The translations under genes and the position numbers were made by a program. Below, one piece after another: positions 1-64,000 of a stretch of 64,000 bases of DNA. The notes under the pieces are model-generated. The model ran no database searches, was not told the origin of the DNA, and worked only from the letters and a program-made list of their open reading frames with translations. Source of the DNA: Patescibacteria group bacterium (GTDB lineage Bacteria > Patescibacteriota > Patescibacteriia > UBA10025 > JAHIVO01); the NCBI GenBank assembly GCA_028718605.1, contig JAQULM010000002.1, positions 257,776 through 321,775 of the forward strand. Direction: 5' to 3'. Numbering within the stretch: position 1 is the first letter of the stretch; every line of letters starts with the position of its first letter.

Positions 1-205
1 CAAACGGCGCATCGATCTCACACATCAGTGCGATGGCATCCACGGGCATCCGTTGCCCATGGTGCCACTCGGTCAGGAGTGTATCCATACACCCTGCTGC
101 ACTAAAGCGGTCTTCGATCGTGGCGATAAGCCGGAGCTCAGCAAGCGTCGGCCGGGAAAATGGCGGCCCGTTGGGGCTGCCGCGGATTACCTGTTTAATT
201 GCCAT
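1..205 (-). CDS. Hypothetical protein, 5' (N-terminal) portion only. The gene runs off the window start and is not in the supplied ORF track.
   Basis: ATG is the reverse complement of 203-205. A strong SD, GGGAGGG, lies 6 nt upstream at 209-215 on the minus strand. The frame stays open to position 1 (MAIKQVIRGSPNGPPFSRPTLAELRLIATIEDRF...). It begins 16 nt after the TGA stop of the upstream 221..1078 gene, so the two look like an operon. Confidence 0.4.
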   Translation of the reverse strand, partial: MAIKQVIRGSPNGPPFSRPTLAELRLIATIEDRFSAAGCMDTLLTEWHHGQRMPVDAIALMCEIDAPF

Positions 206-220
206 GGTAACCCTCCCGGA

Positions 221-1078
221 TCATTCCGCGTTCGCGAGCAGTTCCGTGACCTTGATGCCGAGTGTCTTGGCGATGAAATGCGCGATCTGGTAGTCCTCCA
301 GTTGCCCGGCACCATTGATGTGCTGCTGCCGTGCGACATTGATGAGGGCCAGTTTCCTGGCACCGCGCTGGCCGACTTCCCCGGCCGCTTCGATGATCGC
401 ACGTTCGAGCGCTTTCTTCGCTTTCGCATCGCCGCCCAGGCTGTTGATCAGCCGGGTGGCAAACGCTGAGTGGCGGCCGCCAGCTTGTGTCGGTTCAGCG
501 GCGCCGCTGTCCGTGTTGCCGAGGATCGCGTCGATATCATCGATGAATTTCGCGAGCACCAGGCGCGGATTGGCGTCATTCACGGAAACCTTCGCTTCCG
601 CATTGAGCCAGCGTGCCGTGCGCGCAAGCGCACCTGAGGACGATACCTTCGCTTCCTTCTTGAGCTGCGTGCGGATCGCATGGCGCGCCGCCTGTTCGTC
701 GCCGAAATGGCTGATGATGTTCTTCGCGATTGTGCCACGGGCTGCCGGCGCATGGTCCTGCGGGGCGTCCGATGCCTCACCGATGTCGTACACCAGTTCG
801 AGTTCGAGATCCTTGGCTTCTATCCTCAGATACTCGAAGAATTCAATCGCAACTACCACGGGATCCTTGTCGGTCAGGTCGAATACGTCTCCGACATACT
901 CGAGCACGGTCGAAAGCGCGATTCTGTTCTGACGTCCAAACTTGACACCCATGCGCATCATCGCCCGTTTGGCGAGTTCCTGAAAATACTCGTCAGCGTC
1001 CAATTGGGTCGCAACCCTGAACTGTGTGGTGAGAGTGCTTTTCAACACGCTTACCAACTTGTTTGCTCTGGCTGCCAT
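221..1078 (-). CDS. Hypothetical protein, 285 aa; no family recognised.
   Basis: Long ORF. AGGAGG SD 7 nt upstream of the ATG at 1078. No signal peptide or TM segment. Function unknown. Confidence 0.45.
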   Translation of the reverse strand: MAARANKLVSVLKSTLTTQFRVATQLDADEYFQELAKRAMMRMGVKFGRQNRIALSTVLEYVGDVFDLTDKDPVVVAIEFFEYLRIEAKDLELELVYDIGEASDAPQDHAPAARGTIAKNIISHFGDEQAARHAIRTQLKKEAKVSSSGALARTARWLNAEAKVSVNDANPRLVLAKFIDDIDAILGNTDSGAAEPTQAGGRHSAFATRLINSLGGDAKAKKALERAIIEAAGEVGQRGARKLALINVARQQHINGAGQLEDYQIAHFIAKTLGIKVTELLANAE

Positions 1079-1243
1079 AACAGCCTCCTTCCTTGGGTTT
1101 GATATTGTGATAATAAGGACAGTTTGTATTTCTGTATAATTACGCTATCGTACCAGACAAAACGTGCATTTGTCAAAGTAAAAAAACACCCCCTGCCAGA
1201 CAGCCAGCAGGGGGCGTGGATGTACCACTGAGATATTGCGATG

Positions 1244-2734
1244 TCACCCATTTTCCACGGGGACGGGAAATGGGTAATGGCCCGTATAGCAGGCCGTGCA
1301 ATAATTCCGAATATCGTCGCCGCGGCGATGCATGACCGTCGCGACGCCTTCAGGCGAAAGGTATCCCAAGGAATCGACTTTGAGCAACTCCTTGATCTGC
1401 GGCACTGTCAGTGACGAGGCTGCGAGCTCCTGTTTCGTCGGCATGGCGATCCCCATGAAACAGGGGTCGGTAACCGGCGGGTAGGTGATCCGAACGTGAA
1501 CCTGCTCGGCACCCGCATCTCGGAGTATTTGGACGATGCCCTGCATCGTCGTCGCACGGACGATAGAATCGTCCACGATGCAGACGCGGCGGCGACCCAC
1601 CTTCCGGAACATATCGGACATGAGCCCCAGCTTGAGCTGAACCATCAGGTCGCGAATCGTCTGCTGCGAGATGATGAATGTTCGCGGAATGGAGAAATTC
1701 CGGATGAAGATCTGCTTGACCGGTATCCCGGACTGCGTCGCATACCCGATTGCGCCCATGTCACCTGAGGTTGGAACTGAAGCAATGAAATTAGCGTCCA
1801 CCGGTGACTCATTCGCGAGTTGGCGGCCGAACGCATACGCGTAGGACCCCTTCTGACGAACGTCAGTGAACGGCCGATCATCGATAAATACCCTGCTTAC
1901 CGGGCTCGCAAAATAGTCGAGCTCGAAGATACAGTGAGCGGAGTGCTCAGGCAGATCGGACGGGTATGGGTGATGAGCCATGGTGCCATCATTCGAAATT
2001 TCCACGATTTCACCGCGCTGCACTTCGAATGCGAACTTCGCACCCAAGATATCGAGCGCACACGATTCCGAAGCGGCGACGATGATCCTGCCGTCGATAA
2101 GTCCCACGACGAGCGGCCGAACGCCCCATGGGTCACGCACGAGGTACGTCCTGCCCTTGGTCATGACCACTCCGGAGTACGCTCCCGGCACGTCACGCAT
2201 GTACTCGTGAATCGCCTGGGAACGCGGACAACCGAGACACTTCTTGCGATAGCACACGTACCGAAGCATAAATTCGCTGTCATTCCCCGATTCATGCTGC
2301 ACACCGAGCGTCTCCAGCTTTTCGCGTTCCTCCGCCAACATAGGGATATCCCCGTTCACGGCGCATACGACCCGTCCCTCATCCAGCTCATCTATAAAGA
2401 TGGGCGGATAGTTGATGAGGTCGTCGGCCGAACCAGCCGTCGCGTATCGCAGAAATCCCATGACCTTGAATGCGCCACGCTGCGTGAGCGACTGGAATTT
2501 ATCGACGAACCGGTTCCTATCCCTGCTGCGCGGATCGTACTGGTTTGCGACAAGGCCGAAAAACTTCCCGACGTGCAGGCGTACGCCGTCGCCCGGACTG
2601 TTTGTCACGTACGCAATGCCGCCGCCATCCTGGCCGCCGTGCTGCAAAACCGAAAGTCCGCAAAACATCCTCTCCGCCATTTCGAGGCCGGAAAGACGCT
2701 GATCTGGATCATGAACATACAGTACCCTGCACAT
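1244..2734 (-). CDS. purF: Amidophosphoribosyltransferase (glutamine PRPP amidotransferase).
   Basis: N-terminal Met-Cys nucleophile (MCRVL...). An LSVLQHGGQDGGGIAY motif close to the PurF LHSLQHRGQEGAGI motif. C-terminal PRTase motif VCIVDDSIVRATT. Size 496 aa fits the class. Confidence 0.85.
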   Translation of the reverse strand: MCRVLYVHDPDQRLSGLEMAERMFCGLSVLQHGGQDGGGIAYVTNSPGDGVRLHVGKFFGLVANQYDPRSRDRNRFVDKFQSLTQRGAFKVMGFLRYATAGSADDLINYPPIFIDELDEGRVVCAVNGDIPMLAEEREKLETLGVQHESGNDSEFMLRYVCYRKKCLGCPRSQAIHEYMRDVPGAYSGVVMTKGRTYLVRDPWGVRPLVVGLIDGRIIVAASESCALDILGAKFAFEVQRGEIVEISNDGTMAHHPYPSDLPEHSAHCIFELDYFASPVSRVFIDDRPFTDVRQKGSYAYAFGRQLANESPVDANFIASVPTSGDMGAIGYATQSGIPVKQIFIRNFSIPRTFIISQQTIRDLMVQLKLGLMSDMFRKVGRRRVCIVDDSIVRATTMQGIVQILRDAGAEQVHVRITYPPVTDPCFMGIAMPTKQELAASSLTVPQIKELLKVDSLGYLSPEGVATVMHRRGDDIRNYCTACYTGHYPFPVPVENG

Positions 2735-3131
2735 TCGGATCCTCCTTTCTTCTCTATATTTGTGCTGTCAATGGAACAGCGCTGTTTGTTTCTTATTTTA
2801 TTATTAACCTATCATTACTCTGTTTACTTGCTTTCTGGTAGAAAAACGTGTCGTCTATCTTTAAAAGTGAAAACAATAATACCCCTCAGCTATTATTCTG
2901 CGGAAAGAAAATATGGACTTTACTTGGAAAAAAGGAGATTTCATCGTACACCCTGAGTGCCCCTTTTGTCAACACGGGACGCCGAAACATGGATTCTGCT
3001 ATACTACAAAGGGGCAGGTATCGGTTGCAGTTGCGCCGCCCGAAAAGGTATTGGAATGCCGCACCTTCTTATCGGCGAATAACCTAAACTGAAACGATAC
3101 GGGCAGCATCAACACAAACCCAATCTCTTCT

Positions 3132-4064
3132 ATGCCAAAAAAAGTCCTCATAACCGGAACATTCGATATCATCCACCCGGGCCATATCGCGTACTTGAAT
3201 GAAGCGCGCACCCACGGGGATTCATTAATGGTGGTTATCGCTCGTGATGCCACGGTGGAAAAGGTAAAAGGCTATCGGCCATACTTCACGGAAACCGAAC
3301 GCGTGGAAAACCTGAAAAACCTCCACCGTGCGCAGCATGTACTGCTCGGCAACCGCGGGGACAAGCTCCGCATTGTCGAAGCGCTCAAGCCGGACGCGAT
3401 CTGCCTCGGGTACGACCAGCTGGCGTTCACGGAAAATCTCGCCCGCGAACTCAAACAGCGCGGACTGCATCCTGAAATAATCAGGCTCAAGCGCTACGAC
3501 CAGGTGCAGTACAAAACATCCGAATTGCACAAGAACGGCCTCGTTGCCATAAAGAATATCGACCCGACCATTCAGACTGAGCCTCGATATGCAACAACTG
3601 ATAACTTCATCGGGAAAAAACTCTACCAGAACCGCATCATCCTCGTGCGGAAAAATATCGCGGACATGCTCCAAAAAGCGCAACATATTTTACGACAGCA
3701 GAAACTGAAATTAAAAATCTGGGACGGATACCGGCCGCTCTCCGTCCAAAAAATCTTCTGGAATGCCAAACCTGACGAACAGTACATCGGCAACCCAGAA
3801 AAAGGCCCGTTCCACACGCGCGCGGCCGCCGTTGATTGCACGCTGGTCGATGCGCGGAACAATGAACTTCCAATGCCAACCCCCTTCGATGAATTTTCCG
3901 AACGGAGCCACCGTGCCTACCCGCATCCTGCAACCGAAAAACGAAACATGCTCATTCTTGAACATGCGATGGTACAAGCAGGCTTTGTCCCGTTCCCATC
4001 GGAGTGGTGGCACTTTTCCGATCCCGCGTGGCAAGCGTACCCGGTACTCGACATTTCCATCTAA
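3132..4064 (+). CDS. Fusion protein: N-terminal cytidylyltransferase-like (RibL/FAD-synthetase-like HxGH nucleotidyltransferase) domain and C-terminal D-Ala-D-Ala dipeptidase (VanX/DdpX, peptidase M15D) domain.
   Basis: N-terminus TGTFDIIHPGHIAYL carries the HxGH motif, followed by VVIARDATV. The C-terminal half has IWDGYRPLSVQ, HTRAAAVD and EWWHF, which are VanX family hallmarks. Confidence 0.6.
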   Translation: MPKKVLITGTFDIIHPGHIAYLNEARTHGDSLMVVIARDATVEKVKGYRPYFTETERVENLKNLHRAQHVLLGNRGDKLRIVEALKPDAICLGYDQLAFTENLARELKQRGLHPEIIRLKRYDQVQYKTSELHKNGLVAIKNIDPTIQTEPRYATTDNFIGKKLYQNRIILVRKNIADMLQKAQHILRQQKLKLKIWDGYRPLSVQKIFWNAKPDEQYIGNPEKGPFHTRAAAVDCTLVDARNNELPMPTPFDEFSERSHRAYPHPATEKRNMLILEHAMVQAGFVPFPSEWWHFSDPAWQAYPVLDISI

Positions 4065-4140
4065 GCACTTGAAGCGCACCGCAACTTCTGGTACACTACC
4101 ATCACCCATTCAAGAATACTTTTACTAATATTCAGTATTT

Positions 4141-4404
4141 ATGCCAAACAAGCACGCATCATTCAAGCATCTCCGCCAGACAAAAGTCCGGACCGAACGC
4201 AACAACCAGGTTGAAAAAACCCTGAAAGAAGCGGTAAAATCAGCGCGAGCTGCACTGTCCGCACAGGATAAGGCCAAAGCGGCTGACGCCGTTAAAAAGG
4301 CTGCCAAGCTTCTTGATAAGGCAGCGCAGAACAAAGTGATCAAACGCAACACCGCCGGCCGCATCAAATCACGGCTCGGAAGCCAGCTCGCGAAGATCAA
4401 ATAA
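4141..4404 (+). CDS. rpsT: 30S ribosomal protein S20.
   Basis: 87 aa, basic and Ala/Lys-rich (ASFKHLRQTKVRTERNNQVEK...AAKLLDKAAQNKVIKRNTAGR), typical of S20. Convergent with holA, as in many bacteria. Confidence 0.85.
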   Translation: MPNKHASFKHLRQTKVRTERNNQVEKTLKEAVKSARAALSAQDKAKAADAVKKAAKLLDKAAQNKVIKRNTAGRIKSRLGSQLAKIK

Positions 4405-5388
4405 TTACTGGGCGCCGCACGTGCGTGCGACGAACAAATCCAGCAGGAGCCGCGGCTCTGCGCGGCCTGTTTTGATGCTGAGATCAATTTCCAGTAATTG
4501 TGCGTAGATTGTTTTCAATTCCTGCAGCGTAAAACGCCGAGCATCACGGATCGCTTTCTGGGCAACAAACGGATGAATGCCAAGCCGCGTAGCGACAGTG
4601 TGATAATTCGGCTCCTGGTCAATGATTTCCCGAACTTGCAAGAGAATCCGGAACTGGCGCGTCAGCATCGTGAGGATATACAGCTCATGGTTGCCCGCAT
4701 CGAGCTGGTCGTGCAGCAGCTGCATCGACCGCTTCGCGTCCCGCGCAGCGATCGCGTCGGTAAAATGAAAAATATTTTCGTCAAACGCGCCGGTTACGTG
4801 GGTACGCACGTCTGCTGCGGCAATTTCGCGCTGTCCGCAGAATGCGATGAGCTTATCGATATTTGTCGACGCCGACCACAGGTCTGAACCAACAAGGCTC
4901 GCAAGTTCAAGCACTGCGGGTGCGGCGATCCGGCCGCCCCGCTCACGGACCGCTGCACGGATCCATGCATTGAGCTGTTCGCCGGCAAGCGGAGGAAATT
5001 CTTCCGCTTTCGCTTTGAGCAGGCGCCCGAGGAGGGTGTCTGTCGCAGGGCTGTTTTTCTTGCCCCGCCGCTTTCCTGCCACGTCCTCTTCCCAGAAAAC
5101 AAGCACGTTGTCATCCGCCCAATCCGTATCCAGATACTCCAGAACTGCCTTCTGGATATTTTTCTTCTTATTCTTTCCCAATAAATTCTCAACCACGATA
5201 AACCGCTTTGATGAGAGAAACCCCGCTTGGCCGACGTGCGTGCGCAATTCCTCGAGCGTCAGCTTCTCGCCGTCGAGGCGCGCGATATTCAAGCCGCGCG
5301 GGTCGTATTTTTTCTTGAACCCTTCGCGGTAGTAGGCGAGCCGCTGCCGCGAACGATACGTATCAGGGCCGTAGAGGAAAAGAATCAT
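4405..5388 (-). CDS. holA: DNA polymerase III delta subunit.
   Basis: 327 aa. N-terminus MILFLYGPDTYRSRQ and overall architecture typical of HolA. Adjacent to rpsT. Confidence 0.7.
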   Translation of the reverse strand: MILFLYGPDTYRSRQRLAYYREGFKKKYDPRGLNIARLDGEKLTLEELRTHVGQAGFLSSKRFIVVENLLGKNKKKNIQKAVLEYLDTDWADDNVLVFWEEDVAGKRRGKKNSPATDTLLGRLLKAKAEEFPPLAGEQLNAWIRAAVRERGGRIAAPAVLELASLVGSDLWSASTNIDKLIAFCGQREIAAADVRTHVTGAFDENIFHFTDAIAARDAKRSMQLLHDQLDAGNHELYILTMLTRQFRILLQVREIIDQEPNYHTVATRLGIHPFVAQKAIRDARRFTLQELKTIYAQLLEIDLSIKTGRAEPRLLLDLFVARTCGAQ

Positions 5389-5479
5389 AGGAAAATGGAC
5401 GTTTGACGTATGCCGATGGATTGATTAAGCTAATGTAACTGTACACAAACAAACCGCCACACACAATAGGAGGTACCCC

Positions 5480-5905
5480 GTGGCAAGACGACAAGAGCTC
5501 ATTGTGACATCCTTGCGGAGAATCCTCGCGGATACGGATCCGGCGGAATTCGCGAATATCTGGCCAGCTGCCGACGCCATTCCTCATATCTGCCAACTCA
5601 TAACGAAACATGTTGTAGCCAGTGATTATGCTCGGACTGGCTGTGCGGCATACTTATTCGGCAGATTTACCGGATCGCCCCCGACAGTACATGACCTGCT
5701 GTCAATCCTCGGGCACCGAATCATGGGAGATGCCCAGCTCGGCCAGGTATACGCAGCCCAAGTTATTAGCGATCTTATTGCTCCGACCAAGCCGGGAAGA
5801 CGCGGTATTCTGGTCCCACCGACGCGTCAAACTGGCGAAAAGCCATCCGTGAAGGATACACTGACCCTCAACTTCTCGCTCGTCAAACTGATTGAGGGAC
5901 AATAA
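5480..5905 (+). CDS. Hypothetical protein, 141 aa.
   Basis: GTG start with a GGAGG SD 6 nt upstream. No recognisable domain. Confidence 0.4.
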   Translation: MARRQELIVTSLRRILADTDPAEFANIWPAADAIPHICQLITKHVVASDYARTGCAAYLFGRFTGSPPTVHDLLSILGHRIMGDAQLGQVYAAQVISDLIAPTKPGRRGILVPPTRQTGEKPSVKDTLTLNFSLVKLIEGQ

Positions 5906-5949
5906 ATCCGAACGGCATGAGCCGTACGATTGCCTTGACCTGCCCCATC

Positions 5950-8712
5950 TCACGAAACGGGCAGGTCTTTCATTTCGCCCCAGCTCTTCCCGACTGACAC
6001 GTCTGTCCTGATCGGCGCACGGAGCTTATGAACGGTGTCCATTTCCTCCGCGACAAACGTCCCGACCCGCCCAACATCCGCGTCCGGTACCTCAAACACC
6101 AGCTCGTCATGCACCTGCAGGATCATCTTGGCCTTCGGGCACACCTGGGGCAGCTTCCGGTGGATATTAATCATGGCTATCTTCATGAGATCAGCGGCTG
6201 TGCCCTGTACCGGCATATTCACGGCCATGCGCTCTGCGGATGCGCGCACCTGCGGCATCGACGAGTTTATCTCCGGCAAATATCGCCGCCTGCCGAACAG
6301 TGTCTCGACATACTCCTGCTCGTGGGCAAGCGAGATAGTCTGCGCAAGGTACTCCTGAATCTCCGGATGCGCGTAGAAATATTTCTCGATAAACGCCCGC
6401 GCGCGCTCCCGCGTCATGTTTTTCCGCGACGCCAGGCCCCACGCTCCCATGCCGTACAGCACGCCAAAATTCACCTCTTTTGCCTCATAGCGCTGGGTGT
6501 CCGTCACCTCGGCAAGCGGAATGCCGTAGATATCCGCGGCAGTCCTGCGGTGGATGTCTTCGCCGTCCTGGAACGCCTTGATCATTTTCACGTCACCGGC
6601 AAGCGACGCAACAATCCGGAGCTCGATCTGGGAATAGTCAGCTGATACGATCGAAAATCCTTTTTCGGCGATGAACGCATTCCTGATTTTCTTCCCGATT
6701 TCGGTCCTGATCGGAATATTTTGCAAATTCGGCTCAGACGATGATAAGCGGCCGGTCGCGGTCACGGTCTGGTTAAAACTTGTATGCACCCTGCCGGTTT
6801 TCGGATTCACCAGCTTTGGCAGCGCCTCGAGGTACGTTGATTGGAGCTTCGCGAGCTCCCGATTCTCAATGATAAGGGGGACGAGCGGATGTTTGTCTTT
6901 CAGCTTCTCGAGCTCCGCAGCTGCCGTGGATATGCCCGTCTTAGTCTTATGGATTCCTTCCGTGCTCACGCCCAGCTTTTCGAACAGCACGCCCTTGAGC
7001 TGGAGCGGCGAATTAATGTTAAACGTCGTCCCGGCCGTATCATAAATTTTCTTCTCGAGTGAAGCGAGTGCCGCTCCGATCTCCCGAGACATTGCCTGAA
7101 GATACTTCGAATCAATCTTGACGCCGTTCTGTTCGAGTGCGGCCAGCACCGGCACGAGCGGCATTTCAATTTTCTGCATCAGCGGCAGTAAATTCTTTTC
7201 CTCCAGCTCCGGCTTGAAATACCGGCACAGGCGGTAGGTATAGTCAGCGTCCTCGCACGAATACCATGAAATTTTCTCGACCGGCACCAGTTCCATGGAA
7301 ATGGCCTGCTTGCCCTTGCCGATGAGGTCGGTGATCGGCTGCATGCGGTACCCGAACACTTCGAACGCGCAGTTATCGAGCCCATGCCCCCGAGAGCCAG
7401 GGTTCAGGAGGTATGAGGCGACCATACTGTCAAAGGCGACCGGCGCCACCGTAATGCCAGATTGGGCCAGTAATGCCATGTCGTATTTGATATTATGGCC
7501 AAACTTTTCGATTTTCGGATCCTCAAGAAGCGGCGTAAGAGTTTTCAACCAGTGGGAATGCGCATGCACATTGAGGTAAAAAGCCTTGCCGTCTTCCCAG
7601 CAAAAACTGATCCCGAGCAGCTTGGCGCGGAACGGATCAACACTCGTGGACTCAGTATCAACGGCGAATGCGTTGTGCGTTCGCGCCTCACCAAGAAAAT
7701 CCGCGAATGCATCGTCGGAATCAACCAACGTATAGGTCACGCCCTCATGCGTTGGTGTCGGCGCTTTCTCTCCCTGAACTGTGCCAGGGCGAGCGTCCGT
7801 TTTCATTTCCGTCATGGCAGCAGGCGATCCGGGCAATCGCGTGAGGAGGCTCTTGAACTGCAGCTCGCGGAATAAGTCAACCACTTCTTGCTCATTATAT
7901 CCGCCGAGGGTGCATTGCTCAATCGTATACTCGAGTGGCACATTACGCACGATCGTTGCGAGGCGTTTGCTCATGAGCGCGTCCTTCTTGTGTTCCCGCA
8001 GAAGCTTCTGGTATCGCGGCGGGACGGGCGTTTTTCCCGACGGCGCCTCCATCTTCCGGTAGATATTTTCGAGGCCGCCAAACTTCTTGAGCAGATCGAT
8101 AGCGCCTTTTTCGCCAATGCCACGGACGCCCGGAATGTTATCAGAGGGATCACCGGCGATTGCCTTGAGGTCAACCATCTGCTCTGGAGCAAGGCCGTAC
8201 CGCTCAGCAAACGCTTTGATGTCATACGTGATAGTGTCAGAAACTCCTTTACGCAGCGTGTACACGGTTGTTTTGTCGCTGATGAGCTGGAATGTGTCTT
8301 TGTCGCCCGTAACAATCACCGTCTTGAGACCGCGCTTTTCGTTGTCGGCTGCGAGCGTGCCAATAATATCATCTGCTTCGAACCCGTCTTTCTCGAATAC
8401 GCGGACGTGTAGCGCTCCGAGCGCTTGTTTTGCGATCGGAATCTGCGCATAGAATTCGTCCGGTGCGGCAACGCGTCCCGCTTTGTATTCTGCGTATTCC
8501 TCGTGCCTGAACGTTTTCTTTTTCTTGTCGAATGCGGCTGCAACGTATGCGGGCTTGAATTCCTTCAATACTTTGAAGAGTACGGTTAAAAAACCGTACA
8601 CGGCGTTCACGAGCTGGCCCTTCTTGGTCGCGAGCGGCGGCAGCGCATGAAAGCTCCGGTGCAGCAACGCATTGGCGTCTATCACCACGAATGTCTTTGC
8701 GGTAGTCTTCAT
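5950..8712 (-). CDS. polA: DNA polymerase I (5'-3' exo, 3'-5' exo-like and polymerase domains).
   Basis: N-terminus MKTTAKTFVVIDANALLHRSFHA is the 5'-nuclease domain. Polymerase motifs RYEAKEVNFGVLYGMG and ILQVHDELVFEV are present. The track ORF extends to 8775, but an extended -10 (TGgTACAAT) inside that extension (rc of 8731-8739) supports the ATG at 8712. Confidence 0.88.
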   Translation of the reverse strand: MKTTAKTFVVIDANALLHRSFHALPPLATKKGQLVNAVYGFLTVLFKVLKEFKPAYVAAAFDKKKKTFRHEEYAEYKAGRVAAPDEFYAQIPIAKQALGALHVRVFEKDGFEADDIIGTLAADNEKRGLKTVIVTGDKDTFQLISDKTTVYTLRKGVSDTITYDIKAFAERYGLAPEQMVDLKAIAGDPSDNIPGVRGIGEKGAIDLLKKFGGLENIYRKMEAPSGKTPVPPRYQKLLREHKKDALMSKRLATIVRNVPLEYTIEQCTLGGYNEQEVVDLFRELQFKSLLTRLPGSPAAMTEMKTDARPGTVQGEKAPTPTHEGVTYTLVDSDDAFADFLGEARTHNAFAVDTESTSVDPFRAKLLGISFCWEDGKAFYLNVHAHSHWLKTLTPLLEDPKIEKFGHNIKYDMALLAQSGITVAPVAFDSMVASYLLNPGSRGHGLDNCAFEVFGYRMQPITDLIGKGKQAISMELVPVEKISWYSCEDADYTYRLCRYFKPELEEKNLLPLMQKIEMPLVPVLAALEQNGVKIDSKYLQAMSREIGAALASLEKKIYDTAGTTFNINSPLQLKGVLFEKLGVSTEGIHKTKTGISTAAAELEKLKDKHPLVPLIIENRELAKLQSTYLEALPKLVNPKTGRVHTSFNQTVTATGRLSSSEPNLQNIPIRTEIGKKIRNAFIAEKGFSIVSADYSQIELRIVASLAGDVKMIKAFQDGEDIHRRTAADIYGIPLAEVTDTQRYEAKEVNFGVLYGMGAWGLASRKNMTRERARAFIEKYFYAHPEIQEYLAQTISLAHEQEYVETLFGRRRYLPEINSSMPQVRASAERMAVNMPVQGTAADLMKIAMINIHRKLPQVCPKAKMILQVHDELVFEVPDADVGRVGTFVAEEMDTVHKLRAPIRTDVSVGKSWGEMKDLPVS

Positions 8713-9090
8713 ATATTTTATACTGGCGTTATTGTACCATTTTTTCTGCCCGCCGTCCCTGCGGACAAATCGCATTGACAGTACGCATACGGCCTATGGT
8801 ACACTTGAAGTATAAAAGGGGGTGTTTGGTTGTCTCCCGATTCACTGAGAGGGGGAATCGAGAGTTCCTTCATCGGTTCGATGCCACAGATGGCATCGAA
8901 AGGTGCCACCAGGCACCGTAGTATCATCGACCGGCCGCCACACGTTCTGAAGTATCTTGATTTTCAGCGGCCGGTCTTTTTTTATTCCATCCAATGCTTG
9001 ACAAATAATGAATTCTCCAATACTATCACCTGATTTGCGTCACTCGCGTTTTTTGACAACATAACAACACGGAAAGAAAGGAAACTGCCA

Positions 9091-10488
9091 ATGGCATACG
9101 AAGAAGAAAGCCGGCGGCAGTTTATTGTCGATCCGGCACACGTACGAAGGTCAAGTTTTGGCTTGCACCCTCGTTTCCACAAGACATTCGCTCGGGCGAT
9201 GCGCGATGGCCGGCGGCTCCCCGTAGAAAAATGGGAAGCGCGCTATCAGCAGCCTATCGCAGCATACCGTGATCCACGGCATCCGTTTGTCTGCGTCCTG
9301 CCGCGTTCTGCGTTCTGCCAGTACGTCGACGACTGCGGCGACTGCATCGGTGGCACGCAAAGTCTGTGGTTCAGCTCCACGGACTTCTACGTCGATATGA
9401 GCGATAAACCGGGTGCGGTATTCGCCCAATTTCACCATCCGCTTTTCGAACGCTTATGGAGCGTATCAGAGCTCCAGTTCCTTGTCCCGCCTTATCCGAC
9501 CGACAAGGAAGATGGTGAACTAGTATTTATCACCCCTCCGTTCTCGCACTCTCGCGGTGAGCACTGCTTGCTCGCCGCTGCTATCGCGGAGGTGCTGCTG
9601 GCGCGGGCCGGATTTTCGACTGAGGAACGGGCGGCATTTGTCCTGGCTATGGGCTACCATGACATCGCCATGCCGGCTGGCGGCGATTCGGTCAAACGAG
9701 TATCCCCGGACGAGCTCGATGAGGAAAAAAACTTTGCCTCACTACTCGAACAAACCGGGCTCGCGGCTGCCTGGAAACAGCAATTCGGCTTCAGCCTGGA
9801 CGCAGCGGCTGCCTGGGTGCGCAATGAGGGAATGCTTGGCCTGCTGCTGGATATCATTGACAAGATATCCTACGTCTCCATGGACTGTTACTCACACGGG
9901 CTATTGTTCAATGGAAATGTGCGGAAGCACTGTTCCCGTCATCCGTTGTTTCTCGATGTGTGGCGGGACATCAGGTTCACCCCGGACCGGCAGCGCTTCG
10001 CCTTCCTCTATCCGGACCGGCTCTTCGACTTCCTTCTGGCGCGTGCGTACGAGTACCAGGAGTTGCTTTTCAACCCAGCTGCCCGGTTCCTCGACTTCCA
10101 CTTGACGAACCTCGTCCGCCCGCTGTACGAAACGGGGAGAATAACCAAAGACCAGCTGCTCAGCTGGTCGGACGGCCAGCTCGAGTGCTGCCTTGAGGCT
10201 CACTATGGGGAAGCGGCGGTTCACCTCTCCGTCATCAATGCTGCTAACTACCAATGGCAGCGGTTTGATACGCAGGAAGAACTGATTGACTTCTGGGGGA
10301 CGCTCGGCAAATCGTTCGATCATGTTGAAACGATTTCAGGATTCAACCCCAATCTTGAATGGCCGGTCTATGCCGCCAACGGCACCGACATCGTTCCTGC
10401 CCGCGAACGCCTTACGCCAGCTCAAATCAGCGAGCTGGAAACTATTGTCAAGGCAACGCGCGGCAACTTTATCTACTGGCACACTTAA
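9091..10488 (+). CDS. HD-domain phosphohydrolase family protein.
   Basis: H...HD metal-binding signature (HSRGEHCLLAAAIAE ... AMGYHDIAM). A promoter-like TTGACA-17-TACTAT lies at about 9000-9028. Confidence 0.5.
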   Translation: MAYEEESRRQFIVDPAHVRRSSFGLHPRFHKTFARAMRDGRRLPVEKWEARYQQPIAAYRDPRHPFVCVLPRSAFCQYVDDCGDCIGGTQSLWFSSTDFYVDMSDKPGAVFAQFHHPLFERLWSVSELQFLVPPYPTDKEDGELVFITPPFSHSRGEHCLLAAAIAEVLLARAGFSTEERAAFVLAMGYHDIAMPAGGDSVKRVSPDELDEEKNFASLLEQTGLAAAWKQQFGFSLDAAAAWVRNEGMLGLLLDIIDKISYVSMDCYSHGLLFNGNVRKHCSRHPLFLDVWRDIRFTPDRQRFAFLYPDRLFDFLLARAYEYQELLFNPAARFLDFHLTNLVRPLYETGRITKDQLLSWSDGQLECCLEAHYGEAAVHLSVINAANYQWQRFDTQEELIDFWGTLGKSFDHVETISGFNPNLEWPVYAANGTDIVPARERLTPAQISELETIVKATRGNFIYWHT

Positions 10489-10530
10489 AACCCCTTGACC
10501 AGCTTGCTGCCAAGTTGTGAAAGGGGTTTT
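10487..10530 (+). terminator. Intrinsic terminator after the HD-domain gene.
   Basis: AAAACCCCTT...AAGGGGTTTT stem directly after the TAA stop, followed by a T-run. Confidence 0.6.
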
Positions 10531-10547
10531 ATATTACGCATTTCCGG

Positions 10548-10576
10548 TTGACAAACGCCCTTTTTTGCGCTATAAT
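10548..10576 (+). promoter_or_regulatory. Consensus sigma70-type promoter: TTGACA, 17-bp spacer, TATAAT.
   Basis: Perfect -35 (10548-10553) and -10 (10571-10576) hexamers. Followed by an A-rich initial transcribed region. A near-identical module is at 61250-61278. Confidence 0.6.
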
Positions 10577-10582
10577 GGTAGT

Positions 10583-10695
10583 AGAAAATAAAAAGCAAAA
10601 GCAAAAAAAGGCTCTTTTGCATCAGGGGACAATCACTTACTCTCGATCCGTCACGCGCATGGCGGCCGGAAGCAAGTGATTGTCCCCGTTTTTTT
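10583..10695 (+). ncRNA. Candidate small RNA (~110 nt) between a consensus promoter and an intrinsic terminator.
   Basis: TSS predicted ~7 nt after the -10. The A-rich 5' part is followed by a 16-bp stem (GGGGACAATCACTTAC...GCAAGTGATTGTCCCC, 10625-10687) and a T7 run. No plausible CDS: the only ATG overlaps the -10 and there is no SD. Confidence 0.3.
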
Positions 10696-10710
10696 GCATA
10701 TAAAAGAAAC

Positions 10711-10737
10711 GGGCGCCGACGACTAGCATCGGTGCCC
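10711..10737 (-). terminator. Intrinsic terminator for the minus-strand gene ending at 10786.
   Basis: GGGCACCGATGCTAGTCGTCGGCGCCC hairpin followed on the minus strand by GTTTCTTTTAT. Confidence 0.5.
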
Positions 10738-10785
10738 GTAATTGTCTTGATAAGGCAGCAAAACATCCAGCATTGAACGAGTCGA

Positions 10786-11271
10786 TTACGCGATACTCAT
10801 CTGTATCGCCAGTGAGACGTGCAGCGCGAAATGACTAGTGCATGCCGCAATGCCAACATCCGACCGGGATAATGAATTGGCAACGTCCAGAACCGCATCA
10901 ATCGTTGATTCAAGCGTTGCTACCGTCAGCGTCGGAACATGCTGCGACACCACCATGCCGCAGGGAAGATAGTTGTCCTGGACATCATTGACCGCTGCAT
11001 GATAGGCAATCGCCATCATGCCTACCTCGAGCAGAAGCTGTTCCCTTCTCGGATCCCGGAAGCCTACTCGGTCAAACACTGAGCTGAGATTGGAAAGTCC
11101 CAGATTCAATGCCGTACCGAATTCTTCAATGAGTGAATTCCCGCCGAATGCGCCTCCGATCGCAGTACTCAGTTCGGTAGCTGGTGCCTCCGCACACTTC
11201 CTTGACATCCGGCCGCATAGAATATTGACGAGTTGGCTGCCAGATAGATTTACCTCATTGGTACAATCCAT
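10786..11271 (-). CDS. Hypothetical protein, 161 aa.
   Basis: ORF with reasonable codon usage and no recognised domain. Last gene of the sigma/anti-sigma/beta-propeller co-directional cluster. Confidence 0.4.
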   Translation of the reverse strand: MDCTNEVNLSGSQLVNILCGRMSRKCAEAPATELSTAIGGAFGGNSLIEEFGTALNLGLSNLSSVFDRVGFRDPRREQLLLEVGMMAIAYHAAVNDVQDNYLPCGMVVSQHVPTLTVATLESTIDAVLDVANSLSRSDVGIAACTSHFALHVSLAIQMSIA

Positions 11272-11451
11272 GTACTCTCCTTCCTGCGCTCCACGCAGGG
11301 ATATGAAAGGTTGATATGGTTAAGGACAATTTTTATGTCGGTTTACTATAACTGCGCAGTATACCGAAAAAAAAGATGCCTGTCAAGCCGCGCATTGGGG
11401 GAACGCAAAAACGCCGGCCTTACAAAGACTGGCGTTTCTGTTTTTAATGAG

Positions 11452-13932
11452 TTACTCAGTTTTAATTATCGTGTAGTCAGTGCCCGAATCTCCCGGCGCG
11501 AGCTTCAGCGACTTCACCTCATCCAACGTGTCGAGGCTGTGCGCCTTGAGGTACTTGTCCGAAAGCGTATATAGCACTGAATCGATGTACAAGCTGCGCT
11601 TCACGCTCGTACCGTAGTACGAGTAGCCCCAGTAGTACTTCGAATCCGAATCGTCCGCAGACCCATCCGAATGGTCGATCTGCTTGCGCAGCTCAAACCC
11701 CGTCGGTGTCACCTTGAACACCATGGCGCCATTGGTGTACGTCCGTTCGTACGACCCGGCGACGAGCTCCTTGCTCAGCGTCACCGGCACGACGAGGAGG
11801 TTCTTTTCTTTATCAAAGAGGAATGCCTTGTGGTCATTGAGTGCAATCGAATCGCTGCCGGCGTCGCCCATCTCGTACGTGTCGACCTCTTTCATGTTTG
11901 CAACATCAGCTACATCATAAAGCGACAGTTTCAATCCCTGCACTTGTCCGCTCTCGGTCGCCTGTTTGCCGAGGCCGATGAGCAGCGTGTCGCTGTACGG
12001 ATGCAGGTATGACGAGAAACCAGGCACCTTGAGCTCGCCGAGGAGCTTCGGATTCTTCGGATCCTGGAGGTCGATCGCGAATAGGGGGTCGGTCTGTCGG
12101 AACGTCACGAGGTACACACGGTTCTGCATGAACCGCGCTGAGTAAATCTGCTCGCCTTTCGCAAGTTCTTCAACCGAACCAACGACTTTTAGATTTTTAT
12201 CAAGCACATACACATTGCTGTACGAATCACTGTCCGAGCCGACAGTGGCGACGTCTTCTGCCATAACCATGCTCGACAACCAGCTCCTGCCTTTGGTCGT
12301 CGCGATGCGGAAATAATCGCCGCTCTCATCCATGGAAAACTGGTTCAGCACATGGCCGGTCACTTCCCCACTACCTTTATACTCAAGTTCGCCGTCCTTC
12401 AGCGCAATCTTATGTATCACGGTTTTTTCAAGCTCTTTCGAAATATCCTCATACACTTGCTTCACTTTTGCGCTGATCTGTTCCTGCAATGCGGTCTGTT
12501 CGTCGTCTGACAGCTGCTCAAGATACCTGCTCAATATTGTGTAAATTTTCATGACCTTCTCTTCCTGCGACAGGATGCGGTCTGAAACCGCTTCGATCTC
12601 CCTGATCCGCGCCTGTTCCCGCTCGCTCACTTTCTGCATGAGAACATCCCGGGACGCCTGCCACATCAGCTGGTATTCGCTCACGTACTTCGTATAGACG
12701 AGGTACATGTTCTCGAGTGATACGTACATGTTCTCGCTCGATCCGGTCAAATACAGCTCCTTTGAAACTGCCGAATCCTTATCGGTGATGTCAACTGCAC
12801 TGACGCTCGTGTACACGTAGTTATCGTACGGCGCATCGATATAGTAAATGTCCGGCAAGCTTTCCGTAGCGGTCGTGTCGATGTTCGCCGGAGACACTTT
12901 GCCGCCGTCAATCATGAGCGGAATCGGATACTCGTCAGTCACGTACATCGTCGGCTCTGCTGTCACCAGATACACATAGTCGCCAATCATCCGGGAATTG
13001 ACAAAGCTGCCCTCGAACGTGAGGTCGCGCACCTGCTCAGGATTCGCCGGGTCGGAGACGTCGAATACCTTCAGATACGTATACGAAGATTGCGGCCGTA
13101 TGTCTTCAAAAAATGGTTTTTCTGATATATTCGATTCGGTACCGTATATCACCAGGTTGTCGCCATTGATGTACAAATTGGTCGGAACCGAATCAAGGAC
13201 GATTGTCGAAATGATCTTCGCGTCGCCGGCGGGATATGCTTTGATGACAAACACACTCGTTTCTGAAACTGTATAAACATACTCGCCGTCTGTTTTTACA
13301 ATATCAGCCTCATCCACGCCTTCAACTTGCACATTCGTCCTCGAATAGTCTTCTGACCCACTGCTTTTCTGCGGTGCGCTCAGGTCAGCCGTGCCGAGGC
13401 CGAATGTCGTACCCATATCCTCCTCAACCATGATATCAGACGTAAACGCACGAGTACCGCCATAATAACTGGAATATGAGCTCGGCTCATGATCAACAAG
13501 GAACGATCGGACCTGATCGAGATTTTCGAACTTGCCGATCGTTGACTGTGCGGCGAGCTGTGCCGACAGCGAACGTATATCAGTGCTGCCCGTCGTGATC
13601 CGGTTGCTGTTGTATCCCGATACCAGCGCATTTGAATTCCCGTTCGCGTTTCCTTCCCATGGGAATCCGTACTGGAATCCGGCATAGACAAGCGCGGCGC
13701 ACACGACAACCGCGATCGCTCCCCCGACGAGCCAGGCCTTCCCTGAGGACGGCGTGGCATCGGGAACGAGCCGTCTTGCCTGGTGAATGTCCTCAGTGCG
13801 GTTCGTAATAATCGTTGCGTCAACCTGCTGTTTCGTCCAACCGCTCTTCATGAGATAGTCCCGGATCTCAGCATCGCTCCGCCCTTGGGCCCGTGCGGCG
13901 TCGATCCACTGCTCAATGTCTTTGCGAATCAT
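11452..13932 (-). CDS. Membrane-anchored beta-propeller domain protein: N-terminal cytoplasmic helix, one TM segment, extracytoplasmic propeller-like repeats.
   Basis: TM segment WLVGGAIAVVVCAALVYAGF. The repeated beta-strand-rich blocks (e.g. YVYTVSETSVFVIKAYPAGD, NLVIYGTE, YVYLVTAEP) resemble the secreted 'Beta_propel' family. Confidence 0.5.
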   Translation of the reverse strand: MIRKDIEQWIDAARAQGRSDAEIRDYLMKSGWTKQQVDATIITNRTEDIHQARRLVPDATPSSGKAWLVGGAIAVVVCAALVYAGFQYGFPWEGNANGNSNALVSGYNSNRITTGSTDIRSLSAQLAAQSTIGKFENLDQVRSFLVDHEPSSYSSYYGGTRAFTSDIMVEEDMGTTFGLGTADLSAPQKSSGSEDYSRTNVQVEGVDEADIVKTDGEYVYTVSETSVFVIKAYPAGDAKIISTIVLDSVPTNLYINGDNLVIYGTESNISEKPFFEDIRPQSSYTYLKVFDVSDPANPEQVRDLTFEGSFVNSRMIGDYVYLVTAEPTMYVTDEYPIPLMIDGGKVSPANIDTTATESLPDIYYIDAPYDNYVYTSVSAVDITDKDSAVSKELYLTGSSENMYVSLENMYLVYTKYVSEYQLMWQASRDVLMQKVSEREQARIREIEAVSDRILSQEEKVMKIYTILSRYLEQLSDDEQTALQEQISAKVKQVYEDISKELEKTVIHKIALKDGELEYKGSGEVTGHVLNQFSMDESGDYFRIATTKGRSWLSSMVMAEDVATVGSDSDSYSNVYVLDKNLKVVGSVEELAKGEQIYSARFMQNRVYLVTFRQTDPLFAIDLQDPKNPKLLGELKVPGFSSYLHPYSDTLLIGLGKQATESGQVQGLKLSLYDVADVANMKEVDTYEMGDAGSDSIALNDHKAFLFDKEKNLLVVPVTLSKELVAGSYERTYTNGAMVFKVTPTGFELRKQIDHSDGSADDSDSKYYWGYSYYGTSVKRSLYIDSVLYTLSDKYLKAHSLDTLDEVKSLKLAPGDSGTDYTIIKTE

Positions 13933-14195
13933 ATTGTTTCTATTGGTTAATAATTCTGACGGCCTCTCTCAGTATACGCTTTAAAAAATAAAAAGTGAAC
14001 GAATTCAGCACTGCTCCGGCGAAGGCGCCACGCCGGAGCAACCGTTCTTCTCGGAACCCTTACCGACCCGTACGGAATGCGCAGCGACCGCCTTTACGCC
14101 GTTATAGTATATAACGAACGAAGCGCTCCTCAGTAACGCGGAAGGGAAGCGGCGTATGCCGCTTCCCTTGTCTTGTGGCAAATGGAAAATAAAAG

Positions 14196-15737
14196 TTACT
14201 CCGCCCTCACGGGTGCATCAACGCCTGGCTCAACATCAGGCTCTGTCTGGAGAACAGGCACACCGCCTCCCTGGTCAGCGCTCTCAAGCGTATCCTTGAT
14301 AATCGGCACTACAACGCGTTCGCGGTAGAGAGTGCCATCGTCCGGCGCTTTCGTTACCGGAAATATAAATGCTGGCACGAGAAGCTCCTGGTACGTGCTC
14401 TCATTATAGTTGGTGGCGATAGTATACCCAATCGTCGGGCTCCCGAGCTCGATTTCAATGACATTTTCGGCCATGCTATCGCGGTATTCGAAGAGCCCGC
14501 CACGGTCGGCGACGGCGAGGATTTTCGAAACATCCTGTTCAGTATCATATGTGGAGCTGTCATACTGCTGACTGTACAGGCCGGTCACGCTTGAAACCTT
14601 TATGTCACGGAGATTGATCTCCACCGCGAGGCCGTTTACGTTGCCGTACAGGTCGTACACCCCCTTGCCATTAACCATGAGCGGATAGGTGACCGAGATA
14701 ACGTCCGGGATATAAATGGCGGTGTCATTGGGCCGCACCATATACTCCTGCTTCCATTGCGCGGACACGAATGGGTCGCCGTACGCTGTGGCATTGATCC
14801 CGTGTTCTGCGATAAAATCATCGGCAATTTCAATTAACTCCGCATCGGCGGGCACATCAGACTGCGTGAGCTCTGGCATGTCTGCGCACATGCCGGTTGA
14901 GCACCCAATCACTGCTGATGATTTCCACGTCGACCAACCCCGGCTGATCGTGACGCCCCCATCGATCGGGCTCACCATGACGACGTACCTATCGTCATCC
15001 GACTGGGTCAGGATAAAACTCTGGAGTGTGCTGTCTGAAAACGATGAAAGGTTGATCAGGCCAAGGTTTGTTTTCTCAAACGCACTCGGCGACACTGATT
15101 CGGGCACCCGCTTGAGGACCGGGAGCTGTTTCCCCGGCACCGACAGCGCCGCGCCTTGATACACGTACCGGTAGCTCGTCATCGTCGGCATTGGCGCTAC
15201 TCCCGGTTCGGTTCCTACGCTGTCAGATGCATATCTGCCGATGCCATACCCCGTACCGGCAGCATCCCGTTCCGCTGCCACCGCTGTGTCGGATGATTCC
15301 TCCGTATTGCTCTTCGCGGTCTGCGCGGTAAGCACGCCAAATGCATTGCTGCCAACTGCCTTAACCTCTGTATTCATGCGCTTCGTGCCATCAGCTGTAG
15401 TGTTACCAGCAGGCGTCCCGATATCATCACGGAAAAACACCACCATGACAACCGCAACAATAGCCGCACCTGCGAGTGCATATCCGAGGTTGCGGAAACG
15501 AAACCAGCGTGTGCCGGCAATGCCGCGCGCGTCTTCCTTATCGATCGGCCGAAACTGCTGCGCGTGGGCGAGCAACTGTGCCCGCAATTGTGCGCGGAAT
15601 GATTCATCGATCGTCGGCTGCGGCCGCGCTGCAGTAAATTTCGCGATAAGCTGCCGTAGTTTCACCTCGTGCTGCTGCAAACCCGGATCAATCTGGTAGA
15701 GTTCTTGCAATATTGATTGAATGTCCTTTTCGTTCAT
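14196..15737 (-). CDS. Putative anti-sigma factor: cytoplasmic N-terminal helix, single TM, large extracytoplasmic domain.
   Basis: 4-nt ATGA overlap with the upstream ECF sigma gene. TM segment YALAGAAIVAVVMVVFF at about aa 85-101. Topology typical of ECF anti-sigma factors. Confidence 0.5.
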   Translation of the reverse strand: MNEKDIQSILQELYQIDPGLQQHEVKLRQLIAKFTAARPQPTIDESFRAQLRAQLLAHAQQFRPIDKEDARGIAGTRWFRFRNLGYALAGAAIVAVVMVVFFRDDIGTPAGNTTADGTKRMNTEVKAVGSNAFGVLTAQTAKSNTEESSDTAVAAERDAAGTGYGIGRYASDSVGTEPGVAPMPTMTSYRYVYQGAALSVPGKQLPVLKRVPESVSPSAFEKTNLGLINLSSFSDSTLQSFILTQSDDDRYVVMVSPIDGGVTISRGWSTWKSSAVIGCSTGMCADMPELTQSDVPADAELIEIADDFIAEHGINATAYGDPFVSAQWKQEYMVRPNDTAIYIPDVISVTYPLMVNGKGVYDLYGNVNGLAVEINLRDIKVSSVTGLYSQQYDSSTYDTEQDVSKILAVADRGGLFEYRDSMAENVIEIELGSPTIGYTIATNYNESTYQELLVPAFIFPVTKAPDDGTLYRERVVVPIIKDTLESADQGGGVPVLQTEPDVEPGVDAPVRAE

Positions 15738-16303
15738 AGGTTACTGTTGTTAGTGATTAATATGATTCCAAGAGCCAGAAAAAATGCCATGTCCGCCCGC
15801 AATGCGTGGATTGCACGGGATACGATCATCTTGCAGCTTCCCGCGCTCCGTCCGACGATGTTCGAGATTGCGTCATACGGCAGGTCGTCCCAGAAACGCA
15901 TGATGAGGATCTCGCGCTGTTCCGGCTTGAGTTTTAGCAGGTACCCGTGCACGCGTTCCAGATTCGCCCGGACATCCATGTCCGATTCGATATCTTCATG
16001 CGACGACAATCCCCACACGCTTTCGATATCCTCCGTCGGGTGCTGTGTCCGGTAAAAATCAATGACGGTATTCCTGGCAATGCGGTAGAGCCACGAGCTG
16101 AACGTTCCCCGCGACGGATCAAACGAAGCAATGTGCTCAAGCGCTTTAAAAAATACTTCGGACACCAGATCCTCGGCAGTTTCACGGTGTGTCGTGCGGT
16201 AGTATACGAAATTGTAAATTTTCTGCAGGTACAGGTCGTAGAGCACGGCGAAATGCTCCACGTCGCCTTTCCGGCAATATTCAAGCGCTTGCTGTTCGGT
16301 CAT
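15734..16303 (-). CDS. RNA polymerase ECF-type sigma-70 factor.
   Basis: Region 2 (LVSEVFFKALE, WLYRIARNTVIDFYR) and region 4 (ILIMRFWDDLPYDAISNIVGRSAGSCKMIVSRA) motifs. Confidence 0.8.
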   Translation of the reverse strand: MTEQQALEYCRKGDVEHFAVLYDLYLQKIYNFVYYRTTHRETAEDLVSEVFFKALEHIASFDPSRGTFSSWLYRIARNTVIDFYRTQHPTEDIESVWGLSSHEDIESDMDVRANLERVHGYLLKLKPEQREILIMRFWDDLPYDAISNIVGRSAGSCKMIVSRAIHALRADMAFFLALGIILITNNSNL

Positions 16304-16410
16304 AGGGGTATGGGTTCCTACTATGCTCTACGAATGGGTCGAGTAAAAGGTAACAACGCCTGCCTGAGCGGGGGTTGCTACGCTAAAACTCAAAGCCCTC
16401 GTGTCGATTC

Positions 16411-17016
16411 TCAGGCTGGCGTCCCTGGCACTCCGCCGAGGTTCCGGATTTTCTGATAGAGCTCTGCGGTTGCTCGCTCATATGCTTGGCGTGGACATTC
16501 CTCCACAGCTGGCGGCGGCATGATAGGCTCGCCGATAGTAATCGTAACTGAACGGAACCGCCCGAAATGTAACGAAGTATTCGTTACTGGCCATATTGCG
16601 CCGGTACCGCTGATGTGGACCGGTACAATCGGGGTTTGTGCTCGATGCGAAATGACGGCAACCCCCGTACGGAGCCGTTCGGTGCGGAACCGCGGGTGAA
16701 CGTCGCCTTCCGGGAACAAACATATGGTTTTCCCGCGCTCACACTCCTGTATACAACGATCGACGGCTGTACCGCCGTTATTTGGAACGGACTCGCCGAT
16801 AAAATACACAAAAAAGCGAGGCAATAATCTCTTCTGGAGCCGCGCTTCGGCAACAAACGAGATGCGCCGCCTAAATGCCCATACCAAGACAAGCGCGTCG
16901 AGCGTACTCTCATGGTTCGCCGCGATAATGCACGGTCCGGCGGGGATGTTTTCTTTTCCAACAACGCTCCGCAGATACGGAGCAAACAGCGCATACCAAT
17001 GCCAGGGGGTCTTCAT
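16411..17016 (-). CDS. plsC: 1-acyl-sn-glycerol-3-phosphate acyltransferase family.
   Basis: Acyltransferase HX4D motif (AANHESTLD) and a FPEG-like block (CLFPEGDV). Confidence 0.7.
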   Translation of the reverse strand: MKTPWHWYALFAPYLRSVVGKENIPAGPCIIAANHESTLDALVLVWAFRRRISFVAEARLQKRLLPRFFVYFIGESVPNNGGTAVDRCIQECERGKTICLFPEGDVHPRFRTERLRTGVAVISHRAQTPIVPVHISGTGAIWPVTNTSLHFGRFRSVTITIGEPIMPPPAVEECPRQAYERATAELYQKIRNLGGVPGTPA

Positions 17017-17198
17017 GAGGAAAGGTTATTTTAAAAATAATACGTACATCATAGCAGATTGGCGCTCCTGCGGTCTACAGCGGGCCTACAAAAAGGAAGC
17101 CCCTGCGCAATCGGCACAGAAGCGCCAGCAAGGGCAGATCGAGCCAGAAATAGCGCCCCGTATCAAGAATGCTGTGCTATTAAAAGTTATGCCGTACA

Positions 17199-18323
17199 TT
17201 AATTACCGCTCGCTGGCCGAAAGGTGATTTCCACGATCTCCGACCGGGTTCCGGTGCGCAGCGGCGGACCCCACGTACCGACGCCGGTTGACGTATAGGA
17301 GTTGAATGTACCGTCCTGGTGCCAGCCAACATCGTATTCACGGTACATTGCTTTTGTGATGAATCCAAATGGCCACATCTGGCCTTTGTGTGTATGCCCG
17401 GAGATCACCAAATTAACACCCCGTGACTTTATCTGTTCCATGATATCCCGCCGCGGTTCGTGGTATAGCACGATGCTCGGTTTATCCGGTTCAAGTTTCT
17501 GAAGCGCCGGACCAGCGTCGTGCTTTTTGCCGGGCAGCGGGTAGTCGATGCCGAGCACCTGGACGCCGTCAATATCCGCGACTTCATCACGCAGTATCGT
17601 GAATGGGGACTCCTTAAGCGCCGCAAACACGGTGTCGAGGCCGACGTACGTTTCATGATTGCCGATAATATAGTAGGATCCGAGCGACGCCTCCAAATCT
17701 TTGAATGGCGCAATCAATAAACCGAGCTGCTTCCCCGCGCCGTCATACACATCGCCAGTAACAAATACGATGTCGGGCTTCAGGCTGTTCACGCGATTGA
17801 TTACCTTCCGCGCAAACTTGATATGGTGGATCGCGCCGAGATGCACATCAGACAGCTGCACCGCCGTCCTGCCGTCCCAGGAAGCGGGAAGATTCGGGAT
17901 GGTAACGGTAATCCTTGTAATGCGGGGGGTTTGGGCGCTCCAAAAGCCGTATGCGGAATATCCGAGTGAAATGATGAGCAAGGCGATGGCAAATGGTGTC
18001 GCATTGAACCTGACGTGGAATGCATTGGCAACGCCAACCGCAATCCACACAACGATCGTCGCGAGCATAATATTCCAGACAATGCCGAGCCAGGACGACG
18101 CGATAAAATACAGGTTCGATGTAAAAAAATTCTCCCGCCAGTGCACAAGGCCCATCGTTGCCATGAAACTAAGACTCAACACGAGCAACGTGATTAAAAT
18201 CACCCGCTGAACGGGCTTGTTCGTAATATTCAAAAACGACGTCCAGGAAGAATAGAGGACAAGGTGCCCGCCGACAAGCATGATGATTACGAGAGCTATA
18301 AAAACAATAATCATGGTTTTCAT
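17199..18323 (-). CDS. Membrane-anchored metallophosphoesterase (calcineurin-like).
   Basis: N-terminal TM helices, then GDVYDG, GNHE and GHTH phosphoesterase motifs. The second ATG (MKTM...) has an AAGGA SD, so 18323 is preferred over 18338. Confidence 0.7.
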   Translation of the reverse strand: MKTMIIVFIALVIIMLVGGHLVLYSSWTSFLNITNKPVQRVILITLLVLSLSFMATMGLVHWRENFFTSNLYFIASSWLGIVWNIMLATIVVWIAVGVANAFHVRFNATPFAIALLIISLGYSAYGFWSAQTPRITRITVTIPNLPASWDGRTAVQLSDVHLGAIHHIKFARKVINRVNSLKPDIVFVTGDVYDGAGKQLGLLIAPFKDLEASLGSYYIIGNHETYVGLDTVFAALKESPFTILRDEVADIDGVQVLGIDYPLPGKKHDAGPALQKLEPDKPSIVLYHEPRRDIMEQIKSRGVNLVISGHTHKGQMWPFGFITKAMYREYDVGWHQDGTFNSYTSTGVGTWGPPLRTGTRSEIVEITFRPASGN

Positions 18324-18654
18324 ATGTCCTTGCCTCATAGTATATTCTACGGCAGGAGAAAATGGAAATCGCAGAAATAATGAAGGCCCCCGTTACATGC
18401 GGAGGCCTGTCAGGCGTCCCAGTTAGGCAGATGTGCGCGATTTCCGCCACCGTGCAAGCACAAATGGCATCATAATCCATGCCAGGGGGACGACAATCAT
18501 CACAATGATCAGCAAGATTTTTTTCTTTCGTGTCACGAACCCTCCGCGATTGAACCATTCCCTGCATCAATCACCACACAGTAGCCGATAGATGCTTGTT
18601 TGTCAACAAAAAAGCTGGCAAGAATTCAGATACGCTGGTTTATGGCAATCCACC

Positions 18655-20976
18655 TCACGATTGCTGTGCGTTTTTCTTTTTGAGTATATACCACCGTAGC
18701 GCAAAACCAACGCCAGCTGCCGCACCAACGGATGCGATGACGATAACGGGAACCGAGGACGGCTGTTCGGGAATGTTCTGTGGCAACTCAACGGTACCTT
18801 CAGTCGACGTACCGAGAACGGTGCCCTCGCGCGTGGTGGCCGCTTCTGGGGCAATGGCAATATCGCCCTCTCCCCTCGGCAGTATCCGCAACCCGGCATC
18901 TGTCTTATCAAGGACTCCGGTTATAGTAATGCCGGCGCCTGCCGTAACGTCTGGCTTTGCCATGCCGGTTTTCGCTTGAATATACGCTCGGATTGAATTC
19001 CCCTGTGAGTCAACAATATAGACGCTCCGGCCGCTCACGCTTTCAACTTCACCAGAAATAGTAATCAGATCGCCAATCATCGCTTCATTAATATCGCCGA
19101 TCCCAACACGTTTAGGCGCGGAGCCGTTTGCACCATCTTCCCGCTCATCAACTGCGCTACTGCTCACCGGCGTTGCAGTTTTTTTGACGCTCCGTTCTTC
19201 GGTCTCGGCTTCTTCCTCGAGAGCATCGGCATTCTCGGCACCGGGCGTCGGTTCGTCAGTCCAGTACCATCCGTCCGACGATGCCGTGCGGGCAAATGAT
19301 AACCCTTCCTTGGCAGTTTCATACGAAACGCCGTTGATAATGCCGCCGTGCGGATCGATGAGGTAAACAGTTTCACGGTCATTATTCAGACTGATACGGC
19401 TCTCCGCGCGTTCCAAAAGAAAATAATCATGCGCTGCGATCTTCGAACCGGGCGGGAATGAAAAATACACCTTTGAATCGGTTACCTGCCAACAGTCCAG
19501 CGAGACATCGCGGCTGCCCGCATTGTACAGTTCGATAAATTCGCACTCCTGGTCCGGACCGGTGCAATTCGGGAATAGCTCGCTGAAAATAACATCGTTT
19601 GAATAATCAAAATCGGTTACGGTTACCGGCTCCTCAACTTCTGACTCGCCGCCATTGCCGTCCTGCACCAGCAATGTGACGGTGTATTTTCCCGCTTTCG
19701 GATACGAGTATTCAATTTCAACGCCATTACCGTCACCTCCATCTCCAAAATTCCAGATATACTCAAGCGAATCCCCATCGGGGTCATCCGAATCGGCGGC
19801 ACTAAACTGCACTGGCTGCCCGACTTTCGGCGATTCCTTATCGATTGAAATGATTGCTTCGGGCTGCTGGTTCGAAACGGTAAAAATATTCGCCTCTCCC
19901 GGCGTCGGCTGGTACGACCATGCCCATTCACCGTCAACCAAACTATACGAACGCCCTTCAGCGCAGCCAGCGTAGGTTACTGAATCCAGTGCGTTTCCAT
20001 TCGGCTGATACAGTGTAACGCCATCGGTTGAATTATTCAGCATAATGCCCGAAACGGACTTCGAAATCGTGAAAAAACCTCCGCCGGGAATAATCGTCGT
20101 ACTGAAATCCTCCTTCACGATTGTATAGCGCCGGGTACTCTGGTCACCGGCCTGCCAGCCTGCAACATCAACAGGCGTCGTGCCAGTATTGGCGAGCTCA
20201 ATAAATTCAGCATCGTCGCTGCCTTCGGGATTCGGAAGCAATTCGGACAACGCGATTGCGGTGGAATACGCTGGGCTTGCCGGGGGCGCTGGAGGCTCCG
20301 AGGGCTCTGCGGGATCATCAGGCGCTTCCGGTTCGTCCGGAACTTCGATGTTCAAATATTCCTGTTCAGACGCTGCGTCCTGCGGTTCGGACACGTCCCG
20401 AATATTGAAATCCGCGGCGTTTTGATCGGTGTCTTCCCCATTACCGAGATAGTAATGCGCTCCTCCCTCAACCATCGTTTCTGCCGTTGAATCAGCCTGC
20501 GCTTTGCGCTCCACGCTTTTATTCGGGCCAGGATTCGGGAGTGCCGCTCCCTCAAAAACCGACGCTGTACCAAAACCAACGGCGTCAACAACTTCTGCTG
20601 CGGCATCGAGGAGCAGGACTGTATTATTGTCAGCGATCGAGGTGGTGGTCGAGTAGTACAAATCAGGCTGTACACTGCCGAGGTACCCGGCAGGGTGCGC
20701 AACCAGTACGAAGGAATGTGCAGGAATGGAGCGGTCCCCAAACGTATCGACCAGAATATATTCCGTTCCCGAGGCTGTCTTTTTAATCAGCTGCCAACCA
20801 TCGACACTCACCGCACCATCCATCGGATTGTACAACTCGATAAACTCGTCCGTTGTCTTCCCGCTGCCGCCGGTTATTTGCACCTCGCTGATGACGATGT
20901 GGTCCACGGTTATTGCGTCACTAATAAACGGCCACGCGAAAAGCATCGCGATGAGGACAAACAGGAACTTTTTCAT
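18655..20976 (-). CDS. Large surface protein with three lamin-tail-domain (LTD) repeats, a PKD-like domain and a C-terminal TM anchor.
   Basis: Signal peptide MKKFLFVLIAMLFAW. LTD signatures IVISEVQ..DEFIELYNP, ALSELLPNPEGSDDAEFIELAN and VIFSELFPN..ECEFIELYN. The PKD-like block is YIWNFGDGGDG...KYTVTLLVQD. C-terminal hydrophobic segment plus KKKN. Confidence 0.6.
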   Translation of the reverse strand: MKKFLFVLIAMLFAWPFISDAITVDHIVISEVQITGGSGKTTDEFIELYNPMDGAVSVDGWQLIKKTASGTEYILVDTFGDRSIPAHSFVLVAHPAGYLGSVQPDLYYSTTTSIADNNTVLLLDAAAEVVDAVGFGTASVFEGAALPNPGPNKSVERKAQADSTAETMVEGGAHYYLGNGEDTDQNAADFNIRDVSEPQDAASEQEYLNIEVPDEPEAPDDPAEPSEPPAPPASPAYSTAIALSELLPNPEGSDDAEFIELANTGTTPVDVAGWQAGDQSTRRYTIVKEDFSTTIIPGGGFFTISKSVSGIMLNNSTDGVTLYQPNGNALDSVTYAGCAEGRSYSLVDGEWAWSYQPTPGEANIFTVSNQQPEAIISIDKESPKVGQPVQFSAADSDDPDGDSLEYIWNFGDGGDGNGVEIEYSYPKAGKYTVTLLVQDGNGGESEVEEPVTVTDFDYSNDVIFSELFPNCTGPDQECEFIELYNAGSRDVSLDCWQVTDSKVYFSFPPGSKIAAHDYFLLERAESRISLNNDRETVYLIDPHGGIINGVSYETAKEGLSFARTASSDGWYWTDEPTPGAENADALEEEAETEERSVKKTATPVSSSAVDEREDGANGSAPKRVGIGDINEAMIGDLITISGEVESVSGRSVYIVDSQGNSIRAYIQAKTGMAKPDVTAGAGITITGVLDKTDAGLRILPRGEGDIAIAPEAATTREGTVLGTSTEGTVELPQNIPEQPSSVPVIVIASVGAAAGVGFALRWYILKKKNAQQS

Positions 20977-21434
20977 ATATCTTTACGGTCAGTGTTTGAG
21001 GTGTCGCCGCCGGTATCGGCATACGGTTGCGTTCTGCGGCGATTTGTAAATGTATCCCATGCAATTGCCAAATTGAATAATTGCCGTGCAGATTTATCAT
21101 ATTCATTAATAAGCTTTTCACATACCGTTGTCTCAATTTGGTAAATATCTCGAATTTGTTCAAGGCTGACGACACATTCATTGCACTCAGCCATTGCGTC
21201 GTCGATATATTTCTGAAAACCACGCTTCTGATGTTTTTTGGCATACCCTTCCGCAACTAACCGGGGTGCTGCTTTACTTGACCTGCTGAGCTGATCTTTG
21301 AGGTCAAATTTTTCACATCCTGGCAATTGTGGAATTACCACGGTCATCACTTCGATGCATGCGGTATATAAATTTCTAAATACCTCTAAATCCTTAAAAC
21401 TTTTAATTGGACTACTCATATGTTGTTTACACAA
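20973..21434 (-). CDS. Four-helix-bundle protein of the family often annotated as 23S rRNA intervening-sequence protein.
   Basis: LEVFRNLY ... APRLVAEGYAKKHQKRGFQKYIDDAMAECNE matches this family. It overlaps the LTD gene start by 4 nt. The start could be 21434 or 21419; neither has an SD. Confidence 0.6.
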   Translation of the reverse strand: MCKQHMSSPIKSFKDLEVFRNLYTACIEVMTVVIPQLPGCEKFDLKDQLSRSSKAAPRLVAEGYAKKHQKRGFQKYIDDAMAECNECVVSLEQIRDIYQIETTVCEKLINEYDKSARQLFNLAIAWDTFTNRRRTQPYADTGGDTSNTDRKDI

Positions 21435-21558
21435 TCTTTAGCGATACCGGCAGCCCCAACGCCACCGCAAACGAACCTGACATTCACTCCCTCCCTCCCC
21501 AGCCCTGCCGAAAACCTTCCCCGTAAACGGCCAGGCCGGGAGGGGAAGGAGTGAAAAA

Positions 21559-21984
21559 TCACTCCTTGTCCTCCACGGACACCTTGTCCATGTCAATCTC
21601 CTCGACAACTACCTCGTCATTTACCTTCTCGGGAGTTGCTGAGCTCGCGTGTTTCGCCCCGCCGAGCATGATGAGGTTCTGCGCGATGATTTCAGTCGTG
21701 CTGCGCTTCACGCCGTCCTTGCCTGCCCACGAACGGTTGTGCAGCCGGCCGTCGATGTACACGCGGTCGCCCTTTTTCAGGTACTGGCCGACGACATCGC
21801 CGAGCTTGCCCCATGCGATGAGGCTGTGAAAGTCCGTTGTCTTCTGCTTCTTCTTCGACTTGAGATCGCGCCACGTGTAGTCAGTCGCCACACGGAACGA
21901 AGCGACAGACTGGCCTGACGGGAGCGAACGGAGCACTGGATCCGCGACCAGGTTGCCGATCAGCTCTGCCTTGTTGAGATTCAT
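21559..21984 (-). CDS. ssb: Single-stranded DNA-binding protein.
   Basis: OB-fold motifs (MNLNKAELIGNLVADPVLR, FRVATDYTWRD, ITAWGKLG-like block IAWGKLGDV) and a C-terminal acidic tail (EEIDMDKVSVEDKE). Start taken at the ATG with a GAAAGG SD. Confidence 0.8.
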   Translation of the reverse strand: MNLNKAELIGNLVADPVLRSLPSGQSVASFRVATDYTWRDLKSKKKQKTTDFHSLIAWGKLGDVVGQYLKKGDRVYIDGRLHNRSWAGKDGVKRSTTEIIAQNLIMLGGAKHASSATPEKVNDEVVVEEIDMDKVSVEDKE

Positions 21985-22134
21985 ACGACGATACCTTTCT
22001 TGGTTACCTGCCATGCACCGTGCACGACCGTTTCAGTAAAACGCGCTACACTCGTGAGGGGCCCCGCAGCGCATGAAAACGTGCATGCATAGTTTTGGCT
22101 TATATTAGATAAAGAACGATTTATTTAATCTGCC

Positions 22135-22162
22135 TTGACAGTATTTGTAAAATGGGTAGAAT
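22135..22162 (+). promoter_or_regulatory. Promoter-like element: TTGACA, 16-bp spacer, TAGAAT.
   Basis: Consensus -35 with a good -10. It faces the low-GC island and runs antisense to the minus-strand small membrane-protein genes. No convincing CDS lies downstream. Confidence 0.3.
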
Positions 22163-22422
22163 ATAAAACAGCTCTAGAAAAAAGGCGTTACTGACTTTGC
22201 AGGCTCTGCTATCCGAAACCCCTCGTAACCCGAGGTTGCTAAAGATGGTAGAGAAAAGTAGCGTTTATATTTCTACGTTATTCGAGCTCCAAACTGACGA
22301 CCGAACCCTCATGCTAAGGTCGTTTTTTGGTTATACGAAAAACATCCGGCGCGTGATCGGGATACGGAAAGACCCACGTTATCTCCGTACTAGAACGTCA
22401 CGACATTCCACCGTCCATGGCT

Positions 22423-22749
22423 TTACTCTTTTCGATCATTCAACGGGCGATTTTGGTTTACGTTTTCGTTTGGTATTTTTCGATACTTGTTTTCTAACTT
22501 ATTGAACATCAAGATGCCCCCGAAATACAATGCGAGCATTCCAATCAATCGAGGAATGCTATTGAGGTACCTGAACTGGTAATTCATGATGAGCATGATT
22601 ACGAATATATAATTGAATAGCGCCTCAAACGAAATCACCCGTGCTAATTTAAAATTACTAACACGCATCGGTTTTCTGACTCGGAAAAACAAAGCAACGA
22701 TCGTGGCGACCGACAGGACTATAGTCCAAATCTCAATATACATGTCCAT
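22423..22749 (-). CDS. Small membrane protein (~108 aa, 3 predicted TM). Paralog 3 of a tandem triplet in a low-GC island.
   Basis: Hydrophobic helices WTIVLSVATIVALFF, YIFVIMLIMNY and LIGMLALYFGGILMF. AT-rich coding region. Confidence 0.45.
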   Translation of the reverse strand: MDMYIEIWTIVLSVATIVALFFRVRKPMRVSNFKLARVISFEALFNYIFVIMLIMNYQFRYLNSIPRLIGMLALYFGGILMFNKLENKYRKIPNENVNQNRPLNDRKE

Positions 22750-22770
22750 AGATAAATGATCAGTGAATTA

Positions 22771-23049
22771 TCACTCGTTGAAAAAAATTAACCCCAATGA
22801 AACGACCACATGCACTCCCCACGCCATGAGCGCGCCCTGTGCGTGGTATTTGTAGTTCTTGCTCGACAATCCGAAAAAAGCAACGAAGAACATCACGCCA
22901 CTCATTATTCCGATAGCGACCGCAAATATGTCAATTTCGGAATGTGAAAATACCACCTTCGCGAGGTATAGCGCCAATGACACCACGACGTACAGGGTTA
23001 AACCAATGATTCGCTCCCTCGAGAAAAATGTTTTGCTTAGATTTTGCAT
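22771..23049 (-). CDS. Small membrane protein (92 aa). Paralog 2 of the tandem triplet.
   Basis: Three hydrophobic helices. Size and architecture match the neighbours. Confidence 0.45.
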   Translation of the reverse strand: MQNLSKTFFSRERIIGLTLYVVVSLALYLAKVVFSHSEIDIFAVAIGIMSGVMFFVAFFGLSSKNYKYHAQGALMAWGVHVVVSLGLIFFNE

Positions 23050-23060
23050 CGCTCTGCAAG

Positions 23061-23324
23061 TTACTGGTTTTTATACTTCTTCAGCAAATACGAATAGAAT
23101 ATTGCGCCAGCAATAAATAGCGCTGTTCCAATTAAATATACATAGAATTTAATCTGACTGCCGTAAGTAAAAATTAGAACCGCATACAAATAGAAGAAAA
23201 TCGAGGCAAGAAAAACAACGACCGAGGTCCGTACATTTTGGAATCGGGCATAGTGCCGATATGCCCCAAACTGCACAATGATGAAAAAGACCGTGATTCC
23301 AATGAGAGTTAGTTCTGTGTCCAT
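23061..23324 (-). CDS. Small membrane protein (87 aa). Paralog 1 of the tandem triplet.
   Basis: Three hydrophobic helices (LIGITVFFIIVQFGAY, VVVFLASIFFYLYAVLIF, LIGTALFIAGAIFYSYLL). Confidence 0.45.
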   Translation of the reverse strand: MDTELTLIGITVFFIIVQFGAYRHYARFQNVRTSVVVFLASIFFYLYAVLIFTYGSQIKFYVYLIGTALFIAGAIFYSYLLKKYKNQ

Positions 23325-23410
23325 AGGATACTCAGTGAATAGTAAATTTTATTACGAAATATGTTTACATTAATGTATCGGAGAGAAGTAGACCTTCTCT
23401 CCGATTTACT

Positions 23411-24019
23411 TCACGGCCTGGTAATCCACGGTGGTACTACGGGGAATCCCCATGATACATTAACGCAGAATCCACCCCATGCGTTATAACATGCTTGAAG
23501 TACCGAGCCAGTGAAACCGCTAACCGCTCCAACCAGTGGAAACCATAGCACTGTGATTGTGCCTATCTGCAATCCGTTGGCAATCTGCGAGGCGGTTGAC
23601 CCCCAGAAACAACACCGTATTCCCCACCAGTATCGCCAACAAGCGCTACCGAGAGCAGTCGAACCAGGTTTCCTCTGCTCCTGAAGTATCAGGGAGTTCA
23701 CAATCGGGATGCCGTCCTTCAAACCATTCGCGGCATTCATTTCGCCGGATGTGAGATTCTTGCCCTCTGCGCTTAGAAATCCCTGAAAATCCAAGGTATA
23801 CGTACCATCGTCATTAATGGTTACAAACCGATCCATCTTTGCAATGGTATTTTCCACTACCTTGTACTGTTCAAGCATGAGGGCGAGGGAATCAACACCG
23901 GGATTGTCCGTAGGACCGGCAATGGTCGTAGAGGTTTTATCGCCCAACTGCGAACAACCGTAGATCGCCAGTGCAAAGACACCGACAACCACCATAAAAA
24001 TCAAATTCTTGCGTTTCAT
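23411..24019 (-). CDS. Lipoprotein with a Cys/Trp/Gly-rich hydrophobic C-terminal domain. Candidate secreted toxin or bacteriocin-like protein.
   Basis: Signal peptide plus a lipobox-like AIYGC. C-terminal ~80 aa: SACWRYWWGIRCCFWGS...VLWFPLVGAVSGFTGSVLQACYNAWGGFCVNVSWGFPVVPPW. Confidence 0.45.
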   Translation of the reverse strand: MKRKNLIFMVVVGVFALAIYGCSQLGDKTSTTIAGPTDNPGVDSLALMLEQYKVVENTIAKMDRFVTINDDGTYTLDFQGFLSAEGKNLTSGEMNAANGLKDGIPIVNSLILQEQRKPGSTALGSACWRYWWGIRCCFWGSTASQIANGLQIGTITVLWFPLVGAVSGFTGSVLQACYNAWGGFCVNVSWGFPVVPPWITRP

Positions 24020-24212
24020 TTCGCAACCATCGCTTTCTGCCCGGAAATATTTTCCAGGCTGTTTCGTTCAGTTTCAGTTGACCGTGGTTTTTCAAAGGGC
24101 AGATGTGTCGGTTGCCAGAGACCCACGTACTATCTGGCTACCGGCGTTTGTGTCTAATCCAGAACGCCTCCTTTCTCACTCATTAAAGAGCAATTTAAAG
24201 ATGAAATTTCAA

Positions 24213-25277
24213 TCAATTCGCATCCTCAACCAACACCGGCCGGGTCGCTTCCCCTTGAGACGGATCCATCGTGAACCGCTTGCCGTTCGCTCGGAGAAAG
24301 AACACCCCATTTTCTACCTTTTCAATGACGACATCCGTAGTTATCAAATGGTCGGGATCTTCATATGAAATACCTGTATTAGCATACGGATCTGGTTCGG
24401 TGATATCAATATATTGAAAAGAAATGTGCTCCCCTGCTGGTATTATTGATATAAAATTGAGTCGTGTCCGATCATTATTCCATATAAAACTTGTGTACCG
24501 TTCATCAATCTTACCGAGTCCCCGAATTTCATTGGCTCCGAGCTCACGCGAGGTACCGTCTAATTGATTCCGCATAATAATACTCTGCTCGCCATTATTA
24601 TACGTTTGCAGTAGCAGAACATATACGCCGCCTGAAAATTCATATTGAACAACGTTTGTTACTAAAATGGAAAATGTCGACAGCGCTTTGTCAATCAAAC
24701 TGCGATTAGCATTGATTACCTCCGGCGACTGAGCTGCGAAATCAATCGCATAGTAGTACTGGCCGCTTGAAAAGATATAATATTCCATTGCTCCCCGTGC
24801 CGATTCAATTTCATGGCGAGAATCGTCCCTTAAAAAAAACTGGACGCTCTTCTCTCCTATTTTTTTCTCTGTGACAGTGGCCTCCGTAGTATTAATATCC
24901 GCGATTAATTCTCCTTCAGTCACGCCATCAGCCAAAGAATATACAATTATCCCCATCGAGATTCTTTCATCCGTTTCGGTATATGGTACCTTGTGATCCG
25001 CCTCGCTGCCGGAGCCAAACTCCTCGAGCGAGAGCGTTCGTATCGCCAGGTCCGACTCCTCGATTAATCCCTCCATCGGCACACTATGGTGCCACCAGGC
25101 CGACGGGTACTCGATTGAGTAGTGGTACTCTGCTGACGTAAAACGGGTCTGCCGGGTGTTCGTATTCCCCGTCCCCGTGCTTTCCGAATTCTCCTTTTGA
25201 AATACGATGAAAGCACACGCTCCGGCGACTACGGCAAGTGCAACACCGAATACAATTGCATTTCTTGTATTATTCAT
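24213..25277 (-). CDS. Secreted or membrane-anchored hypothetical protein, 354 aa.
   Basis: N-terminal signal/anchor (AIVFGVALAVVAGACAFIVF). No recognised catalytic motif. Confidence 0.45.
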   Translation of the reverse strand: MNNTRNAIVFGVALAVVAGACAFIVFQKENSESTGTGNTNTRQTRFTSAEYHYSIEYPSAWWHHSVPMEGLIEESDLAIRTLSLEEFGSGSEADHKVPYTETDERISMGIIVYSLADGVTEGELIADINTTEATVTEKKIGEKSVQFFLRDDSRHEIESARGAMEYYIFSSGQYYYAIDFAAQSPEVINANRSLIDKALSTFSILVTNVVQYEFSGGVYVLLLQTYNNGEQSIIMRNQLDGTSRELGANEIRGLGKIDERYTSFIWNNDRTRLNFISIIPAGEHISFQYIDITEPDPYANTGISYEDPDHLITTDVVIEKVENGVFFLRANGKRFTMDPSQGEATRPVLVEDAN

Positions 25278-25364
25278 ATTGTTAAAATAATTAATTAGTA
25301 ATGGTTGGGAAGAAAGCGCACTGCCCTCTTCCCAATCTGCGAAAGCGAGTCGAACATGGCTGAC

Positions 25365-26069
25365 CTATTCTTCATCGGTCAAGCAGTTGTCAATCACGTA
25401 AAACTTCAGGTCGGCGGTCTTCTCTTTGCCGGTATTTACGTTGATAACGTGCTTGGCAATCCGATTTCGAACGCAGTAGTTGCCGTCGACAACCTCGAAC
25501 CGCCCGTCATGGAAGTTCGTTATGATAACCGCGGTATGTTGCCGCGTTCCAGTGAATTGCATCACTTCACCCGGCTGAGCGTACCGAATTCCGTCCCCGC
25601 GGTTGCGCCAGGGGTAGGTGTCTCGGTAATCGTACGTACCGCCGGGCAACGATGCCGCACCGCCAGAAGCCCGTTCAAGCAGCTCGCACGTGAGCAGTTT
25701 ACATTCCCCGCTGTATCCAGGGATAGTACTGCGATTACTATAGTCCCAGTCGCCTGGGACATAGCAACCCCATACACCCAATATATACTGCTCCCATTCA
25801 CAGGTGACCCGATCATTCTGGTCCCAGATCTGCTGATCAACAGAGTATAATGCCTCGAGAACGATCTGGCGGTTGCGGCCTGCTCGACCGAGCGACTCCC
25901 ACCACGAGCAATTCGGTGGTCTAGCAGCTAACCGTACCTCTCTACTCTGGCCGGTATCTTCCAGCGTTGGTTCAACCACTTGCTCACTATCCCCGCACCC
26001 TTGGAACAGCCCGAGTGCGACGACAAACACAACGGCGCCAACAAGCGCCCAACGTCTCCGTTTCATCAC
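25365..26069 (-). CDS. Lipoprotein with a putative CHAP-like amidase/peptidase domain.
   Basis: Signal peptide plus lipobox (LGLFQGCG). Cys-containing segment (GECKLLTCELL) and TRQHTAVIITNFHDGRFEVVDGNY, resembling the CHAP His region. Confidence 0.4.
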   Translation of the reverse strand: MMKRRRWALVGAVVFVVALGLFQGCGDSEQVVEPTLEDTGQSREVRLAARPPNCSWWESLGRAGRNRQIVLEALYSVDQQIWDQNDRVTCEWEQYILGVWGCYVPGDWDYSNRSTIPGYSGECKLLTCELLERASGGAASLPGGTYDYRDTYPWRNRGDGIRYAQPGEVMQFTGTRQHTAVIITNFHDGRFEVVDGNYCVRNRIAKHVINVNTGKEKTADLKFYVIDNCLTDEE

Positions 26070-26387
26070 ATACCTCCTTAACTATCGTTTCAGATTTCGT
26101 TTTGACAAAGTGCACCGTTAAGGAGAAACCCACGTTCTCCCTAATGATTAGGTTTGTGCTCCATATATACCTCGCTTTCTACTCTTGAAATGAGCTTTGT
26201 TTCTTTGTTATCCACCTGCTTATAACGAACTCGATTTGTACTTGTCCACAGATTTTTTCGACGGCGCACGGATGCGACGGCGCAACCTTTTTCCTGCGAA
26301 CATTCCGCCGTCTCAAACCGACCTAGACAGCACATCCGACGGCGTAAATTGTATTCTTTCAACGTTCATTTCTACTTTAAGTATAGC

Positions 26388-26420
26388 AAAAAAACAGGCA
26401 TCAACAAATGCCTGTTTACG
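26388..26420 (-). terminator. Bidirectional intrinsic terminator.
   Basis: CAGGCAT-caacaa-ATGCCTG hairpin flanked by an A7 run and TTTACG. Confidence 0.5.
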
Positions 26421-26440
26421 ATGAAAATTCATCCTCACCC

Positions 26441-26968
26441 TTACCACATCGCAAGCGCGTCGGGGGACATAACGTGCAATCCCGCCGCAATATTTTCCGC
26501 GCCGACCTCGAGCACGTACGCGACTTCAAAATACTGATACGGTGACGCACCGATACCAGTGTAGTTATAATCCTGCCCGCCCGGTCCCGGATTGGTTGGC
26601 ACAGCGTCGATATAATCCGGCACAAGGTTGTCGAGCGTCTCAGGATAATTTCCCTTGTCCTGCTTATAGGCGCTCAGTGCACTTCGGAGCGTTTTCATGT
26701 GATTGAGCCGCTGGAGATCCCGCACGCGGCCTTGTTCCAGCTCATCGGCGGTCATTGCTGCGCGGTTTGCGAGAACATTCGCGTCGGCTTGCTCAAGCGA
26801 TGATTCCGATCCTGGGTTATCAGTGTTCGTGTTCGCGGTTTCATCATTGTCAGCCCAAAAACTGTAGGCAAAGAGCCCAATAATGACGACCCATGCGATA
26901 ACAAGGATAACGGGCACTGTGTATGAACGCTTTGGCTTTTGCGGTTGCTCTGGTTGTACGTTTTCCAT
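26441..26968 (-). CDS. Type II secretion/type IV pilin-like (pseudopilin-like) protein.
   Basis: N-terminal hydrophobic helix, then DLQRLNHMKTLRSALSAYKQDKGNYPETLDNLVPDYIDAVPTNP, which resembles the GspG/pilin globular-domain motif. No canonical G/FTLIE prepilin cleavage motif. Confidence 0.35.
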   Translation of the reverse strand: MENVQPEQPQKPKRSYTVPVILVIAWVVIIGLFAYSFWADNDETANTNTDNPGSESSLEQADANVLANRAAMTADELEQGRVRDLQRLNHMKTLRSALSAYKQDKGNYPETLDNLVPDYIDAVPTNPGPGGQDYNYTGIGASPYQYFEVAYVLEVGAENIAAGLHVMSPDALAMW

Positions 26969-27058
26969 ATAGAAAAAGTATACGGGAAATAAAAGAGGCT
27001 GTCGAGCAAGACCCGACAGCCTTTTGGAACCACCTTCAAACGGGAACGGATCGGACGG

Positions 27059-28213
27059 CTAGAAGAGCTTTCCGGTAAGGGATCGGTGTTTAAGATCCTC
27101 GATGAGGGCGCTAACCGGGCGGCCGTCGTGAATCCGACGAATCGTCCGGGCAAAAATCGGCGCGGCATCAAGAACCTTCACCTTACTCGGGACCACGCCA
27201 TCGAACGCGACTGTATTGGTTGTCACCAGCTGCGTGATGGGTGACACCTCAAGTCTCTCTCCCGCACCGTCGGACGCAACCAAATGGGCAACAAACGAGT
27301 AAATACTCGCCGCGCCCAACCCGTCAAGCTGCTCTGCGGCACCGATGTTGGTGCTCCCCTTAAGAATCTCGTCATCCCACATGATACAGTGCCTGCCGGT
27401 GATAGACGCCCGCGTCTCCTTCAAAAGAGGGCTCTCTGTATCATCAGGTCGGAACTTGTGGACGATAACGAGCTGGTCGGGTGCCAATCCGAGATCGATC
27501 GCAATCTTCTGGGCATTCTTGATCCGCCCGTCGTCCGCGAGCGCTACGACCCAATCCCTCCGACCCTGCTCACGGATGTACTGGTAGAACAGGGGGGCGG
27601 CATAGATGTGGTCAAACGTTCGAGGGTCGAAAAATCCCTGAATCTGTGCGGCATGCAGGTCCATCGCGAGAATTCGATGTGCGCCTGCCATCTCGAGCAG
27701 ATCAGCGACGAGCTTCGCTGTGATTGAAATTCGGCCCTCTACTTTCTTGTCCGAGCGGGCGTAAAAGTAGTACGGCATCACGACCGTGATCCGATTCGCA
27801 GACGCCCCCTTCAGTGCGTCAACGATGATCAGAAGCTCCATGAAATCCTTATTGCAGAGCAAGCTCGCAATGTTTGGAATCCAACCGAGCATCTTGATGA
27901 GGCTCAACGCATACTGCCTCGTGGGGTTTGCGAGCTTCTCGACGCACTCCCGGAACAACTCGAGTACCTGCCCGCGCGCATCAGCGCCAAGTTCCGTGAA
28001 GAAGCGGTTATCAATGTTGCCGCGTGCTCCACTCTGGAACACAAATACATCCGCTTCGCGGACGTTTTCGCCGACAGTTACCTTAATATTGCCGTTCGAA
28101 AAGTCTACAAAGTTGATGTCCGTCACCGGAATCTTCAGGTAGTCGCAGACACCTGCTGTCAGCCGTGGATTTGACCGACCGCCACACACCACCATCTTCC
28201 CATACCTGGTCAT
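27059..28213 (-). CDS. prs: Ribose-phosphate pyrophosphokinase (PRPP synthetase), long form with an insertion.
   Basis: N-terminal MVVCGGRSNPRL..CDYLKIP block, PRPP-binding loop ALADDGRIKNAQKIA, and a GGAG SD before the ATG at 28213. The track ORF extends to 28312 without support. Confidence 0.75.
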   Translation of the reverse strand: MTRYGKMVVCGGRSNPRLTAGVCDYLKIPVTDINFVDFSNGNIKVTVGENVREADVFVFQSGARGNIDNRFFTELGADARGQVLELFRECVEKLANPTRQYALSLIKMLGWIPNIASLLCNKDFMELLIIVDALKGASANRITVVMPYYFYARSDKKVEGRISITAKLVADLLEMAGAHRILAMDLHAAQIQGFFDPRTFDHIYAAPLFYQYIREQGRRDWVVALADDGRIKNAQKIAIDLGLAPDQLVIVHKFRPDDTESPLLKETRASITGRHCIMWDDEILKGSTNIGAAEQLDGLGAASIYSFVAHLVASDGAGERLEVSPITQLVTTNTVAFDGVVPSKVKVLDAAPIFARTIRRIHDGRPVSALIEDLKHRSLTGKLF

Positions 28214-28366
28214 ACAATCTCCATCCTTTCTCCGTATGATTCTATCAAGATAACAATCTGTATTTTTTTTAAAACGGCTCTTCATCTTACCGCTCACGAA
28301 ATTGTCTGTCAAACTTGTATTTTTGCTATTTATATATAATATAGGTAAGATTCACAGTGAGCGTAC

Positions 28367-28450
28367 GCCGAGATGGTGCAATTGGTAGACACGCTAGCCT
28401 TAGGAGCTAGTCCCCGCAAGGGGTTGGGAGTTCGAGTCTCCCTCTCGGCA
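28367..28450 (+). tRNA. tRNA-Leu, anticodon TAG (type II tRNA with a long variable arm).
   Basis: Acceptor GCCGAGA/TCTCGGC. D-loop GTGCAATTGGTAGAC. Anticodon stem CTAGC/GCTAG with loop CTTAGGA. Variable arm CCCCGCAAGGGG. T-arm GGGAGTTCGAGTCTCCC. CCA is not encoded. Confidence 0.85.
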
Positions 28451-28594
28451 CGAAATGATGCAGAAGCACATGCCCAATGGCATGTGCGTGGAGACGAGAA
28501 AGCCGCAGTGATGCGCGAGTTTCCCGTGAAACGGGAAGGCGAGCGCAACGAGGCGGGGTCGACCGCATTTTCCGTCAGGAAAATGACGGGTGAC

Positions 28595-28615
28595 CGAGTC
28601 TCCCTCTCGGCACCA
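28595..28615 (+). repeat. 19-bp direct repeat of the tRNA-Leu 3' end (CGAGTCTCCCTCTCGGCAC), here followed by an encoded CA that completes CCA.
   Basis: Exact copy of 28433-28451, located 146 bp downstream of the tRNA. The intervening segment contains three short inverted repeats. Confidence 0.5.
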
Positions 28616-28635
28616 ATGAACAAATAGTACCCCAA

Positions 28636-28675
28636 TAAAAAGAGGGCGGGAGTTTTAGGCTCCCGCCTCAATTCG
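28636..28675 (-). terminator. Bidirectional intrinsic terminator.
   Basis: GGGCGGGAG-TTTTAG-GCTCCCGCC hairpin flanked by an A-run and a T-rich run. Confidence 0.55.
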
Positions 28676-28686
28676 TGGAAACGGAT

Positions 28687-29298
28687 TTACTTCCCAAACT
28701 GATCCAGCGCGGCGTTGTATTCCTTCTTTTTCAGAATCGGGACACCGAGGTCTTGGGGCGAGAAGCCCGGTGACTGAGGTCCCCTGGATAGGAATGACAG
28801 GAAGCCGCGGTGGCTGCACAGGTAGTAGTAGTTGACCAGGATTGTCAGTGAGTCGGCGTGCGTCTTCGCCGCAGCCAGCAGGTTCGTGAGATGGCCGTTT
28901 TCTGCCATCACCGCGGCGATCGTCGTGTCAAACGTTGCCTTCATCTCCTGGTAAGCAGAATCGCGTTCTATGGCCTGGCAGGTCAGGGCATCGCGCTCCG
29001 CCGTCAGGCTAGTTACCTCTGCCTTCAATGTCTGCACTTCGGTGCACGCGAACGCGACATGCTCCTGCAGCTTCGCGTTCTCCTTCCCAATACTGTCAGC
29101 CACGGTGATCGCGCCCTGAATCACTTCGTCTGTCTGCTGGATAACGCTGCTCATCCGCGTCGTATCAGCCTCCAGGCGGTTGTTCTTCACCGTCAGGGCA
29201 GTAATCTGGTTGTTCAGCTCCTCCTCCTTGTTGGAGCAGCCGACAAACAGCGATACGGCGATAAACACCACAACGAGCATGGTAATGATCTTGTGCAT
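28687..29298 (-). CDS. Lipoprotein with a coiled-coil region.
   Basis: Signal peptide plus lipobox (LFVGCS). Heptad-like Q/E/L-rich region. Confidence 0.4.
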   Translation of the reverse strand: MHKIITMLVVVFIAVSLFVGCSNKEEELNNQITALTVKNNRLEADTTRMSSVIQQTDEVIQGAITVADSIGKENAKLQEHVAFACTEVQTLKAEVTSLTAERDALTCQAIERDSAYQEMKATFDTTIAAVMAENGHLTNLLAAAKTHADSLTILVNYYYLCSHRGFLSFLSRGPQSPGFSPQDLGVPILKKKEYNAALDQFGK

Positions 29299-29561
29299 TT
29301 CTGCACTCCTTTCTTTTTCGCACCGTTTCTGGGGCGCGAAGCTATATGTGTTTCAGGTATTTGTTTGCTCAACTCAAATGAGTAGTGAATCCTACCAGTA
29401 AAAACACACTTTTGTCAATGACGATAATAGTGGCGAGCGCACTTGCCTTTTTCTCCCCGGCGCGTACAATGACGTAATTCGCTCTTTTTCGTTTTCTGCA
29501 AAACAAACACACGTTCGTCACCAAACCCAATTCCATAGAATCCCAAAGAAGGAGGTGCTGC

Positions 29562-30896
29562 ATGTCAGCACATGAATCAACCGTCGATATTCTCATTATC
29601 GGCGGTGGTGGGCGTGAACTCACGATCGCCTGGAAATTACGGCAATCGCGCCGGGCTGGCAGGATTTTCATCGCACCAGGCAATGCGATGGTTGCGCGGC
29701 TCAAAGATGTCGAAGTCGCAATGCTCAATGGCGCGCCGATCAAGGCTAACGATATCGAAGGCCTCAAACAGTTTGCCCTGAGCCATTCGATCGGCCTGAC
29801 AGTCGTCGGGCCAGAAGGGCCGCTCTGCGCCGGTATCGTCGATGGGTTCGAAAAGGCCGGGCTCACGATTTTTGGCCCGAACAAAATTGCTTCCTGCCTC
29901 GAGGGATCCAAGGCAGTCGCCAAGGAACTCATGAAGGAATGCGGCATTCCCACGGCAGCGTTCGAAATCTTCACCGATTTCGATAAGGCCTGTGCCTCTG
30001 TGCGAAAACACTTCGCCGCGTCTGACGCGCCGATCGTCATCAAGGCGGACGGCCTGTGTGGCGGCAAAGGCGTCCGGGTCTGCCAATCGCTTGCCGAGGC
30101 AGAAGAATTCCTCACGATGCTCATGAAGACCAAGGTATTCGGCAAAGCCGGCACCATGGTCGTCATCGAGGACTTTCTCCGAGGGCAGGAAGTGTCGGTG
30201 ATGGGACTGTGGGACGGGAAAACACTCAGGATGTTGCTCCCTTCGCAGGACCACAAGCGTGTCGGCGACGGCGACACCGGGCCGAACACCGGCGGCATGG
30301 GCGCGTACGCTCCCGTACCGTGGGTTACCGACGCGATGCTCGAGAGTATCGGGGAAACGATTTTCCTGCCGATGCTGCAGGGTCTCCAGAAAAAGGCCCA
30401 CGTCGAGTACCGGGGCGTCCTCTACGCCGGATTGATCTGTGTCGACGGCATGTTCTGCGTTCTGGAGTACAACGTGCGCTTCGGGGATCCCGAAACGCAG
30501 GCAGTGCTGCCGCTCCTGAAGACAGATCTCCTCGAGCTCATGCTCGCATGCGTCAATGGCACCCTCGACAGCATCGATTTAGAATGGGAACCGGGATACG
30601 CGGTATGCGTTGTGACCGTAGCAAAACCCTACCCGGACAAGCCGAAAACTGGCTTCCCAATATCGGGCATCGCCGACGCCGAAACGACCGAAGGCGTTAT
30701 CGTGATCGACGCCGGCACCCAGCTCGATGAAAGTGGCCAGGTGATCACTGCCAGCGGACGCGTACTCGGCGTGATTGGACTGGACGATACGCTTCAGAAC
30801 GCGATCAATCGCGCCTACCGGGGGGTTGGGCGGATCGGGTACGATCACATGGGCTACCGCCATGATATCGGCAGAAAAGGTCTTATCAAACAATGA
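29562..30896 (+). CDS. purD: Phosphoribosylamine-glycine ligase.
   Basis: ATP-grasp PurD motifs (ILIIGGGGRE, VIKADGLCGGKGV, GGMGAYAPV, EYNVRFGDPETQ). GGAGG SD. Upstream promoter-like TTGCCT-16-TACAAT. Confidence 0.9.
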   Translation: MSAHESTVDILIIGGGGRELTIAWKLRQSRRAGRIFIAPGNAMVARLKDVEVAMLNGAPIKANDIEGLKQFALSHSIGLTVVGPEGPLCAGIVDGFEKAGLTIFGPNKIASCLEGSKAVAKELMKECGIPTAAFEIFTDFDKACASVRKHFAASDAPIVIKADGLCGGKGVRVCQSLAEAEEFLTMLMKTKVFGKAGTMVVIEDFLRGQEVSVMGLWDGKTLRMLLPSQDHKRVGDGDTGPNTGGMGAYAPVPWVTDAMLESIGETIFLPMLQGLQKKAHVEYRGVLYAGLICVDGMFCVLEYNVRFGDPETQAVLPLLKTDLLELMLACVNGTLDSIDLEWEPGYAVCVVTVAKPYPDKPKTGFPISGIADAETTEGVIVIDAGTQLDESGQVITASGRVLGVIGLDDTLQNAINRAYRGVGRIGYDHMGYRHDIGRKGLIKQ

Positions 30897-31004
30897 AGCC
30901 TCGGGGGCTCCCGCGCATTTCTGCGGGAGCTCCTTTTTCAAATTGTACGAATTGCCGAACTGCAGAGCATTTGATACGATAAAAGCCTGAATTAAGCGCA
31001 CTCA

Positions 31005-31733
31005 ATGAATATGATCGGCACATACCGCGTTACTCTCAGGGAAAAACGCGATGTCGCGGACGGCACCGTATCGCTCCACTTTGACCGGCCTGCCGGGTTT
31101 GAATACGCGGCCGGGCAATTTGCGACGCTCGTCAATGACGACCAAAAGCAAAACGACGGCCGCGGCAACCGGCGGCCAATGTCGATCGGCTCTTCTCCGA
31201 CTGAAAACGAAATTCAATTCGCCATGCGCCTGAGCGATTCGGCGTATAAGCGAGGCATCAAAGACGCTCGGCCAGGCTGCCATTTCTCAATCATCGGGCC
31301 TGCGGGAGAATTGACCTTGCCCGAAAACCCTTCCCTGCCGATCGCGTTCATAGCGGGCGGCGTTGGTATCGTGCCATTCCGCGGAATGGCGAAATACGCG
31401 ATCGATACCAACCAACCGCATGACATTACCCTTTTCTATCTCAACCGGACGCCGCGTGGCTCTCCGTATCTCGACGAATTACGAAATTTCGCGGGCCAAT
31501 CCAAACGCTTCCGTTTCGTTCCAATCATGACAGCGTGCGGTCCCGATGATGCATGGGATGGATTGCGCGGGCACCTCGATGAGCCAATGCTGAAAAACGC
31601 GCTTCCAGACATCGTCAACACCACCTATATGCTCGTCGGCACTCCTGGAATGCTCACTGCCGTCGTTGCCCTGCTCGAAAAGCTCTGTGTTCCGCGCGAG
31701 CACATCCTGACTGAAAAATTTACGGGGTATTAA
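31005..31733 (+). CDS. Ferredoxin-NADP reductase-like FAD/NAD(P)-binding oxidoreductase.
   Basis: FAD-binding R-x-Y-S-like block (RRPMSIGSSP) and NAD-binding GGVGIVPF. Confidence 0.55.
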   Translation: MNMIGTYRVTLREKRDVADGTVSLHFDRPAGFEYAAGQFATLVNDDQKQNDGRGNRRPMSIGSSPTENEIQFAMRLSDSAYKRGIKDARPGCHFSIIGPAGELTLPENPSLPIAFIAGGVGIVPFRGMAKYAIDTNQPHDITLFYLNRTPRGSPYLDELRNFAGQSKRFRFVPIMTACGPDDAWDGLRGHLDEPMLKNALPDIVNTTYMLVGTPGMLTAVVALLEKLCVPREHILTEKFTGY

Positions 31734-31778
31734 AAAACGCCATCCAGGACTCCGCGAAGTCCCGGATGGCACCGATGT

Positions 31779-32672
31779 TTACTGAAACGATACCCCGATA
31801 ATGAGGACACCGACAATACCGATCGCGAGGGCGTACCAACCCAAGCGGTCGAGCGTTTTGTGTTCCCGGTACCAAATGAGGCCGATAGCCAATGGTCCCG
31901 CCACGCGCATAACCATGAAGAACGGCTGTACCGCGACGATCGGGGACCGATACGCCCAAAACGTCAGGCATACCGATCCGACAAACGACAGTGCCATCAC
32001 GAATGACCAGAATGTCTCACGGCCCACCAACCGGACCTGCCCGGTCGCGGCGCGCGAGCGGCGCGTACAGAGGAATAGGACGGTTGCGACAATGCCGGTG
32101 CCCGTGTACCATCCGCCGAGGAATGTGCCCAGCGCGATCTCCTGTGCCGCACTCAACCGGATGAGGAACAGCGAAAACGCAAAGATGACCATCGCACCGA
32201 TGCACGTTCCGTAGAACCGGACCGGAACAGCTTGCCGTTCCGACCGCTCACGCCATACGTCGCGTACAACCAGGAGTAGGGCCGCGCTGACGCTCACCGC
32301 CGAACCGACCCACACGCCCGTCCTCACCATCCCTGCTTCACCGAGAAACGCAAGCGCAAGCCCGACGGCGCCGATATCACTCATGACGAGGAACAACGAT
32401 GTCCGCGTCAGGTTAACCCTGATCGAGGCCCAAAACAGGTAGCTCCCGAACGCATTGACCGCGCCAACCGCAACCAATCCCCCAAACGCCTTGTCCAGAG
32501 ACCAGCCGCCGGACAACGCCGCGAAGGTGAATGCAATCGGTATGCACCACCAGTAGGTGACGGTAAAAATGGTCCTCCACTGCACGTCGTCAGACTGGCG
32601 CTTGTTCAGGTACGGCGCAATAAGGTCATGGACAATGATCCGGAGTATCACGGGGACAAACCAAATGTTCAA
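31779..32672 (-). CDS. EamA/DMT-superfamily transporter (about 10 TM).
   Basis: Two repeated 5-TM halves, Gly/Ala-rich helices, 297 aa. Confidence 0.55.
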   Translation of the reverse strand: MNIWFVPVILRIIVHDLIAPYLNKRQSDDVQWRTIFTVTYWWCIPIAFTFAALSGGWSLDKAFGGLVAVGAVNAFGSYLFWASIRVNLTRTSLFLVMSDIGAVGLALAFLGEAGMVRTGVWVGSAVSVSAALLLVVRDVWRERSERQAVPVRFYGTCIGAMVIFAFSLFLIRLSAAQEIALGTFLGGWYTGTGIVATVLFLCTRRSRAATGQVRLVGRETFWSFVMALSFVGSVCLTFWAYRSPIVAVQPFFMVMRVAGPLAIGLIWYREHKTLDRLGWYALAIGIVGVLIIGVSFQ

Positions 32673-32879
32673 AGAACCTCCTCACTTCATTTCATGTGTT
32701 TTTGATATTTCAATAGAGCTTAGTACAAACCTTTGGCGGTGTCAAAAAAATCTGCAATGCAGATACCCACGGATGCCCACTGGTGCTTCGTGCGTATTGA
32801 CAGCGTCGGCCGAAGGTGTTACATTGCAACGAAAATTGAACAAATAGCCGCTCATTGAGCATTTGAAAAGGGGTTTAAC

Positions 32880-33542
32880 GTGGTACAGCATCATCGTCTC
32901 GCTGACCCAAGTCAGTTCAGTGACATCGCTACTCTCTACATGGCGATCCTATCGATTCCACGGCACCTTGCGTTCTCGACCGAGGGAATCCTCGCGTTCC
33001 CCGGCCAGGGCGAAGTGCAGAGAATCATCAATGCAGTTGCCCTCTGGGAGCAATCTCAGGCCGCGCAACGGTTGCTGGTAGCAGGACAGAACTATAAACT
33101 CGAGCGTACCGTCCAGGTACTGGACATCAACGTGCTGCAACAGCCGCCGTACCATCTCAAACGGACGAAGGGTGTCGTCGTCGAACAGTTTGCTACCCAT
33201 ACCGGCGACCAAGCCCTCTGGGCCCTGGACATGGTACGGACACATGGCCTGAGCAGTCTCACCTTGGCGGTGCCTGGGTACCATATGGTCAAGGCATACC
33301 TGTCAGTTCTCAAGAAGTTCCTCGACGGTGGGTGCCGCATCCCGATTATCCCGGCGCCAACCATCATGCCACCCGACCATTACGTGCCAGAGGTTCAGGT
33401 CAACACCTGGGCAATGGTGCCCGGTGAAGTCGAACGGCTAATCCAATACCAAAAGGATGGATTTGCCACCTCCATTGAGGAGCTTTTCGACTATCTCAAC
33501 TGGCTGTACCAGGATCCCTTCGTCAAGAAACTCTGCTGCTGA
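32880..33542 (+). CDS. Hypothetical protein, possibly DUF218/YdcF-like.
   Basis: Weak similarity pattern (LAVPGYHMVKAY). GTG start is uncertain. Confidence 0.3.
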   Translation: MVQHHRLADPSQFSDIATLYMAILSIPRHLAFSTEGILAFPGQGEVQRIINAVALWEQSQAAQRLLVAGQNYKLERTVQVLDINVLQQPPYHLKRTKGVVVEQFATHTGDQALWALDMVRTHGLSSLTLAVPGYHMVKAYLSVLKKFLDGGCRIPIIPAPTIMPPDHYVPEVQVNTWAMVPGEVERLIQYQKDGFATSIEELFDYLNWLYQDPFVKKLCC

Positions 33543-33648
33543 ATGTAAGCGCCACGCCCCTCTTCAAATCCCCAAATGTCGCCGCCGTAACCATCCCCTG
33601 GTTCCGGCGGCTCTTCCTATCCCCCCTCCACGGGTGCCGTTCGCCGGC

Positions 33649-33677
33649 TTGACACCCCCTCAAAACCGGTTTATACT
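33649..33677 (+). promoter_or_regulatory. rRNA operon promoter: TTGACA, 17-bp spacer, TATACT.
   Basis: Consensus -35 and a near-consensus -10, about 470 nt upstream of the mature 23S 5' end. Confidence 0.55.
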
Positions 33678-34147
33678 ATACATCGCAGCATCAGAACAGT
33701 ATCAACACTTTATCCTCAACAATCGAAAATATGCAAAAAACCCTAATAACTAACCAAAAAGGCGGCTAAATCGTACTATTTGTTGACGGTTTAGTCCCGC
33801 CAAAAGCGGGATTTTTGTTACTCCGAGCGAAGCGAGGAGTAACAACCCCGAGGGAATCGAGGGGTCCCACAGTTTGAAAGCTCAAAACGAAGAGGCGGCG
33901 GAAATATGGCTGAGGCAACAACCCCGAGAGAGCCGTCGGCGAATCGAAGGGTCCCCAAGCACTGCCGCCCAACGTACTTAATACCAAATATCCGAACTGC
34001 CGATCACTCTATCCTCGATAGAATGGTTCCAGATCAGATCTTTGACCGGACATTAACAACTGAATATGGTAGAACGAGATCTTGTAAGCAAGTTAAGTAA
34101 GTATACTAAGACACAAGGACGCAAGTTCAGTGTTTTAGTGATTGCAA

Positions 34148-37272
<3,125 letters not shown>

Positions 37273-37468
37273 CATATTGCAATCACTAATACGCTGATCT
37301 TTTTAGAATCCGTTCTACCATATGAACAAAGACTACGGTCCGCACCTTATTGCGGTCTTTGTTCTGGTGATAGTCCTCTTCGGACTTCTATTTTACCTGA
37401 CGCCGCTCTCATCCTAAGACCGGTCACCAGTGGCCAGAGAGAACAACCATGGTTCGTTGTTCGCTGGC

Positions 37469-37585
37469 CTCTGGTGATTAAGCACCAGGGTCACACCTGA
37501 TCCCATTCCGAACTCAGTCGTTAAGCCTGGTAGCGCCAATGATACTACGGGGCATACTGTCGGGAAAGTAGGTTATCGCCAGAAC
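37469..37585 (+). rRNA. rrf: 5S ribosomal RNA.
   Basis: Helix I CTCTGGTGAT/ATCGCCAGA. Conserved CCCATTCCGAACTCAG and GGTAGCGCCAATGATACTAC blocks. Confidence 0.8.
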
Positions 37586-37589
37586 TATC

Positions 37590-37622
37590 AAAAAACGTTT
37601 CTCGCAAGGGAGGCGTTTTTTG
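37590..37622 (+). terminator. rRNA operon terminator.
   Basis: AAAAAACG...hairpin...CGTTTTTTG immediately after 5S. Confidence 0.5.
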
Positions 37623-37795
37623 TTTGCATATTACATGTCTACAACGGGACCTATCCTGAGGCAGCCGAAGGATCTGCCATCGTATTAACTGCGAAGAGTG
37701 CCGTGTTGTTGGCGGGAATCTTGTAAATTCAGCACAAACATGAGGTGGTCCGCATGAACCACCTCACTATGCATCTCCTCGCGGAAGCTTTTTTC

Positions 37796-38281
37796 TTATG
37801 CCATCGTGATTCGCATAAACGATACTGTTCGCGGGAAATACTTACCAACCACGGAACGGTACCGGATGTACGCATCGCCAAATCGAGCGATCAGCTGCTG
37901 CTCCTCGGCATTTGCCCGGATGTTGTCGGTTACGAAGTAACACGCACCGAGTCCGAGGAACACTACGCTGCCAGTCGCGAGAAATACCCCAGCGAGCAAC
38001 ACGATATTGCTTGCATACACAGGATGCCGCACCAGCGCATAAGGACCCTCACGGACTAACGAATGGTCTTGGCGGATTTTCGGCGTCGCCGACCAATTCA
38101 TGCCAAGCGCTCTGTACGCAGCGACCTTCAGCACAATCGAAAAAAACATGACAACCATGCCTACCGCCGCAGCCCATGGCATGCCCAGAAACGGCAGTCG
38201 GAGCCACCGTACATCGTGAGGCTCAAAAGCATACAGCACAATCGCAAGCATGATCGCCGGCAACAGCACGCATGATTTCAC
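37796..38281 (-). CDS. Isoprenylcysteine carboxyl methyltransferase/phospholipid methyltransferase-family membrane protein.
   Basis: VREGPYALVRHPVYASN motif. Multi-TM. Confidence 0.65.
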   Translation of the reverse strand: MKSCVLLPAIMLAIVLYAFEPHDVRWLRLPFLGMPWAAAVGMVVMFFSIVLKVAAYRALGMNWSATPKIRQDHSLVREGPYALVRHPVYASNIVLLAGVFLATGSVVFLGLGACYFVTDNIRANAEEQQLIARFGDAYIRYRSVVGKYFPRTVSFMRITMA

Positions 38282-38656
38282 GGCAACAGCGACACGAACT
38301 GTCGTGCTCGTACCGCCCTCACGGCGGTCAGAATGGACCCCCCGCTGCAGGCAGAGCCGCTAATAGGAAGCAATGAGATGCAAAAGGACGAAGACAAACA
38401 GTACGAACCCCATGAATCGCCTCTTTTTCTTTCGGTGTTTTTACTTAATTACATTACTGTAATACATCTCATGGGAAACTGTCAATTTTCATAATACACA
38501 TTTTTATCACATTGCACCGCCGAATAGTCCCTTCTCAAGCACTGAGCTACAAAACAACCTGTTCATAACAGGTGGATAAACCCCTTGACATTAATTGATA
38601 AAAATGTAAGATATGGTATGATATTTTTACTGTTTATTTGCAAAAAACGCTGAAAA

Positions 38657-39493
38657 ATGGATAGAAAACGCCTTACTATAACGCTCAAAAAGGACCTTTT
38701 ACCATTAGTCGACGAGGTCATTGACGGTGCGCGCATACGCAACCGGTCACATGCTATTGAATACCTGCTCGGCCAGGCGCTCGGCCCCCGGGTTAAACGG
38801 GCGCTCATTCTCGCCGGCGGACGTGGAATCAAGATGCGGCCATTCACGTACGAAATACCAAAAACGCTGATCCCCGTCCACGGCAAGCCAATCCTCGAAT
38901 ACTCGATCGAGCTCCTGCGCGATGCCGGCTTGCGGGACATCCTCATCCATATCGGCCACCTCGGCGACAAGATCGTTGCCCACTTCGGGGACGGAAAGCG
39001 ATTCGGCGTGAAGATTACATATCTCCGGGAGGAATACGAACACGGCACCGCAGCGCCGATACGGCAGGCAAAAAAGCTCCTCGACAAAGAACCATTCATC
39101 ATGATGTACGGCGATACGCTCATCGACATCAACATCCGCGATATGATCGAATTCCACCTCATGCACGGCGCACCGGCAACAATGGCAATAACCTCATCGC
39201 CGAAACCGTACGAGTTCGGCGTCGCCAAGCTGCGTGGCAGTAAAGTTGTCGGGTTCCGCGAAAAGCCGCAGCGTACTCCCCGCATCTCGCACTTCATTAA
39301 CGCCGGATTATTTATCTTCAATCCCTCGGTTCTTGCCCTTATCCCGCCACGCGGACGGTCAATGCTCGAACAGGATGTGCTCCCCCGCCTCGCTGACCAG
39401 GGCCAGCTCTACGCATACCCATTCGAGGGGCAGTGGTTCGACGTGAGCACGCCGGAGATATACGAAGAAGTGCTCAAAGAGTGGAAGCGATAA
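38657..39493 (+). CDS. Ribbon-helix-helix (CopG-like) domain fused to a sugar-1-phosphate nucleotidyltransferase (RmlA/GMPP-like) domain.
   Basis: N-terminus KRLTITLKKDLLPLVDEVIDGARIRNRSHAIEYLLGQAL is an RHH pattern. Then LILAGGRGIKMRPFTYEIPKTLIPV, the G-x-G-x-R nucleotidyltransferase signature. Promoter-like TTGACA-16-TAAGAT upstream at about 38586-38613. Confidence 0.55.
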   Translation: MDRKRLTITLKKDLLPLVDEVIDGARIRNRSHAIEYLLGQALGPRVKRALILAGGRGIKMRPFTYEIPKTLIPVHGKPILEYSIELLRDAGLRDILIHIGHLGDKIVAHFGDGKRFGVKITYLREEYEHGTAAPIRQAKKLLDKEPFIMMYGDTLIDINIRDMIEFHLMHGAPATMAITSSPKPYEFGVAKLRGSKVVGFREKPQRTPRISHFINAGLFIFNPSVLALIPPRGRSMLEQDVLPRLADQGQLYAYPFEGQWFDVSTPEIYEEVLKEWKR

Positions 39494-39604
39494 ACGGTAC
39501 CTTCTTCTGTTGTTGCGATATTGATTATATAGACAGCGTATAATCCATACCGCGACACCAAAACACGCTGTTTGACACCAAGAACACAAGGATCGGAGGT
39601 ACGA

Positions 39605-40582
39605 ATGAAACGTGTTCTCGAGCGGCTGAATTTAGCAGGTGGGCAGGTCCAAGTGCTGCCCAGCGGCTACTATTCAGAAGTAGTAATGATAATCCAGAAC
39701 GGTTCGCCAATAACCGTGAGGATTGTCAAGGATAAACAAGGGCTCACTAAACAACCGGAAGTTGCGTTAGTAGCCAATAGGATTGAGGAATACCATAAAC
39801 GGCTGCGGGACGCGGGTGTTTCAACCACGACCTCACTCTCAACGCATTTACTCGAGGGGGAGGCCGGGTGGGATCTCATTGTCCTGACGCCCTACGTGGG
39901 TGATGATATTCAGCATCGGATGCAAGCTGGCGAAAACGCAGTGGGATTGACCCGCAAGATCCTCGTCGAACTGGAAAAGTGCTTCCAGTACCGATTCGAC
40001 GGATTTGCGCTTCAGCTCGGGATCGACTCGAAACCATCAAATTTCTGCATGCGTACAGAGGCAGATACTGAGGTTCGATATATCGATCTCGTGCCACCGC
40101 GTACTCGCCTCGAAGATGGTACCCCGCTCCTGGAGATCAATCTCCCTACCTCGCAAGAAGCTTTCGAATTCGGATGTTTTCGATACTTCGACCTGCGGGG
40201 AGTTCTCCTCGTTCTCCAGAACCAGGTATCGCGCCTTGTGCCGACCCAACGTCCGAAAATCAAGCGATTGATTCTCGAAACGGCTACGCGGCATGGTGCT
40301 GCGGATTTCTTCCGGGAATCAAAGGCGGAACAATTCGCCAGTGCTTCACCCAATGATCAGGAGGTGATCATCCAGGGGCTCCAGCGGAATGATGTTTATC
40401 CGCTCCGCGAAATCGCTTGCGAAATGGCCACTGCTGGCCAGATTAGTTCCGACAGCCTGGAAACCTTCTTCAGGCAGACCCACTTTTTCACTGATTTTCC
40501 TCCGGAGGATCAGATGACTGAAGTGAAACAAGCACTCGTTGCGTCCCTGAGGACCAACAAGTTACGCTCGCCGCAAAAATAG
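39605..40582 (+). CDS. Hypothetical protein.
   Basis: GGAGGT SD 5 nt before the ATG at 39605. The track ORF begins earlier, at 39572, without an SD. No domain recognised. Confidence 0.45.
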   Translation: MKRVLERLNLAGGQVQVLPSGYYSEVVMIIQNGSPITVRIVKDKQGLTKQPEVALVANRIEEYHKRLRDAGVSTTTSLSTHLLEGEAGWDLIVLTPYVGDDIQHRMQAGENAVGLTRKILVELEKCFQYRFDGFALQLGIDSKPSNFCMRTEADTEVRYIDLVPPRTRLEDGTPLLEINLPTSQEAFEFGCFRYFDLRGVLLVLQNQVSRLVPTQRPKIKRLILETATRHGAADFFRESKAEQFASASPNDQEVIIQGLQRNDVYPLREIACEMATAGQISSDSLETFFRQTHFFTDFPPEDQMTEVKQALVASLRTNKLRSPQK

Positions 40583-40631
40583 CACACTTTAGAAAGAAAG
40601 ATGAAAGGCCCATCACGCGTATGGGCCTTTT

Positions 40632-41552
40632 CTATTTTCTGCGGCTGATGGTAGATATGAGATAATGAAATTCCTCCTCACTGCTGCCACTTTTCCCAAA
40701 AACCCGCCCCGGATGATGGTAACGACCGTGCCAATCAGTCGAACCGAGAGTGAATAAATGCAGTTTTTTCGCAAGATCGGAAAGATATTTCGTTTCTTCC
40801 GGCGAACAGTCGGTATTTCGTATCTCTATGCCTTGCAAACCAACCCGTTGAAGGTCGACGATAAGTTTCTCGACGAACATCCTTTTCTCATCCTCGGTAC
40901 CACGGTATTTTCGTACATAAGCATCCGGATGCGCAAGGACGCTGATCCCGCCCGCGTCATAAATGATCCCACACGCCACATCAGGCCCGTAGAAATCATC
41001 TCCATAGGGAACAAATCCGGACCCACCTCGATTAACCAATGCTTCCAATTCTTTTTCGGCACCTTGCGGAAGTCCCCGTTCAATCCTCAAGGCAATCGCT
41101 ATGTCATATTTCACAACTGGGTCATGCAAGCTCTTTTTGGCTCGGAGTCCGGGGAATTCAATGCCCGTCAAGCCTTGCTCTCGAAGCTTATCAACCATCT
41201 GCGCACTACGCCTATCATACCCTTGGATGACCGGCTGCAATCCTCCGCGGAGCGCTTCAACGTTAAACTGACGTGCGTACCCAAGAACGTGTATCTCCAA
41301 TTCTTGATACTTCGTGCTTACTTCGACGCCCATGCACGTCTTGAGGCCGAACTCACGGCAGGCGGCACTGAACTCTTCACAACCTTCAATCGTGTTATGG
41401 TCAGCCAATACCACTCCGCGCAATCCGCTCGCCCGTGCCTGGCGAGCTACTTCACGTGGCGCAAAGTCACCATCGGAATGATTCGAATGCACATGGGTAT
41501 CGTAATAGTACAGCATAGAAATATTGTTAGACGCTGACGCTGTGTCGTACAT
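40632..41552 (-). CDS. PHP-domain (polymerase and histidinol phosphatase) metal-dependent phosphoesterase.
   Basis: YYDTHVHSNHSDG (H-x-H...SDG) PHP motif plus later His/Asp ligands. The start may instead be the internal ATG at 41516 (MLYYYDTH...). Confidence 0.65.
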   Translation of the reverse strand: MYDTASASNNISMLYYYDTHVHSNHSDGDFAPREVARQARASGLRGVVLADHNTIEGCEEFSAACREFGLKTCMGVEVSTKYQELEIHVLGYARQFNVEALRGGLQPVIQGYDRRSAQMVDKLREQGLTGIEFPGLRAKKSLHDPVVKYDIAIALRIERGLPQGAEKELEALVNRGGSGFVPYGDDFYGPDVACGIIYDAGGISVLAHPDAYVRKYRGTEDEKRMFVEKLIVDLQRVGLQGIEIRNTDCSPEETKYLSDLAKKLHLFTLGSTDWHGRYHHPGRVFGKSGSSEEEFHYLISTISRRK

Positions 41553-41692
41553 ACAGCGTTGCTATATAGTTTGTGAGCAAACGGATTTGGGCAGCATCCG
41601 ATCATTTTCCCATCGTCAACCTCTTCGGTCTGCCGTGATTGCTCGCCAGCAATTAGCATCGGCGCTGTAAAACTGCCCATTGATTGTTAACG

Positions 41693-42481
41693 CTAACGCA
41701 ATAGCTTCAGAACTTGTGTATGCAGCTGTTTATTTGCCGCTACAATACGATGCACTTTTGTATCAAATGGGTTGATCTCCTTGCCACCAAGATCTGTCAC
41801 TGTACCCCCTGCTTCAGCCACAATCAAAGATGCAGCGGCCATATTTATACCAGTAGTATCCGCCGTCCAAACATCAATTGATCCGTCTGCAATTCTCGTA
41901 AGGACCCATGGTGCTGAGCCGAGGATCCTGACCTTCCGAACCACGGGCGCTAATTTTTGTAAAATATGCAATCCGCGGGGAATATATTTCTTCCTGGTAT
42001 CTTGTACATGCCACGAGTACCATCCTGTGCAAACCACTGCTTGGGACAGCATTCCATTTGCAGAAACATGGATGCGCTTATGGTTTAAGACCGATCCCTT
42101 CCCACGCTCTGCAACATACACATCGCCAAGAATATGGTTCGCAACCACTCCCAGAACAACACGGCTGTCCTTAATGAGCGCGATAGAAGTGCAAAAACAG
42201 GGGATATTATGAAGAGAATTAATCATGCCATCGATCGGATCAATCAGCCAAACATAGCGCGCCCGCTTCTCGCTCTTCCAGTAGACGTCTGAAAAAATCC
42301 CGTGGGAAGGAAATGCCTTCTGGATCCGGCGAATCAACATACGTTCAACCATTACATCAATACTGGTAGTTTCATGCCTGGGAAGTTCAAATTTCGTCGT
42401 TGCTTTGATGTGGCGTAAATGCTTTTGCAACATCTGCACTGCTGACCGCGCCGCATACACGGCGACTTGTCGTGGAGTCAT
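41693..42481 (-). CDS. suhB: Inositol monophosphatase family protein.
   Basis: WLIDPIDGMINSLHNIP (DPIDGT motif) and WTADTTG..AAASLIVAEAGG C-terminal motif. Confidence 0.75.
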   Translation of the reverse strand: MTPRQVAVYAARSAVQMLQKHLRHIKATTKFELPRHETTSIDVMVERMLIRRIQKAFPSHGIFSDVYWKSEKRARYVWLIDPIDGMINSLHNIPCFCTSIALIKDSRVVLGVVANHILGDVYVAERGKGSVLNHKRIHVSANGMLSQAVVCTGWYSWHVQDTRKKYIPRGLHILQKLAPVVRKVRILGSAPWVLTRIADGSIDVWTADTTGINMAAASLIVAEAGGTVTDLGGKEINPFDTKVHRIVAANKQLHTQVLKLLR

Positions 42482-42622
42482 GGGGGAGGTTTTTGATTTA
42501 CTTGCTCTCGTGTATCTTTAATATATAGTATACCCCGCACAAAGAGCAATGTCACGAAAACTCGCGGTGTTTGAGCAATGAATACCGTAATGGTACACTG
42601 TACATACGAGCAATAGAAACAT

Positions 42623-43882
42623 ATGCCCCACTACATCGCCGATCTCCACTTCCATTCCAAATATTCCCGCGCCGTGTCGCGAGATATGGATCTCGAACAT
42701 ATCGCCCAGTGGGCGCGCACGAAAGGCATTGATGTTGCCACCACCGCTGACTTCACGCACCCAGTGTGGTATGCGGAGTTACAGAAGAAACTACAACGGG
42801 AGGATGACGGGCTGTACTCATTGAAAAACAATGGGCATGCTACACGCTTCATGCTGACAACGGAAATCAGCTGCATTTATTCAAAAAGCGGCAAAACACG
42901 CCGCGTGCACCATGTCATCATCATGCCTGACCTCGAAGCCGTAAAAAAAATCAACGGCCGCCTCAACCTTATCGGCAACCTGAAGTCGGACGGCAGGCCA
43001 ATCCTCGGCCTTGATTCCAAAGAACTGCTCAAGATTGTTCTCGATACGTCACCGGACGCAATGCTCATTCCTGCTCATATCTGGACGCCATGGTTCTCCA
43101 TGTTCGGATCAATGTCGGGATTCGATACTGTCGAGGAATGTTTCGAAGACCTGTCCCCGCACATTCATGCGGTTGAGACCGGCCTCTCGTCCGACCCAGC
43201 TATGAACTGGCGCCTGTCCCAGCTCGACCGGATGCAAATTGTTTCATTTTCCGACGCCCATTCGCCTCAAAATTTAGGGCGCGAAGCAACCGTCTTCGAG
43301 CTGCCTCAGCTTTCCTACGGAAATCTTACCAATGCACTCAAAGGCAAAAAAACTACAAGCAGCATAGCGCATACAATAGAATTTTACCCCGAAGAAGGCA
43401 GGTACCATTGGGACGGACACCGCAACTGCGCGGTACGGCTCGCGCCCGCCGAAACGAAAAAACTGAAAGGCATCTGCCCGAAATGCAAGAAGCGCATGAC
43501 GGTCGGCGTGCTGTACCGAGCAAACCTGCTCGCTGACCGGCCTGACGGGTACAAACCAGCGAACCGGCCGCCGTACCGCAGCCTGGTGCCCTTACGTGAA
43601 ATCATCGGCGAGGCATTGAACGTCGGCCCGGCTTCGAAAAAAGTCCAGGCCGAATACGAATCGCTCATACAGGTTGGGAAAAACGAACTTAATATCCTGC
43701 TCAATGTCCCGACGGAAGAGCTGGCAGCGATGACGCTTCCGAAAATCGCCGAGGGTATCGAACGCGTGCGTGCGGGTAAACTGACGATCAGCCCCGGCTA
43801 CGACGGCGAGTACGGCACCGTGCACGTATTCAGCGAAGCGGAACGCGCTGCGCCGGCAATGCGCCAATCAACCTTATTTTAA
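42623..43882 (+). CDS. PHP-domain protein with an internal CxxC zinc-ribbon, resembling the endonuclease Q/TIGR00375 family.
   Basis: N-terminal IADLHFHSKYSRAVS PHP-type motif. GICPKCKKRM zinc-binding motif. 419 aa. Family assignment is from memory and needs an alignment. Confidence 0.45.
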   Translation: MPHYIADLHFHSKYSRAVSRDMDLEHIAQWARTKGIDVATTADFTHPVWYAELQKKLQREDDGLYSLKNNGHATRFMLTTEISCIYSKSGKTRRVHHVIIMPDLEAVKKINGRLNLIGNLKSDGRPILGLDSKELLKIVLDTSPDAMLIPAHIWTPWFSMFGSMSGFDTVEECFEDLSPHIHAVETGLSSDPAMNWRLSQLDRMQIVSFSDAHSPQNLGREATVFELPQLSYGNLTNALKGKKTTSSIAHTIEFYPEEGRYHWDGHRNCAVRLAPAETKKLKGICPKCKKRMTVGVLYRANLLADRPDGYKPANRPPYRSLVPLREIIGEALNVGPASKKVQAEYESLIQVGKNELNILLNVPTEELAAMTLPKIAEGIERVRAGKLTISPGYDGEYGTVHVFSEAERAAPAMRQSTLF

Positions 43883-43889
43883 AGAAACC

Positions 43890-44429
43890 ATGCTGACCTC
43901 AGCCATTCTCCTCTTGATCGTAGCGGTCGCGCTCTGCGTACTCGCAGGAAGCATTTTTATAATTTTCCTGTATACCCGCGTCCCGTTTGTCAGGACGCCA
44001 TGGCCCGTTATCGAACTCGTCATCAAAGAAGCTGGCATCCAGCAAACCGACACGATGTACGACCTCGGCTGCGGAAACGCGCGCGTCCTCCTCGAAATAG
44101 AAAAGCGGATCGGCGCGAAAACCGTCGGCTACGAGCTGTCGCCGTGGGCGTACATGCTCGCGCGGCTGAACATCATGCTTCATCGGGCGAAAACGGAGAT
44201 ACGGTATAAAAATTTTTACCACGAAGACCTCTCGGATGCGAACGTCGTCTTCTGCTTTCTCCTGAGCACGGTCATGCCAAAAATTGCCGCTCAGCTTGAA
44301 CAACAGTTGAAGCCCGGGAGCCGCGTTATTTCATTCGCATTCCCGATACACAGCTGGAAACCAGCGAAGGTCCTGAACCCCTTCCCAGAAAAAGAAAAAG
44401 CGAGTAAAATCTATATCTACCAACGATAA
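43890..44429 (+). CDS. Class I SAM-dependent methyltransferase with an N-terminal TM anchor.
   Basis: MYDLGCGNARVLLEI motif I. N-terminal hydrophobic segment. Confidence 0.6.
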   Translation: MLTSAILLLIVAVALCVLAGSIFIIFLYTRVPFVRTPWPVIELVIKEAGIQQTDTMYDLGCGNARVLLEIEKRIGAKTVGYELSPWAYMLARLNIMLHRAKTEIRYKNFYHEDLSDANVVFCFLLSTVMPKIAAQLEQQLKPGSRVISFAFPIHSWKPAKVLNPFPEKEKASKIYIYQR

Positions 44430-44438
44430 TATTGCTCT

Positions 44439-44522
44439 GGAGAGGTGCCTGAGTGGTTGAAAGGGGTGGTCTCGGCCCGTCATTCGACGGGCCGCCCTGT
44501 CGGATGACAGGGCGAAAACCGT
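44439..44522 (+). pseudogene. Truncated tRNA-Ser-like 5' fragment (acceptor 5' strand, D-arm, anticodon arm) with a 40-nt double-hairpin insertion in the anticodon loop. It has no variable arm, T-arm or 3' acceptor.
   Basis: GGAGAGGTGCCTGAGTGGTTGAAAGGGGTGGTCTCG parallels the intact tRNA-Ser at 44806. The insertion GCCCGTCATTCGACGGGC + GCCCTGTCGGATGACAGGGC separates CTCG from AAAACCGT. It runs straight into the GIY-YIG ORF. Confidence 0.45.
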
Positions 44523-44531
44523 TACTCAACT

Positions 44532-44795
44532 ATGAACAATTACGTTTACATCCTATTATTATCAAACAAACAGTTATATACCGGATTTACAAATAATCTG
44601 AACCAAAGGCTTCGGCAGCATAAGGACGGTAAAGTTCAGTCAACAAAACACCAGCGGCCAGTCAAGCTTATCCACTACGAAGTTTACTTGCAGGAATCAG
44701 ACGCTCGGCGGCGTGAAAAATATCTCAAGACTACAGAAGGTAAAAGGTTCCTCAAACAACAAATCCGCGATCTGTTACTTGAAATGCAAAAGTAG
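44532..44795 (+). CDS. GIY-YIG nuclease-domain protein (87 aa), candidate homing-type endonuclease.
   Basis: YVYILLLSNKQLYTGFTNNLNQRLRQH matches the GIY-YIG motif (Y-x-Y..Y-x-G.T.N...R...H). Sits between a tRNA fragment and an intact tRNA. Confidence 0.7.
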   Translation: MNNYVYILLLSNKQLYTGFTNNLNQRLRQHKDGKVQSTKHQRPVKLIHYEVYLQESDARRREKYLKTTEGKRFLKQQIRDLLLEMQK

Positions 44796-44805
44796 CCCCC
44801 TGAAC

Positions 44806-44892
44806 GGAGGCGTGCGAGAGTGGTTGAATCGGACGGTCTCGAAAACCGTTATACCTGCAAAGGTATCGGAGGTTCGAATCCTCCCGCCTCCG
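44806..44892 (+). tRNA. tRNA-Ser, anticodon CGA.
   Basis: Acceptor GGAGGCG/CGCCTCC. D-arm CGAGAGTGGTTGAATCG. Anticodon stem ACGGT/ACCGT with loop CTCGAAA. Long variable arm TATACCTGCAAAGGTATC. T-arm GGAGGTTCGAATCCTCC. Discriminator G. The acceptor stem is extended by a 7-bp inverted repeat (CCTGAAC...GTTCAGG). Confidence 0.85.
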
Positions 44893-44914
44893 TTCAGGGG
44901 AGTAACTGAATCCC

Positions 44915-44934
44915 TGCCCTATCGAATGATAGGG
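44915..44934 (+). repeat. Member of a short GC-rich hairpin repeat family (GCCCTATCGAATGATAGGGC).
   Basis: Related copies at 44474-44493, 44494-44513, 45189-45208 and 51832-51859. All share a CCC(T)GTC-GRAT-GAC(A)GGG-like stem-loop. Confidence 0.45.
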
Positions 44935-45104
44935 CCACCCTCTCCGTTGAGAATCTTGAGATCAAGTATTTTCTCGAATGGCGAAATCCTCCGCCCTCAT
45001 GGCGGAGGGCTCCCGCCTCCGCTCTGAGGAATCCCACCCCTTCCGGTTTGGGGGCTCGCAACGCCATACGGCATCGCGTGGGGTTTATCCCGGGGCGAAA
45101 AGCG

Positions 45105-45137
45105 GTAAGGCTGCAAGGCCTTCGCGAGTTCAAATCT
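45105..45137 (+). other. tRNA-like 3' fragment: T-arm plus 3' acceptor strand, with no matching 5' half.
   Basis: GCGAG-TTCAAAT-CTCGC followed by CCCTTCC-G. No GGAAGGG 5' partner within 100 nt on either strand. Confidence 0.3.
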
Positions 45138-45257
45138 CGCCCCTTCCGCTTTGGGGAATATGGTACGTTATGTAATAAATTGAAGCTTCCCCCTGTCGAA
45201 TGACGGGCCTCGCCACTCAGACCACAACATATTACTATAGTCTTTAACTGGAAAACT

Positions 45258-45707
45258 ATGTCAAAAAAAATACTCACGGTCACCGCGTGTTTAGTTTTAG
45301 CGTTTGTTGTAAGCGCCTGCAGTAAAACTACCGACACAAACACTGCCAATAACGGCAAAGCGGCCAATACGAATACAACCGCGAGTGCCATAAACCAGAA
45401 TTCATCGGGAAGTGTACCGAGCGATACCGTCGTGTCGTGTGCTAACGTAATCACCATTGGTGATATTGTCGTGGAAGATGATCCCATAGGAGAGCCAGAA
45501 GCGTGGGTACGAATCGATTACACCTCGACCGCCACCCAAAAACTTTATTGCGAGTACACACTCACTTTCTATAACGGCCAGGATGCGGTTGTCCGGACAA
45601 TCCCGATTGTTAAGAGTACCTTTGAGTACCCGAGCGGCCAGATCCACAATGGCTACCCCAATACCCCTTTTCAGTCAGGCATGACCGCGCGGATCACCAT
45701 CAAGTAA
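45258..45707 (+). CDS. Lipoprotein, hypothetical.
   Basis: Signal peptide plus lipobox (LAFVVSAC). Asn/Thr-rich linker. Confidence 0.45.
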   Translation: MSKKILTVTACLVLAFVVSACSKTTDTNTANNGKAANTNTTASAINQNSSGSVPSDTVVSCANVITIGDIVVEDDPIGEPEAWVRIDYTSTATQKLYCEYTLTFYNGQDAVVRTIPIVKSTFEYPSGQIHNGYPNTPFQSGMTARITIK

Positions 45708-45959
45708 GCAGAGGGCAACAAATTTTATTTCAAGATCCTACCTTCTCCGATTTCCCGCCTGCCTCTCAGGACACCTTCTACAGAAATTGTGTTTTACAAA
45801 AAGGCATAAAGCCGTAATTTTCTTGCGACCCACATGCCCCAAATTCGCCCTTAGAAAAATAACCGAAAAAACCCCATAATACGTATAGGTTCCGGGTACT
45901 TAACCCGAGTGGCCCGCCAGACAGGATTTTGCAAGCGAAAAGAAATTTTTAATCAATTT

Positions 45960-46727
45960 ATGAATGGAGGCCTTGTACCAGAAAATTATAATTCTCAGAA
46001 TCTCGTTTCTATATGGCGAGAATTTATTGATTGGGAAAAACGTAGAACCGGTGAAGATAATTTTCTGGTAAATCAATTTCATACTCATAACGTTAAAAAG
46101 ATTTTTGACGCTTCTTTTGGTGATGGTTGTGATTCAATATATTTACTTAAGCAAGGATTTGATGTAACGAGCAATGAAATTGATAAAGTTTTTCTCGATA
46201 AGGCGTTAGAAAACGCTAAAGTCGAGAATGTAGATCTGAAAATAACCTCTCTTGATTGGCGAAAATTAGATACTAAAATTCCGGCAGAAAGTTTTGACGC
46301 GGTTATCTTGCTTGGTAATTCCTTAACATATCTTTTTAATGAAAAAGGCCAGTTAGAAAGCTTGCGCCAATTTAAACGAATTTTACGAAATGGCGGCGTG
46401 CTCATAATTGATGAGAGGAATTATCAATACATTCTCGACAATCGAGAAAAAATTTTGCGAGGAGATTTTCAATACAGCGGCAAGTATGTTTACTGTGGCG
46501 ACAAGGTTCACGGCAAGCCGGTGGAAATTTCTGATAGTCGTGTGAAAATGGAATACACCGATGAACGGACGGGGAAGAAAGGCCATCTCGTCTTGTATCC
46601 ATTTAAACGCGGAGAAGTAAAAAATCTCCTTGCGAAAATCGGATTTGCATCTATCGAGCAGTTGAGTGATTATAAGGTTGGTGAAAATCATAATGCTGAT
46701 TTTTATCAATATGTTTGTGTTAAATAA
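45960..46727 (+). CDS. Class I SAM-dependent methyltransferase in a low-GC segment.
   Basis: FDASFGDGCDSIYLLKQGFDV (motif I) and AVILLGNSLTYL (motif II-like). Strongly AT-rich codon usage against the window background. The track start (GTG 45909) is less likely than the ATG at 45960. Confidence 0.5.
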   Translation: MNGGLVPENYNSQNLVSIWREFIDWEKRRTGEDNFLVNQFHTHNVKKIFDASFGDGCDSIYLLKQGFDVTSNEIDKVFLDKALENAKVENVDLKITSLDWRKLDTKIPAESFDAVILLGNSLTYLFNEKGQLESLRQFKRILRNGGVLIIDERNYQYILDNREKILRGDFQYSGKYVYCGDKVHGKPVEISDSRVKMEYTDERTGKKGHLVLYPFKRGEVKNLLAKIGFASIEQLSDYKVGENHNADFYQYVCVK

Positions 46728-46879
46728 TTCGGAAAGAATTTGCCGCCAAAGAAAAACTTAAAATTGTCAATTTTCGCGGCGAGGAAATTCAGTTCGAGCT
46801 ATTTTAAGAATACTCCGCGCTGGGACGGTAAGAATCTTGAGGCCGCCAAGAGCCCGGATGAATCATTAAAAAACTCCTG

Positions 46880-47221
46880 ATGGCAACCAAACAATCAACC
46901 GTAGATTATATCTTGGATCAACTGGCGTCGCTCGGCAACGTTTCAGCGCGGAAAATGTTTGGCGAATACGCGCTGTACTGTGATGGCAAGGTGGTTGGTT
47001 TAGTGTGCGACGATACCTTGTATATCAAAATCACAGAGCACGGAAAAAAATTTGCCAGGAAGCATTATCGCGAAGGGCATGCGTACCAAGGCGCAAAAAC
47101 ATCCATGGTGATCGATGACGGCCAAATCGAGGATCGGGAATGGCTCTGTGAATTAGTCCGGATTACCGCCGAACATATGCCACTTCCGAGGAAGAAGGGC
47201 AGAAAAAAACTCCAGAAGTAG
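46880..47221 (+). CDS. TfoX/Sxy N-terminal domain protein.
   Basis: MFGEYALYCDGKVVGLVCDDTLYIK matches the TfoX_N pattern. 113 aa, N-domain only. Confidence 0.5.
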   Translation: MATKQSTVDYILDQLASLGNVSARKMFGEYALYCDGKVVGLVCDDTLYIKITEHGKKFARKHYREGHAYQGAKTSMVIDDGQIEDREWLCELVRITAEHMPLPRKKGRKKLQK

Positions 47222-47356
47222 CCATCATCCTATCATTCAAATCCGCATTTCTCATGACGCCGGCGCTTGCCCAAAGCGCTTCATTCGGCTATATTACCAG
47301 TATATCCGAGCGTTCTTCCATTGGTATATAAGCGAAAATTTTTTAGAAAAACGCGC

Positions 47357-48691
47357 ATGATCAATACTGAAGAGATACGAAAATATTTTCCGGCAATACA
47401 GAAAGGAAGGCTCGTATCCAACAACGCAGCGAGCACGCAAGTTCCCGTCCAACTACTGGACCTGATGAAAGAGCTCGTCGTCCAGTACGACAATGTCCAC
47501 CGGGGCCAGTCCCAGTCTTCCATGCTTACCACTGAACGGTTCGAGGCTGCCTACGATACCATCGCACAGTTCATCGGCGCCCCGTCCAGAAAAAACATCA
47601 TTCTCTACCGGAACACCACGGAAGCGATCAACTCGGTCGCTTATTCTTTGATGACTGAATTCAGGAACGGCGACAACGTGGTGACGACCTTCATGGAGCA
47701 CAATTCAAATTACGTTCCGTGGTACGGGCTGAGCAAGGAGATATTGTCGACATTCGGCGTCAACATTGAATACCGAATCGCGCGGTTCGACAAGGAAACG
47801 GGGCAGCTTGATCTGGAGCATTTCAAATCTCTTGTTGATGAAAAGACAAAACTGGTTTGCTGCAGCGGTGCGTCAAATTTTCTGGGGACGAAAAATCCCA
47901 TCAAGAAATTACGGGAAATCGCCGATACGAGCGGATACGTCCAGCCCAGCGGCGAGAAAAAATCATACTTGCTTATCGACGGCGCACAGGTCGTCCCCAA
48001 CATGTTCGTTGACGTAGAAGAACTGGGGATGGATTTTCTCGCGTGGTCGTTCCATAAAATCACAGCGCCGTTCGGCGTGGGCGCCCTGTATGCCCGGGAA
48101 GAATTGCTGGAACGTATGCGGCCGTTTCTGTACGGCGGGGATATGATTGCCGAGGGCAAGGTCAGCCCGGAAAAAGTCGAGTACAACGCACTCCCGTGGA
48201 AATTTACAGCCGGCACCCCGAATATCCTTGGGACGATTCTTTCTGCGCAAGCATTGCGGCTGCTCATGGATTTCGCCTTGAACCCAGGAGAGTACCGGTA
48301 TTTCAACACTGACAAAAAACTGGAATCCTCCGACGTTAAAAAGGCCATGGATGCTGTCGAGGACCACGAAAAGGCTATCATCGGAGAGGCATTAAAGATT
48401 CTGGGCGGAATACCATCAGTAACTCTCTTCGGCCCAAAGAATCCGCATGACAGGACGTCTCTCGTATCGTTTGACTGCAAAGGCGTGAGCCCGTTTGAAA
48501 TCGCGGAAGAGCTGAGCAAGCGGGGCGTCGAAGCCAGGGCCGGCTGCCACTGCGCGACACTGGCGCACTACTATTACGAATTGAACCCACCAGCGAGCTG
48601 CCGGTTAAGCTTCTATATTTATAATAACATTGATGACGTCAGAAAAGCGTGCCTCGCGGTAAAAGAAATCGTCGAAGCGAAGATCTCATAA
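47357..48691 (+). CDS. Cysteine desulfurase/class V aminotransferase (SufS/CsdA-like).
   Basis: PLP-lysine region SFHKITAPFGVG and active-site Cys loop RAGCHCA. Confidence 0.75.
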   Translation: MINTEEIRKYFPAIQKGRLVSNNAASTQVPVQLLDLMKELVVQYDNVHRGQSQSSMLTTERFEAAYDTIAQFIGAPSRKNIILYRNTTEAINSVAYSLMTEFRNGDNVVTTFMEHNSNYVPWYGLSKEILSTFGVNIEYRIARFDKETGQLDLEHFKSLVDEKTKLVCCSGASNFLGTKNPIKKLREIADTSGYVQPSGEKKSYLLIDGAQVVPNMFVDVEELGMDFLAWSFHKITAPFGVGALYAREELLERMRPFLYGGDMIAEGKVSPEKVEYNALPWKFTAGTPNILGTILSAQALRLLMDFALNPGEYRYFNTDKKLESSDVKKAMDAVEDHEKAIIGEALKILGGIPSVTLFGPKNPHDRTSLVSFDCKGVSPFEIAEELSKRGVEARAGCHCATLAHYYYELNPPASCRLSFYIYNNIDDVRKACLAVKEIVEAKIS

Positions 48692-48726
48692 CACATTATT
48701 AATCTCAAAATTTAATTCACCGCCCT

Positions 48727-49194
48727 ATGAAACAGTGCCAAATCTACGACGGTTCCCTGAAATTCTCCAGAGCAGTCTACGGAGCCCTGACGCTCCTCGC
48801 CTTCTTTATCCGCAGCGAATGGCTGGTCTTCGCAGTCGCTGTCCTGATAATCCTCGGCGCTTTTTCCTTGAAACTCAATTTCCTCTACCAATTCCACGCT
48901 GTTGTGCTGAAGAAAATGACGAAGAAACAAACAGTGCCGGTCCAAAAAGAAGCCGCAGAATTGAATTTTGTCGCCGCAATGACGGGGGCGCTCCTGCTCT
49001 TCGGCTTTCTCTTGCTCTACTTCAATACGTGGGTTAACTTCGCCTGGATATTCATTCTCCTGGTGTCATTGCTGATATTTCTGGCATGCTTTGTCGGATT
49101 CTGCGTGGCAACCTTGATGTATGTTTTGATAAAGAAGCTGTTCAAAAAAGAAAATCAAGGAACCACCGGCACTGACAGCGAGCAGGGCAAATAA
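48727..49194 (+). CDS. Membrane protein, 4 TM, hypothetical.
   Basis: Four hydrophobic helices. No known motif. Confidence 0.4.
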   Translation: MKQCQIYDGSLKFSRAVYGALTLLAFFIRSEWLVFAVAVLIILGAFSLKLNFLYQFHAVVLKKMTKKQTVPVQKEAAELNFVAAMTGALLLFGFLLLYFNTWVNFAWIFILLVSLLIFLACFVGFCVATLMYVLIKKLFKKENQGTTGTDSEQGK

Positions 49195-49204
49195 ATTTGA
49201 TGGA

Positions 49205-50362
49205 ATGCAAACAAACGCAGGGACAACAGTCGGAGGAGAAAAATACCTCAACTACAATTGCTGGCTGGTTAAGAATCTCAATTACGCTCCGTACCGGCGC
49301 TGCCAGTACTGCAAGTATCGGTTCCGCAATTGCCTGTTTCTGCAATACCAAATCGTCAGCGTCGCCCTGGCAGTAATTATCTTGCCCCTCTTTCTTCTGT
49401 TTGAAGGAAAAATTTCGGCGCTGGCGATTATATCCGTGTTCGCTTCGATCACGGTGTTCGGGTATTTTTTCAATAAAAGCACGGAAAAAATCATCAAAGC
49501 GCAATTCGCCCAGGAACAGGCTTCCCAAAAATTGAAGGAGCTGTCCGACATGCTGGAAGTGAAAGTCAACGAGCAAACGCAGGACATCATCGCAAAAAAC
49601 GCCCGCTTGGAAAAACTCCTGCAGGTCCGCTCCGAATTTCTGGACGTCGCCTCGCACCAGCTGCGCACGCCGGTTTCCATGATCCGGGGCGTGTTGTCCA
49701 TGATCCGGGACGGCGACCTAGAACATTTACCGAGGGACAAACAGGCGCAGTTCATCGAAAACGCCTGGCAAAAAGGAGCAAAGCTCGACATTATCATCAA
49801 TGATATTCTCGCCGCATCTGAATTCGACACGCAGACATTTATGGTTGATTCGAAAACGCCGACAATCTTCCTGGAAGACGTGGTTGACCAGGTCGTCAAG
49901 GGATTCCAGCTGGAAGCAGAACGCCGCAGCATTGAGCTCGTGTGGCACCCGCCGAAAAAACACTTCCCCAAGGTGAAAGGCCGAGTCAATTTCCTGGAAC
50001 AAGCAATCAGCAATTTAATCAGCAACGCGTTCAAATACACCCCCTCCACCAACATGGTGAAGGAAGCGAGGTCGCGGCGGGACAAGAAAGGCGTGGTGGG
50101 GGTAACCATAAATCAAGTGAAAAACAACATCGTTGTGGGGGTATCTGACAACGGCATCGGCATTCCCAAGGAAGAAATTAAAAAACTGTTCGAAAAATTC
50201 GTCCGTGCCTCGAATGCAACGGCCATGTATACGGACGGAAGCGGATTGGGACTCTTCATCGTGAGGGAAATTGTCGAGGGACACCATGGTAACGTATGGG
50301 TGGAAAGCGAACTGAATAAAGGATCCACCTTTTTCTTCAGTATTCCAGTTGTTAGTAATTAG
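49205..50362 (+). CDS. Sensor histidine kinase (HisKA + HATPase_c) with a Cys-rich N-terminal segment.
   Basis: H-box SHQLRTPVSMI. N-box NLISNAFKYT. G-boxes DNGIGIP and GSGLGL. N-terminal CxxxxxxxxxxxCxxCxxxxxC before the TM helices. Confidence 0.8.
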   Translation: MQTNAGTTVGGEKYLNYNCWLVKNLNYAPYRRCQYCKYRFRNCLFLQYQIVSVALAVIILPLFLLFEGKISALAIISVFASITVFGYFFNKSTEKIIKAQFAQEQASQKLKELSDMLEVKVNEQTQDIIAKNARLEKLLQVRSEFLDVASHQLRTPVSMIRGVLSMIRDGDLEHLPRDKQAQFIENAWQKGAKLDIIINDILAASEFDTQTFMVDSKTPTIFLEDVVDQVVKGFQLEAERRSIELVWHPPKKHFPKVKGRVNFLEQAISNLISNAFKYTPSTNMVKEARSRRDKKGVVGVTINQVKNNIVVGVSDNGIGIPKEEIKKLFEKFVRASNATAMYTDGSGLGLFIVREIVEGHHGNVWVESELNKGSTFFFSIPVVSN

Positions 50363-50408
50363 GCTGTTAGATTTTAGTTATTAGGTTATTAAGATACATG
50401 GGAATCCT

Positions 50409-50786
50409 ATGGATACAAAACTAAAAATCCTGCTCATCGAGGATGATACCGACCAGGTATTTCTTTATCAGAGTAAATTTGAGCTGGAGGGTTTTGAAAT
50501 GCTCTCCTCCCGATACGGATCAGAGGGGCTTCGGATTGCCGGCGAGCAAAAACCGGATATCATACTTCTTGACCTGGTGCTCATCGGTGAAAGCGGCCTG
50601 GATGTGCTGGCAAACCTGAAAAAAAACGCCCCCGTGAAGAATATCCCCGTGATAATCCTCACGAATCTGGAGCGTGACGACGCCAAAGCAAAAGCAAAAG
50701 AGCTGGGCGCCGCGGACTTCCTCACAAAAGCGAATATGATGCCGTCGGACGTAGTCAGGAGGATCAGGGAAATTTTGAAAAAGTGA
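50409..50786 (+). CDS. Stand-alone response regulator receiver domain (CheY-like).
   Basis: LLIEDD phospho-acceptor pocket, DLVLIGESG and conserved Lys region. No output domain. Confidence 0.8.
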   Translation: MDTKLKILLIEDDTDQVFLYQSKFELEGFEMLSSRYGSEGLRIAGEQKPDIILLDLVLIGESGLDVLANLKKNAPVKNIPVIILTNLERDDAKAKAKELGAADFLTKANMMPSDVVRRIREILKK

Positions 50787-51004
50787 CCATTCGCCAATAC
50801 GGACATCAATTGAGCGGCTCATGAAGCCTGCATCGTCTGTCCATGCATGATTCAAATTCCGGGGACGACAATGACACGAACGTGCTGTTCGCCATGCTGT
50901 TCATCGGCCCAGGGCTGCTGTTCCGGTACGCCGGTCCCAAGAAAAACGACCGCGAGACGCCAGAAGCCCGATTCGATAACAAAAAATAATTAACGCCATT
51001 TACT

Positions 51005-51817
51005 ATGAATATCCACAATAAGACAATCGTCATCACCGGCGCCGGCAGCGGTATTGGCCGGGCACTCGCGCTGTTGCTGCTTAAAAAAAACGCCAACGTC
51101 GCGGCTGTTGATTTGAACGAAAAAAGCCTGGCTGAAACCAAAAAGCTGGCCTACGAACAGGCTCATCATATCTCCACCCACGTGGTAAATATCACCGACT
51201 GGACAGCAGTCGAAACGCTGCCAAACGCTCTGATTGCCCAGCATGGAAATATTGACGGCCTGATCAATAATGCGGGCATTATCCAGCCTTTCATCAAAGT
51301 GAATACCCTTGATTACGAGGCCATAAACCGAGTAATGAGCGTCAATTTTTTCGGTGCCGTATATATGATCAAAACGTTCCTCCCCCTGCTCCTCAAGCGC
51401 CCCGAAGCGCATATTACCAACATTTCCAGCATGGGAGGCTTCTTGCCCGTGCCTGGTCAGAGCTTTTACGGGGCGTCAAAAGCGGCTATTAAACTACTGA
51501 CCGAAGGATTATACGCGGAATTAAAAGACACCAATGTTCATGTTAGTGTCGCCTTTCCCGGCGCTACGAATACCAACATCTCGGCTAATTCTGGGGTTAA
51601 TAGTCCGAACATGCCAGCTGGCGATACAAAAAAACAAAATATCCCCATGCAGTCAGCTCAAACTGCCGCCAAAATCATTCTTGATGGAATGGAAAAGAAT
51701 AAATTCCAAATATTCGTCGGCAGAGATTCAAAAATGATGAATTTCCTCTACCGGCTCAGCCCAGTATACGCAACGAACCTCATCGCCAAGAAAATGCGGT
51801 CGCTCCTGCCGGAATAA
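51005..51817 (+). CDS. Short-chain dehydrogenase/reductase (SDR) family oxidoreductase.
   Basis: TGAGSGIGRA Rossmann motif. NNAG. YGASKAA catalytic motif. Confidence 0.8.
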   Translation: MNIHNKTIVITGAGSGIGRALALLLLKKNANVAAVDLNEKSLAETKKLAYEQAHHISTHVVNITDWTAVETLPNALIAQHGNIDGLINNAGIIQPFIKVNTLDYEAINRVMSVNFFGAVYMIKTFLPLLLKRPEAHITNISSMGGFLPVPGQSFYGASKAAIKLLTEGLYAELKDTNVHVSVAFPGATNTNISANSGVNSPNMPAGDTKKQNIPMQSAQTAAKIILDGMEKNKFQIFVGRDSKMMNFLYRLSPVYATNLIAKKMRSLLPE

Positions 51818-51829
51818 AAGGTCGAATCT

Positions 51830-51868
51830 AAAACCGCCCCGTCGGATGACAGGGCGGTTCTGTTGTTG
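51830..51868 (+). terminator. Bidirectional terminator formed by a hairpin-repeat family member.
   Basis: AACCGCCCCGTC-GGAT-GACAGGGCGGTT, flanked by T-runs on both strands. Confidence 0.5.
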
Positions 51869-51888
51869 CGTTTTTTCGCGTATACGGT

Positions 51889-52716
51889 TTACTGCGCTGA
51901 CATCGTGATCGGAACTGACTCCGCCTCAGTGCCATTCACGATTAGTCTGAGATTGTACGAACCGGCGGCGGGAGGAAGGCTAAAGCAGCAGGAACCGTTA
52001 GAACCTTGCTGCAAGTTACTGTGCTGGCTCTGCCCTTCGACATCTGCGCCTGTGCTGTCGGTAAAACTGTGCGCGAACGTTGTGCCAGCAGCAAAATTAC
52101 CGGTAACGCTCAGGCCGAACAGGTCGCCAACGGTAAAGCTGGTGGTGGTTTCATACATATCGGTCGGCGTAAATGTCGTTCCAGCGGGGATGCGCTGCAA
52201 TTCAACCTTCGTGATCTGGTTTGCAGCATTTGTATTTGAGCCAGCTGCGGCATTGGCATTCAACGCGGTATTCGCATTAGCCGCCGTGTTCGCATTGGTA
52301 CTTGTATTAATGACGGTAACGGCAATGCTGCCGCAACTGGTGTTGAGGCACGTGAGCTGGTAGGTGCCGCCCGGGTCGTCGAGGTTTATCCGCGTGCCAA
52401 ACACGCCATTCGTTGATTGGGTAATGCCTTTGAATTCGAAATCGACCGGCTGGCCATTGTCGGTGAGGCGGATTTCCATCGCATCGCCAGCATAAACCGT
52501 TATGGTTTTATAATTGAGCAGGCCGTTTACCAATTGAAGGCTGAATATCTTTGTACCGTTCTCTGTGGTATAGGGCGCTTCGGTGACCACCGTGTTGGTG
52601 TTTTTGTTTGCGTTGGTCTTTGGCGTATTCGACGTTTTCTTGCCGCAACCGGAAACGGTTATGGCAACAGCGATAATAAGAACCGGCACGAGAACATACC
52701 ATGGTTTCATTCGCAT
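51889..52716 (-). CDS. Lipoprotein with an Asn/Thr/Ala-rich low-complexity region.
   Basis: Signal peptide plus lipobox (ITVSGCG). Confidence 0.4.
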   Translation of the reverse strand: MRMKPWYVLVPVLIIAVAITVSGCGKKTSNTPKTNANKNTNTVVTEAPYTTENGTKIFSLQLVNGLLNYKTITVYAGDAMEIRLTDNGQPVDFEFKGITQSTNGVFGTRINLDDPGGTYQLTCLNTSCGSIAVTVINTSTNANTAANANTALNANAAAGSNTNAANQITKVELQRIPAGTTFTPTDMYETTTSFTVGDLFGLSVTGNFAAGTTFAHSFTDSTGADVEGQSQHSNLQQGSNGSCCFSLPPAAGSYNLRLIVNGTEAESVPITMSAQ

Positions 52717-52832
52717 ACGATGCCTCTCCTAATATTAATATTTAACAATACTACTCTATTCTACACTACATGCCGATTTTTTCAAAATAAAGGGCAACTA
52801 TAGTATACTGGGGGTATTGCGGAAACAATACT

Positions 52833-53168
52833 ATGCCAAGCATCATAACAAGCGCCTTCGAACACGCTACCGCCCGCACCTTCCTCGACGGCAGCACGCG
52901 GTTGGTCATTACTATTGGGAATCTGAAAATCGGCCGTGGCATTTACAGGCCCGGCTGGAAATGGTCGTTACACGCCGGCCCCCAGACCGGCAAGCCGTCC
53001 GAACGGCACGTCGGCTATGTCATTTCGGGCACGATGCGGGTACAGGGCACTGACGGCCACGAACAAACAATAGGCCCTGAAACGGCATTCGAGGCCGCGC
53101 CAGGGGCTGATGCCTGGGTTGTCGGCAACGAGGACTGCGTGGCGCTCGATTTTGAATTCATTCATTAA
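52833..53168 (+). CDS. Cupin-domain protein.
   Basis: Small beta-barrel pattern (GYVISGTMRVQGTDGHE...WVVGNEDCVALDF). Confidence 0.5.
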   Translation: MPSIITSAFEHATARTFLDGSTRLVITIGNLKIGRGIYRPGWKWSLHAGPQTGKPSERHVGYVISGTMRVQGTDGHEQTIGPETAFEAAPGADAWVVGNEDCVALDFEFIH

Positions 53169-54136
53169 TGTTGAATCCTATGAACGTGCGCAGTGCTGTA
53201 CGACGAATCGCGGTAGCCTGCCTCCCCTGCTTGATGGCTGTCATCATATCGGGGTGTGGCAGCAAAACCGCTGCCCCGACGGCTGCTAACCAAACCAACG
53301 CCGCGCGCGAATCAGAGGCGGGATGGCAGGAACACGGCGCGGCGATCACCGGCGAATACGCTGACGCCGAGATCACTCCGCTCGGCGACGGCCGGTACCG
53401 CATGTACTACTCGGCCGAACCGGAAACAGCAGGCTTCCAAGGCCAGGTGTATTCGTCTGTCTCGACTGACGGCATCCGCTGGGCCCAGGAGGAAGGCGTA
53501 CGGAAATCGTGGGCCATATTCCCCGACATCATTACCCTGGCGGACGGAACGTACCGGATTTACTTCCAGAATGCCGGCAGCATCAAAAGCGCGCTCTCCA
53601 CTGATGGAATGACCTGGGCTGACGAGGACGGCGTGCGGATTGATACGAGCGAAACCGGATATGCTCTGGACACTGTTGGAGCACAAACGACCACGCGGCT
53701 GGCGGACGGAACGTACGTGATGGTGTACCGAGGCACGATCAATGAAAAATACCAGACAACCGAGGAGATTCCGAATTCGACAACGCAACTTTTCTTTTGG
53801 GCGACGTCCGCAGACGGCCTCACATTTGAAAAGAAAGGTGTGGCAATCGACTCGAGGAATGAAACGCTCTACGGGCTCGCGGATGGCGCAGAATGGGCGA
53901 CATGGGACAATGCCGAGCTGCGCCTGTACTTCTGGAGCTACGCGGGCGTTTTCCATGTTGTCTTTTCCAATGGAGTATTTTCCGAACCAGTGTTTGACTG
54001 GACGAATAACACCGACAGCCGCGCCAAGTTCGCACCCAATCCGCCATGCGACCCGACCTTTGCGAAAATCAATGGGACGTGGTACATGTACTATGGCCAG
54101 CATGCGAAAGGCGTTTATTACGCAACATTCCAATAA
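53168..54136 (+). CDS. Lipoprotein with repeated DG-YR-Y blocks, probably a beta-propeller/GH-like fold.
   Basis: Lipobox IISGCG. Repeats DGRYRMYY, DGTYRIYF, DGTYVMVY and NGTWYMYY. Confidence 0.4.
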   Translation: MLNPMNVRSAVRRIAVACLPCLMAVIISGCGSKTAAPTAANQTNAARESEAGWQEHGAAITGEYADAEITPLGDGRYRMYYSAEPETAGFQGQVYSSVSTDGIRWAQEEGVRKSWAIFPDIITLADGTYRIYFQNAGSIKSALSTDGMTWADEDGVRIDTSETGYALDTVGAQTTTRLADGTYVMVYRGTINEKYQTTEEIPNSTTQLFFWATSADGLTFEKKGVAIDSRNETLYGLADGAEWATWDNAELRLYFWSYAGVFHVVFSNGVFSEPVFDWTNNTDSRAKFAPNPPCDPTFAKINGTWYMYYGQHAKGVYYATFQ

Positions 54137-54300
54137 CCTGCACCTCGAAGGGCGCTGCCTGATCAAAAGCACCACACCATCCCCCGTCTTCCCTCCCAAA
54201 CTTACAACTTTCTTCCTTTTTCAATACCCCCTTCCGGCAACGTAGTACCAAAAACCCTCTCCTCCTGGTTGATTAACTATTAACCACTGACAGCAATTCT

Positions 54301-54765
54301 ATGAAAGCCCTCATCATCTACGACTCCCTGTACGGCAACACGGAAAAAATTGCGCGTACGATCGGCGCCGCATTAGGTGGCGGCACTCGCGTTCTCAAAG
54401 TGAACGAAGCTTCTGCTGCTGAAACAAACGCATGCGAACTGCTCATCATCGGTTCGCCAACCCACGGCGGTAGGCCATCGCAGCCAATGCAGCAATTCCT
54501 CAACCAAATCCCCGCTGGTGCATTGACGAGCATCCGTGCGGCAGCATTCGATACTGGCAACACGCCCGAAGGCCAGGGTGGGCTCATCCGCATAGTCATT
54601 AAATTCTTCGGCTACGCGTCAAAGCGGATCGCCGGTATCCTCAAATCAAAGGGTGCGATAGCCGTCGCGGCAGAAACATTCTTCGTGCTCGGCAAAGAAG
54701 GTCCACTCAAGGACGGCGAGGTGGAACGGGCACAGGGCTGGGCGAAAAAACTTATAACACCATAA
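54301..54765 (+). CDS. Flavodoxin-like protein.
   Basis: MKALIIYDSLYGNTEKIA flavodoxin N-terminus. IGSPTHGG. Confidence 0.7.
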   Translation: MKALIIYDSLYGNTEKIARTIGAALGGGTRVLKVNEASAAETNACELLIIGSPTHGGRPSQPMQQFLNQIPAGALTSIRAAAFDTGNTPEGQGGLIRIVIKFFGYASKRIAGILKSKGAIAVAAETFFVLGKEGPLKDGEVERAQGWAKKLITP

Positions 54766-54777
54766 TCCAGGACGGCT

Positions 54778-55959
54778 GTGGATACATTTTCAAAAGACAA
54801 ACGGTACATCGCCCGTGAAAGCGCGCCAATCCCGCTCAATATCGTACGGACCGACGGCAGCTGCATGTACGATGCGCGGGGCAAACGCTACATCGATTTC
54901 TACGTCGGGTGGTGCGTTGGCAATATCGGATGGACGAACGCGCGTGTGCGCGAAGCAAGGCGATCCTTCCGGGGGCCGGATTATTTCAGCCCGACGTACG
55001 CGAACAGGCTGTGGGCTGATCTCGCGGAACTGCTGGTAAAAATTACGCCCGCGGGTCTCAATAAAATATACTTCACGACCGGCGGCACTGAGTCGGTCGA
55101 GTACGCACTCCAGGCGGCGATGTCGCATACAAAACGCGCTGAATTTATTTCAATCGAGGGTAGTTACCACGGCCACTCGATTGGTGCGATGAGCGTCGGC
55201 GACTCTGAATTCCGCAAACACTATTCGAACCTCCTCCCCCGCTGCCACAAGATCAAGGCGCCGCTCGACAGGAAAGCCGCGCAAAAAATCGTCCAGCTGC
55301 TTAAAGGCGGGCGCGTTGCCGCGTACATTTCCGAGCCTGTCGTTTGCAACCTCGGCGTTGAAATACCGACACGTGACTATTTCAAAACAGTCGCCCATGC
55401 GTGCAAACGGTACGGCACCGTACTCATCATCGACGAGGTTGCGACGGGTTTTGGCAGGACCGGCACGCTGTTCGGCGCTGAACACTACACGCTCAACCCG
55501 GACATTCTGTGCATGGCCAAGGGCCTGACCGGCGGATACAGCGTGCTGGGCGCGGTGGCGATGACAAACGCGGTTGCGAAATCAATGCAATGGAACTTCA
55601 GCTTTTATTCGACATTTGGCGGGCACCCGCTCAACACGGCGATCGCGCTCGAGAACGTGCGGTATATTATTAACAATAAAAATCAATTACTGTCGAACGC
55701 CAACCGGATCGGCGGATATTTCGTTCAGCGGCTCACGGCTATGGAATTTCGGCACCAGCCCGTAATCCACACGAAAGGCTTGGCGATCGGCATCCACTTC
55801 CCGAACACGGCGTACCCGAGCGCCATCAAGCGCCGCTGCCGCGAAAACGGGCTGCTCATCGCGGGCGCAACGCCCGAATCAATCATCATGTTCCCAGCGC
55901 TCAACCTGCCCCACGGGCTGGCGCGGGAAGGGCTCGATATTTTTGAGCAGTGCCTCTAA
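54778..55959 (+). CDS. Class III aminotransferase (acetylornithine/GABA/putrescine aminotransferase family).
   Basis: LIIDEVATGFGRTG and the PLP-Lys region MAKGLTGGY. Confidence 0.8.
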   Translation: MDTFSKDKRYIARESAPIPLNIVRTDGSCMYDARGKRYIDFYVGWCVGNIGWTNARVREARRSFRGPDYFSPTYANRLWADLAELLVKITPAGLNKIYFTTGGTESVEYALQAAMSHTKRAEFISIEGSYHGHSIGAMSVGDSEFRKHYSNLLPRCHKIKAPLDRKAAQKIVQLLKGGRVAAYISEPVVCNLGVEIPTRDYFKTVAHACKRYGTVLIIDEVATGFGRTGTLFGAEHYTLNPDILCMAKGLTGGYSVLGAVAMTNAVAKSMQWNFSFYSTFGGHPLNTAIALENVRYIINNKNQLLSNANRIGGYFVQRLTAMEFRHQPVIHTKGLAIGIHFPNTAYPSAIKRRCRENGLLIAGATPESIIMFPALNLPHGLAREGLDIFEQCL

Positions 55960-55973
55960 CTGACCACTGAAGT

Positions 55974-56165
55974 ATGCTTCTGCCAACGCGCCACGACATC
56001 AATCCCGGAACTCGGGTTGCGATCGTGCAAAAACAGGACCAACGCACCGGTAAATTGACACAAGGCACTGTCAGAGATATCCTAACAAAATCACCGACCC
56101 ACCCGCACGGCATCAAGGTGCGGCTCGAAACCGGCGAGATTGGGAGGGTACAAATGATTGTATAG
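55974..56165 (+). CDS. YwbE-like small protein (DUF2196).
   Basis: 63 aa. GTVRDILTKSPTHPHGIKVRLETGEIGRVQ pattern. Confidence 0.4.
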   Translation: MLLPTRHDINPGTRVAIVQKQDQRTGKLTQGTVRDILTKSPTHPHGIKVRLETGEIGRVQMIV

Positions 56166-56235
56166 TAGCCAACTAATAAAAGGGCTGTATACTATATATA
56201 ATCACTTTTAACTTTTAACATCGCGAAATAACAAG

Positions 56236-57423
56236 ATGGCAAACGACAATGGGAGCGGCAATGGCCTTGAACGGTATATGACCCGAGAGGAGTTTGAAAA
56301 GATCAAACAATTCGGCAAAGGGAAAGAAACTCCCTTTCTCGTCGTCAGCCTCTCGAAGGTTGCGCAGAAATACGACGAGCTGAAAAAAAACTTCCCGTAC
56401 GGCAAAATTTACTTCGCGATCAAGGCGTGCCCCATCGATGAGGTCATCTCCCTCCTGCACGCACGAGGGTCGTGCTTCGACGTCGCCTCGCCGAACGAAA
56501 TCGACAAAGTGCTCCGGCTCGGGGTCCCTCCGGAAAAAATCAGCTTCGGGAATACCATCAAGAAAGAACGGGACATCGCGTACGCGTACCAGAAAGGCGT
56601 CCGGCTTTTCGCCACGGATGCGCCGTCTGACGTTGAAAAACTCGCACGCCAAGCCCCCGGGAGCAAAGTGTTCATGCGGATCATGTGCGAGGGCGGGAAC
56701 GCGGACTGGCCTTTGTCAAAAAAGTTCGGCGCGCATCCTGATCTGATCTACAAAATCGCTCAGCGTGTGCAGGAAGCGGGATTGATCCCCTACGGCGTCT
56801 CGTTCCATGTCGGAAGCCAGCAGCGGGACATCGGCCAGTGGGACAATGCCATCGCACAAACTAAATACCTCTTCGAGTCCCTCAGAAAAGATAAAGGCAT
56901 CACCTTGCGCATGATCAACCTGGGCGGCGGGCTCCCGGCCAGTTACATCCAGCCGACGCAGCCGCTCACCACGTACGCCAAAGAAATTACGCGGTTCCTC
57001 CGTGAGGACTTTGGTGATAATATGCCTGAGATTCTCATCGAGCCAGGAAGAAGCATTATGGCCGAGGCTGGCGTTATCGTCACTGAGATCGTCATGGTCT
57101 CAAAAAAATCTACGTCCGCAAACATCAGCTGGGTATACTTCGACGCCGGCAAATTTAATGGGCTCATCGAAACCATGAACGAATCGATCAAATATCCCAT
57201 CTTCGTTGACGGCCCGAAATCAAAGGAAACCAAAGAAGTCATCCTTGCCGGCCCCTCGTGCGATTCTATGGACACCCTGTATGAAACCTACAAGTACAAG
57301 CTGCCGAAGGACATCAAGGAGGGCGACCGCGCATACGTCCTTTCGACGGGAGCATACACCGCTTCCTACTGTTCAGTTTTTTTCAACGGCTTCTCCCCAA
57401 TGAAGTTTTACGTGATGGATTGA
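56236..57423 (+). CDS. PLP-dependent Orn/Lys/Arg/DAP decarboxylase family protein (eukaryotic-type ODC fold).
   Basis: IYFAIKACP (PLP-Lys), FDVASPNE, FHVGSQ, GGGLP and the C-terminal GAYT motif. Confidence 0.7.
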   Translation: MANDNGSGNGLERYMTREEFEKIKQFGKGKETPFLVVSLSKVAQKYDELKKNFPYGKIYFAIKACPIDEVISLLHARGSCFDVASPNEIDKVLRLGVPPEKISFGNTIKKERDIAYAYQKGVRLFATDAPSDVEKLARQAPGSKVFMRIMCEGGNADWPLSKKFGAHPDLIYKIAQRVQEAGLIPYGVSFHVGSQQRDIGQWDNAIAQTKYLFESLRKDKGITLRMINLGGGLPASYIQPTQPLTTYAKEITRFLREDFGDNMPEILIEPGRSIMAEAGVIVTEIVMVSKKSTSANISWVYFDAGKFNGLIETMNESIKYPIFVDGPKSKETKEVILAGPSCDSMDTLYETYKYKLPKDIKEGDRAYVLSTGAYTASYCSVFFNGFSPMKFYVMD

Positions 57424-57454
57424 TCGTCGCAGCCGAATAGTAAGTTTTCCAACT

Positions 57455-57487
57455 CAAAAGAACTGCACCATGCGGGCAGTCCTTTTG
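57455..57487 (+). terminator. Bidirectional terminator between convergent genes.
   Basis: 12-bp stem CAAAAGAACTGC/GCAGTCCTTTTG. Confidence 0.5.
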
Positions 57488-57497
57488 AAAATGCTTT

Positions 57498-58638
57498 TTA
57501 CTGGTTGGCCGGTGGTTGTTGCGCTGGAGTGCCTGGCTTTTTCTTCCGCATGACCATGACGAGCACGATTACAATTACGAGCAGCAGCACAGCGCCGCCA
57601 ATGATGTAATACATCATCATCGAATCCTCATCCTCGTCATCATCGGTGGTTGCTGCCGTATTGCTGTTCCTATTCGCCGTAGCCGCCGTGGTGTTGGTGT
57701 TTGTATCCAACGGCGCGATAAGATTTTGGTTTACGGCTTCAGCGCTGTTGGTATTGGCATTCCCCGACGTTGCGGCATTCTGATTGACTGCCGTTACGCT
57801 GCCGTTGGTATTCGTTGCCGCCGGAGCCGCTATCACGAACTGATACTCGGCTGGCGTCTTCCCTAAGTAGAAATACGAAGCAACTTTTATAAAAACTTTG
57901 GCGCCACTCGTTGCCTGCACGGTGCTCGTAACGATGCTGCCTTCGTTGTTGCCTATCTGCGAGTCAACCTCCGTACGATTCGCATCATAGATGGCGAGCT
58001 CCACCTCCATATCGGTTGGTGGGGTCACGGTAACGATGTACGCACCATCCGCCGGTGGCACGAAGGCGAACATATCCGCCGTATCGGTACCGCCCTCGTC
58101 GTCGCCCGTCACGTACCCTTTCATCGTTCCGGCACTGACGCTCAGCGCGTTTTCGAACGTCGCTGGTGCATCCTGAGTGGTTCCCGCGTCGAACCGGTCG
58201 GTAATGGTGAGCGTCAGATTGTACGACGTTACGCCATCATCATCCGAAGCCAGTTTCAGGTAATACTTATATGTCGGCTGGTCGCCATTAACCAGCCAGT
58301 CAGCGGTAAGGGTAACCGACGTGTAGTTTGCGTCAAATTCCTCCACGACCTGATTCCGGTCCTGGTCGTACAGAGCGATCGTACTGATTGTCCCCGTCTC
58401 GATCGCGGACGTCAACATCGCCTTCGCGGTTACCTGCTGCCCCTGGCCGAGCGTCACATAGAAATACTGCGTTGTATCCCCGGTAATCGCTCCGCCAGTA
58501 TACGTACCTGCCTTGAGTTCGACGGCAGTATCCATGCTGCTTCCGCCGGTGATTGCTGCTGCATTGCAGTTCGCTGCTGAGAACAGAGCGACGAACGCCA
58601 TGCCAGCCACCGCCATTAGGAAGATTTTTTTTGCCATA
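57498..58638 (-). CDS. Cell-surface protein with PPC-like (pre-peptidase C-terminal-like) domains and a C-terminal TM anchor.
   Basis: Signal peptide. DTAVELKAGTYTG...QYFYV pattern twice. Asn/Thr-rich linker. C-terminal hydrophobic segment plus KKK. Confidence 0.4.
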
Positions 58639-58753
58639 GGCCTCCTGTATTTAATAATTACACGCATGATCATTATACGGTAGCGGCTGCCTCACCGTCA
58701 AATAAATTGTGCCGGTTCGCCAGCAGTGCGTTTTTCTGGTACCCTTACAAGCA

Positions 58754-59869
58754 ATGGTTACCATCAAGGAAATCAATACTCCTGATGAAATCAAGCAGTT
58801 CGTGATGTTCCCGTGGCGGATCTACGCGAATGACCCGAACTGGGTGCCACCGCTCATCGGTGAACAGCGCGCTTTTTTTAATCCCGAGAAAAATCCGTAC
58901 TATCGCCATTCAAAAGTATTGCTGCTCATGGCATATCGCGGGAACGAACCAGTCGGCCGGCTGTCAGTGCACGAGAACACATTGCATGTAAAAAAATACA
59001 ATGAAAAAGTAGGCTTCTTTGGATTTTTTGAATGCATTGACGATTTCGAAGTTGCAAAAGCGCTGTTTGATTACGCGAAAATTTGGCTCAAAAAGCTTGG
59101 GTATGAAAAGATGCGCGGACCGGCAAATTTCTCCGTCAATGGCGAGTACTCCCTGCTCGTTAAAGGATTTGACTCACCGCCCGCCATCATGATGACGTAC
59201 AACCCGCCGTACTATGAAACATTATTGACGCAGTACGGGTTCCAGACATCCCAGGAAATGTATGCGTACCAAATGTACACGGAGGCGGGGTTGCCAGAGG
59301 ACGTGCTCAAACGCGCAGCTGAAGCAGAGCGCAAACACCCGGAATTCATCGTGAGAAAAATGAGCAAGCTCCATCTCGACCGCGAAACAAAGATTGTCCA
59401 GGAGATTTATAACGAAGCGTGGAACGAAAACTGGGGCGCGATATGGTTTTCTGATGAAGAAATCAAGGCGCTCGCGAAACAATTGGTCCTCATCATAGAT
59501 GAGGATATCGCATTTATTGGAGAGGTCAATGGCAAGCCAATCGGCTTCTCGCTCTCAATACCGGACGCAAACCAGGCATTGAGAGTGGCAAATGGCAGGC
59601 TCTTCCCCTGGGGGCTCATGAAAATGCTCTGGGCAAAACGGCATATCAAAAACGTTCGTGTATTGGTTATGGGCGTGCTCAAGGCATACCGGCACCAGGG
59701 ACTTGATACTGTGTTCTACAAAAAAACGTATGAAGAGGGCCTGAAGAAAGGTTACCATGCTGCCGAGGGGTCGCTCGTAAATGAATCCAACACGCCCATG
59801 CGCCGGGTGCTGGAAAAGCTCGGGGCGAAAATTTACAAGACGTACCGGATGTATGATCTCACTTTTTGA
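58754..59869 (+). CDS. Large GNAT-family N-acetyltransferase-like protein.
   Basis: About 370 aa. GNAT-like core around VLVMGVLKAYRHQGLDTVFY. The start ATG at 58754 is preferred to the track's GTG at 58709. Confidence 0.45.
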   Translation: MVTIKEINTPDEIKQFVMFPWRIYANDPNWVPPLIGEQRAFFNPEKNPYYRHSKVLLLMAYRGNEPVGRLSVHENTLHVKKYNEKVGFFGFFECIDDFEVAKALFDYAKIWLKKLGYEKMRGPANFSVNGEYSLLVKGFDSPPAIMMTYNPPYYETLLTQYGFQTSQEMYAYQMYTEAGLPEDVLKRAAEAERKHPEFIVRKMSKLHLDRETKIVQEIYNEAWNENWGAIWFSDEEIKALAKQLVLIIDEDIAFIGEVNGKPIGFSLSIPDANQALRVANGRLFPWGLMKMLWAKRHIKNVRVLVMGVLKAYRHQGLDTVFYKKTYEEGLKKGYHAAEGSLVNESNTPMRRVLEKLGAKIYKTYRMYDLTF

Positions 59870-59930
59870 CCTCCCCCGTCATTCTGCTACAATACGAATG
59901 CATAATCATTAACCACAAAGGGACCCCCAT

Positions 59931-60488
59931 ATGAAAAAGACATATGAAAACCTGCTGAAAGCAATCGCAGGAGAGTCAATGGCCCGGAATAAGTACACTT
60001 TTTTCGCTAAGCAAGCGCGCAAAGAAGGTTACGAATGGATCGCACGCGTCTTTGAAGAAACAGCGGATAACGAACGCGCCCATGCCGAGGAAGAGCTGGA
60101 ATACATCCCGGAAAAAACGGAGATGACCAATACATACGACATCCACCCGGTTGCCGACACGCTGACAAACCTGAAACATGCAGCCGAGGGGGAAGAATAC
60201 GAGTTCGGCACCATGTACCCTGATTTCCAAAAAGTTGCCGAGGAAGAAGGAGAGAAAGACATCGCTGAATTATTCAAGCGAATTGCGATGGTCGAGGAAA
60301 AACATGCAGAACGGTATCGCATCCTCCTCAAAAAACTCGAAGACGGCACGCTGTACGCAAGCGAAAAGGAAATCGAATGGAAATGCGAGAATTGCGGATA
60401 CATCCATAAGGGTAAAAACGCGCCGGGCAAATGCCCGCTCTGCAAAAAAGCCCAAGGGTGGTACCGCGGGCTCGGTATTGTCCGATAA
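59931..60488 (+). CDS. Rubrerythrin.
   Basis: Ferritin-like E..EXXH pairs (ESMARNKY, ADNERAHAEE, EGEEYEF, MVEEKHAERY) and a C-terminal rubredoxin-like CENCGY...CPLCK. Confidence 0.85.
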   Translation: MKKTYENLLKAIAGESMARNKYTFFAKQARKEGYEWIARVFEETADNERAHAEEELEYIPEKTEMTNTYDIHPVADTLTNLKHAAEGEEYEFGTMYPDFQKVAEEEGEKDIAELFKRIAMVEEKHAERYRILLKKLEDGTLYASEKEIEWKCENCGYIHKGKNAPGKCPLCKKAQGWYRGLGIVR

Positions 60489-60506
60489 ACAGCGACTGGA
60501 AATCCA

Positions 60507-60884
60507 GTGCAAGCCCAAAACCGGACACCGCTTGATTCCCACGAAATAGCGCACCGCCCATTCACCGGTACGGCGTGGTTGCACCTGTGTGCAATTATCG
60601 TTATCTGGGCATCGCCGTTCCTGTTCCGCTGGCCTGTTATTGCCGCAGGCATCGCGCTCTATTTCATCCAGATACTCTGGCTTGGCGACTGCGTGCTGAC
60701 ACGGCAGCAGTTCAAAACACAGCGCCGAAGCGTAACATTCTACTACTACCTCCTCACTCGGCTCGGATTCACGCCAGACGGGTACCGCGTGCGGTTCGTC
60801 GCTGACTACGTCATGCCGCCGATCATCCTGGGAGCAAGTATCGTATGGCAGGTGGTTTTCGTGAAAGAACCTCTGATTTGGTAA
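60507..60884 (+). CDS. Small membrane protein, hypothetical.
   Basis: Three hydrophobic helices. GTG start. Confidence 0.3.
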   Translation: MQAQNRTPLDSHEIAHRPFTGTAWLHLCAIIVIWASPFLFRWPVIAAGIALYFIQILWLGDCVLTRQQFKTQRRSVTFYYYLLTRLGFTPDGYRVRFVADYVMPPIILGASIVWQVVFVKEPLIW

Positions 60885-60947
60885 ATATTAACCAGGCCAG
60901 ATGTATGAAACGTCGGCCTGGTTACACAATCGCGCACGTGCCTTCGA

Positions 60948-61205
60948 TCATCCAGGAACATGTTCGCGTGCCCGCACCGGACACCTCTCCACGAGGCATA
61001 ATTCACATGCTTCGTGCCATGTTGAACTTGCAGCAAACAAGATAGCTGAGTCAGCAGGAAAGGTGCCTGAGCCATCCCACCGATGTACGCACCCCTGAGG
61101 GAAGAAATCACGGACGGCAAGGAGCGCCCGGACTGACTGCCGTGTTTTATCTGATACTGGCATTGGCTTCCTCCGCAATGTAGCGAGTACGATTTTAATT
61201 TTCAT
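60948..61205 (-). CDS. Hypothetical small protein (85 aa), possibly leaderless.
   Basis: Minus-strand TTGACA-17-TACACT lies immediately (2 nt) upstream of the ATG. GAAGG lies 8 nt upstream. No homology recognised. Confidence 0.25.
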   Translation of the reverse strand: MKIKIVLATLRRKPMPVSDKTRQSVRALLAVRDFFPQGCVHRWDGSGTFPADSAILFAASSTWHEACELCLVERCPVRAREHVPG

Positions 61206-61249
61206 CAGTGTACCTTCGTGCCTTTAAATTGTCAATCACTCGTATGTGA

Positions 61250-61278
61250 TTGACAAAAACCTTTTTTTCCGCTATAAT
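61250..61278 (+). promoter_or_regulatory. Consensus promoter TTGACA-17-TATAAT, second copy of the module at 10548.
   Basis: Perfect hexamers. The -35 is embedded in the palindrome TTGTCAATCAC-N7-GTGATTGACAA (61229-61257). A-rich leader. About 190-nt 5' UTR before the large repeat-protein gene. Confidence 0.55.
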
Positions 61279-61467
61279 AACGTTAGAAATCAAAAATAAA
61301 AATCAGAAAAATAATGTCTAATGCCTATCACATGCGCAGTGGCGAGGGGAATTGCATTTGGATAGGAGGTACTGCCATACGAGCGGTGTACGCTAGATAC
61401 TGCCCGAAGGTTTTTTATATAATTCATTTTCATATACTACTACATTTAAAAAAATAATCGTATCACT

Positions 61468-64000
61468 ATGATTTCACGGAAAGCTCTCAAATTAATACAC
61501 TCCGCCGCATCTATCGTGACGATTCTCGCCATGATTGGGCCATTCTCATTCCAGGGCATGCCGATCGCGCAGGCAGCTGGCGCAGGCAGCGCAAATATCA
61601 CGGGTGTCGTGACAGAACCAGACGGCACCACGCCCGTTGCCTACGCCTTTATCAATATCCATACGAGCACCTGGGACTACTATCTAGGGGCATCGGCGAA
61701 TGAAGCTGGCGCTTTTACCTTCTCCGACGTGCCTGCGGGTTCCTATATACTCGAAGTATGGGCGAACGACGATACATACATTGACCCGCCGAGCCAAACC
61801 ATCACGGTTCCTTCGAGCGGCACGCTCGATGTCGGCACGCTCCGACTAAAAAATCCGAATGTCACTGGTGTTGTCCTGAAAATGGATGGTGTTACTCCCG
61901 TCGCGACTGCAGGGCTCAATCTGCACAACAGTGACTGGTCATATCAACGTTCGGCATCAACGAATGCGGATGGCGAATTTGCCTATTATCTCGGCGCAAG
62001 TGGAACATATACGCTGGAAGTGTGGGCAAATGACCCCGATGGGGCAAACCCGCCCCCGACAGTGTTTAATTTCACCGCAGGCGGGTCAAAATCATTCACG
62101 GGGGCAAACGCGTTGACCCTTCAGGCGCCGAGCGTCCGAGGTAAAATTCTCCTGCCTGACGGCATAACCCCGGCACCGTACGCTAATGTCAGCGTTCATG
62201 ACGAATACTATGCGTACGAAAATTCCGACTGGGTGACGACTGATGCTGATGGCCTTTTTAAAACGAAAAGCCTTGAGGCCGGCACGTATACGATTGAAAT
62301 GACGAACCTCTCTGGTGCTGGCGAGGGGCTCCTTGCGCCCGACGCGCTCACCGCAACGGTAACTGCGGGAACGACGAACACCTACTATCTCACCCACCCC
62401 ATTGTGCTCCAGGAGGCAAAAAAAACCATCCGCGGCACCGTGACAACGCCTGACGGAACGCCTATCACTGACGGGATAGTAAATGCGTGGAGAATGGATG
62501 GAGGCATGGGCAACGCTACAGCAACAACCGACAGCAAGGGGCGATACTCCCTCCTCGTCGGCATGGGAAAATGGCAGGTTATGGTGAACCCTACCTGGAC
62601 CGATGGACAACCAACATGGGGGTACAACGAAATGCCGGTAACTGTAAAATTCGAGCAAGCAAATACAATCGCCGAAACAAAGACCGCCAATTTCGAAGTG
62701 ACAGAGTACACCGCAACAATTACCGGCCGCGTCCTCAATCCAAACGGTTCGATACCGGAGATGAATGAAGTGAACGTAAACGCGTGGAACCCTGGCGGAG
62801 GAGGCGGTGCGTGGGGCCAGATTGATGACGGCGGATATTTTTCCTTGCGAGTCGGGGCAGGCACGTATCAAGTGGAAATTATGCCAAATAACGAAGAGTA
62901 TGGAGCGCCTGAAATCGGACTCATAACTGTCGCTGACGGGGAAACAAAAAATGTCGGCACAAACCGCCTCGTGGTAAAGGATGAATTTATTACCGGCAAA
63001 GTGATCGATTCCAACGGCACGCCGCTCGCGGACCAAGACGTAAACGCATGGAAAGCAACCGGCTCGGGCTGGGGCTGGACGATGACGGATGAGAATGGGG
63101 AATTTACGCTCGGAGTGACGTCAGGTGCGTGGTTCGTCGACGTGATGACGGGCGGCGGCTCTACGGGCGCGGGGGGTGGAGACGGGACGGGAGAAACCGT
63201 ATACGTGCGAACTGATCCTCCACAAAAAATTCTCCTCGACGAAGACGAAACGGTCAGCAATATACTCTTTGAGCTTGCTATCGCAGACGCGACAATCAAC
63301 GGCACCGTACAGGATGACAGCGATACGGTGCTCTCGGATCTGAATGCGTGGGCTGAAGCAACTGACGCCAACCGAACGATGGGTTCGGGAATGGGCGACG
63401 AGGGATATAGCGGCCTGGGGGGTGAGGTGCAGAACGGTAGCTTCTCCATCAAGGTACCTGCGGGCACGTACAATATTAGCGTCTTCATGCCATGGGGATC
63501 TGATTATACGGCCTCCTCAGCCACCTCAGTCACGGTCGATTCTGGGGAAACGTATAATGGCGCTGTCGTGACGGTACTGCCGAATAATGCAACAATCAGC
63601 GGTTCGCTCGTCGATAAAAACGGTGACCCAGTAACCGACGTATGGGGCGAAGTTTTTGCAGACAACGGCATGGGCGGCAACCAATGGGCCCAATTCGAGG
63701 ATGGAACGTATGAGCTGAATGTATCCGCCGGCGAATGGAATATCGGATACTGGACTGACCCGCTGTCCGGGTACCTCCCGAGCAATTCCCATGGTGACTC
63801 AGTGGCTGCGGTCGCTGACAAAATAGTAACGCATGACCTGACCCTGCTCCAGGCTGACTCAACCATCACCGGCACAGTGCTGGACCCGGACGGCAATCCT
63901 CTGAAAAACGTATGGGTTTCGGCAGATACCGAGCTTGGCGGAAGGCAGAGCGGTGCTGATGACTCTCTGTTCTACGACCCCATGTTCAACCAGGGTAATA
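61468..64000 (+). CDS. Very large secreted protein made of tandem CarboxypepD_reg-like (prealbumin-like) repeats. The 5' partial continues beyond the window and is not in the supplied ORF track.
   Basis: I verified codon by codon that the frame is open from the ATG at 61468 to 64000 (844 codons). Signal peptide MISRKALKLIHSAASIVTILAMIGPFSFQGMPIAQA. At least nine repeats of about 85 aa share the pattern [IV]xGxVxxxxGxPxxxAxVxxxxxx ... DxxGxFxxxxxxGxYxxxxxxxG (e.g. ITGVVTEPDGTTPVAYAFINI...AGAFTFSDVPAGSYILEVWANDD). Confidence 0.75.
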   Translation, partial: MISRKALKLIHSAASIVTILAMIGPFSFQGMPIAQAAGAGSANITGVVTEPDGTTPVAYAFINIHTSTWDYYLGASANEAGAFTFSDVPAGSYILEVWANDDTYIDPPSQTITVPSSGTLDVGTLRLKNPNVTGVVLKMDGVTPVATAGLNLHNSDWSYQRSASTNADGEFAYYLGASGTYTLEVWANDPDGANPPPTVFNFTAGGSKSFTGANALTLQAPSVRGKILLPDGITPAPYANVSVHDEYYAYENSDWVTTDADGLFKTKSLEAGTYTIEMTNLSGAGEGLLAPDALTATVTAGTTNTYYLTHPIVLQEAKKTIRGTVTTPDGTPITDGIVNAWRMDGGMGNATATTDSKGRYSLLVGMGKWQVMVNPTWTDGQPTWGYNEMPVTVKFEQANTIAETKTANFEVTEYTATITGRVLNPNGSIPEMNEVNVNAWNPGGGGGAWGQIDDGGYFSLRVGAGTYQVEIMPNNEEYGAPEIGLITVADGETKNVGTNRLVVKDEFITGKVIDSNGTPLADQDVNAWKATGSGWGWTMTDENGEFTLGVTSGAWFVDVMTGGGSTGAGGGDGTGETVYVRTDPPQKILLDEDETVSNILFELAIADATINGTVQDDSDTVLSDLNAWAEATDANRTMGSGMGDEGYSGLGGEVQNGSFSIKVPAGTYNISVFMPWGSDYTASSATSVTVDSGETYNGAVVTVLPNNATISGSLVDKNGDPVTDVWGEVFADNGMGGNQWAQFEDGTYELNVSAGEWNIGYWTDPLSGYLPSNSHGDSVAAVADKIVTHDLTLLQADSTITGTVLDPDGNPLKNVWVSADTELGGRQSGADDSLFYDPMFNQGN

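Follow-up and report, generated by a model that had tools for sequence, protein, structure and literature searches.

Why should a gene for a small nuclease lie between a fragment of a tRNA-Ser gene and a complete tRNA-Ser gene, and what connects these pieces with the palindromic sequences beside them? In the window, that is, the whole 64-kb stretch of DNA that was analyzed, the order at the locus is a tRNA 5' fragment, a 40-nt hairpin doublet, 12 nt of tRNA, a GIY-YIG gene and an intact tRNA-Ser(CGA). The features are as follows.

44382..44410, + strand: promoter-like site inside the 3' end of the methyltransferase gene; a weak candidate (consensus scan only, 9/12 match)
44439..44474, + strand: 5' remnant of the resident GGAGAGG-type tRNA-Ser(CGA), positions 1-36; 34/36 against the tRNA of locus L062
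44474..44513, no strand assigned: hairpin doublet in the anticodon loop, consisting of HP1 (44474-44493, loop ATTC) and HP2 (44494-44513, loop GGAT)
44513..44524, + strand: 12-nt tRNA piece, GAAAACCGTTAC, which repeats the intact tRNA exactly over positions 35-46
44532..44795, + strand: GIY-YIG nuclease gene, 87 aa, of the UPF0213/Slx1-like branch, without an extra DNA-binding domain
44797..44812, + strand: 5' arm of an inverted repeat, 16 nt, comprising the 9-nt leader CCCCTGAAC and the acceptor 5' strand
44806..44892, + strand: intact tRNA-Ser(CGA), GGAGGCG-type allele (ARAGORN; Rfam tRNA, 55.2 bits)
44885..44900, + strand: 3' arm of the inverted repeat, comprising the acceptor 3' strand, the discriminator G and the trailer TTCAGGGG
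44908..44946, + strand: 3' remnant of the resident tRNA, GAATCC (44908-44913) plus CACCCTCTCCG (44936-44946)

The doublet, a few nucleotides of tRNA, the minimal GIY-YIG gene and the complete tRNA-Ser(CGA) together make up a cassette, which evidently replaced positions 37 to about 57, the middle of the resident tRNA-Ser(CGA), leaving the 5' part upstream and the 3' end downstream. The 5' remnant consists of the acceptor 5' strand, the D arm, the 5' strand of the anticodon stem and CTCG. The preliminary description of this DNA regarded it as a copy of the 5' part of the tRNA-Ser(CGA), and it does align without gaps (44439-44474 against 44806-44841 of the intact tRNA, 78%), although the L062 tRNA fits better, at 34/36. 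The D stem is CCT/AGG in the 5' remnant versus CGA/TCG in the intact copy, which amounts to compensatory changes. The heptamer CCTCTCC at 44939-44945, suggested in the same description to be an orphan 3' acceptor strand of the first copy, is indeed part of GAATCC...CACCCTCTCCG, the 3' end of the broken tRNA. This remnant is split by a 22-nt single hairpin (44914-44935), itself a match in the hairpin motif scan, and, once the hairpin is removed, it is exactly GAATCCCACCCTCTCCG of L062. The resident, outer tRNA gene has lost positions 37-57 and encloses a complete tRNA. An independent Logan assembly reproduced 37497-44891 exactly. The promoter-like site, about 29 nt upstream of the 5' fragment, may be a candidate promoter of the resident tRNA that now drives the cassette.

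An allele of this site that lacks the cassette was found among the syntenic loci, which were obtained by protein search and exact-sequence look-ups. Loci L062 and L063 carry a PHP-like gene, a methyltransferase gene and, after 7 nt, an uninterrupted GGAGAGG-type tRNA-Ser(CGA), with no GIY-YIG gene. The first 36 nt (34/36) and the last 17 nt of the L062 tRNA match the two remnants in the window, and both the 5' fragment and the CCTCTCC remnant derive, as judged from these matches, from an L062-type allele. The homologous sites are polymorphic for the presence of the element, and the empty allele retains an intact target, the pattern that characterizes homing. A metagenome scan using the neighbouring methyltransferase yielded only two distant loci, both without tRNAs.

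Could the outer tRNA nevertheless be functional, its gene being split, permuted or interrupted by an intron and its halves being united as RNA? The insertion lies at or beside position 35/36, where group I introns have recently been found in tRNAs of Patescibacteria (PMC13011429), and the 5' fragment, the doublet and AAAACCGT can be folded as an anticodon stem around the two hairpins. Nevertheless, the Rfam scan of 43800-45800 at E<=10 returned only the intact tRNA and noise, with no match to Intron_gpI or any other ribozyme, the variable arm and the 5' strand of the T arm are missing, the T stem is split by a hairpin, and the GGAGAGG and CCTCTCC strands are separated by about 500 nt that include a complete tRNA of the same anticodon. 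We consider a functional outer tRNA extremely improbable. A group I intron was rejected on the same scan and on the loss of positions 37-57, so that the intron model proposed for checking in the preliminary description came out negative; its second reading, a split or rearranged functional tRNA, fails against the missing positions 37-57 and the complete tRNA inside. ARAGORN and Rfam each report a single tRNA here, Ser(CGA), at 44805/6-44892/3.

As anticipated from the sequence, the tRNA piece is followed by an 87-aa GIY-YIG ORF (44532-44795). Its match to Pfam PF01541 (60.9 bits against a cut-off of 22.6, E=1.4e-16) covers positions 2-74 of the 78 in the profile and assigns the protein to the GIY-YIG nuclease superfamily. 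Residues Y6, Y16, G18, H30 and E50 are invariant in 28 relatives, and R26 is nearly so (at least 90%). The AlphaFold2 model (pLDDT 91.5) has the topology E-E-H-E-H-H, so that both the catalytic residues and the fold of the superfamily are present. In Foldseek searches, UPF0213 was the best match, followed by Slx1 (7cq3, TM 0.62, rmsd 1.8 A), and the N-terminal domain of UvrC was matched as well; the matches to PDB 1zg2 and 1ywl had E about 1e-6, and I-TevI was absent from the fold matches. Overall, with its GIY-YIG residues conserved and a confident fold, the nuclease looks intact, and it is predicted to be active. No second copy was found within the window. Phage, plasmid and viral-contig collections held no close relatives: phages and plasmids gave matches below 45% identity only, and IMG/VR gave none. 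The search for defence systems produced only a marginal PADLOC match (UzuA, E=0.0017 over 27 residues), and no NCBIfam model was matched.

Comparison with related genomes indicates that the nuclease gene has a history of its own. Between the window and locus L003, the nuclease is 92% identical in amino acids and 88% in nucleotides, whereas the flanking proteins are 67% and 51% identical, that is, the element is more similar between the genomes than its flanks, as in homing. The block of high identity starts directly after the hairpin and ends 4 nt past the stop codon. L003 shares the nuclease with the window but not the tRNA allele, and it holds a 10-nt remnant of the window's working tRNA allele; that allele is shared with L005, in which the tRNA adjoining the homologous nuclease is 91% identical to the intact tRNA of the window, flanks included. 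The nuclease gene and the replacement tRNA recombine independently. These comparisons bear on the view that the nuclease is a host gene, inherited vertically and co-transcribed with the tRNA, that serves the cell in, for example, repair or tRNA-linked processing, the surrounding fragments being neutral debris. Genes for UPF0213 proteins are common on chromosomes (17,311 representative clusters at E<=1e-3; for the subfamily of the nuclease, about 2,800 at E<=1e-10), the Bacillus homologue yazA adjoins a tRNA methyltransferase gene, and the nuclease protein is highly conserved, all as this view would have it. It is made very unlikely by the presence and absence of the gene at a syntenic site, by its discordance with the flanks, by the tandem, nested and pseudogenised copies and the many different tRNA isoacceptors described below, and by the identical architecture in different phyla. 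Thus, the first reading in the preliminary description, that of a GIY-YIG homing-type element which duplicated or replaced part of a tRNA gene, is borne out by the empty site with its uninterrupted tRNA and no GIY-YIG gene, by the remnant allele and by the discordant flanks.

The intact tRNA-Ser(CGA) is the replacement copy that travels with the cassette. As had been pointed out, a perfect inverted repeat (44797-44812 and 44885-44900) extends its acceptor stem; the resulting acceptor helix, which is supported by folding, has 16 bp and not the 14 bp originally given. The pairs of leader and trailer covary among cassette-borne alleles (TGAAC/GTTCA, AAAGC/GCTTT, AGAGC/GCTCT and ACTCC/GGAGT), and the extension is missing from the empty-site tRNA.

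The architecture is not confined to the window. Among 54 loci with relatives of the nuclease, 39 have a same-strand tRNA that starts within about 40 nt of the end of the ORF or overlaps it, and in 4 more such a tRNA comes after extra tandem units. Most of these loci contain a partial tRNA copy broken by a hairpin doublet in the anticodon, T or D loop; the combination of an upstream partial tRNA with a doublet was found for Ser-CGA, Ser-GCT, Ser-GGA, Gln, Arg, Lys, Ala and Thr. The insertion points lie nearly always in the loops of the tRNA arms, and the partial copy is always of the same isoacceptor as the adjacent tRNA. The distance from doublet to tRNA is constant (270-302 nt), the doublet precedes the ORF by 14-57 nt across lineages, and the tRNA piece between doublet and ORF measures 4-12 nt in the other loci. 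In many loci (L012, L015, L029, L037, L040, L042 and L043), the interrupted copy equals the intact tRNA up to the insertion point. Tandem arrays (three units in L015, two in L037, also L008 and L010), nested insertions (L060, L065) and decayed copies (a stop codon in L004, a truncated ORF in L068, no ORF in L058 and L067) all occur, and in L019 and L022 the ORF lies between tRNAs with no hairpins. Both Patescibacteria and Lentisphaerae/Victivallales contain this architecture. Neither tRNA linkage nor hairpins were seen in the distant relatives examined, L047-L053, which are no more than 50% identical. The occurrence of a similar cassette in the tRNA genes of dozens of bacteria points to a family of selfish elements.

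In agreement with the two hairpin repeats noticed earlier inside the anticodon loop, there are two perfect hairpins, each with a 9-bp stem and a 4-nt loop (44473-44494 and 44493-44514), with CTC(G) of the anticodon loop on one side and (G)AAAACC on the other; the ambiguity of one G places the insertion at 34/35 or 35/36. The hairpin motif occurs 7 times in the 64-kb window against 1.08 occurrences expected. This excess, along with the recurrence of the architecture in dozens of unrelated assemblies, indicates that the association is not due to chance. One copy of the hairpin family, at 51837, lies outside any tRNA, between convergent genes. At 28367, a tRNA-Leu has a duplicated 3' end and hairpins downstream, with no nuclease gene. 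Among 69 hairpin clusters, 19 are located in GGTTCG^AATCC.

In the stems of 19 distinct doublets from other loci, 99.6% of the 266 cells are Watson-Crick pairs and 46 cells have changes on both sides, with no G-U pair and no one-sided change; the loops and closing pairs are invariant, and the ATNC/GNAT order is identical on both strands. Strict Watson-Crick covariation without G-U and with invariant loops and closing pairs is the signature of a structure at the DNA level. In the covariation test, HP1 and HP2 showed no excess covariation with each other (82% of cells pair, against 81% in shuffles). The doublet is an integral, covarying part of the cassette; it marks the junction and has the behaviour of a structure at the level of DNA. 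It might protect the broken copy from cleavage, serve as a binding site for the nuclease, or both. In many loci, the intact copy keeps the presumed target, so that a simple immunity by site disruption fails to explain self-protection.

A REP-like hairpin repeat that enters tRNA-like sequences and survives only in dead copies of tRNAs, a GIY-YIG gene that happens to lie upstream of tRNAs and duplications from ordinary recombination might between them give the same picture. Single family hairpins elsewhere (44914-44935, 45191 and 51837), the tRNA-Leu at 28367 with its duplicated 3' end, downstream hairpins and no nuclease gene, and the ORF-less remnants in L058 and L067 are what such co-occurrence would leave. 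Four regularities nonetheless make it improbable. The doublet keeps its 14-57 nt distance upstream of the ORF in successive lineages; its form tracks the nuclease clade (36 nt in Saccharibacteria, 40 nt elsewhere); the highly identical stretch shared by the window and L003 starts at the hairpin; and the partial copy stops 4-12 nt past the doublet whether this lies in the D, anticodon or T loop, unlike independent insertions into pre-existing copies.

The properties of the doublet also raise the possibility of a more radical mechanism, in which the doublet is a cis-acting site and the Slx1-like nuclease reads not sequence but the structure of extruded hairpins or cruciforms, among which are the stem-loops in tRNA genes. 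The nuclease would cut at or beside the doublet, and joining or copying would follow, in a transposon-like manner rather than by classical sequence-specific homing. The strictly Watson-Crick, covarying stems without G-U and the invariant loops and closing pairs fit this proposal, as do a nuclease devoid of a DNA-binding domain whose best folds are UPF0213 and Slx1, a nuclease of branched DNA, the insertions nearly all in loops of tRNA arms, the retention of only 4-12 nt of tRNA on the ORF-facing side of the doublet, as if cut at a fixed distance, and the single hairpins or doublets in remnants and, once, outside tRNA (51837). Slx1 acts with Slx4 on branched DNA in eukaryotes. Against it, GIY-YIG enzymes are not known to carry out strand transfer or to form covalent intermediates, so that the element would still depend on a ligase or a repair step of the host; target-site duplications are absent; L019 and L022 have the ORF between tRNAs with hairpins absent; and the partial copy is always of the adjacent tRNA's isoacceptor, which fits homology-dependent copying better than free transposition. 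We regard such a mechanism as rather unlikely, and, only tentatively, the doublet and the 87-aa Slx1-like nuclease as a new kind of structure-guided mobile element that recognises extruded DNA stem-loops. If this were the case, one minimal enzyme could invade the D, anticodon and T loops of many tRNAs across phyla, with a rapid, "kill and replace" turnover of tRNA alleles.

Downstream of the cassette, within 44950-45210, lie further remnants of earlier tRNA alleles.

45010..45028, + strand: last 12 nt of a GGAGGCG-type tRNA (CTCCCGCCTCCG) with the trailer CTCTGAG
45029..45053, + strand: GGAAGGG-type tRNA from the T loop to the 3' end (GAATCCCACCCCTTCCG) with the trailer GTTTGGGG
45096..45156, + strand: positions 35-87 of another tRNA-Ser(CGA) allele with its trailer
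45191..45208, + strand: single hairpin belonging to the doublet's hairpin family, at the far end of the remnants (one mismatch against the motif)

The first matches the intact allele in 12/12 positions and L058 (3753-3771) in 19/19; the second, a member of repeat family D1, matches positions 71-87 of the L065 tRNA in 17/17. The third was cut in the anticodon loop, is preceded by degenerate hairpin sequence (about 45070-45095) and is identical over 61/61 nt to the intact, functional tRNA of L003. We also considered it as the 3' half of a split or permuted tRNA and rejected this, given that its acceptor and anticodon stems mismatch the 5' fragment and that it is 100% identical to the L003 tRNA.

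The explanation that we favour, and that we consider probable, is a selfish cassette that invades tRNA genes and brings a replacement tRNA with it, working like SegB of phage T4. The nuclease would break a cassette-free tRNA gene at or near one of its stem-loops, and the break would be repaired by copying cassette-bearing DNA, with the 5' part of the tRNA up to the loop as the left homology arm and the stretch from the T loop to the 3' end, or the rest of the tRNA, as the right one. DNA cutting by the protein, its target and repair-copying as the route of spread are all what we infer. The host would retain tRNA function because the cassette supplies a working tRNA or the 5' part of one, and, with repeated invasion, tandem units, nested copies and leftovers of earlier alleles would build up. 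The route would be intron-less homing, for which phage T4 SegB provides the parallel. Several points count against this explanation: the protein is small (87 aa), lacks a DNA-binding domain and has its closest folds in the structure-specific nucleases UPF0213 and Slx1 and not in sequence-specific homing enzymes; the intact tRNA copy keeps the presumed target in many loci; the nuclease gene and the replacement tRNA recombine independently; and the phage, plasmid and viral-contig collections yielded no close relatives. Campbell-type integration of a circle with an interrupted 5' copy was rejected for the window, where the resident 3' end lies beyond a complete foreign tRNA. Loci whose two tRNA copies are identical are accounted for by integration of this type.

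If this explanation is correct, a compact selfish cassette of about 0.4 kb invades and replaces tRNA genes of the ultra-small CPR/Patescibacteria and some Lentisphaerae. It would account for the unusually varied stems of tRNA-Ser(CGA) in related genomes, for the fields of tRNA fragments beside tRNA genes, and for tRNA genes that are missed or truncated by annotation tools. Intron-less homing, so far documented for the large Seg enzymes of phages, would extend to bacterial chromosomes and to a minimal nuclease of the UPF0213 type, and a very large family of uncharacterised small GIY-YIG proteins would acquire a testable function. The strictly Watson-Crick doublet would be a candidate DNA-structure signal, and the enzyme acting with it may be a nuclease of very small size with specificity for a structure or a site. 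A full-text search of the literature outside subscription journals returned no description of the architecture of tRNA, GIY-YIG gene and doublet.

Several known systems resemble the cassette in part. UPF0213 (YhbQ, YazA) proteins and the Slx1 domain are the best sequence and fold matches of its nuclease and share the minimal size, but the distant relatives L047-L053 lack tRNA linkage and hairpins. Tsurumaki et al. [quoted passage not shown] The host group and the presence of GIY-YIG genes in non-intron insertions of structural RNA genes are common to both; the difference is that those targets are rRNA genes, and tRNA targets, duplicated gene parts and hairpin doublets are unreported in PMC11270868. 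Group I introns with homing genes share with the cassette a tRNA gene as the target, the site in the anticodon loop (34/35 or 35/36), the host phylum and the logic of a mobile element. The cassette, in contrast, has no ribozyme, splicing does not restore its broken copy, which is made good at the DNA level by one more intact tRNA, and other members of the family sit in D and T loops.

Islands and prophages that integrate into tRNA genes likewise have a tRNA target and a partial tRNA duplicate at the boundary, and sequence of the element keeps the tRNA whole. The cassette differs in its size, about 0.4 kb, in carrying no integrase or recombinase, in a duplicate that is usually the 5' part rather than the 3' end, and in the palindromic doublet at the junction. 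An integrase-mediated island was rejected since there is no tyrosine or serine recombinase gene between the remnants, where the GIY-YIG gene is the only ORF that matched a family. REP and REPIN sequences are also short GC-rich palindromes, single or in inverted doublets, scattered in intergenic DNA, whereas the cassette hairpins are concentrated in tRNA loops beside a GIY-YIG gene. A REPIN/RAYT or IS200/IS605 origin was rejected, as no RAYT/HUH (Y1) transposase is present at the locus and pairing between HP1 and HP2 found no support.

The closest functional parallel is SegB of phages T4 and T6, a free-standing GIY-YIG homing endonuclease encoded among the tRNA genes. It recognises the conserved motif of their T loop, is preferentially inherited and promotes the amplification of segB and tRNA in tandem (PMC2330249; PMC13096335). 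Membership in the SegB/Seg family was tried and rejected, the GIY motif being the only detectable likeness in sequence (BLASTP against T4 SegB, E=0.05 over 19 residues; hhalign probability 2.6%). The likeness is one of arrangement and behaviour. In both cases, the GIY-YIG gene directly adjoins tRNA genes, outside any intron; SegB reads the T-loop motif, and many cassette insertions lie in GGTTCG^AATCC; SegB spreads with neighbouring tRNA genes at the cost of the recipient's markers, and tandem units of nuclease and tRNA occur in the cassette family (L015, L037, L008). Seg enzymes combine the GIY-YIG domain with a C-terminal DNA-binding domain, whereas the cassette nuclease has a single domain (87 aa versus 221 aa for SegB); SegB is phage-borne, whereas the cassette is chromosomal, in Patescibacteria and Lentisphaerae. 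Unlike SegB, the cassette leaves behind an interrupted partial tRNA with a palindromic doublet at the junction, and it replaces a single-copy tRNA of its host.

In the window, a PHP-like gene and a small methyltransferase gene are followed by a tRNA 5' fragment, a hairpin doublet, a short tRNA piece, a GIY-YIG gene and an intact tRNA-Ser(CGA), the last four of which we refer to as the cassette.

Features of the cassette locus (window positions)
42623-43882, PHP-like gene, upstream of the cassette
43890-44429, small methyltransferase gene, upstream of the cassette
44439-44474, tRNA 5' fragment, 78% in ungapped alignment to the first 36 nt of the intact tRNA
44473-44514, hairpin doublet, two perfect hairpins (stems of 9 bp; loops ATTC and GGAT)
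44513-44524, short tRNA piece, equal to positions 35-46 of the intact tRNA
44532-44795, GIY-YIG ORF, 87 aa (Pfam E=1.4e-16)
44805/6-44892/3, intact tRNA-Ser(CGA), the single tRNA called by ARAGORN and Rfam

The doublet separates CTC(G) from (G)AAAACC in the anticodon loop, and a perfect 16-nt inverted repeat flanks the intact tRNA, making its acceptor helix longer. All the elements listed in the preliminary description were recovered by ARAGORN, Rfam, alignment, Pfam and repeat analysis, and the search for a group I intron that it proposed detected neither such an intron nor any other ribozyme at the locus down to E=10. The sequence belongs to contig JAQTSE010000001.1 of the Patescibacteria (CPR) metagenome-assembled genome GCA_028711455.1. 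The stretch 37497-44891 recurs without a difference in an independent Logan assembly of run SRR22315508, which breaks at the tRNA 3' end.

Syntenic loci were reached via orthologues of the methyltransferase, and in two of them, the empty-site loci L062 and L063, the GIY-YIG gene is absent from the syntenic site: the methyltransferase stop codon is followed by 7 nt and an uninterrupted tRNA-Ser(CGA), GGAGAGGTGCCTGAGTGGTTGAAAGGGCTGCTCTCGAAAAGCAGTAAGGTTGCAAGACCTTCGTGGGTTCGAATCCCACCCTCTCCG in L062. The fragment at 44439-44474 matches the first 36 nt of the L062 tRNA at 34 positions, and the last 17 nt of that tRNA, GAATCCCACCCTCTCCG, equal window 44908-44913 plus 44936-44946, the intervening 22 nt being a single hairpin of the doublet family. 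Because both remnants match, the outer gene of the window is the L062 allele, and the orphan CCTCTCC heptamer, previously suggested to be the 3' acceptor strand of the first copy, is indeed the 3' end of an L062-type allele. In place of its positions 37 to ~57, this outer gene now has the doublet, 12 nt of tRNA, the nuclease gene and an entire tRNA belonging to a different allele (GGAGGCG acceptor).

Scanning a single genome for each species yielded 53 loci encoding relatives of the nuclease, 54 including the window. In 39 of the 54, a same-strand tRNA starts within ~40 nt of the ORF end or overlaps the ORF, and in four more, the tRNA follows extra tandem units; the association is absent in the five distant relatives with at most 50% identity (L047, L048, L050, L052 and L053). 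The associated tRNAs are Ser(CGA), Ser(GCT), Ser(GGA), Gln(CTG), Tyr, Arg, Lys and Ala, and most loci contain, upstream of the ORF, an incomplete copy of a tRNA of the same type, broken by the same kind of doublet. The doublet is located in the anticodon loop (CTCG^AAAA) in Ser(CGA) loci, in the T loop (GGTTCG^AATCC) in Gln, Ser(GCT) and Ser(GGA) loci, and in the D loop in the Arg and Lys loci of Saccharibacteria; exceptionally, it is found in the anticodon stem (once, Ala) or in the variable region (once, Gln). Among 69 hairpin clusters, the left flank is GTTCG in 19 and TCTCG in 7, and the right flank is (CG)AATC in 20 and (CG)AAAA in 11. Only 4-12 nt of tRNA remain between the doublet and the ORF leader, and the distance from the doublet to the tRNA is 270-302 nt in all single units. 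In L021, L026 and L034, the arrangement is mirrored, with the intact tRNA followed by the ORF, then by GGTTCG-doublet-GAATCC and the 3' end of another allele. The whole architecture, including the doublet, is present in Lentisphaerae/Victivallales, with 67-71% protein identity. Many of the invaded tRNAs in the loci L003-L046 are C34 isoacceptors (Ser-CGA, Gln-CTG, Lys-CTT), the codons of which are also readable by U34 isoacceptors; dispensable tRNA genes may be where the element persists best.

In all 28 adjacent hairpin pairs, the first loop is ATNC and the second is GNAT, an order that the reverse complement retains, so that both DNA strands present the same structure. Across 19 distinct doublets (266 cells), pairing under the two-hairpin model holds in 99.6% of cells; 46 cells are changed on both sides, none on one side only, and G-U pairs are absent. 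Neither the loop nor the two closing pairs vary, and pairing between the first and second hairpins is no better than in shuffles. The absence of wobble pairs from this strictly Watson-Crick covariation is indicative of structure at the DNA level or of a templated palindrome, and not of an RNA element. Single hairpins of the family also occur in tRNA remnants. A further one (AACCGCCCCGTCGGATGACAGGGCGGTT, 51833-51862, hairpin at 51837) precedes a T-rich run in the gap between two convergent ORFs, outside any tRNA context; it looks like a terminator stem, a terminator-like use of the repeat. The 23S rRNA match (34142-37584) spans 3143 nt against a 2925-nt model, which implies ~200 nt of insertions, in which a motif search found no hairpins of the doublet family; a 5S rRNA gene follows, and there is no 16S rRNA gene within the window.

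Complementary leader and trailer sequences extend the acceptor helix of cassette-borne tRNA-Ser(CGA) to 13-17 bp (16 bp at window 44797-44900; also L003, L004, L005, L058, L064 and L065). This helix covaries between loci, tolerates G-U pairs in L006 and is absent in the empty-site tRNAs of L062 and L067. It probably acts in the transcript, perhaps in separating the mRNA from the tRNA and in processing of the co-transcript.

The nuclease consists of a single GIY-YIG domain with invariant Y6, Y16, G18, H30 and E50, R26 conserved in at least 90% of the sequences, and a basic, strongly conserved C-terminal helix. By sequence, its best-matching relatives of solved structure are the UPF0213 proteins 1zg2 and 1ywl, which the confident AlphaFold2 model (pLDDT 91.5) also matches, followed by Slx1 (TM 0.62, rmsd 1.8 A); the model does not match I-TevI, and no homology to T4 SegB was detectable. 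A profile search of 1.84 billion representatives retrieved 17,311 clusters with E<=1e-3, of which 2,827 reached E<=1e-10 and 15 reached E<=1e-30. There were no close relatives in phage, plasmid or IMG/VR collections.

Similarity between the window and the related locus L003 is discordant. The flanking PHP-like proteins and methyltransferases are 67% and 51% identical, respectively, and the nucleases 92%; the nuclease genes are 88% identical in nucleotide sequence and differ synonymously at 20 codons and non-synonymously at 7. The high-identity block starts right after the hairpin (GGGCGAAAACCGTT) and stops 4 nt past the stop codon, and the adjoining tRNAs are different alleles. The upstream remnant in L003, GGAGGCGTGC, is the start of the working allele of the window; conversely, window 45096-45156 is identical at 61 of 61 nt to positions 35-95 of the working tRNA of L003, including the trailer. 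Two further stretches, 45010-45028 and 45029-45053, hold 3'-end remnants of at least two more alleles. The motif (T/G)TGAGAATCT(C/T)GA(A/G), which resembles a T arm (GTGAG TTCGAAT CTCAC) minus TTCG, is repeated 3' of tRNA remnants in the window (44947-44975), L003, L005, L058 and L004.

Other loci show accumulation and decay. Tandem arrays comprise three 394-nt units in L015 and two 402-nt units in L037. In L060 (3531-4330) and L065 (3546-4335), insertions are nested: a 13-nt tRNA 5' fragment whose D loop holds a different doublet and an AT-rich GIY-YIG gene precede a second 5' half with an anticodon-loop doublet, a second GIY-YIG gene and the intact tRNA. The two nucleases are only ~42% identical, indicating two different cassette lineages at one tRNA locus. 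An in-frame TAA replaces Gln of the relatives (SNK*LYTG) at L004 3040-3042 (the same locus as L060), probably a recently inactivated copy; in L068, a 5'-truncated ORF is fused to a doublet, and L058 and L067 are remnant fields without any ORF. At the "solo" junction of L004/L060 (4350-4420), ...CTCG and a doublet are followed by GAATCCCTCCCCCACCG, so that the left flank is of the anticodon-loop type and the right flank of the T-loop type, the product expected from recombination between two doublets with loss of the intervening DNA. Elsewhere in the window, the last 19 nt of tRNA-Leu(TAG) (28367-28451), from the T loop GAGTC to the tRNA end, are repeated exactly ~145 nt downstream (28595-28613), with several GC-rich hairpins and no ORF in between; the region 28367-28613 resembles the relic, lacking an ORF, of a similar event that hit a second tRNA gene.

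Taken together, the anatomy of the locus, the empty site, the similarity that differs between cassette and flanks, and the series of decayed copies reveal what appears to be a selfish cassette that invades tRNA genes, bringing along a replacement tRNA or tRNA 5' part, which supports and extends the earlier reading of a homing-type element. Intron-less homing is the most parsimonious way for it to spread: a break would be made in a cassette-free tRNA gene and repaired by copying cassette-bearing DNA. The left end of the break would pair with the interrupted 5' copy and the right end with the rest of the intact tRNA or, with divergent alleles, with the downstream remnant running from the T loop to the 3' end. 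Such homing would explain the loci with two identical tRNA copies, the window-type loci, where both remnants come from the recipient allele and enclose a whole foreign tRNA, and the tandem units and build-up of 3'-end remnants. Often, the very sequence that is interrupted in the partial copy is present in the intact tRNA, so self-protection needs more than site disruption. Conceivably, the process is instead structure-guided, with the doublet as the cis site of the element, given that an 87-aa Slx1-like domain is unlikely to be a sequence-specific enzyme, that the hairpins appear to act at the DNA level and that loops of tRNA arms are the preferred insertion sites; we consider this rather improbable.

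The full-text literature searched, which leaves most subscription journals outside its coverage, so that a prior description is possible, contained no description of the tRNA cassette or the doublet. In Patescibacteria, tRNAs have been reported to contain group I introns at 35/36, with no mention of GIY-YIG (PMC13011429), and rRNA genes of CPR bacteria carry GIY-YIG ORFs in non-intron insertions, most rRNA insertions in that study being at stem-loops (PMC11270868). SegB of phages T4/T6 is a direct functional precedent: this free-standing GIY-YIG enzyme, encoded in a tRNA cluster, recognises the T-loop motif, is passed on preferentially with the tRNAs next to it and drives tandem amplification that depends on recombination (PMC2330249, PMC13096335). 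The cassette would work like the Seg-type free-standing homing endonucleases, but the nuclease described here is not a member of that family.

Follow-up and report, generated by a model that had tools for sequence, protein, structure and literature searches.

What kind of signal lies between a large surface-protein gene and its divergently oriented small neighbour in a Patescibacteria (CPR) genome, and why does part of it reappear at a small RNA (sRNA) gene in the same window (the whole stretch of DNA analysed, 64 kb)? An earlier note on this DNA had described the site as the second copy of a promoter/leader module, here with a palindromic -35 region and divergent output, and had proposed either a common regulator or a very strong constitutive promoter class with A-rich leaders that do not depend on a Shine-Dalgarno sequence (SD). 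Few Patescibacteria have been cultured, and their tiny genomes encode few regulators. To our knowledge, experiments have revealed almost nothing about their transcription signals, and we know of no RNA regulation in the phylum.

The surface-protein locus

The host belongs to the Patescibacteria: the gene at 60507-60884 specifies a 125-aa protein with the same sequence as NCBI 'hypothetical protein PHY34_00275', and relatives of this protein include one from Candidatus Kerfeldbacteria. The 125-aa gene and the surface-protein gene (ATG at 61468) flank an intergenic region of 583 bp. The features that define the locus are as follows.

61468 to 64000, plus strand: 5' part of the surface-protein gene, encoding a signal peptide and CarboxypepD_reg repeats
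60948 to 61205, minus strand: small-protein gene encoding 85 aa (72 aa from M14) with four conserved cysteines and 12 homologues, an uncharacterised family
60889 to 60924, no strand: 10-bp hairpin TAACCAGGCC-N16-GGCCTGGTTA without a T-run, between the convergent genes for the 125-aa membrane protein and the small protein

The full length of the surface protein, read in a longer assembly of the same organism, is 1668 aa. A protein search for homologues gave just two distant matches (25-29% identity), and the orthologue used below, at locus L022, was recovered by a DNA pattern scan and not by the protein search. In the two assemblies of the same organism (L001 and L002) the intergenic region is 100% identical, and they therefore carry no comparative information. 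Among GTDB genomes, 12 relatives of the 125-aa membrane-protein gene were recovered, and neither the surface gene nor the module was found downstream of any of them (0/12).

A consensus promoter upstream of the surface-protein gene has a twin at 10.5 kb

The plus-strand promoter of the locus (P1) and its counterpart elsewhere in the window were compared.

61250 to 61278, plus strand: P1, a sigma-70-type promoter that matches the consensus at 12 of 12 positions (TTGACA at 61250-55, 17-bp spacer AAAACC-T7-CCGC, TATAAT at 61273-78)
10548 to 10696, plus strand: first copy of the module with an sRNA of about 112 nt (promoter at 10548-76, TAGAAA at 10582-87, A-rich 5' end, hairpin at 10625-10685, U-run)

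P1 lies 190 bp before the ATG of the surface-protein gene in the correct orientation. Its hexamers, its 17-bp spacing and its retention at an orthologous gene are those expected of a sigma-70-type housekeeping promoter. A 12/12 match to TTGACA-17-TATAAT occurs at only two places in the 64-kb window, 61250-61278 and 10548-10576. Sites with at most one mismatch number four, compared with 0.27 expected for the window, and none of 100 shuffled sequences reached four.

When the two copies were aligned in register and without gaps, the promoters were identical at 25 of 29 positions and the spacers at 13 of 17, giving 47/62 overall. Nothing else in the window, in the L001 flanking assembly or at 12 related genome loci was similar to the module at 36/62 or more. 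The score of the A-rich part taken alone was equalled by 18 of 500 shuffles and is thus of nominal significance only. Neither the sequence 5' of the -35 element nor the structured RNA on the 3' side showed significant similarity between the copies. Since the similarity is limited to the promoter and the A-rich part, the shared module extends from the -35 element to about +28, with nothing beyond.

The window contains 27 promoter-like sites with at most two mismatches, mostly 5' of genes with a clear SD, and their spacers are mutually unrelated. A spacer T-run of at least six was found at four of the 27, and the full pattern only at 61250 and 10548. Other genes in the window have similar but weaker TTGACA/TAnnnT promoters with varied spacers, and the candidate promoter of the 23S rRNA gene (33649) and the upstream regions of the tRNA genes are of a different type from P1. 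The proposal that one promoter/leader design is present at both sites, and that it is not generic in this window, is therefore upheld by the 47/62 identity and by the occurrence of the full pattern at two of 27 sites.

The sRNA at 10.6 kb folds with a z score of -5.9 and has no Rfam family. Its orthologues at loci L020 and L028 have the same hairpin (GGGAUAAUCACUUAC...), with four compensatory base pairs, and the family hairpin has the consensus GGGAYAAUCRCUUAC...GYAAGUGAUURUCCC and ends in a U-run. A GGAAGCA stretch had raised the possibility that the hairpin is SRP RNA; L020 and L028 do not retain the apical part and Rfam gave no match, and this identity was rejected.

The promoter type is retained across species at both kinds of gene

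A public metagenome collection was scanned with the pattern TTGACA-N7-TTTTTT-NN-GCTATAAT-N5-TAGAAA, which both window copies fit, and 13 loci were obtained. At three of them (L016, L020 and L028) the promoter and the A-rich start are those of the 10.6-kb sRNA, and an orthologue of this sRNA follows. A fourth, L022, encodes an orthologue of the surface protein, with 1669 aa, 61% identity over 848 aa and the same N-terminal signal sequence; the surface-gene comparison rests on this one orthologous locus. The promoter type common to the four loci consists of TTGACAAA, a T6-7 tract, CGC-TATAAT, five bases of any kind and TAGAAA. In L022 the promoter reads TTGACAAAAGTGTTTTTTTGCGCTATAAT-TAGGG-TAGAAATCAAA and lies 173 bp before the ATG, and the TAGAAATCAAA start, the last eleven bases of this promoter region, is identical at the surface gene of the window. 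The promoters of the sRNA orthologues read TTGACAAAACCC[A/T]TTTTTTGCGCTATAAT. Five bases that vary separate them from TAGAAAA, after which come about 28 nt rich in A, the hairpin and the U-run.

Because the scan pattern fixed the -35 element, the T-run, GCTATAAT and TAGAAA, agreement at these positions arises by construction. At positions outside the forced ones, CGC precedes TATAAT in 6/6 lineage promoters and in 0/9 of the other scan matches, all nine of which have TGC, and AA follows the -35 element in 6/6 lineage promoters, at a position that the pattern left free. The nine other matches have an ordinary extended -10 TGC, and most of them are low-GC contigs on which the mRNA leaders are standard. 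The agreement at unforced positions, 6/6 versus 0/9, therefore indicates that the promoter class is real and has been kept at both gene types. This result favours the second of the two options raised previously, that of a strong promoter class, the design being kept across species at both gene types.

The neighbour 5' of the surface gene in L022 is recA, unlike in the window, which shows that the promoter stayed with the surface gene while its surroundings changed. The surface-gene copies have TAGAAATCAAA in common, and the sRNA copies have TAGAAAA[T/C]AAAAA. Such locus-specific start sequences suggest that each locus has been inherited vertically while subject to a constraint common to both, and argue against recent copying between loci.

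The transcript is predicted to start in an A-rich tract and to carry a long leader

The elements between P1 and the surface-protein ATG are listed below.

61284 to 61313, plus strand: TAGAAA start motif followed by the A-rich tract AGAAAUCAAAAAUAAAAAUCAGAAAAAUA, with a start predicted from promoter geometry at A61285, 7 nt past the -10 element
61285 to 61467, plus strand: 5' leader of the surface-protein mRNA, about 183 nt from the predicted start to the ATG, without an SD before the ATG
61314 to 61457, plus strand: 47-codon ORF called by a gene caller, starting right after the A-tract and ending 10 nt before the main ATG
61394 to 61423, plus strand: P2, a candidate for a secondary promoter (TAGATA-18-TATAAT, consensus match only, 10/12), the -10 element of which adjoins a T6 run

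The window has few stretches in which 12 or more of 16 nt are A, and the two longest such tracts begin exactly at the predicted starts A10583 and A61285. In the leader of the surface gene, CAAAAATAAAAA is the same as the exact 5' ends of the L020 and L028 sRNAs. The position of the A-tract is not kept in L022, in which an A-rich tract occurs instead at +65 to +84, in a predicted loop. These observations hint that unpaired A-runs have a role at the RNA level, of which recruitment of the ribosome or S1, or binding of another protein, would be conceivable forms. A more specific scheme, in which the A-rich tract is an RNA element for a protein that binds A-rich RNA, such as ribosomal protein S1 or an Hfq-like factor, and the sRNA titrates this factor away from the surface-protein mRNA and thereby adjusts the output of the major surface protein, in a circuit of the CsrB/CsrA type, appears very doubtful to us.

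The leader does not fold better than shuffled sequence (z -0.3), and no stable 5' stem-loop was predicted in it. At the gathering score, Rfam 15 found only rRNA and tRNA in the window, and at E<=10 the regions 60900-61600 and 10480-10780 gave chance-level matches only. Homology of the whole 61-kb leader to the sRNA was likewise rejected, as the similarity ends after the A-rich tract; the 61-kb transcript has the promoter class and the A-rich 5' end of the sRNA family, and the long hairpin with which the family runs into its U-run is absent after 61285. The surface gene in the window lacks an SD, as the suggestion of an SD-independent leader would have it, but its orthologue in L022 has AAAGGA, so that this property does not extend to the orthologue.

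The 47-codon ORF in the leader scored -0.24 bits per codon, as spurious ORFs do. It had no homologue in L022 or at any other locus examined and no Pfam match, and the idea of a conserved upstream ORF was discarded in view of its absence from L022 and its poor codon score. For the same two reasons it is probably not a coding sequence. P2, farther downstream in the leader, may add a tandem promoter for the surface gene.

The -35 region is a palindrome that is not shared by the other promoter copies

The -35 element of P1 lies in a palindrome that also provides -35 elements for the opposite strand.

61229 to 61239 and 61246 to 61256, no strand: inverted repeat TTGTCAATCAC-N6-GTGATTGACAA with 11-nt arms, 100% complementary, giving a TTGACAA -35 element on each strand
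61207 to 61235, minus strand: divergent promoter model a, TTGACA (61235-30)-17-TACACT (61212-07), 10/12, with a predicted start at about 61200 and GGAGGA-5-ATG at 61166, giving 72 aa
61228 to 61256, minus strand: divergent promoter model b, TTGTCA (61256-51)-17-GACAAT (61233-28), 9/12, with a predicted start at about 61222 and GAAGG-7-ATG at 61205, giving 85 aa

The arms are exact over 11 bp, as had been reported, although the spacer is 6 nt and not 7, and the repeat ends at 61256 and not at 61257. The palindrome thus contains two back-to-back -35 elements, spaced 20 bp from centre to centre. The symmetry reaches 5 bp per arm beyond the -35 hexamers (TCAC, and A after the hexamer), for which the chance is about 1 in 1000. 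Promoter function by itself does not account for this additional symmetry, and a species-specific operator, a role as a hairpin, or a recent inverted duplication that made the second -35 element in one step are possibilities.

Neither the 10.5-kb copy nor L022 nor any of the sRNA orthologues has the palindrome. No second copy was found in the 64-kb window (about 71 kb of the genome was examined), and a search for a regulon thus ended without further members in the window. One arm is matched at 25387 and at 29412, in both cases as an isolated half-site, and one of the two lies within a coding region. As the palindrome is not shared among the promoter copies, the other option of the earlier note, a common regulator acting through it, is unsupported. 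Conservation of the palindrome at orthologous loci had been set beforehand as a test of the idea, and the sole orthologue, L022, lacks it; its absence from one orthologue may still be compatible with a species-specific operator.

The half-sites had also been reported to recur in the long stem of the sRNA (10629-10683). The 8-mer CAATCACT is indeed present in both the palindrome and the stem (9/10 when counted over ten bases), and in the titration scheme it might provide a second link between the two loci. However, it was noticed post hoc and 2-3% of shuffles share as much, so that the coincidence is probably due to chance.

The divergent ORF belongs to a conserved four-cysteine family

The 85-codon ORF on the minus strand scored -0.11 bits per codon, like spurious ORFs, has atypical codon usage and was skipped by one gene caller. 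In an exhaustive profile search, however, 12 homologues were recovered at E<=1e-3, the best at 6e-12; they have 65-96 aa, apart from two longer ones (about 400-450 aa). The dismissal of the ORF as spurious on codon statistics is overturned by these conserved homologues, which establish it as a real gene. The family motif is FFPxGCxFxWDGxG...C-x2-C-x4-C-x-VR with four invariant cysteines, and the invariant residues of the small protein are C39, W43, G45, C67, C70, C75 and R78. The protein had no match in Pfam, NCBIfam or PDB, and its AlphaFold2 model (pLDDT 81.5, three helices) had none in PDB or BFVD. A WhiB-like identity, which the cysteine spacing had suggested, was rejected after none of 11 members gave a Pfam match. 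The homologues lie in unrelated neighbourhoods and not beside surface genes, and the gene is absent from L022, indicating that its pairing with the surface gene is specific to this genome.

Both divergent promoter models would place a -10 element before a start codon of this gene, and the alignment of the homologues favours neither ATG (61166 or 61205). Model a is superior to model b in its promoter as well as in its SD. The minus-strand TTGACA-17-TACACT described previously is present, with 10/12 consensus positions, but it stands 1 nt (61206) and not 2 nt before the ATG. The further suggestion that the divergent transcript is leaderless does not hold. In a leaderless mRNA, transcription begins at the A of the start codon, for which the -10 element has to end some 6-8 nt before it; here the last base of TACACT is 61207 and the first of the ATG 61205, and a start about 7 nt past this -10 element would therefore fall inside the ORF. 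Moreover, an SD precedes each of the two candidate starts.

Discussion

We consider it likely that the region is a back-to-back promoter pair in which P1 is a lineage-typical, near-maximal housekeeping promoter with high and probably constitutive output. On the plus strand, TTGACAAA, a T6-7 tract, (G/C)CGC-TATAAT, five variable bases and TAGAAA would direct transcription, probably from A61285, and the P1 transcript would begin with an unstructured stretch rich in A, its leader covering about 183 nt ahead of the surface-protein gene. The same design would drive the conserved sRNA of about 110 nt, most likely as a means of very high, largely constitutive expression of two abundant products. On the minus strand, the left arm of the palindrome would give a second TTGACA that serves the small four-cysteine gene, the mRNA of which would have a normal leader with an SD. 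The palindrome would then consist of two -35 elements and 5 further symmetric bp, a species-specific arrangement outside the shared module. The activity, start sites and strength of these promoters, like any role of the A-tract or of the additional symmetry in the palindrome, are inferred from sequence, and the conservation across species and the homologues of both proteins were observed directly.

Other readings of the palindrome have to be weighed against this. It could be the operator of a dimeric DNA-binding protein that switches both genes, and the binder could be the four-cysteine protein itself, acting as an autoregulator. A perfect dyad of 11 bp per arm around a 6-bp centre, with 5 bp per arm outside the -35 hexamers, overlaps both candidate -35 elements and hence has the symmetry over the core promoter that an operator should have; a small conserved protein is encoded divergently beside it, and a small divergent neighbour gene is a common layout for autoregulators. 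An operator should also be conserved or recur, and here the palindrome is missing at the L022 promoter and at every sRNA promoter copy, and the window offers the single arms at 25387 and 29412 in place of a second copy. The small protein, too, matches no known DNA-binding family or fold, its homologues are not found beside surface genes and L022 lacks the gene, and on balance we regard an operator as rather unlikely. Alternatively, the palindrome might act as an RNA hairpin that insulates against or terminates upstream read-through, or as a cruciform, extruded by divergent transcription, that hides both -35 elements. The terminator scan did flag the palindrome stem together with AAACCTTTTT, and the plus strand of 60885-61260 folds better than shuffles (z -3.3). 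Terminator hairpins also stand just 5' of other promoter copies: AACCCCTT...AAGGGGTTTT at the 10.5-kb copy and, in L016, an 11-bp stem with a 6-nt loop and GTTTT, 8 nt before the -35 element. However, with G-C at only 4 of 11 pairs and the T7 run lying 5 nt past the stem, the palindrome would be a poor intrinsic terminator. Because the gene immediately upstream is on the other strand, the only transcript that could enter it is antisense read-through past the hairpin at 60889-60924, and cruciform extrusion would be pure conjecture; a function of this kind seems very unlikely.

The module itself can also be read in other ways. It might mark a second sRNA gene, a paralogue of the one at 10.6 kb that runs from about 61285 to the U-run at 61413-61418, with the surface gene expressed from P2 or by read-through. 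The first 30 nt or so do match the 5' ends of the family, down to the CAAAAATAAAAA that is identical in L020 and L028; a stem at 61383-61405 precedes the U6 run, a promoter-like site (10/12) lies 45 nt before the ATG, and L022 likewise shows a hairpin together with U-rich sequence some 45 nt ahead of its own ATG. What makes a paralogue distinctly unlikely in our view is that the locus lacks the family hairpin (GGGAYAAUCRCUUAC...) and shows no significant similarity in the structured parts, that the stem of the putative terminator includes two G-U pairs, is weak, stands 7 nt from the U-run and was not called by the terminator scan, and that the leader fold has the z score of -0.3 given above. 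The scan of L022 found neither a terminator nor a second promoter, and across species the promoter travels with the surface gene. It is scarcely likely, finally, that the resemblance of 61250 to 10548 is that of any two near-consensus AT-rich promoters with no shared design. Of the 29 promoter positions, 12 are dictated by the consensus, the A-rich tract is a low-complexity sequence with a score that 18/500 shuffles attain, and low-GC, Firmicutes-like contigs fit the scan pattern too. Against this stand the spacer (13/17) and the gapless, in-register identity (47/62), the unrelated spacers of the other 25 promoter-like sites in the window, and the signature kept across species at both loci, with CGC in 6/6 lineage promoters against TGC in 9/9 of the others.

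The back-to-back promoter pair would leave the general understanding of bacterial promoters unchanged. The use of one design at two very different genes does, however, provide a concrete and testable picture of what a maximal-strength CPR promoter could look like, and the design could guide searches of CPR genomes for strongly expressed genes and further sRNAs, or serve as a basis for expression tools. The by-products of the analysis may outweigh the promoter finding: an unannotated conserved sRNA family, and an unannotated conserved family of four-cysteine small proteins represented here by an ORF that codon statistics alone would have dismissed.

Comparison with known systems

Surface-layer genes elsewhere have very efficient, often tandem promoters and long stabilising 5' leaders (PMC3666127). 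The signals of the Lactobacillus slpA gene (PMC3666127) resemble those described here in the strong promoter, the possible tandem promoter, the long leader and the large secreted protein. They differ in that the 5' end here is unpaired and A-rich, with no predicted stem-loop and no SD, and in that the protein is a 1668-aa CarboxypepD_reg-repeat protein not known to form an S-layer.

In E. coli, symmetry-based bidirectional promoters share a symmetric -10 element and have starts close to each other (bioRxiv 10.1101/2020.01.31.928960; PMC12825309). As in those promoters, DNA symmetry in the present locus would give rise to promoter elements on both strands and to divergent transcription. Here, however, the symmetry is in the -35 region, each direction has its own -10 element and the predicted starts are about 65-85 bp apart. 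Overlapping -10 elements with starts about 18 bp apart were not found, the -10 element being at 61273-78 on the plus strand and at 61212-07 or 61233-28 on the minus strand. Symmetry at -35 combined with separate -10 elements is what leads us to describe the locus as a back-to-back pair.

With consensus sigma-70/sigma-A promoters, among them the extended -10 promoters of Firmicutes, P1 has in common TTGACA-17-TATAAT, a predicted purine start about 7 nt on that is preceded by T, a T-rich spacer adjoining the -10 element and the retained G at -14, but the lineage has CGC and not TGn in 6/6 copies. Different species have also kept the spacer and the first 10-30 bases of the transcript, which is unusual for ordinary promoters. 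With the members of the CPR sRNA family (10583-10696, L016, L020 and L028), the 61-kb transcript shares the promoter class, TAGAAA and a single-stranded, A-rich 5' end of about 28 nt; unlike them, it has no long hairpin or terminator and would run on into a protein-coding gene.

The candidate sRNA belongs to a family conserved across metagenome contigs

The candidate sRNA at 10.6 kb is a member of a conserved family, which is also present on three or more further metagenome contigs from CPR bacteria. The members are as follows (window, then the metagenome contigs L016, L020 and L028):

Window 10583-10696: candidate sRNA
L016 about 885-992, minus strand: candidate sRNA family member
L020 about 8685-8810, minus strand: candidate sRNA family member
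L028 about 10030-10152, minus strand: candidate sRNA family member

The family layout consists of an A-rich single-stranded 5' end of ~40 nt, followed by a long hairpin and then a U-run. In the long hairpin the stem sequence GGGAYAAUCRCUUAC is conserved and four compensatory pairs were found. Investigation of Rfam 15 showed no entry for this family. The L016 sRNA differs from the rest of the family in its hairpin, although its promoter and A-rich end are retained.

Terminator hairpins of the upstream gene lie directly 5' of the sRNA promoters (L016 1036-1063; window 10484-10530). In the L016 hairpin an 11-bp stem encloses a loop of 6 nt. GTTTT comes directly after it, and the hairpin is positioned 8 nt 5' of the -35 element; its stem and loop are equal in size to those of the palindrome at the surface-gene promoter of the window.

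Other promoters with a T-run spacer

A third promoter of the window and two loci from the metagenome promoter-pattern scan (L017 and L024) also carry T-runs:

Window 11358-11386, minus strand: TTGACA-ggcatcTTTTTTTTcgg-TATACT, with a T8 run in the spacer
L017 333-1390: T-run promoter hit, TGC type
L024 1229-2360: T-run promoter hit, TGC type

The window promoter is convergent with the sRNA and precedes a 161-aa ORF that showed no family match; unlike the shared design, it has neither the CGC before the -10 element nor the A-rich start. The promoters of L017 and L024 are located 180-310 nt upstream of genes, and the leader in L024 is A-rich as well. Both downstream products have similar, helix-turn-helix-like N-termini followed by hydrophobic stretches, and neither had a match in Pfam.

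A small four-cysteine protein and hairpins near the surface-gene promoter

Window 60948-61205, minus strand: small four-cysteine protein gene, unannotated family
Window 60889-60924: perfect 10-bp hairpin, TAACCAGGCC-N16-GGCCTGGTTA
L022 1540-1650: long G+C-rich hairpin, GCCGGGGCGCCA...TGGCGCCCCGG

Proteins of the four-cysteine family are 65-96 aa long and share the motif FFPxGCxFxWDGxG...CxxCxxxxCxVR, with four invariant cysteines. The window protein had no match in Pfam, NCBIfam, PDB or BFVD, and its AlphaFold2 model was confident (pLDDT 81.5). The gene has atypical codon usage and was missed by one gene caller. The 10-bp hairpin separates it from a convergent 125-aa membrane-protein gene. Neither strand carries a T-run, and the hairpin may act as a terminator for both genes or as an RNA-stabilising element. 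The L022 hairpin occupies the interval that separates recA from the promoter of the orthologous surface gene, and this region showed no similarity to window 60885-61228.

Features at tRNA and rRNA genes

Window 44532-44795: GIY-YIG nuclease ORF, 87 aa (Pfam E 1.4e-16)
Window 44805-44893: intact tRNA-Ser(CGA) gene
Window 34142-37584: 23S rRNA, then 5S

The GIY-YIG ORF has the intact tRNA-Ser(CGA) gene on one side and, on the other, a 5' fragment resembling tRNA-Ser. This fragment begins near 44439, and a G+C-rich hairpin interrupts it. The segment as a whole (window 44430-44893) resembles the trace that a homing endonuclease would leave on inserting at a tRNA gene. The 23S rRNA is 3143 nt long compared with a model of 2925 positions, and it contains several insertions that run to tens of bases. 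Because no 16S rRNA was found in the 34 kb upstream of the 23S in the window, the rRNA operon of this genome appears to be unlinked. Unlinked rRNA operons are common in CPR bacteria.

Follow-up and report, generated by a model that had tools for sequence, protein, structure and literature searches.

The 64,000-nt stretch of DNA analysed here (the window) ends within a gene whose product is fairly likely a surface or adhesion protein of Patescibacteria that cleaves itself and can be released by force, with both cleavage and anchoring predicted. The product starts with a predicted Sec signal peptide and ten transthyretin-like (TTR, CarboxypepD_reg) units; a 148-aa module comes next, then an Ig-like domain, and an FG-GAP beta-propeller of eight blades forms the end. 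The module resembles MAIN (Microbial Autoproteolysis INducing) domains, as in B. subtilis YfkN (Brogan & Rudner, 10.64898/2026.05.12.724683). We infer the surface or adhesion role, though this is the standard reading for such proteins in Patescibacteria.

Gene, promoter and repeat array

The plus-strand frame starting with the ATG at 61468 was translated directly. As claimed by a sequence-only reading of the window, the frame is uninterrupted to position 64000, with 844 codons and zero stops. These codons form the 5' half of a gene for 1668 aa. Its full length was read from a public contig, L001, which is 100% identical to window positions 50001-64000 and carries the gene at 11538-16544, equivalent to window positions 61468-66474. 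The same reading had called the ORF unlisted. This is true of the ORF track, because ORFs running off the source go unlisted there, but the identical protein is recorded at NCBI as hypothetical protein PHF98_04580. The entry carries the name of a Patescibacteria MAG, which agrees with the small-genome bacterium proposed as the source. The features of the locus are as follows.

61229-61256, no strand: 11-bp perfect palindrome TTGTCAATCAC-6-GTGATTGACAA (11 pairs, loop 6, then a T-run)
61250-61278, plus: sigma-70-type promoter TTGACA-17-TATAAT with T-rich spacer, GCTATAAT (consensus match 12/12)
61285-61467, plus: putative 5' leader of ~183 nt, A-rich at its start, no Shine-Dalgarno before the ATG (start assumed ~7 nt past the promoter)
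61468-64000, plus: gene, codons 1-844 of 1668 (translation; contig L001)
61468-61575, plus: predicted Sec-type signal peptide, aa 1-36 (hydrophobicity and A-x-A heuristic)
61591-61854, plus: TTR unit 1, aa 42-129 (PF13620; unit HMM i-E 5e-31)
61855-62127, plus: TTR unit 2, aa 130-220 (unit HMM i-E 7e-29)
62128-62421, plus: TTR unit 3, aa 221-318 (unit HMM i-E 3e-26)
62422-62712, plus: TTR unit 4, aa 319-415 (unit HMM i-E 2e-30)
62713-62982, plus: TTR unit 5, aa 416-505 (unit HMM i-E 1e-31)
62983-63288, plus: TTR unit 6, aa 506-607, with a Gly-rich insertion (unit HMM i-E 1e-28)
63289-63588, plus: TTR unit 7, aa 608-707 (unit HMM i-E 7e-26)
63589-63858, plus: TTR unit 8, aa 708-797 (unit HMM i-E 1e-30)
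63859-64000 (to 14234 on L001), plus: TTR unit 9, aa 798-899, the window ending at aa 844 (unit HMM)
62092-63896, minus: antisense shadow ORFs 62092-63036, 62385-62864, 62868-63488 and 63504-63896 (no Pfam match, negative codon log-likelihood)
L001 14235-14489 (off window), plus: TTR unit 10 (unit HMM)
L001 14490-14933 (off window), plus: MAIN/GAIN-B-like module, aa 985-1132, 148 aa (AF2, Foldseek, profile)
L001 14895-14903 (off window), plus: predicted cleavage motif H1120-F1121↓T1122 (motif and model)
L001 ~14955-15221 (off window), plus: Ig-like domain, Glucodextran_B-like (Pfam search)
L001 15270-16541 (off window), plus: eight-bladed FG-GAP propeller at the extreme C-terminus (Pfam, AF2)

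The codon log-likelihood of the plus frame was +0.29, within the range of the training genes (0.14-0.41). About 15 full-length orthologues were found with 32-66% identity, in a family of 1.5-1.9 kaa. Their domains align one-to-one, with an occupancy of ~1.0 over the entire length. Gene neighbourhoods were compared in L001 and at two orthologous loci, L003 and L005, and were not conserved. The unknown proteins flanking the gene upstream and downstream are unrelated, and partner genes in an operon were rejected; the neighbours therefore do not suggest a partner or anchor protein. We conclude that this is a real, stand-alone gene of 1668 aa. The protein has a mass of 176 kDa and a pI of 4.05, contains zero Cys and is rich in Thr, Gly, Ala and Asp.

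For the minus-strand ORFs, codon log-likelihoods were -0.04 to -0.18, compared with +0.29 for the plus frame, and the Pfam search gave zero matches. ORF 62092-63036 is antisense in codon register with the sense frame; what keeps it open is that TTA, CTA and TCA are missing from the sense codons between 62092 and 63121. These ORFs had already been suspected to be artefacts, a view that our data support, and they should be removed from the genome annotation at this locus. The explanation offered for them, a GC-rich repetitive coding strand, was overstated, since GC is only 0.49-0.58; a search for DNA-level tandem repeats in the TTR array also found none. Further minus-strand ORFs at ~60.0-61.2 kb were rejected as genes on their non-coding-like codon statistics and the lack of a Pfam match. 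The same applies to a 47-aa ORF in the leader (61314-61457; codon log-likelihood -0.285, no Pfam match).

A consensus promoter and a leader of ~190 nt had been proposed, and both hold, the leader on the assumed transcription start. The palindrome overlaps the -35 box, and TTGACA is thereby present on both strands. It may serve as an operator, or as a terminator for upstream transcription; at L003 it was absent as a conserved feature. Near-perfect promoters lie 135-175 nt 5' of the ATG at the two orthologous loci (L003, 12/12, -10 ending at -175; L005, 11/12, -10 ending at -135). A second promoter-like site (10/12) was seen at 61394-61423. The spacer style is also generic at other promoters in the window, so a promoter of this kind does not set the gene apart. 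The missing Shine-Dalgarno is ordinary here, since among 16 reference genes it was seen in only 2. Beyond its first ~25 nt, the leader matched that of L003 only marginally (score 25; shuffles 18.2+/-2.4, maximum 27). A structured RNA or riboswitch in the leader was rejected, as Rfam gave noise and folding was close to that of shuffles (z=0.26; orthologue z=0.34).

The signal peptide that had been postulated is plausible. Its basic n-region (R4, K5, K8) is followed by the h-region AASIVTILAMIGPFSF and a predicted cleavage site A-Q-A↓A. Residues 6-28 are the sole hydrophobic segment within the 1668 aa, and an A-x-A ahead of the first TTR unit recurs among orthologues. A prepilin-type leader was looked for in the full protein and not found; without Cys the protein cannot have a lipobox.

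At least nine carboxypeptidase-regulatory-like repeats of ~85 aa had been described. On the window frame, Pfam PF13620 (CarboxypepD_reg) scored 148.7 bits (cut-off 32.3, E=6e-44) in 8 stretches. The units were delimited with a self-built unit HMM, which counted 9 within the window frame and 10 over all 1668 aa. The number is thus confirmed, while the units are longer than stated (85-102 aa, mean ~94). The units are old and diverged; pairwise identity among them averaged 24%, with a maximum of 42%. Recent or hypervariable DNA tandem repeats were rejected: the TTR array has none, and the propeller blades are only weakly (60-90%) similar.

The predicted self-cleaving module

The module gave no significant match to Pfam, only noise, and a sub-threshold match to PGF_pre_PGF in NCBIfam (E=0.003). 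Its AF2 model (pLDDT 92.7) and the Foldseek comparison (TMq 0.58-0.64) revealed a GAIN-B/ZU5-type beta-sandwich. In the model, the HFT motif (H136-F137-T138 of the module) lies in the turn that joins strand 129-134 to strand 139-144, before the last strand.

Profile searches with the module detected 4351 representatives at E<=1e-3. Of 180 module instances, 177 carried the pattern H[FLM][ST] (HFT 125, HFS 32, HLT 18, HLS 1, HMT 1). Among 34 modules, chosen for <42% BLAST identity to one another, just three columns are invariant, the motif His being among them. Against PDB sequences, the profile of these 34 placed tdHFtkFaiv on ADGRF1 CTHLTSFSIL (E=0.004); a profile from a 12-sequence alignment gave nothing credible there. 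Profile A4 matched Bacillota proteins with HF↓S and then SLH (E 2e-10 to 2e-17). In these relatives three SLH domains directly follow the module, as described for MAIN proteins, which links the module indirectly to the validated MAIN domains. Close relatives combine TTR repeats and the module with SLH or LPXTG/TM, and SLH domains are present in P0063, L015, L018, L019 and L022. When the module profile was run in a word-indexed search for homologues, 8 fragments came up, and a named YfkN-like protein was not among them. In summary, the modelling and alignments show a module of ZU5/GAIN-B fold with an H-F-T motif whose His is invariant.

C-terminal propeller and proposed release mechanism

Beyond the module and the Ig-like domain, FG-GAP_3 scored 62.5 bits (cut-off 26.9), and FG-GAP was likewise above threshold. 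This region contains 8 sequence repeats, and its AF2 model (pLDDT 86) has 32 strands, equal to 8 blades. It is thus not a seven-bladed propeller of the integrin-alpha type. A propeller profile matched CRTAC1, integrin alpha-V and PL11 lyases in the PDB. The best Foldseek matches were the PL11 lyases YesW/YesX, which ECOD classes as 8-bladed propellers, plus CRTAC1. Five D-x-D/N-x-D/N motifs resemble Ca loops.

The full protein was searched for LPXTG, SLH (PF00395), a C-terminal TM and a lipobox, and none was detected. It ends in ...FRGGVTTATTL and has no hydrophobic window past aa 28, unlike sortase-anchored MSCRAMM-like proteins. Compared with the canonical MAIN architecture, signal peptide and ectodomain are present and a recognised anchor after the module is absent. 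The propeller occupies the position where relatives carry SLH, LPXTG or TM anchors. Given the lack of a recognised anchor, the ligand of the C-terminal propeller becomes a matter of interest.

In the mechanism we propose, the protein would be exported and its signal peptide removed. The module would then cut itself at F1121↓T1122 by a His-assisted N-O acyl shift, as in GAIN/MAIN domains. The products would be an N-fragment of 115 kDa (TTR array and most of the module) and a C-fragment of 58 kDa (last strand, Ig-like domain and propeller), held together solely via the shared beta-sheet. They could come apart under a pulling force, as might arise once a host cell or a surface holds one end. More tentatively, the Ig-like domain and propeller may be the cell-proximal end, with a non-covalent hold on the cell's own envelope; this placement follows the position of the SLH, LPXTG or TM anchors in relatives with the TTR-plus-module cassette. 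Equally tentatively, the TTR array may be a displayed, sheddable ectodomain for attachment and detachment. Where the window half alone had pointed to a passive repeat adhesin, the module and propeller beyond it make a self-cleaved ectodomain the likelier mechanism, and with a GAIN/MAIN-type domain in place the repeat array is probably releasable. The propeller could alternatively be the distal, released part, since two FG-GAP example rows shown from the MAIN supplement have an FG-GAP/PL11 propeller as cargo on the N-terminal side of the module (10.64898/2026.05.12.724683).

Three other explanations have to be weighed against self-cleavage and release. The protein might be an uncleaved modular adhesin, with the TTR units as stalk, the module as a structural part, the propeller as distal ligand-binding head and the N-terminal segment left uncleaved to act as signal anchor. 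Adhesins typically have such a set of domains, the propeller profile matches the heads of integrin alpha-V, alpha-4 and alpha-5, and the Ca-loop-like motifs and the lack of a C-terminal anchor would fit. We nevertheless regard this as unlikely, because a purely structural spacer is hard to reconcile with the invariant His and the H-x-S/T found in 98% of modules, in >170 diverged proteins and at the GPS-equivalent turn. Moreover, the N-terminal segment is short (~16-17 hydrophobic residues, Gly-Pro) and followed by a conserved A-x-A, as is typical for a cleaved signal peptide, and integrins have 7 blades rather than 8. A PL11-like rhamnogalacturonan lyase or related secreted polysaccharide-active enzyme, with the TTR units as carbohydrate-binding or spacer domains, is very improbable. 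YesW/YesX and 4cag are indeed the best Foldseek matches, such lyases are frequent in Bacillota MAIN proteins, and weak profile matches to PL11 lyases (E 2e-5 to 5e-4) span one to two blades. The sequence match is, however, limited to ~75 residues of repeat consensus, the fold is common to all FG-GAP propellers, and RGI_lyase/RGL11 was absent in the Pfam search. TM-scores were also low, because the model is multi-domain.

A major envelope or S-layer-type structural protein, forming a very abundant lattice or coat rather than a dedicated adhesin, would agree with the perfect promoter and long leader that recur at two orthologous loci. The stand-alone gene, the acidic, Cys-free composition and the SLH domains in relatives of the cassette point in the same direction. 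In addition, S-layers are reported to be prevalent among Patescibacteria, and a Dehalococcoides S-layer protein is reported to carry a beta-propeller (10.1101/2024.05.28.596244). Since neither SLH nor another lattice-anchoring module was found in the protein, and other places in the window have promoters of this style too, we give this explanation a small chance; it is compatible with self-cleavage.

Returning to the self-cleaving, releasable protein, a bolder version is conceivable, though we rather doubt it: a lineage-specific, force-sensitive coupling of the tiny cell's envelope and the 115-kDa TTR ectodomain, in which a GAIN/MAIN-type self-cleaving tether is joined to an eight-bladed propeller standing in for every known wall anchor. 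If so, host attachment could be mechanically broken or signalled. The family would then be the first candidate, at the molecular level, for the way episymbiotic bacteria control their detachment, and its non-covalent hold on the envelope would be a new type of anchor. To our knowledge, type IV pili apart, little has been described of the means by which ultra-small episymbionts hold on to their hosts and let go again. The gene family is a concrete candidate for this, with a predicted cleavage site, and would extend the recently described MAIN domains to Patescibacteria. The annotation 'hypothetical protein' could be replaced by 'CarboxypepD_reg repeat / MAIN-domain / FG-GAP propeller surface protein'.

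Comparison with known systems

Among ZU5 domains several do not cleave, for example those of ankyrin and UNC5B. ZU5/FIIND domains (the autoproteolytic ones of CARD8 and NLRP1; ankyrin and UNC5B ZU5) further differ from the module in being cytosolic and eukaryotic, in a death-domain context. The module resembles the GAIN domain of eukaryotic adhesion GPCRs (subdomain B/GPS) in where its H-hydrophobic-T motif sits and in the predicted chemistry of that motif, including the alignment with HL↓T of ADGRF1 (E=0.004), and in having a large adhesion ectodomain on the N-terminal side. Unlike these receptors, it lacks the helical GAIN-A subdomain, the GPS cysteines and a downstream 7TM receptor.

MAIN domains have been demonstrated experimentally to cleave at HF↓S, with the fragments remaining associated, and Ser and Thr are interchangeable as nucleophile (10.64898/2026.05.12.724683). 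The protein described here resembles MAIN proteins in its signal peptide, its large size (176 kDa; family mean 158 kDa) and its N-terminal array of adhesion-type beta-sandwiches, CarboxypepD_reg being among the MAIN-associated domains. Further similarities are the GAIN-B/ZU5 fold, in which H-F-(S/T) occupies the turn preceding the last strand, and the canonical order of module then SLH in the Bacillota relatives found by the module profile. In contrast, the predicted nucleophile is Thr, the majority state in this subfamily, instead of Ser, and the module is followed by the Ig-like domain and propeller in place of a sortase signal, SLH, wall-binding domain or TM. Patescibacteria are not mentioned in the available portions of the MAIN preprint and supplement files (10.64898/2026.05.12.724683).

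Within Patescibacteria, proteins that exceed 1500 aa and combine a signal peptide with adhesion domains are generally read as surface or adhesion proteins (PMC13059738). Absconditicoccaceae-type surface proteins share this size and signal peptide, together with integrin/FG-GAP and Ig-like domains and a presumed role in host attachment; they are reported without a GAIN/MAIN-like module (PMC13059738). Compared with them, the present family has a fixed architecture of ten TTR units, module and propeller. The propeller itself agrees with other FG-GAP propellers (integrin alpha, CRTAC1, YesW/YesX) in its FG-GAP_3 and FG-GAP matches, its Ca-loop-like D-x-D-x-D-G and its fold. It has eight blades, as in PL11 and unlike the 7-bladed integrin alpha, and is placed at the extreme C-terminus, after a module predicted to cleave itself.

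Reading frame, promoter and other features of the window

In-frame translation of window positions 61468-64000 on the plus strand gave 844 sense codons and no stop, as the sequence-only reading had stated. The frame is missing from the ORF list because the listing leaves out ORFs that run off the source. At least nine carboxypeptidase-regulatory-like repeats had also been claimed, and the repeat family was confirmed with Pfam. CarboxypepD_reg (PF13620) reached 148.7 bits (cut-off 32.3) over eight stretches of the 844-codon frame, and numerous related prealbumin-fold families ranked lower. Codon statistics were trained on 16 clear genes from the window and gave the frame +0.29 bits per codon (training genes 0.14-0.41). 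Minus-strand ORFs in this interval had been suspected to be artefacts, and the four long ones within 61468-64000 are shadows of this frame: all had negative codon scores and none had a Pfam match. The longest (62092-63036) is the codon-aligned antisense of the studied frame and stays open because TTA, CTA and TCA codons are all absent from the sense frame from 62092 to 63121.

A TTGACA-17-TATAAT promoter (12/12) was found at 61250-61278. The implied leader is therefore about 183 nt, in agreement with the proposed consensus promoter and 5' UTR of about 190 nt. At the two orthologous loci, a 12/12 and an 11/12 promoter end 175 nt and 135 nt upstream of the ATG, respectively; flanking genes differ among all three loci. 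The T-rich spacer and GCTATAAT style recurs at other promoters of the window, and thus represents a lineage-wide promoter form. No Shine-Dalgarno sequence precedes the start, which is normal for this genome. Such a sequence was recognisable in only 2 of the 16 well-supported reference genes, so translation start appears largely SD-free here. An RNA element in the leader was considered and dropped: Rfam gave no match, the predicted fold was not unusually stable, and sequence conservation was only marginal. An 11-bp perfect palindrome (61229-61256) overlaps the -35 box and places TTGACA back to back on both strands. The minus-strand copy has a 10/12 partner; the palindrome was not conserved at the orthologous locus.

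Further features of the window were recorded:
10548-10700 (+): second perfect promoter, TTGACA-17-TATAAT, of the same T-rich spacer/GCTATAAT form
11452-13932 (-): 826-aa Beta_propel protein (PF09826, E=1e-158)
18655-20976 (-): 773-aa protein with three lamin-tail domains plus PKD domains
34142-37584 (+): 23S and 5S rRNA genes
57498-58673 (-): 391-aa ORF with good coding statistics (LLR +0.36)

After the promoter in 10548-10700 come an A-rich start, a hairpin with a 14-bp stem (GGGGACAATCACTT...AAGTGATTGTCCCC) and a T-run. Neither a plus-strand ORF of at least 120 aa downstream nor a credible Rfam match was found, and an orphan small RNA of about 115 nt is a candidate reading of the element. 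The 826-aa and 773-aa proteins are probable further surface proteins; the TTR, MAIN-like and FG-GAP units of the studied gene are absent from both. Pfam matches of the 391-aa ORF were sub-threshold, low-complexity and mucin/TM-like, near the C-terminus; its product is probably another membrane/surface protein. The 23S match is 3143 nt long on a model of 2925 nt, a difference that points to insertions totalling about 220 nt, and no 16S gene was found anywhere in the 64-kb window.

The full-length protein and its orthologues

An exact-match look-up with the neighbouring rubrerythrin gene led to a 28-kb public contig (L001) that is 100% identical to window 50001-64000 across 14,000 bases. The full gene lies at L001 11538-16544, with the stop after 1668 codons. 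NCBI holds an identical protein under the title 'MAG: hypothetical protein PHF98_04580 [Patescibacteria group bacterium]', encoded on a contig of 386 kb. Its parts are listed below.

Domain anatomy of the 1668-aa protein
aa 1-36: signal-peptide region; basic n-region, 16-residue hydrophobic core with Gly-Pro, A-Q-A|A
aa 42-984: ten transthyretin-like (TTR, CarboxypepD_reg) units of 85-102 aa, nine starting within the window
aa 985-1132: middle module without significant Pfam or NCBIfam match
aa ~1144-1218: Glucodextran_B-like Ig domain (Pfam)
aa ~1245-1668: FG-GAP/FG-GAP_3 repeats (Pfam)

The hydrophobic core within aa 1-36 is the sole hydrophobic segment of the protein, and orthologues also have an A-x-A site ahead of the first repeat. 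Read heuristically, this region would be a cleaved Sec signal peptide. The whole protein (176 kDa) contains no cysteine and is very acidic (pI 4.05).

About 15 full-length homologues (1536-1874 aa, 32-66% identity) were found, and those with a name carry the labels Patescibacteria group, Candidatus Kerfeldbacteria or plain 'bacterium'. The nearest comes from another Patescibacteria MAG, where its gene lies on a scaffold of 680 kb. Across the orthologues all parts of the protein aligned one-to-one (35-54% identity, occupancy close to 1.0); thus the architecture of the repeat array is old and fixed, unlike that of a fast-changing tandem repeat. Consistent with this, the TTR array contains no DNA-level tandem repeat and the ten units share a mean identity of only 24%. 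Just upstream of the orthologue P0004, a 663-aa protein (L005 5849-7840, +) carries a weak prepilin-type N_methyl signal and Laminin_G_3. It is a predicted pilin-like adhesin and is not conserved at the other orthologous loci. Taken alone, the in-window feature is an ordinary repeat surface protein of a Patescibacteria MAG, already deposited though unnamed, and both the earlier observation and its interpretation hold.

The middle module as a predicted autoproteolytic domain

The off-window module ranks among the best-conserved stretches in the orthologue alignment. An AlphaFold model of aa 985-1668 was built on 12 homologues (mean pLDDT 86, above 90 over most of the propeller). Foldseek TM-scores for the module were 0.58-0.64.

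Comparison of the module with known folds (comparison score)
DNAI7/CASC1: 13.5
CD97 GAIN: 12.6
Ankyrin ZU5: 11.9 / 11.8
UNC5B ZU5: 11.4
CELSR1 GAIN: 11.3
BAI3 GAIN: 9.5
CARD8 FIIND: 8.8
NLRP1 FIIND: 7.7
Nup98 autoproteolytic domain: 5.7

All sequences of the 12-sequence alignment have H1120 and F1121, followed in each case by Thr or Ser. This H-F-T motif occupies the tight turn that joins the last strand to the one before it (model strands 129-134 and 139-144). A search of 1.84 billion proteins with a module profile matched 4351 cluster representatives (E<=1e-3). Of 180 module instances, comprising the best 150 of these matches and earlier ones, 177 carried H-[FLM]-[ST]. Among 34 modules picked for less than 42% mutual BLAST identity, only three columns were invariant, the His among them. 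The broader 34-module profile matched adhesion GPCR F1 in its GPS region (E=0.004, PDB sequence set), aligning tdHF-TkFaiv onto CTHL-TSFSIL; motif equivalence is therefore backed by sequence as well as fold. Taken as a prediction from sequence and model, the assignment of aa 985-1132 to a GAIN/ZU5-type autoproteolytic domain is well supported.

MAIN domains are GAIN-B-like folds of bacteria and archaea (Brogan & Rudner, preprint May 2026, 10.64898/2026.05.12.724683). They cleave at H-x-(S/T), and in YfkN of B. subtilis the cut was mapped by Edman sequencing to the F-S bond of HFS. After cleavage the fragments remain associated. GAIN and MAIN domains cleave themselves at the beta-turn that corresponds to the turn of our motif. 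MAIN domains occur in large secreted proteins, where a signal peptide and then adhesion or enzyme domains precede the MAIN domain and a surface anchor comes after it (a sortase signal, an SLH domain or a wall-binding domain). The survey drew on RefSeq Select, and the available parts of its text and supplement make no mention of Patescibacteria (same preprint). Bacillota MAG proteins retrieved with our profile carry FTTNHF|SKYAV in the module and three SLH domains directly after it. This is the canonical MAIN order and ties the Patescibacteria module to the MAIN family, indirectly at the sequence level.

Another profile-search relative, P0059, has a signal peptide, TTR/Big_1, a MAIN-like module (HF|T) and one TM helix (aa ~789-814), and then, on the cytoplasmic side, a winged-helix domain of the ArsR type (HTH_20, E=4e-10). 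Its architecture suggests a transcription factor tethered to the membrane, whose extracellular GAIN-like domain would cleave itself. So read, it would point to a possible signalling use of MAIN domains, of which none is known yet (10.64898/2026.05.12.724683).

Propeller, anchoring and comparison with MAIN proteins

The sequence of the FG-GAP region falls into eight repeats with the pattern [F/W]xxAY..FRGG...D-x-D-G-D...PNVRVY, modelled as 32 strands in eight four-stranded blades. The full protein was scanned for known anchors, and no LPXTG, SLH, lipobox or second hydrophobic segment was found C-terminal of the module. Tails after the module were classified in the 178 proteins with the closest modules. 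An FG-GAP propeller followed in 48/178, LPXTG plus TM in 8/178, a C-terminal TM in 8/178 and an SLH-like tail in 4/178; in 21/178 the tail was short (possibly truncated), and 89/178 were unclassified. CarboxypepD_reg repeats and the module are common to all sampled relatives. Their tails include fn3 (P0055, P0051, P0052) and, free of fn3, LPXTG/TM (P0066) and SLH (P0063); other tails also occur.

From these data a detachable adhesin can be proposed. After Sec export and signal-peptide removal, both read from sequence, the T1122 side chain would attack the F1121 carbonyl with help of the His, followed by an N-O acyl shift and hydrolysis. Self-cleavage at F1121/T1122 is predicted because of the motif, the fold and experimentally characterised relatives. 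The products would be a 115-kDa N-fragment and a 58-kDa C-fragment, joined by the last beta-strand within the sandwich and parted by mechanical load, in an organism thought to live fixed to other cells. By positional equivalence the propeller may be a cell-proximal, non-covalent anchor and the TTR array a sheddable ectodomain. We hold this anchor reading weakly. In the two FG-GAP example rows available from the supplement of the preprint, the FG-GAP/PL11 propeller sits on the opposite, cargo side of the module (10.64898/2026.05.12.724683). The topology may thus be mirrored, with the propeller as the released head.

Three rivals concern the protein as a whole. It could be a PL11-like secreted enzyme: Foldseek on the propeller model placed the PL11 lyases YesW/YesX top, and the YesX propeller is 8-bladed in ECOD. 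CRTAC1 was also found, and the propeller sequence profile also matches CRTAC1 and integrin alpha heads. Alternatively, it could be an adhesin with stalk and head that stays uncleaved, or an abundant S-layer-like coat protein.

The preferred reading, a GAIN/MAIN-type autoproteolytic module, is a well-supported prediction from sequence and model, in a phylum from which, judging by the available parts of the literature, none had been reported. Canonical MAIN proteins end in a surface anchor, whereas here a propeller and no recognised anchor follow the module. The added value lies in the off-window part, with its predicted self-cleaving module and a propeller in place of the anchor, which makes the protein a variant of the very recently defined MAIN type.
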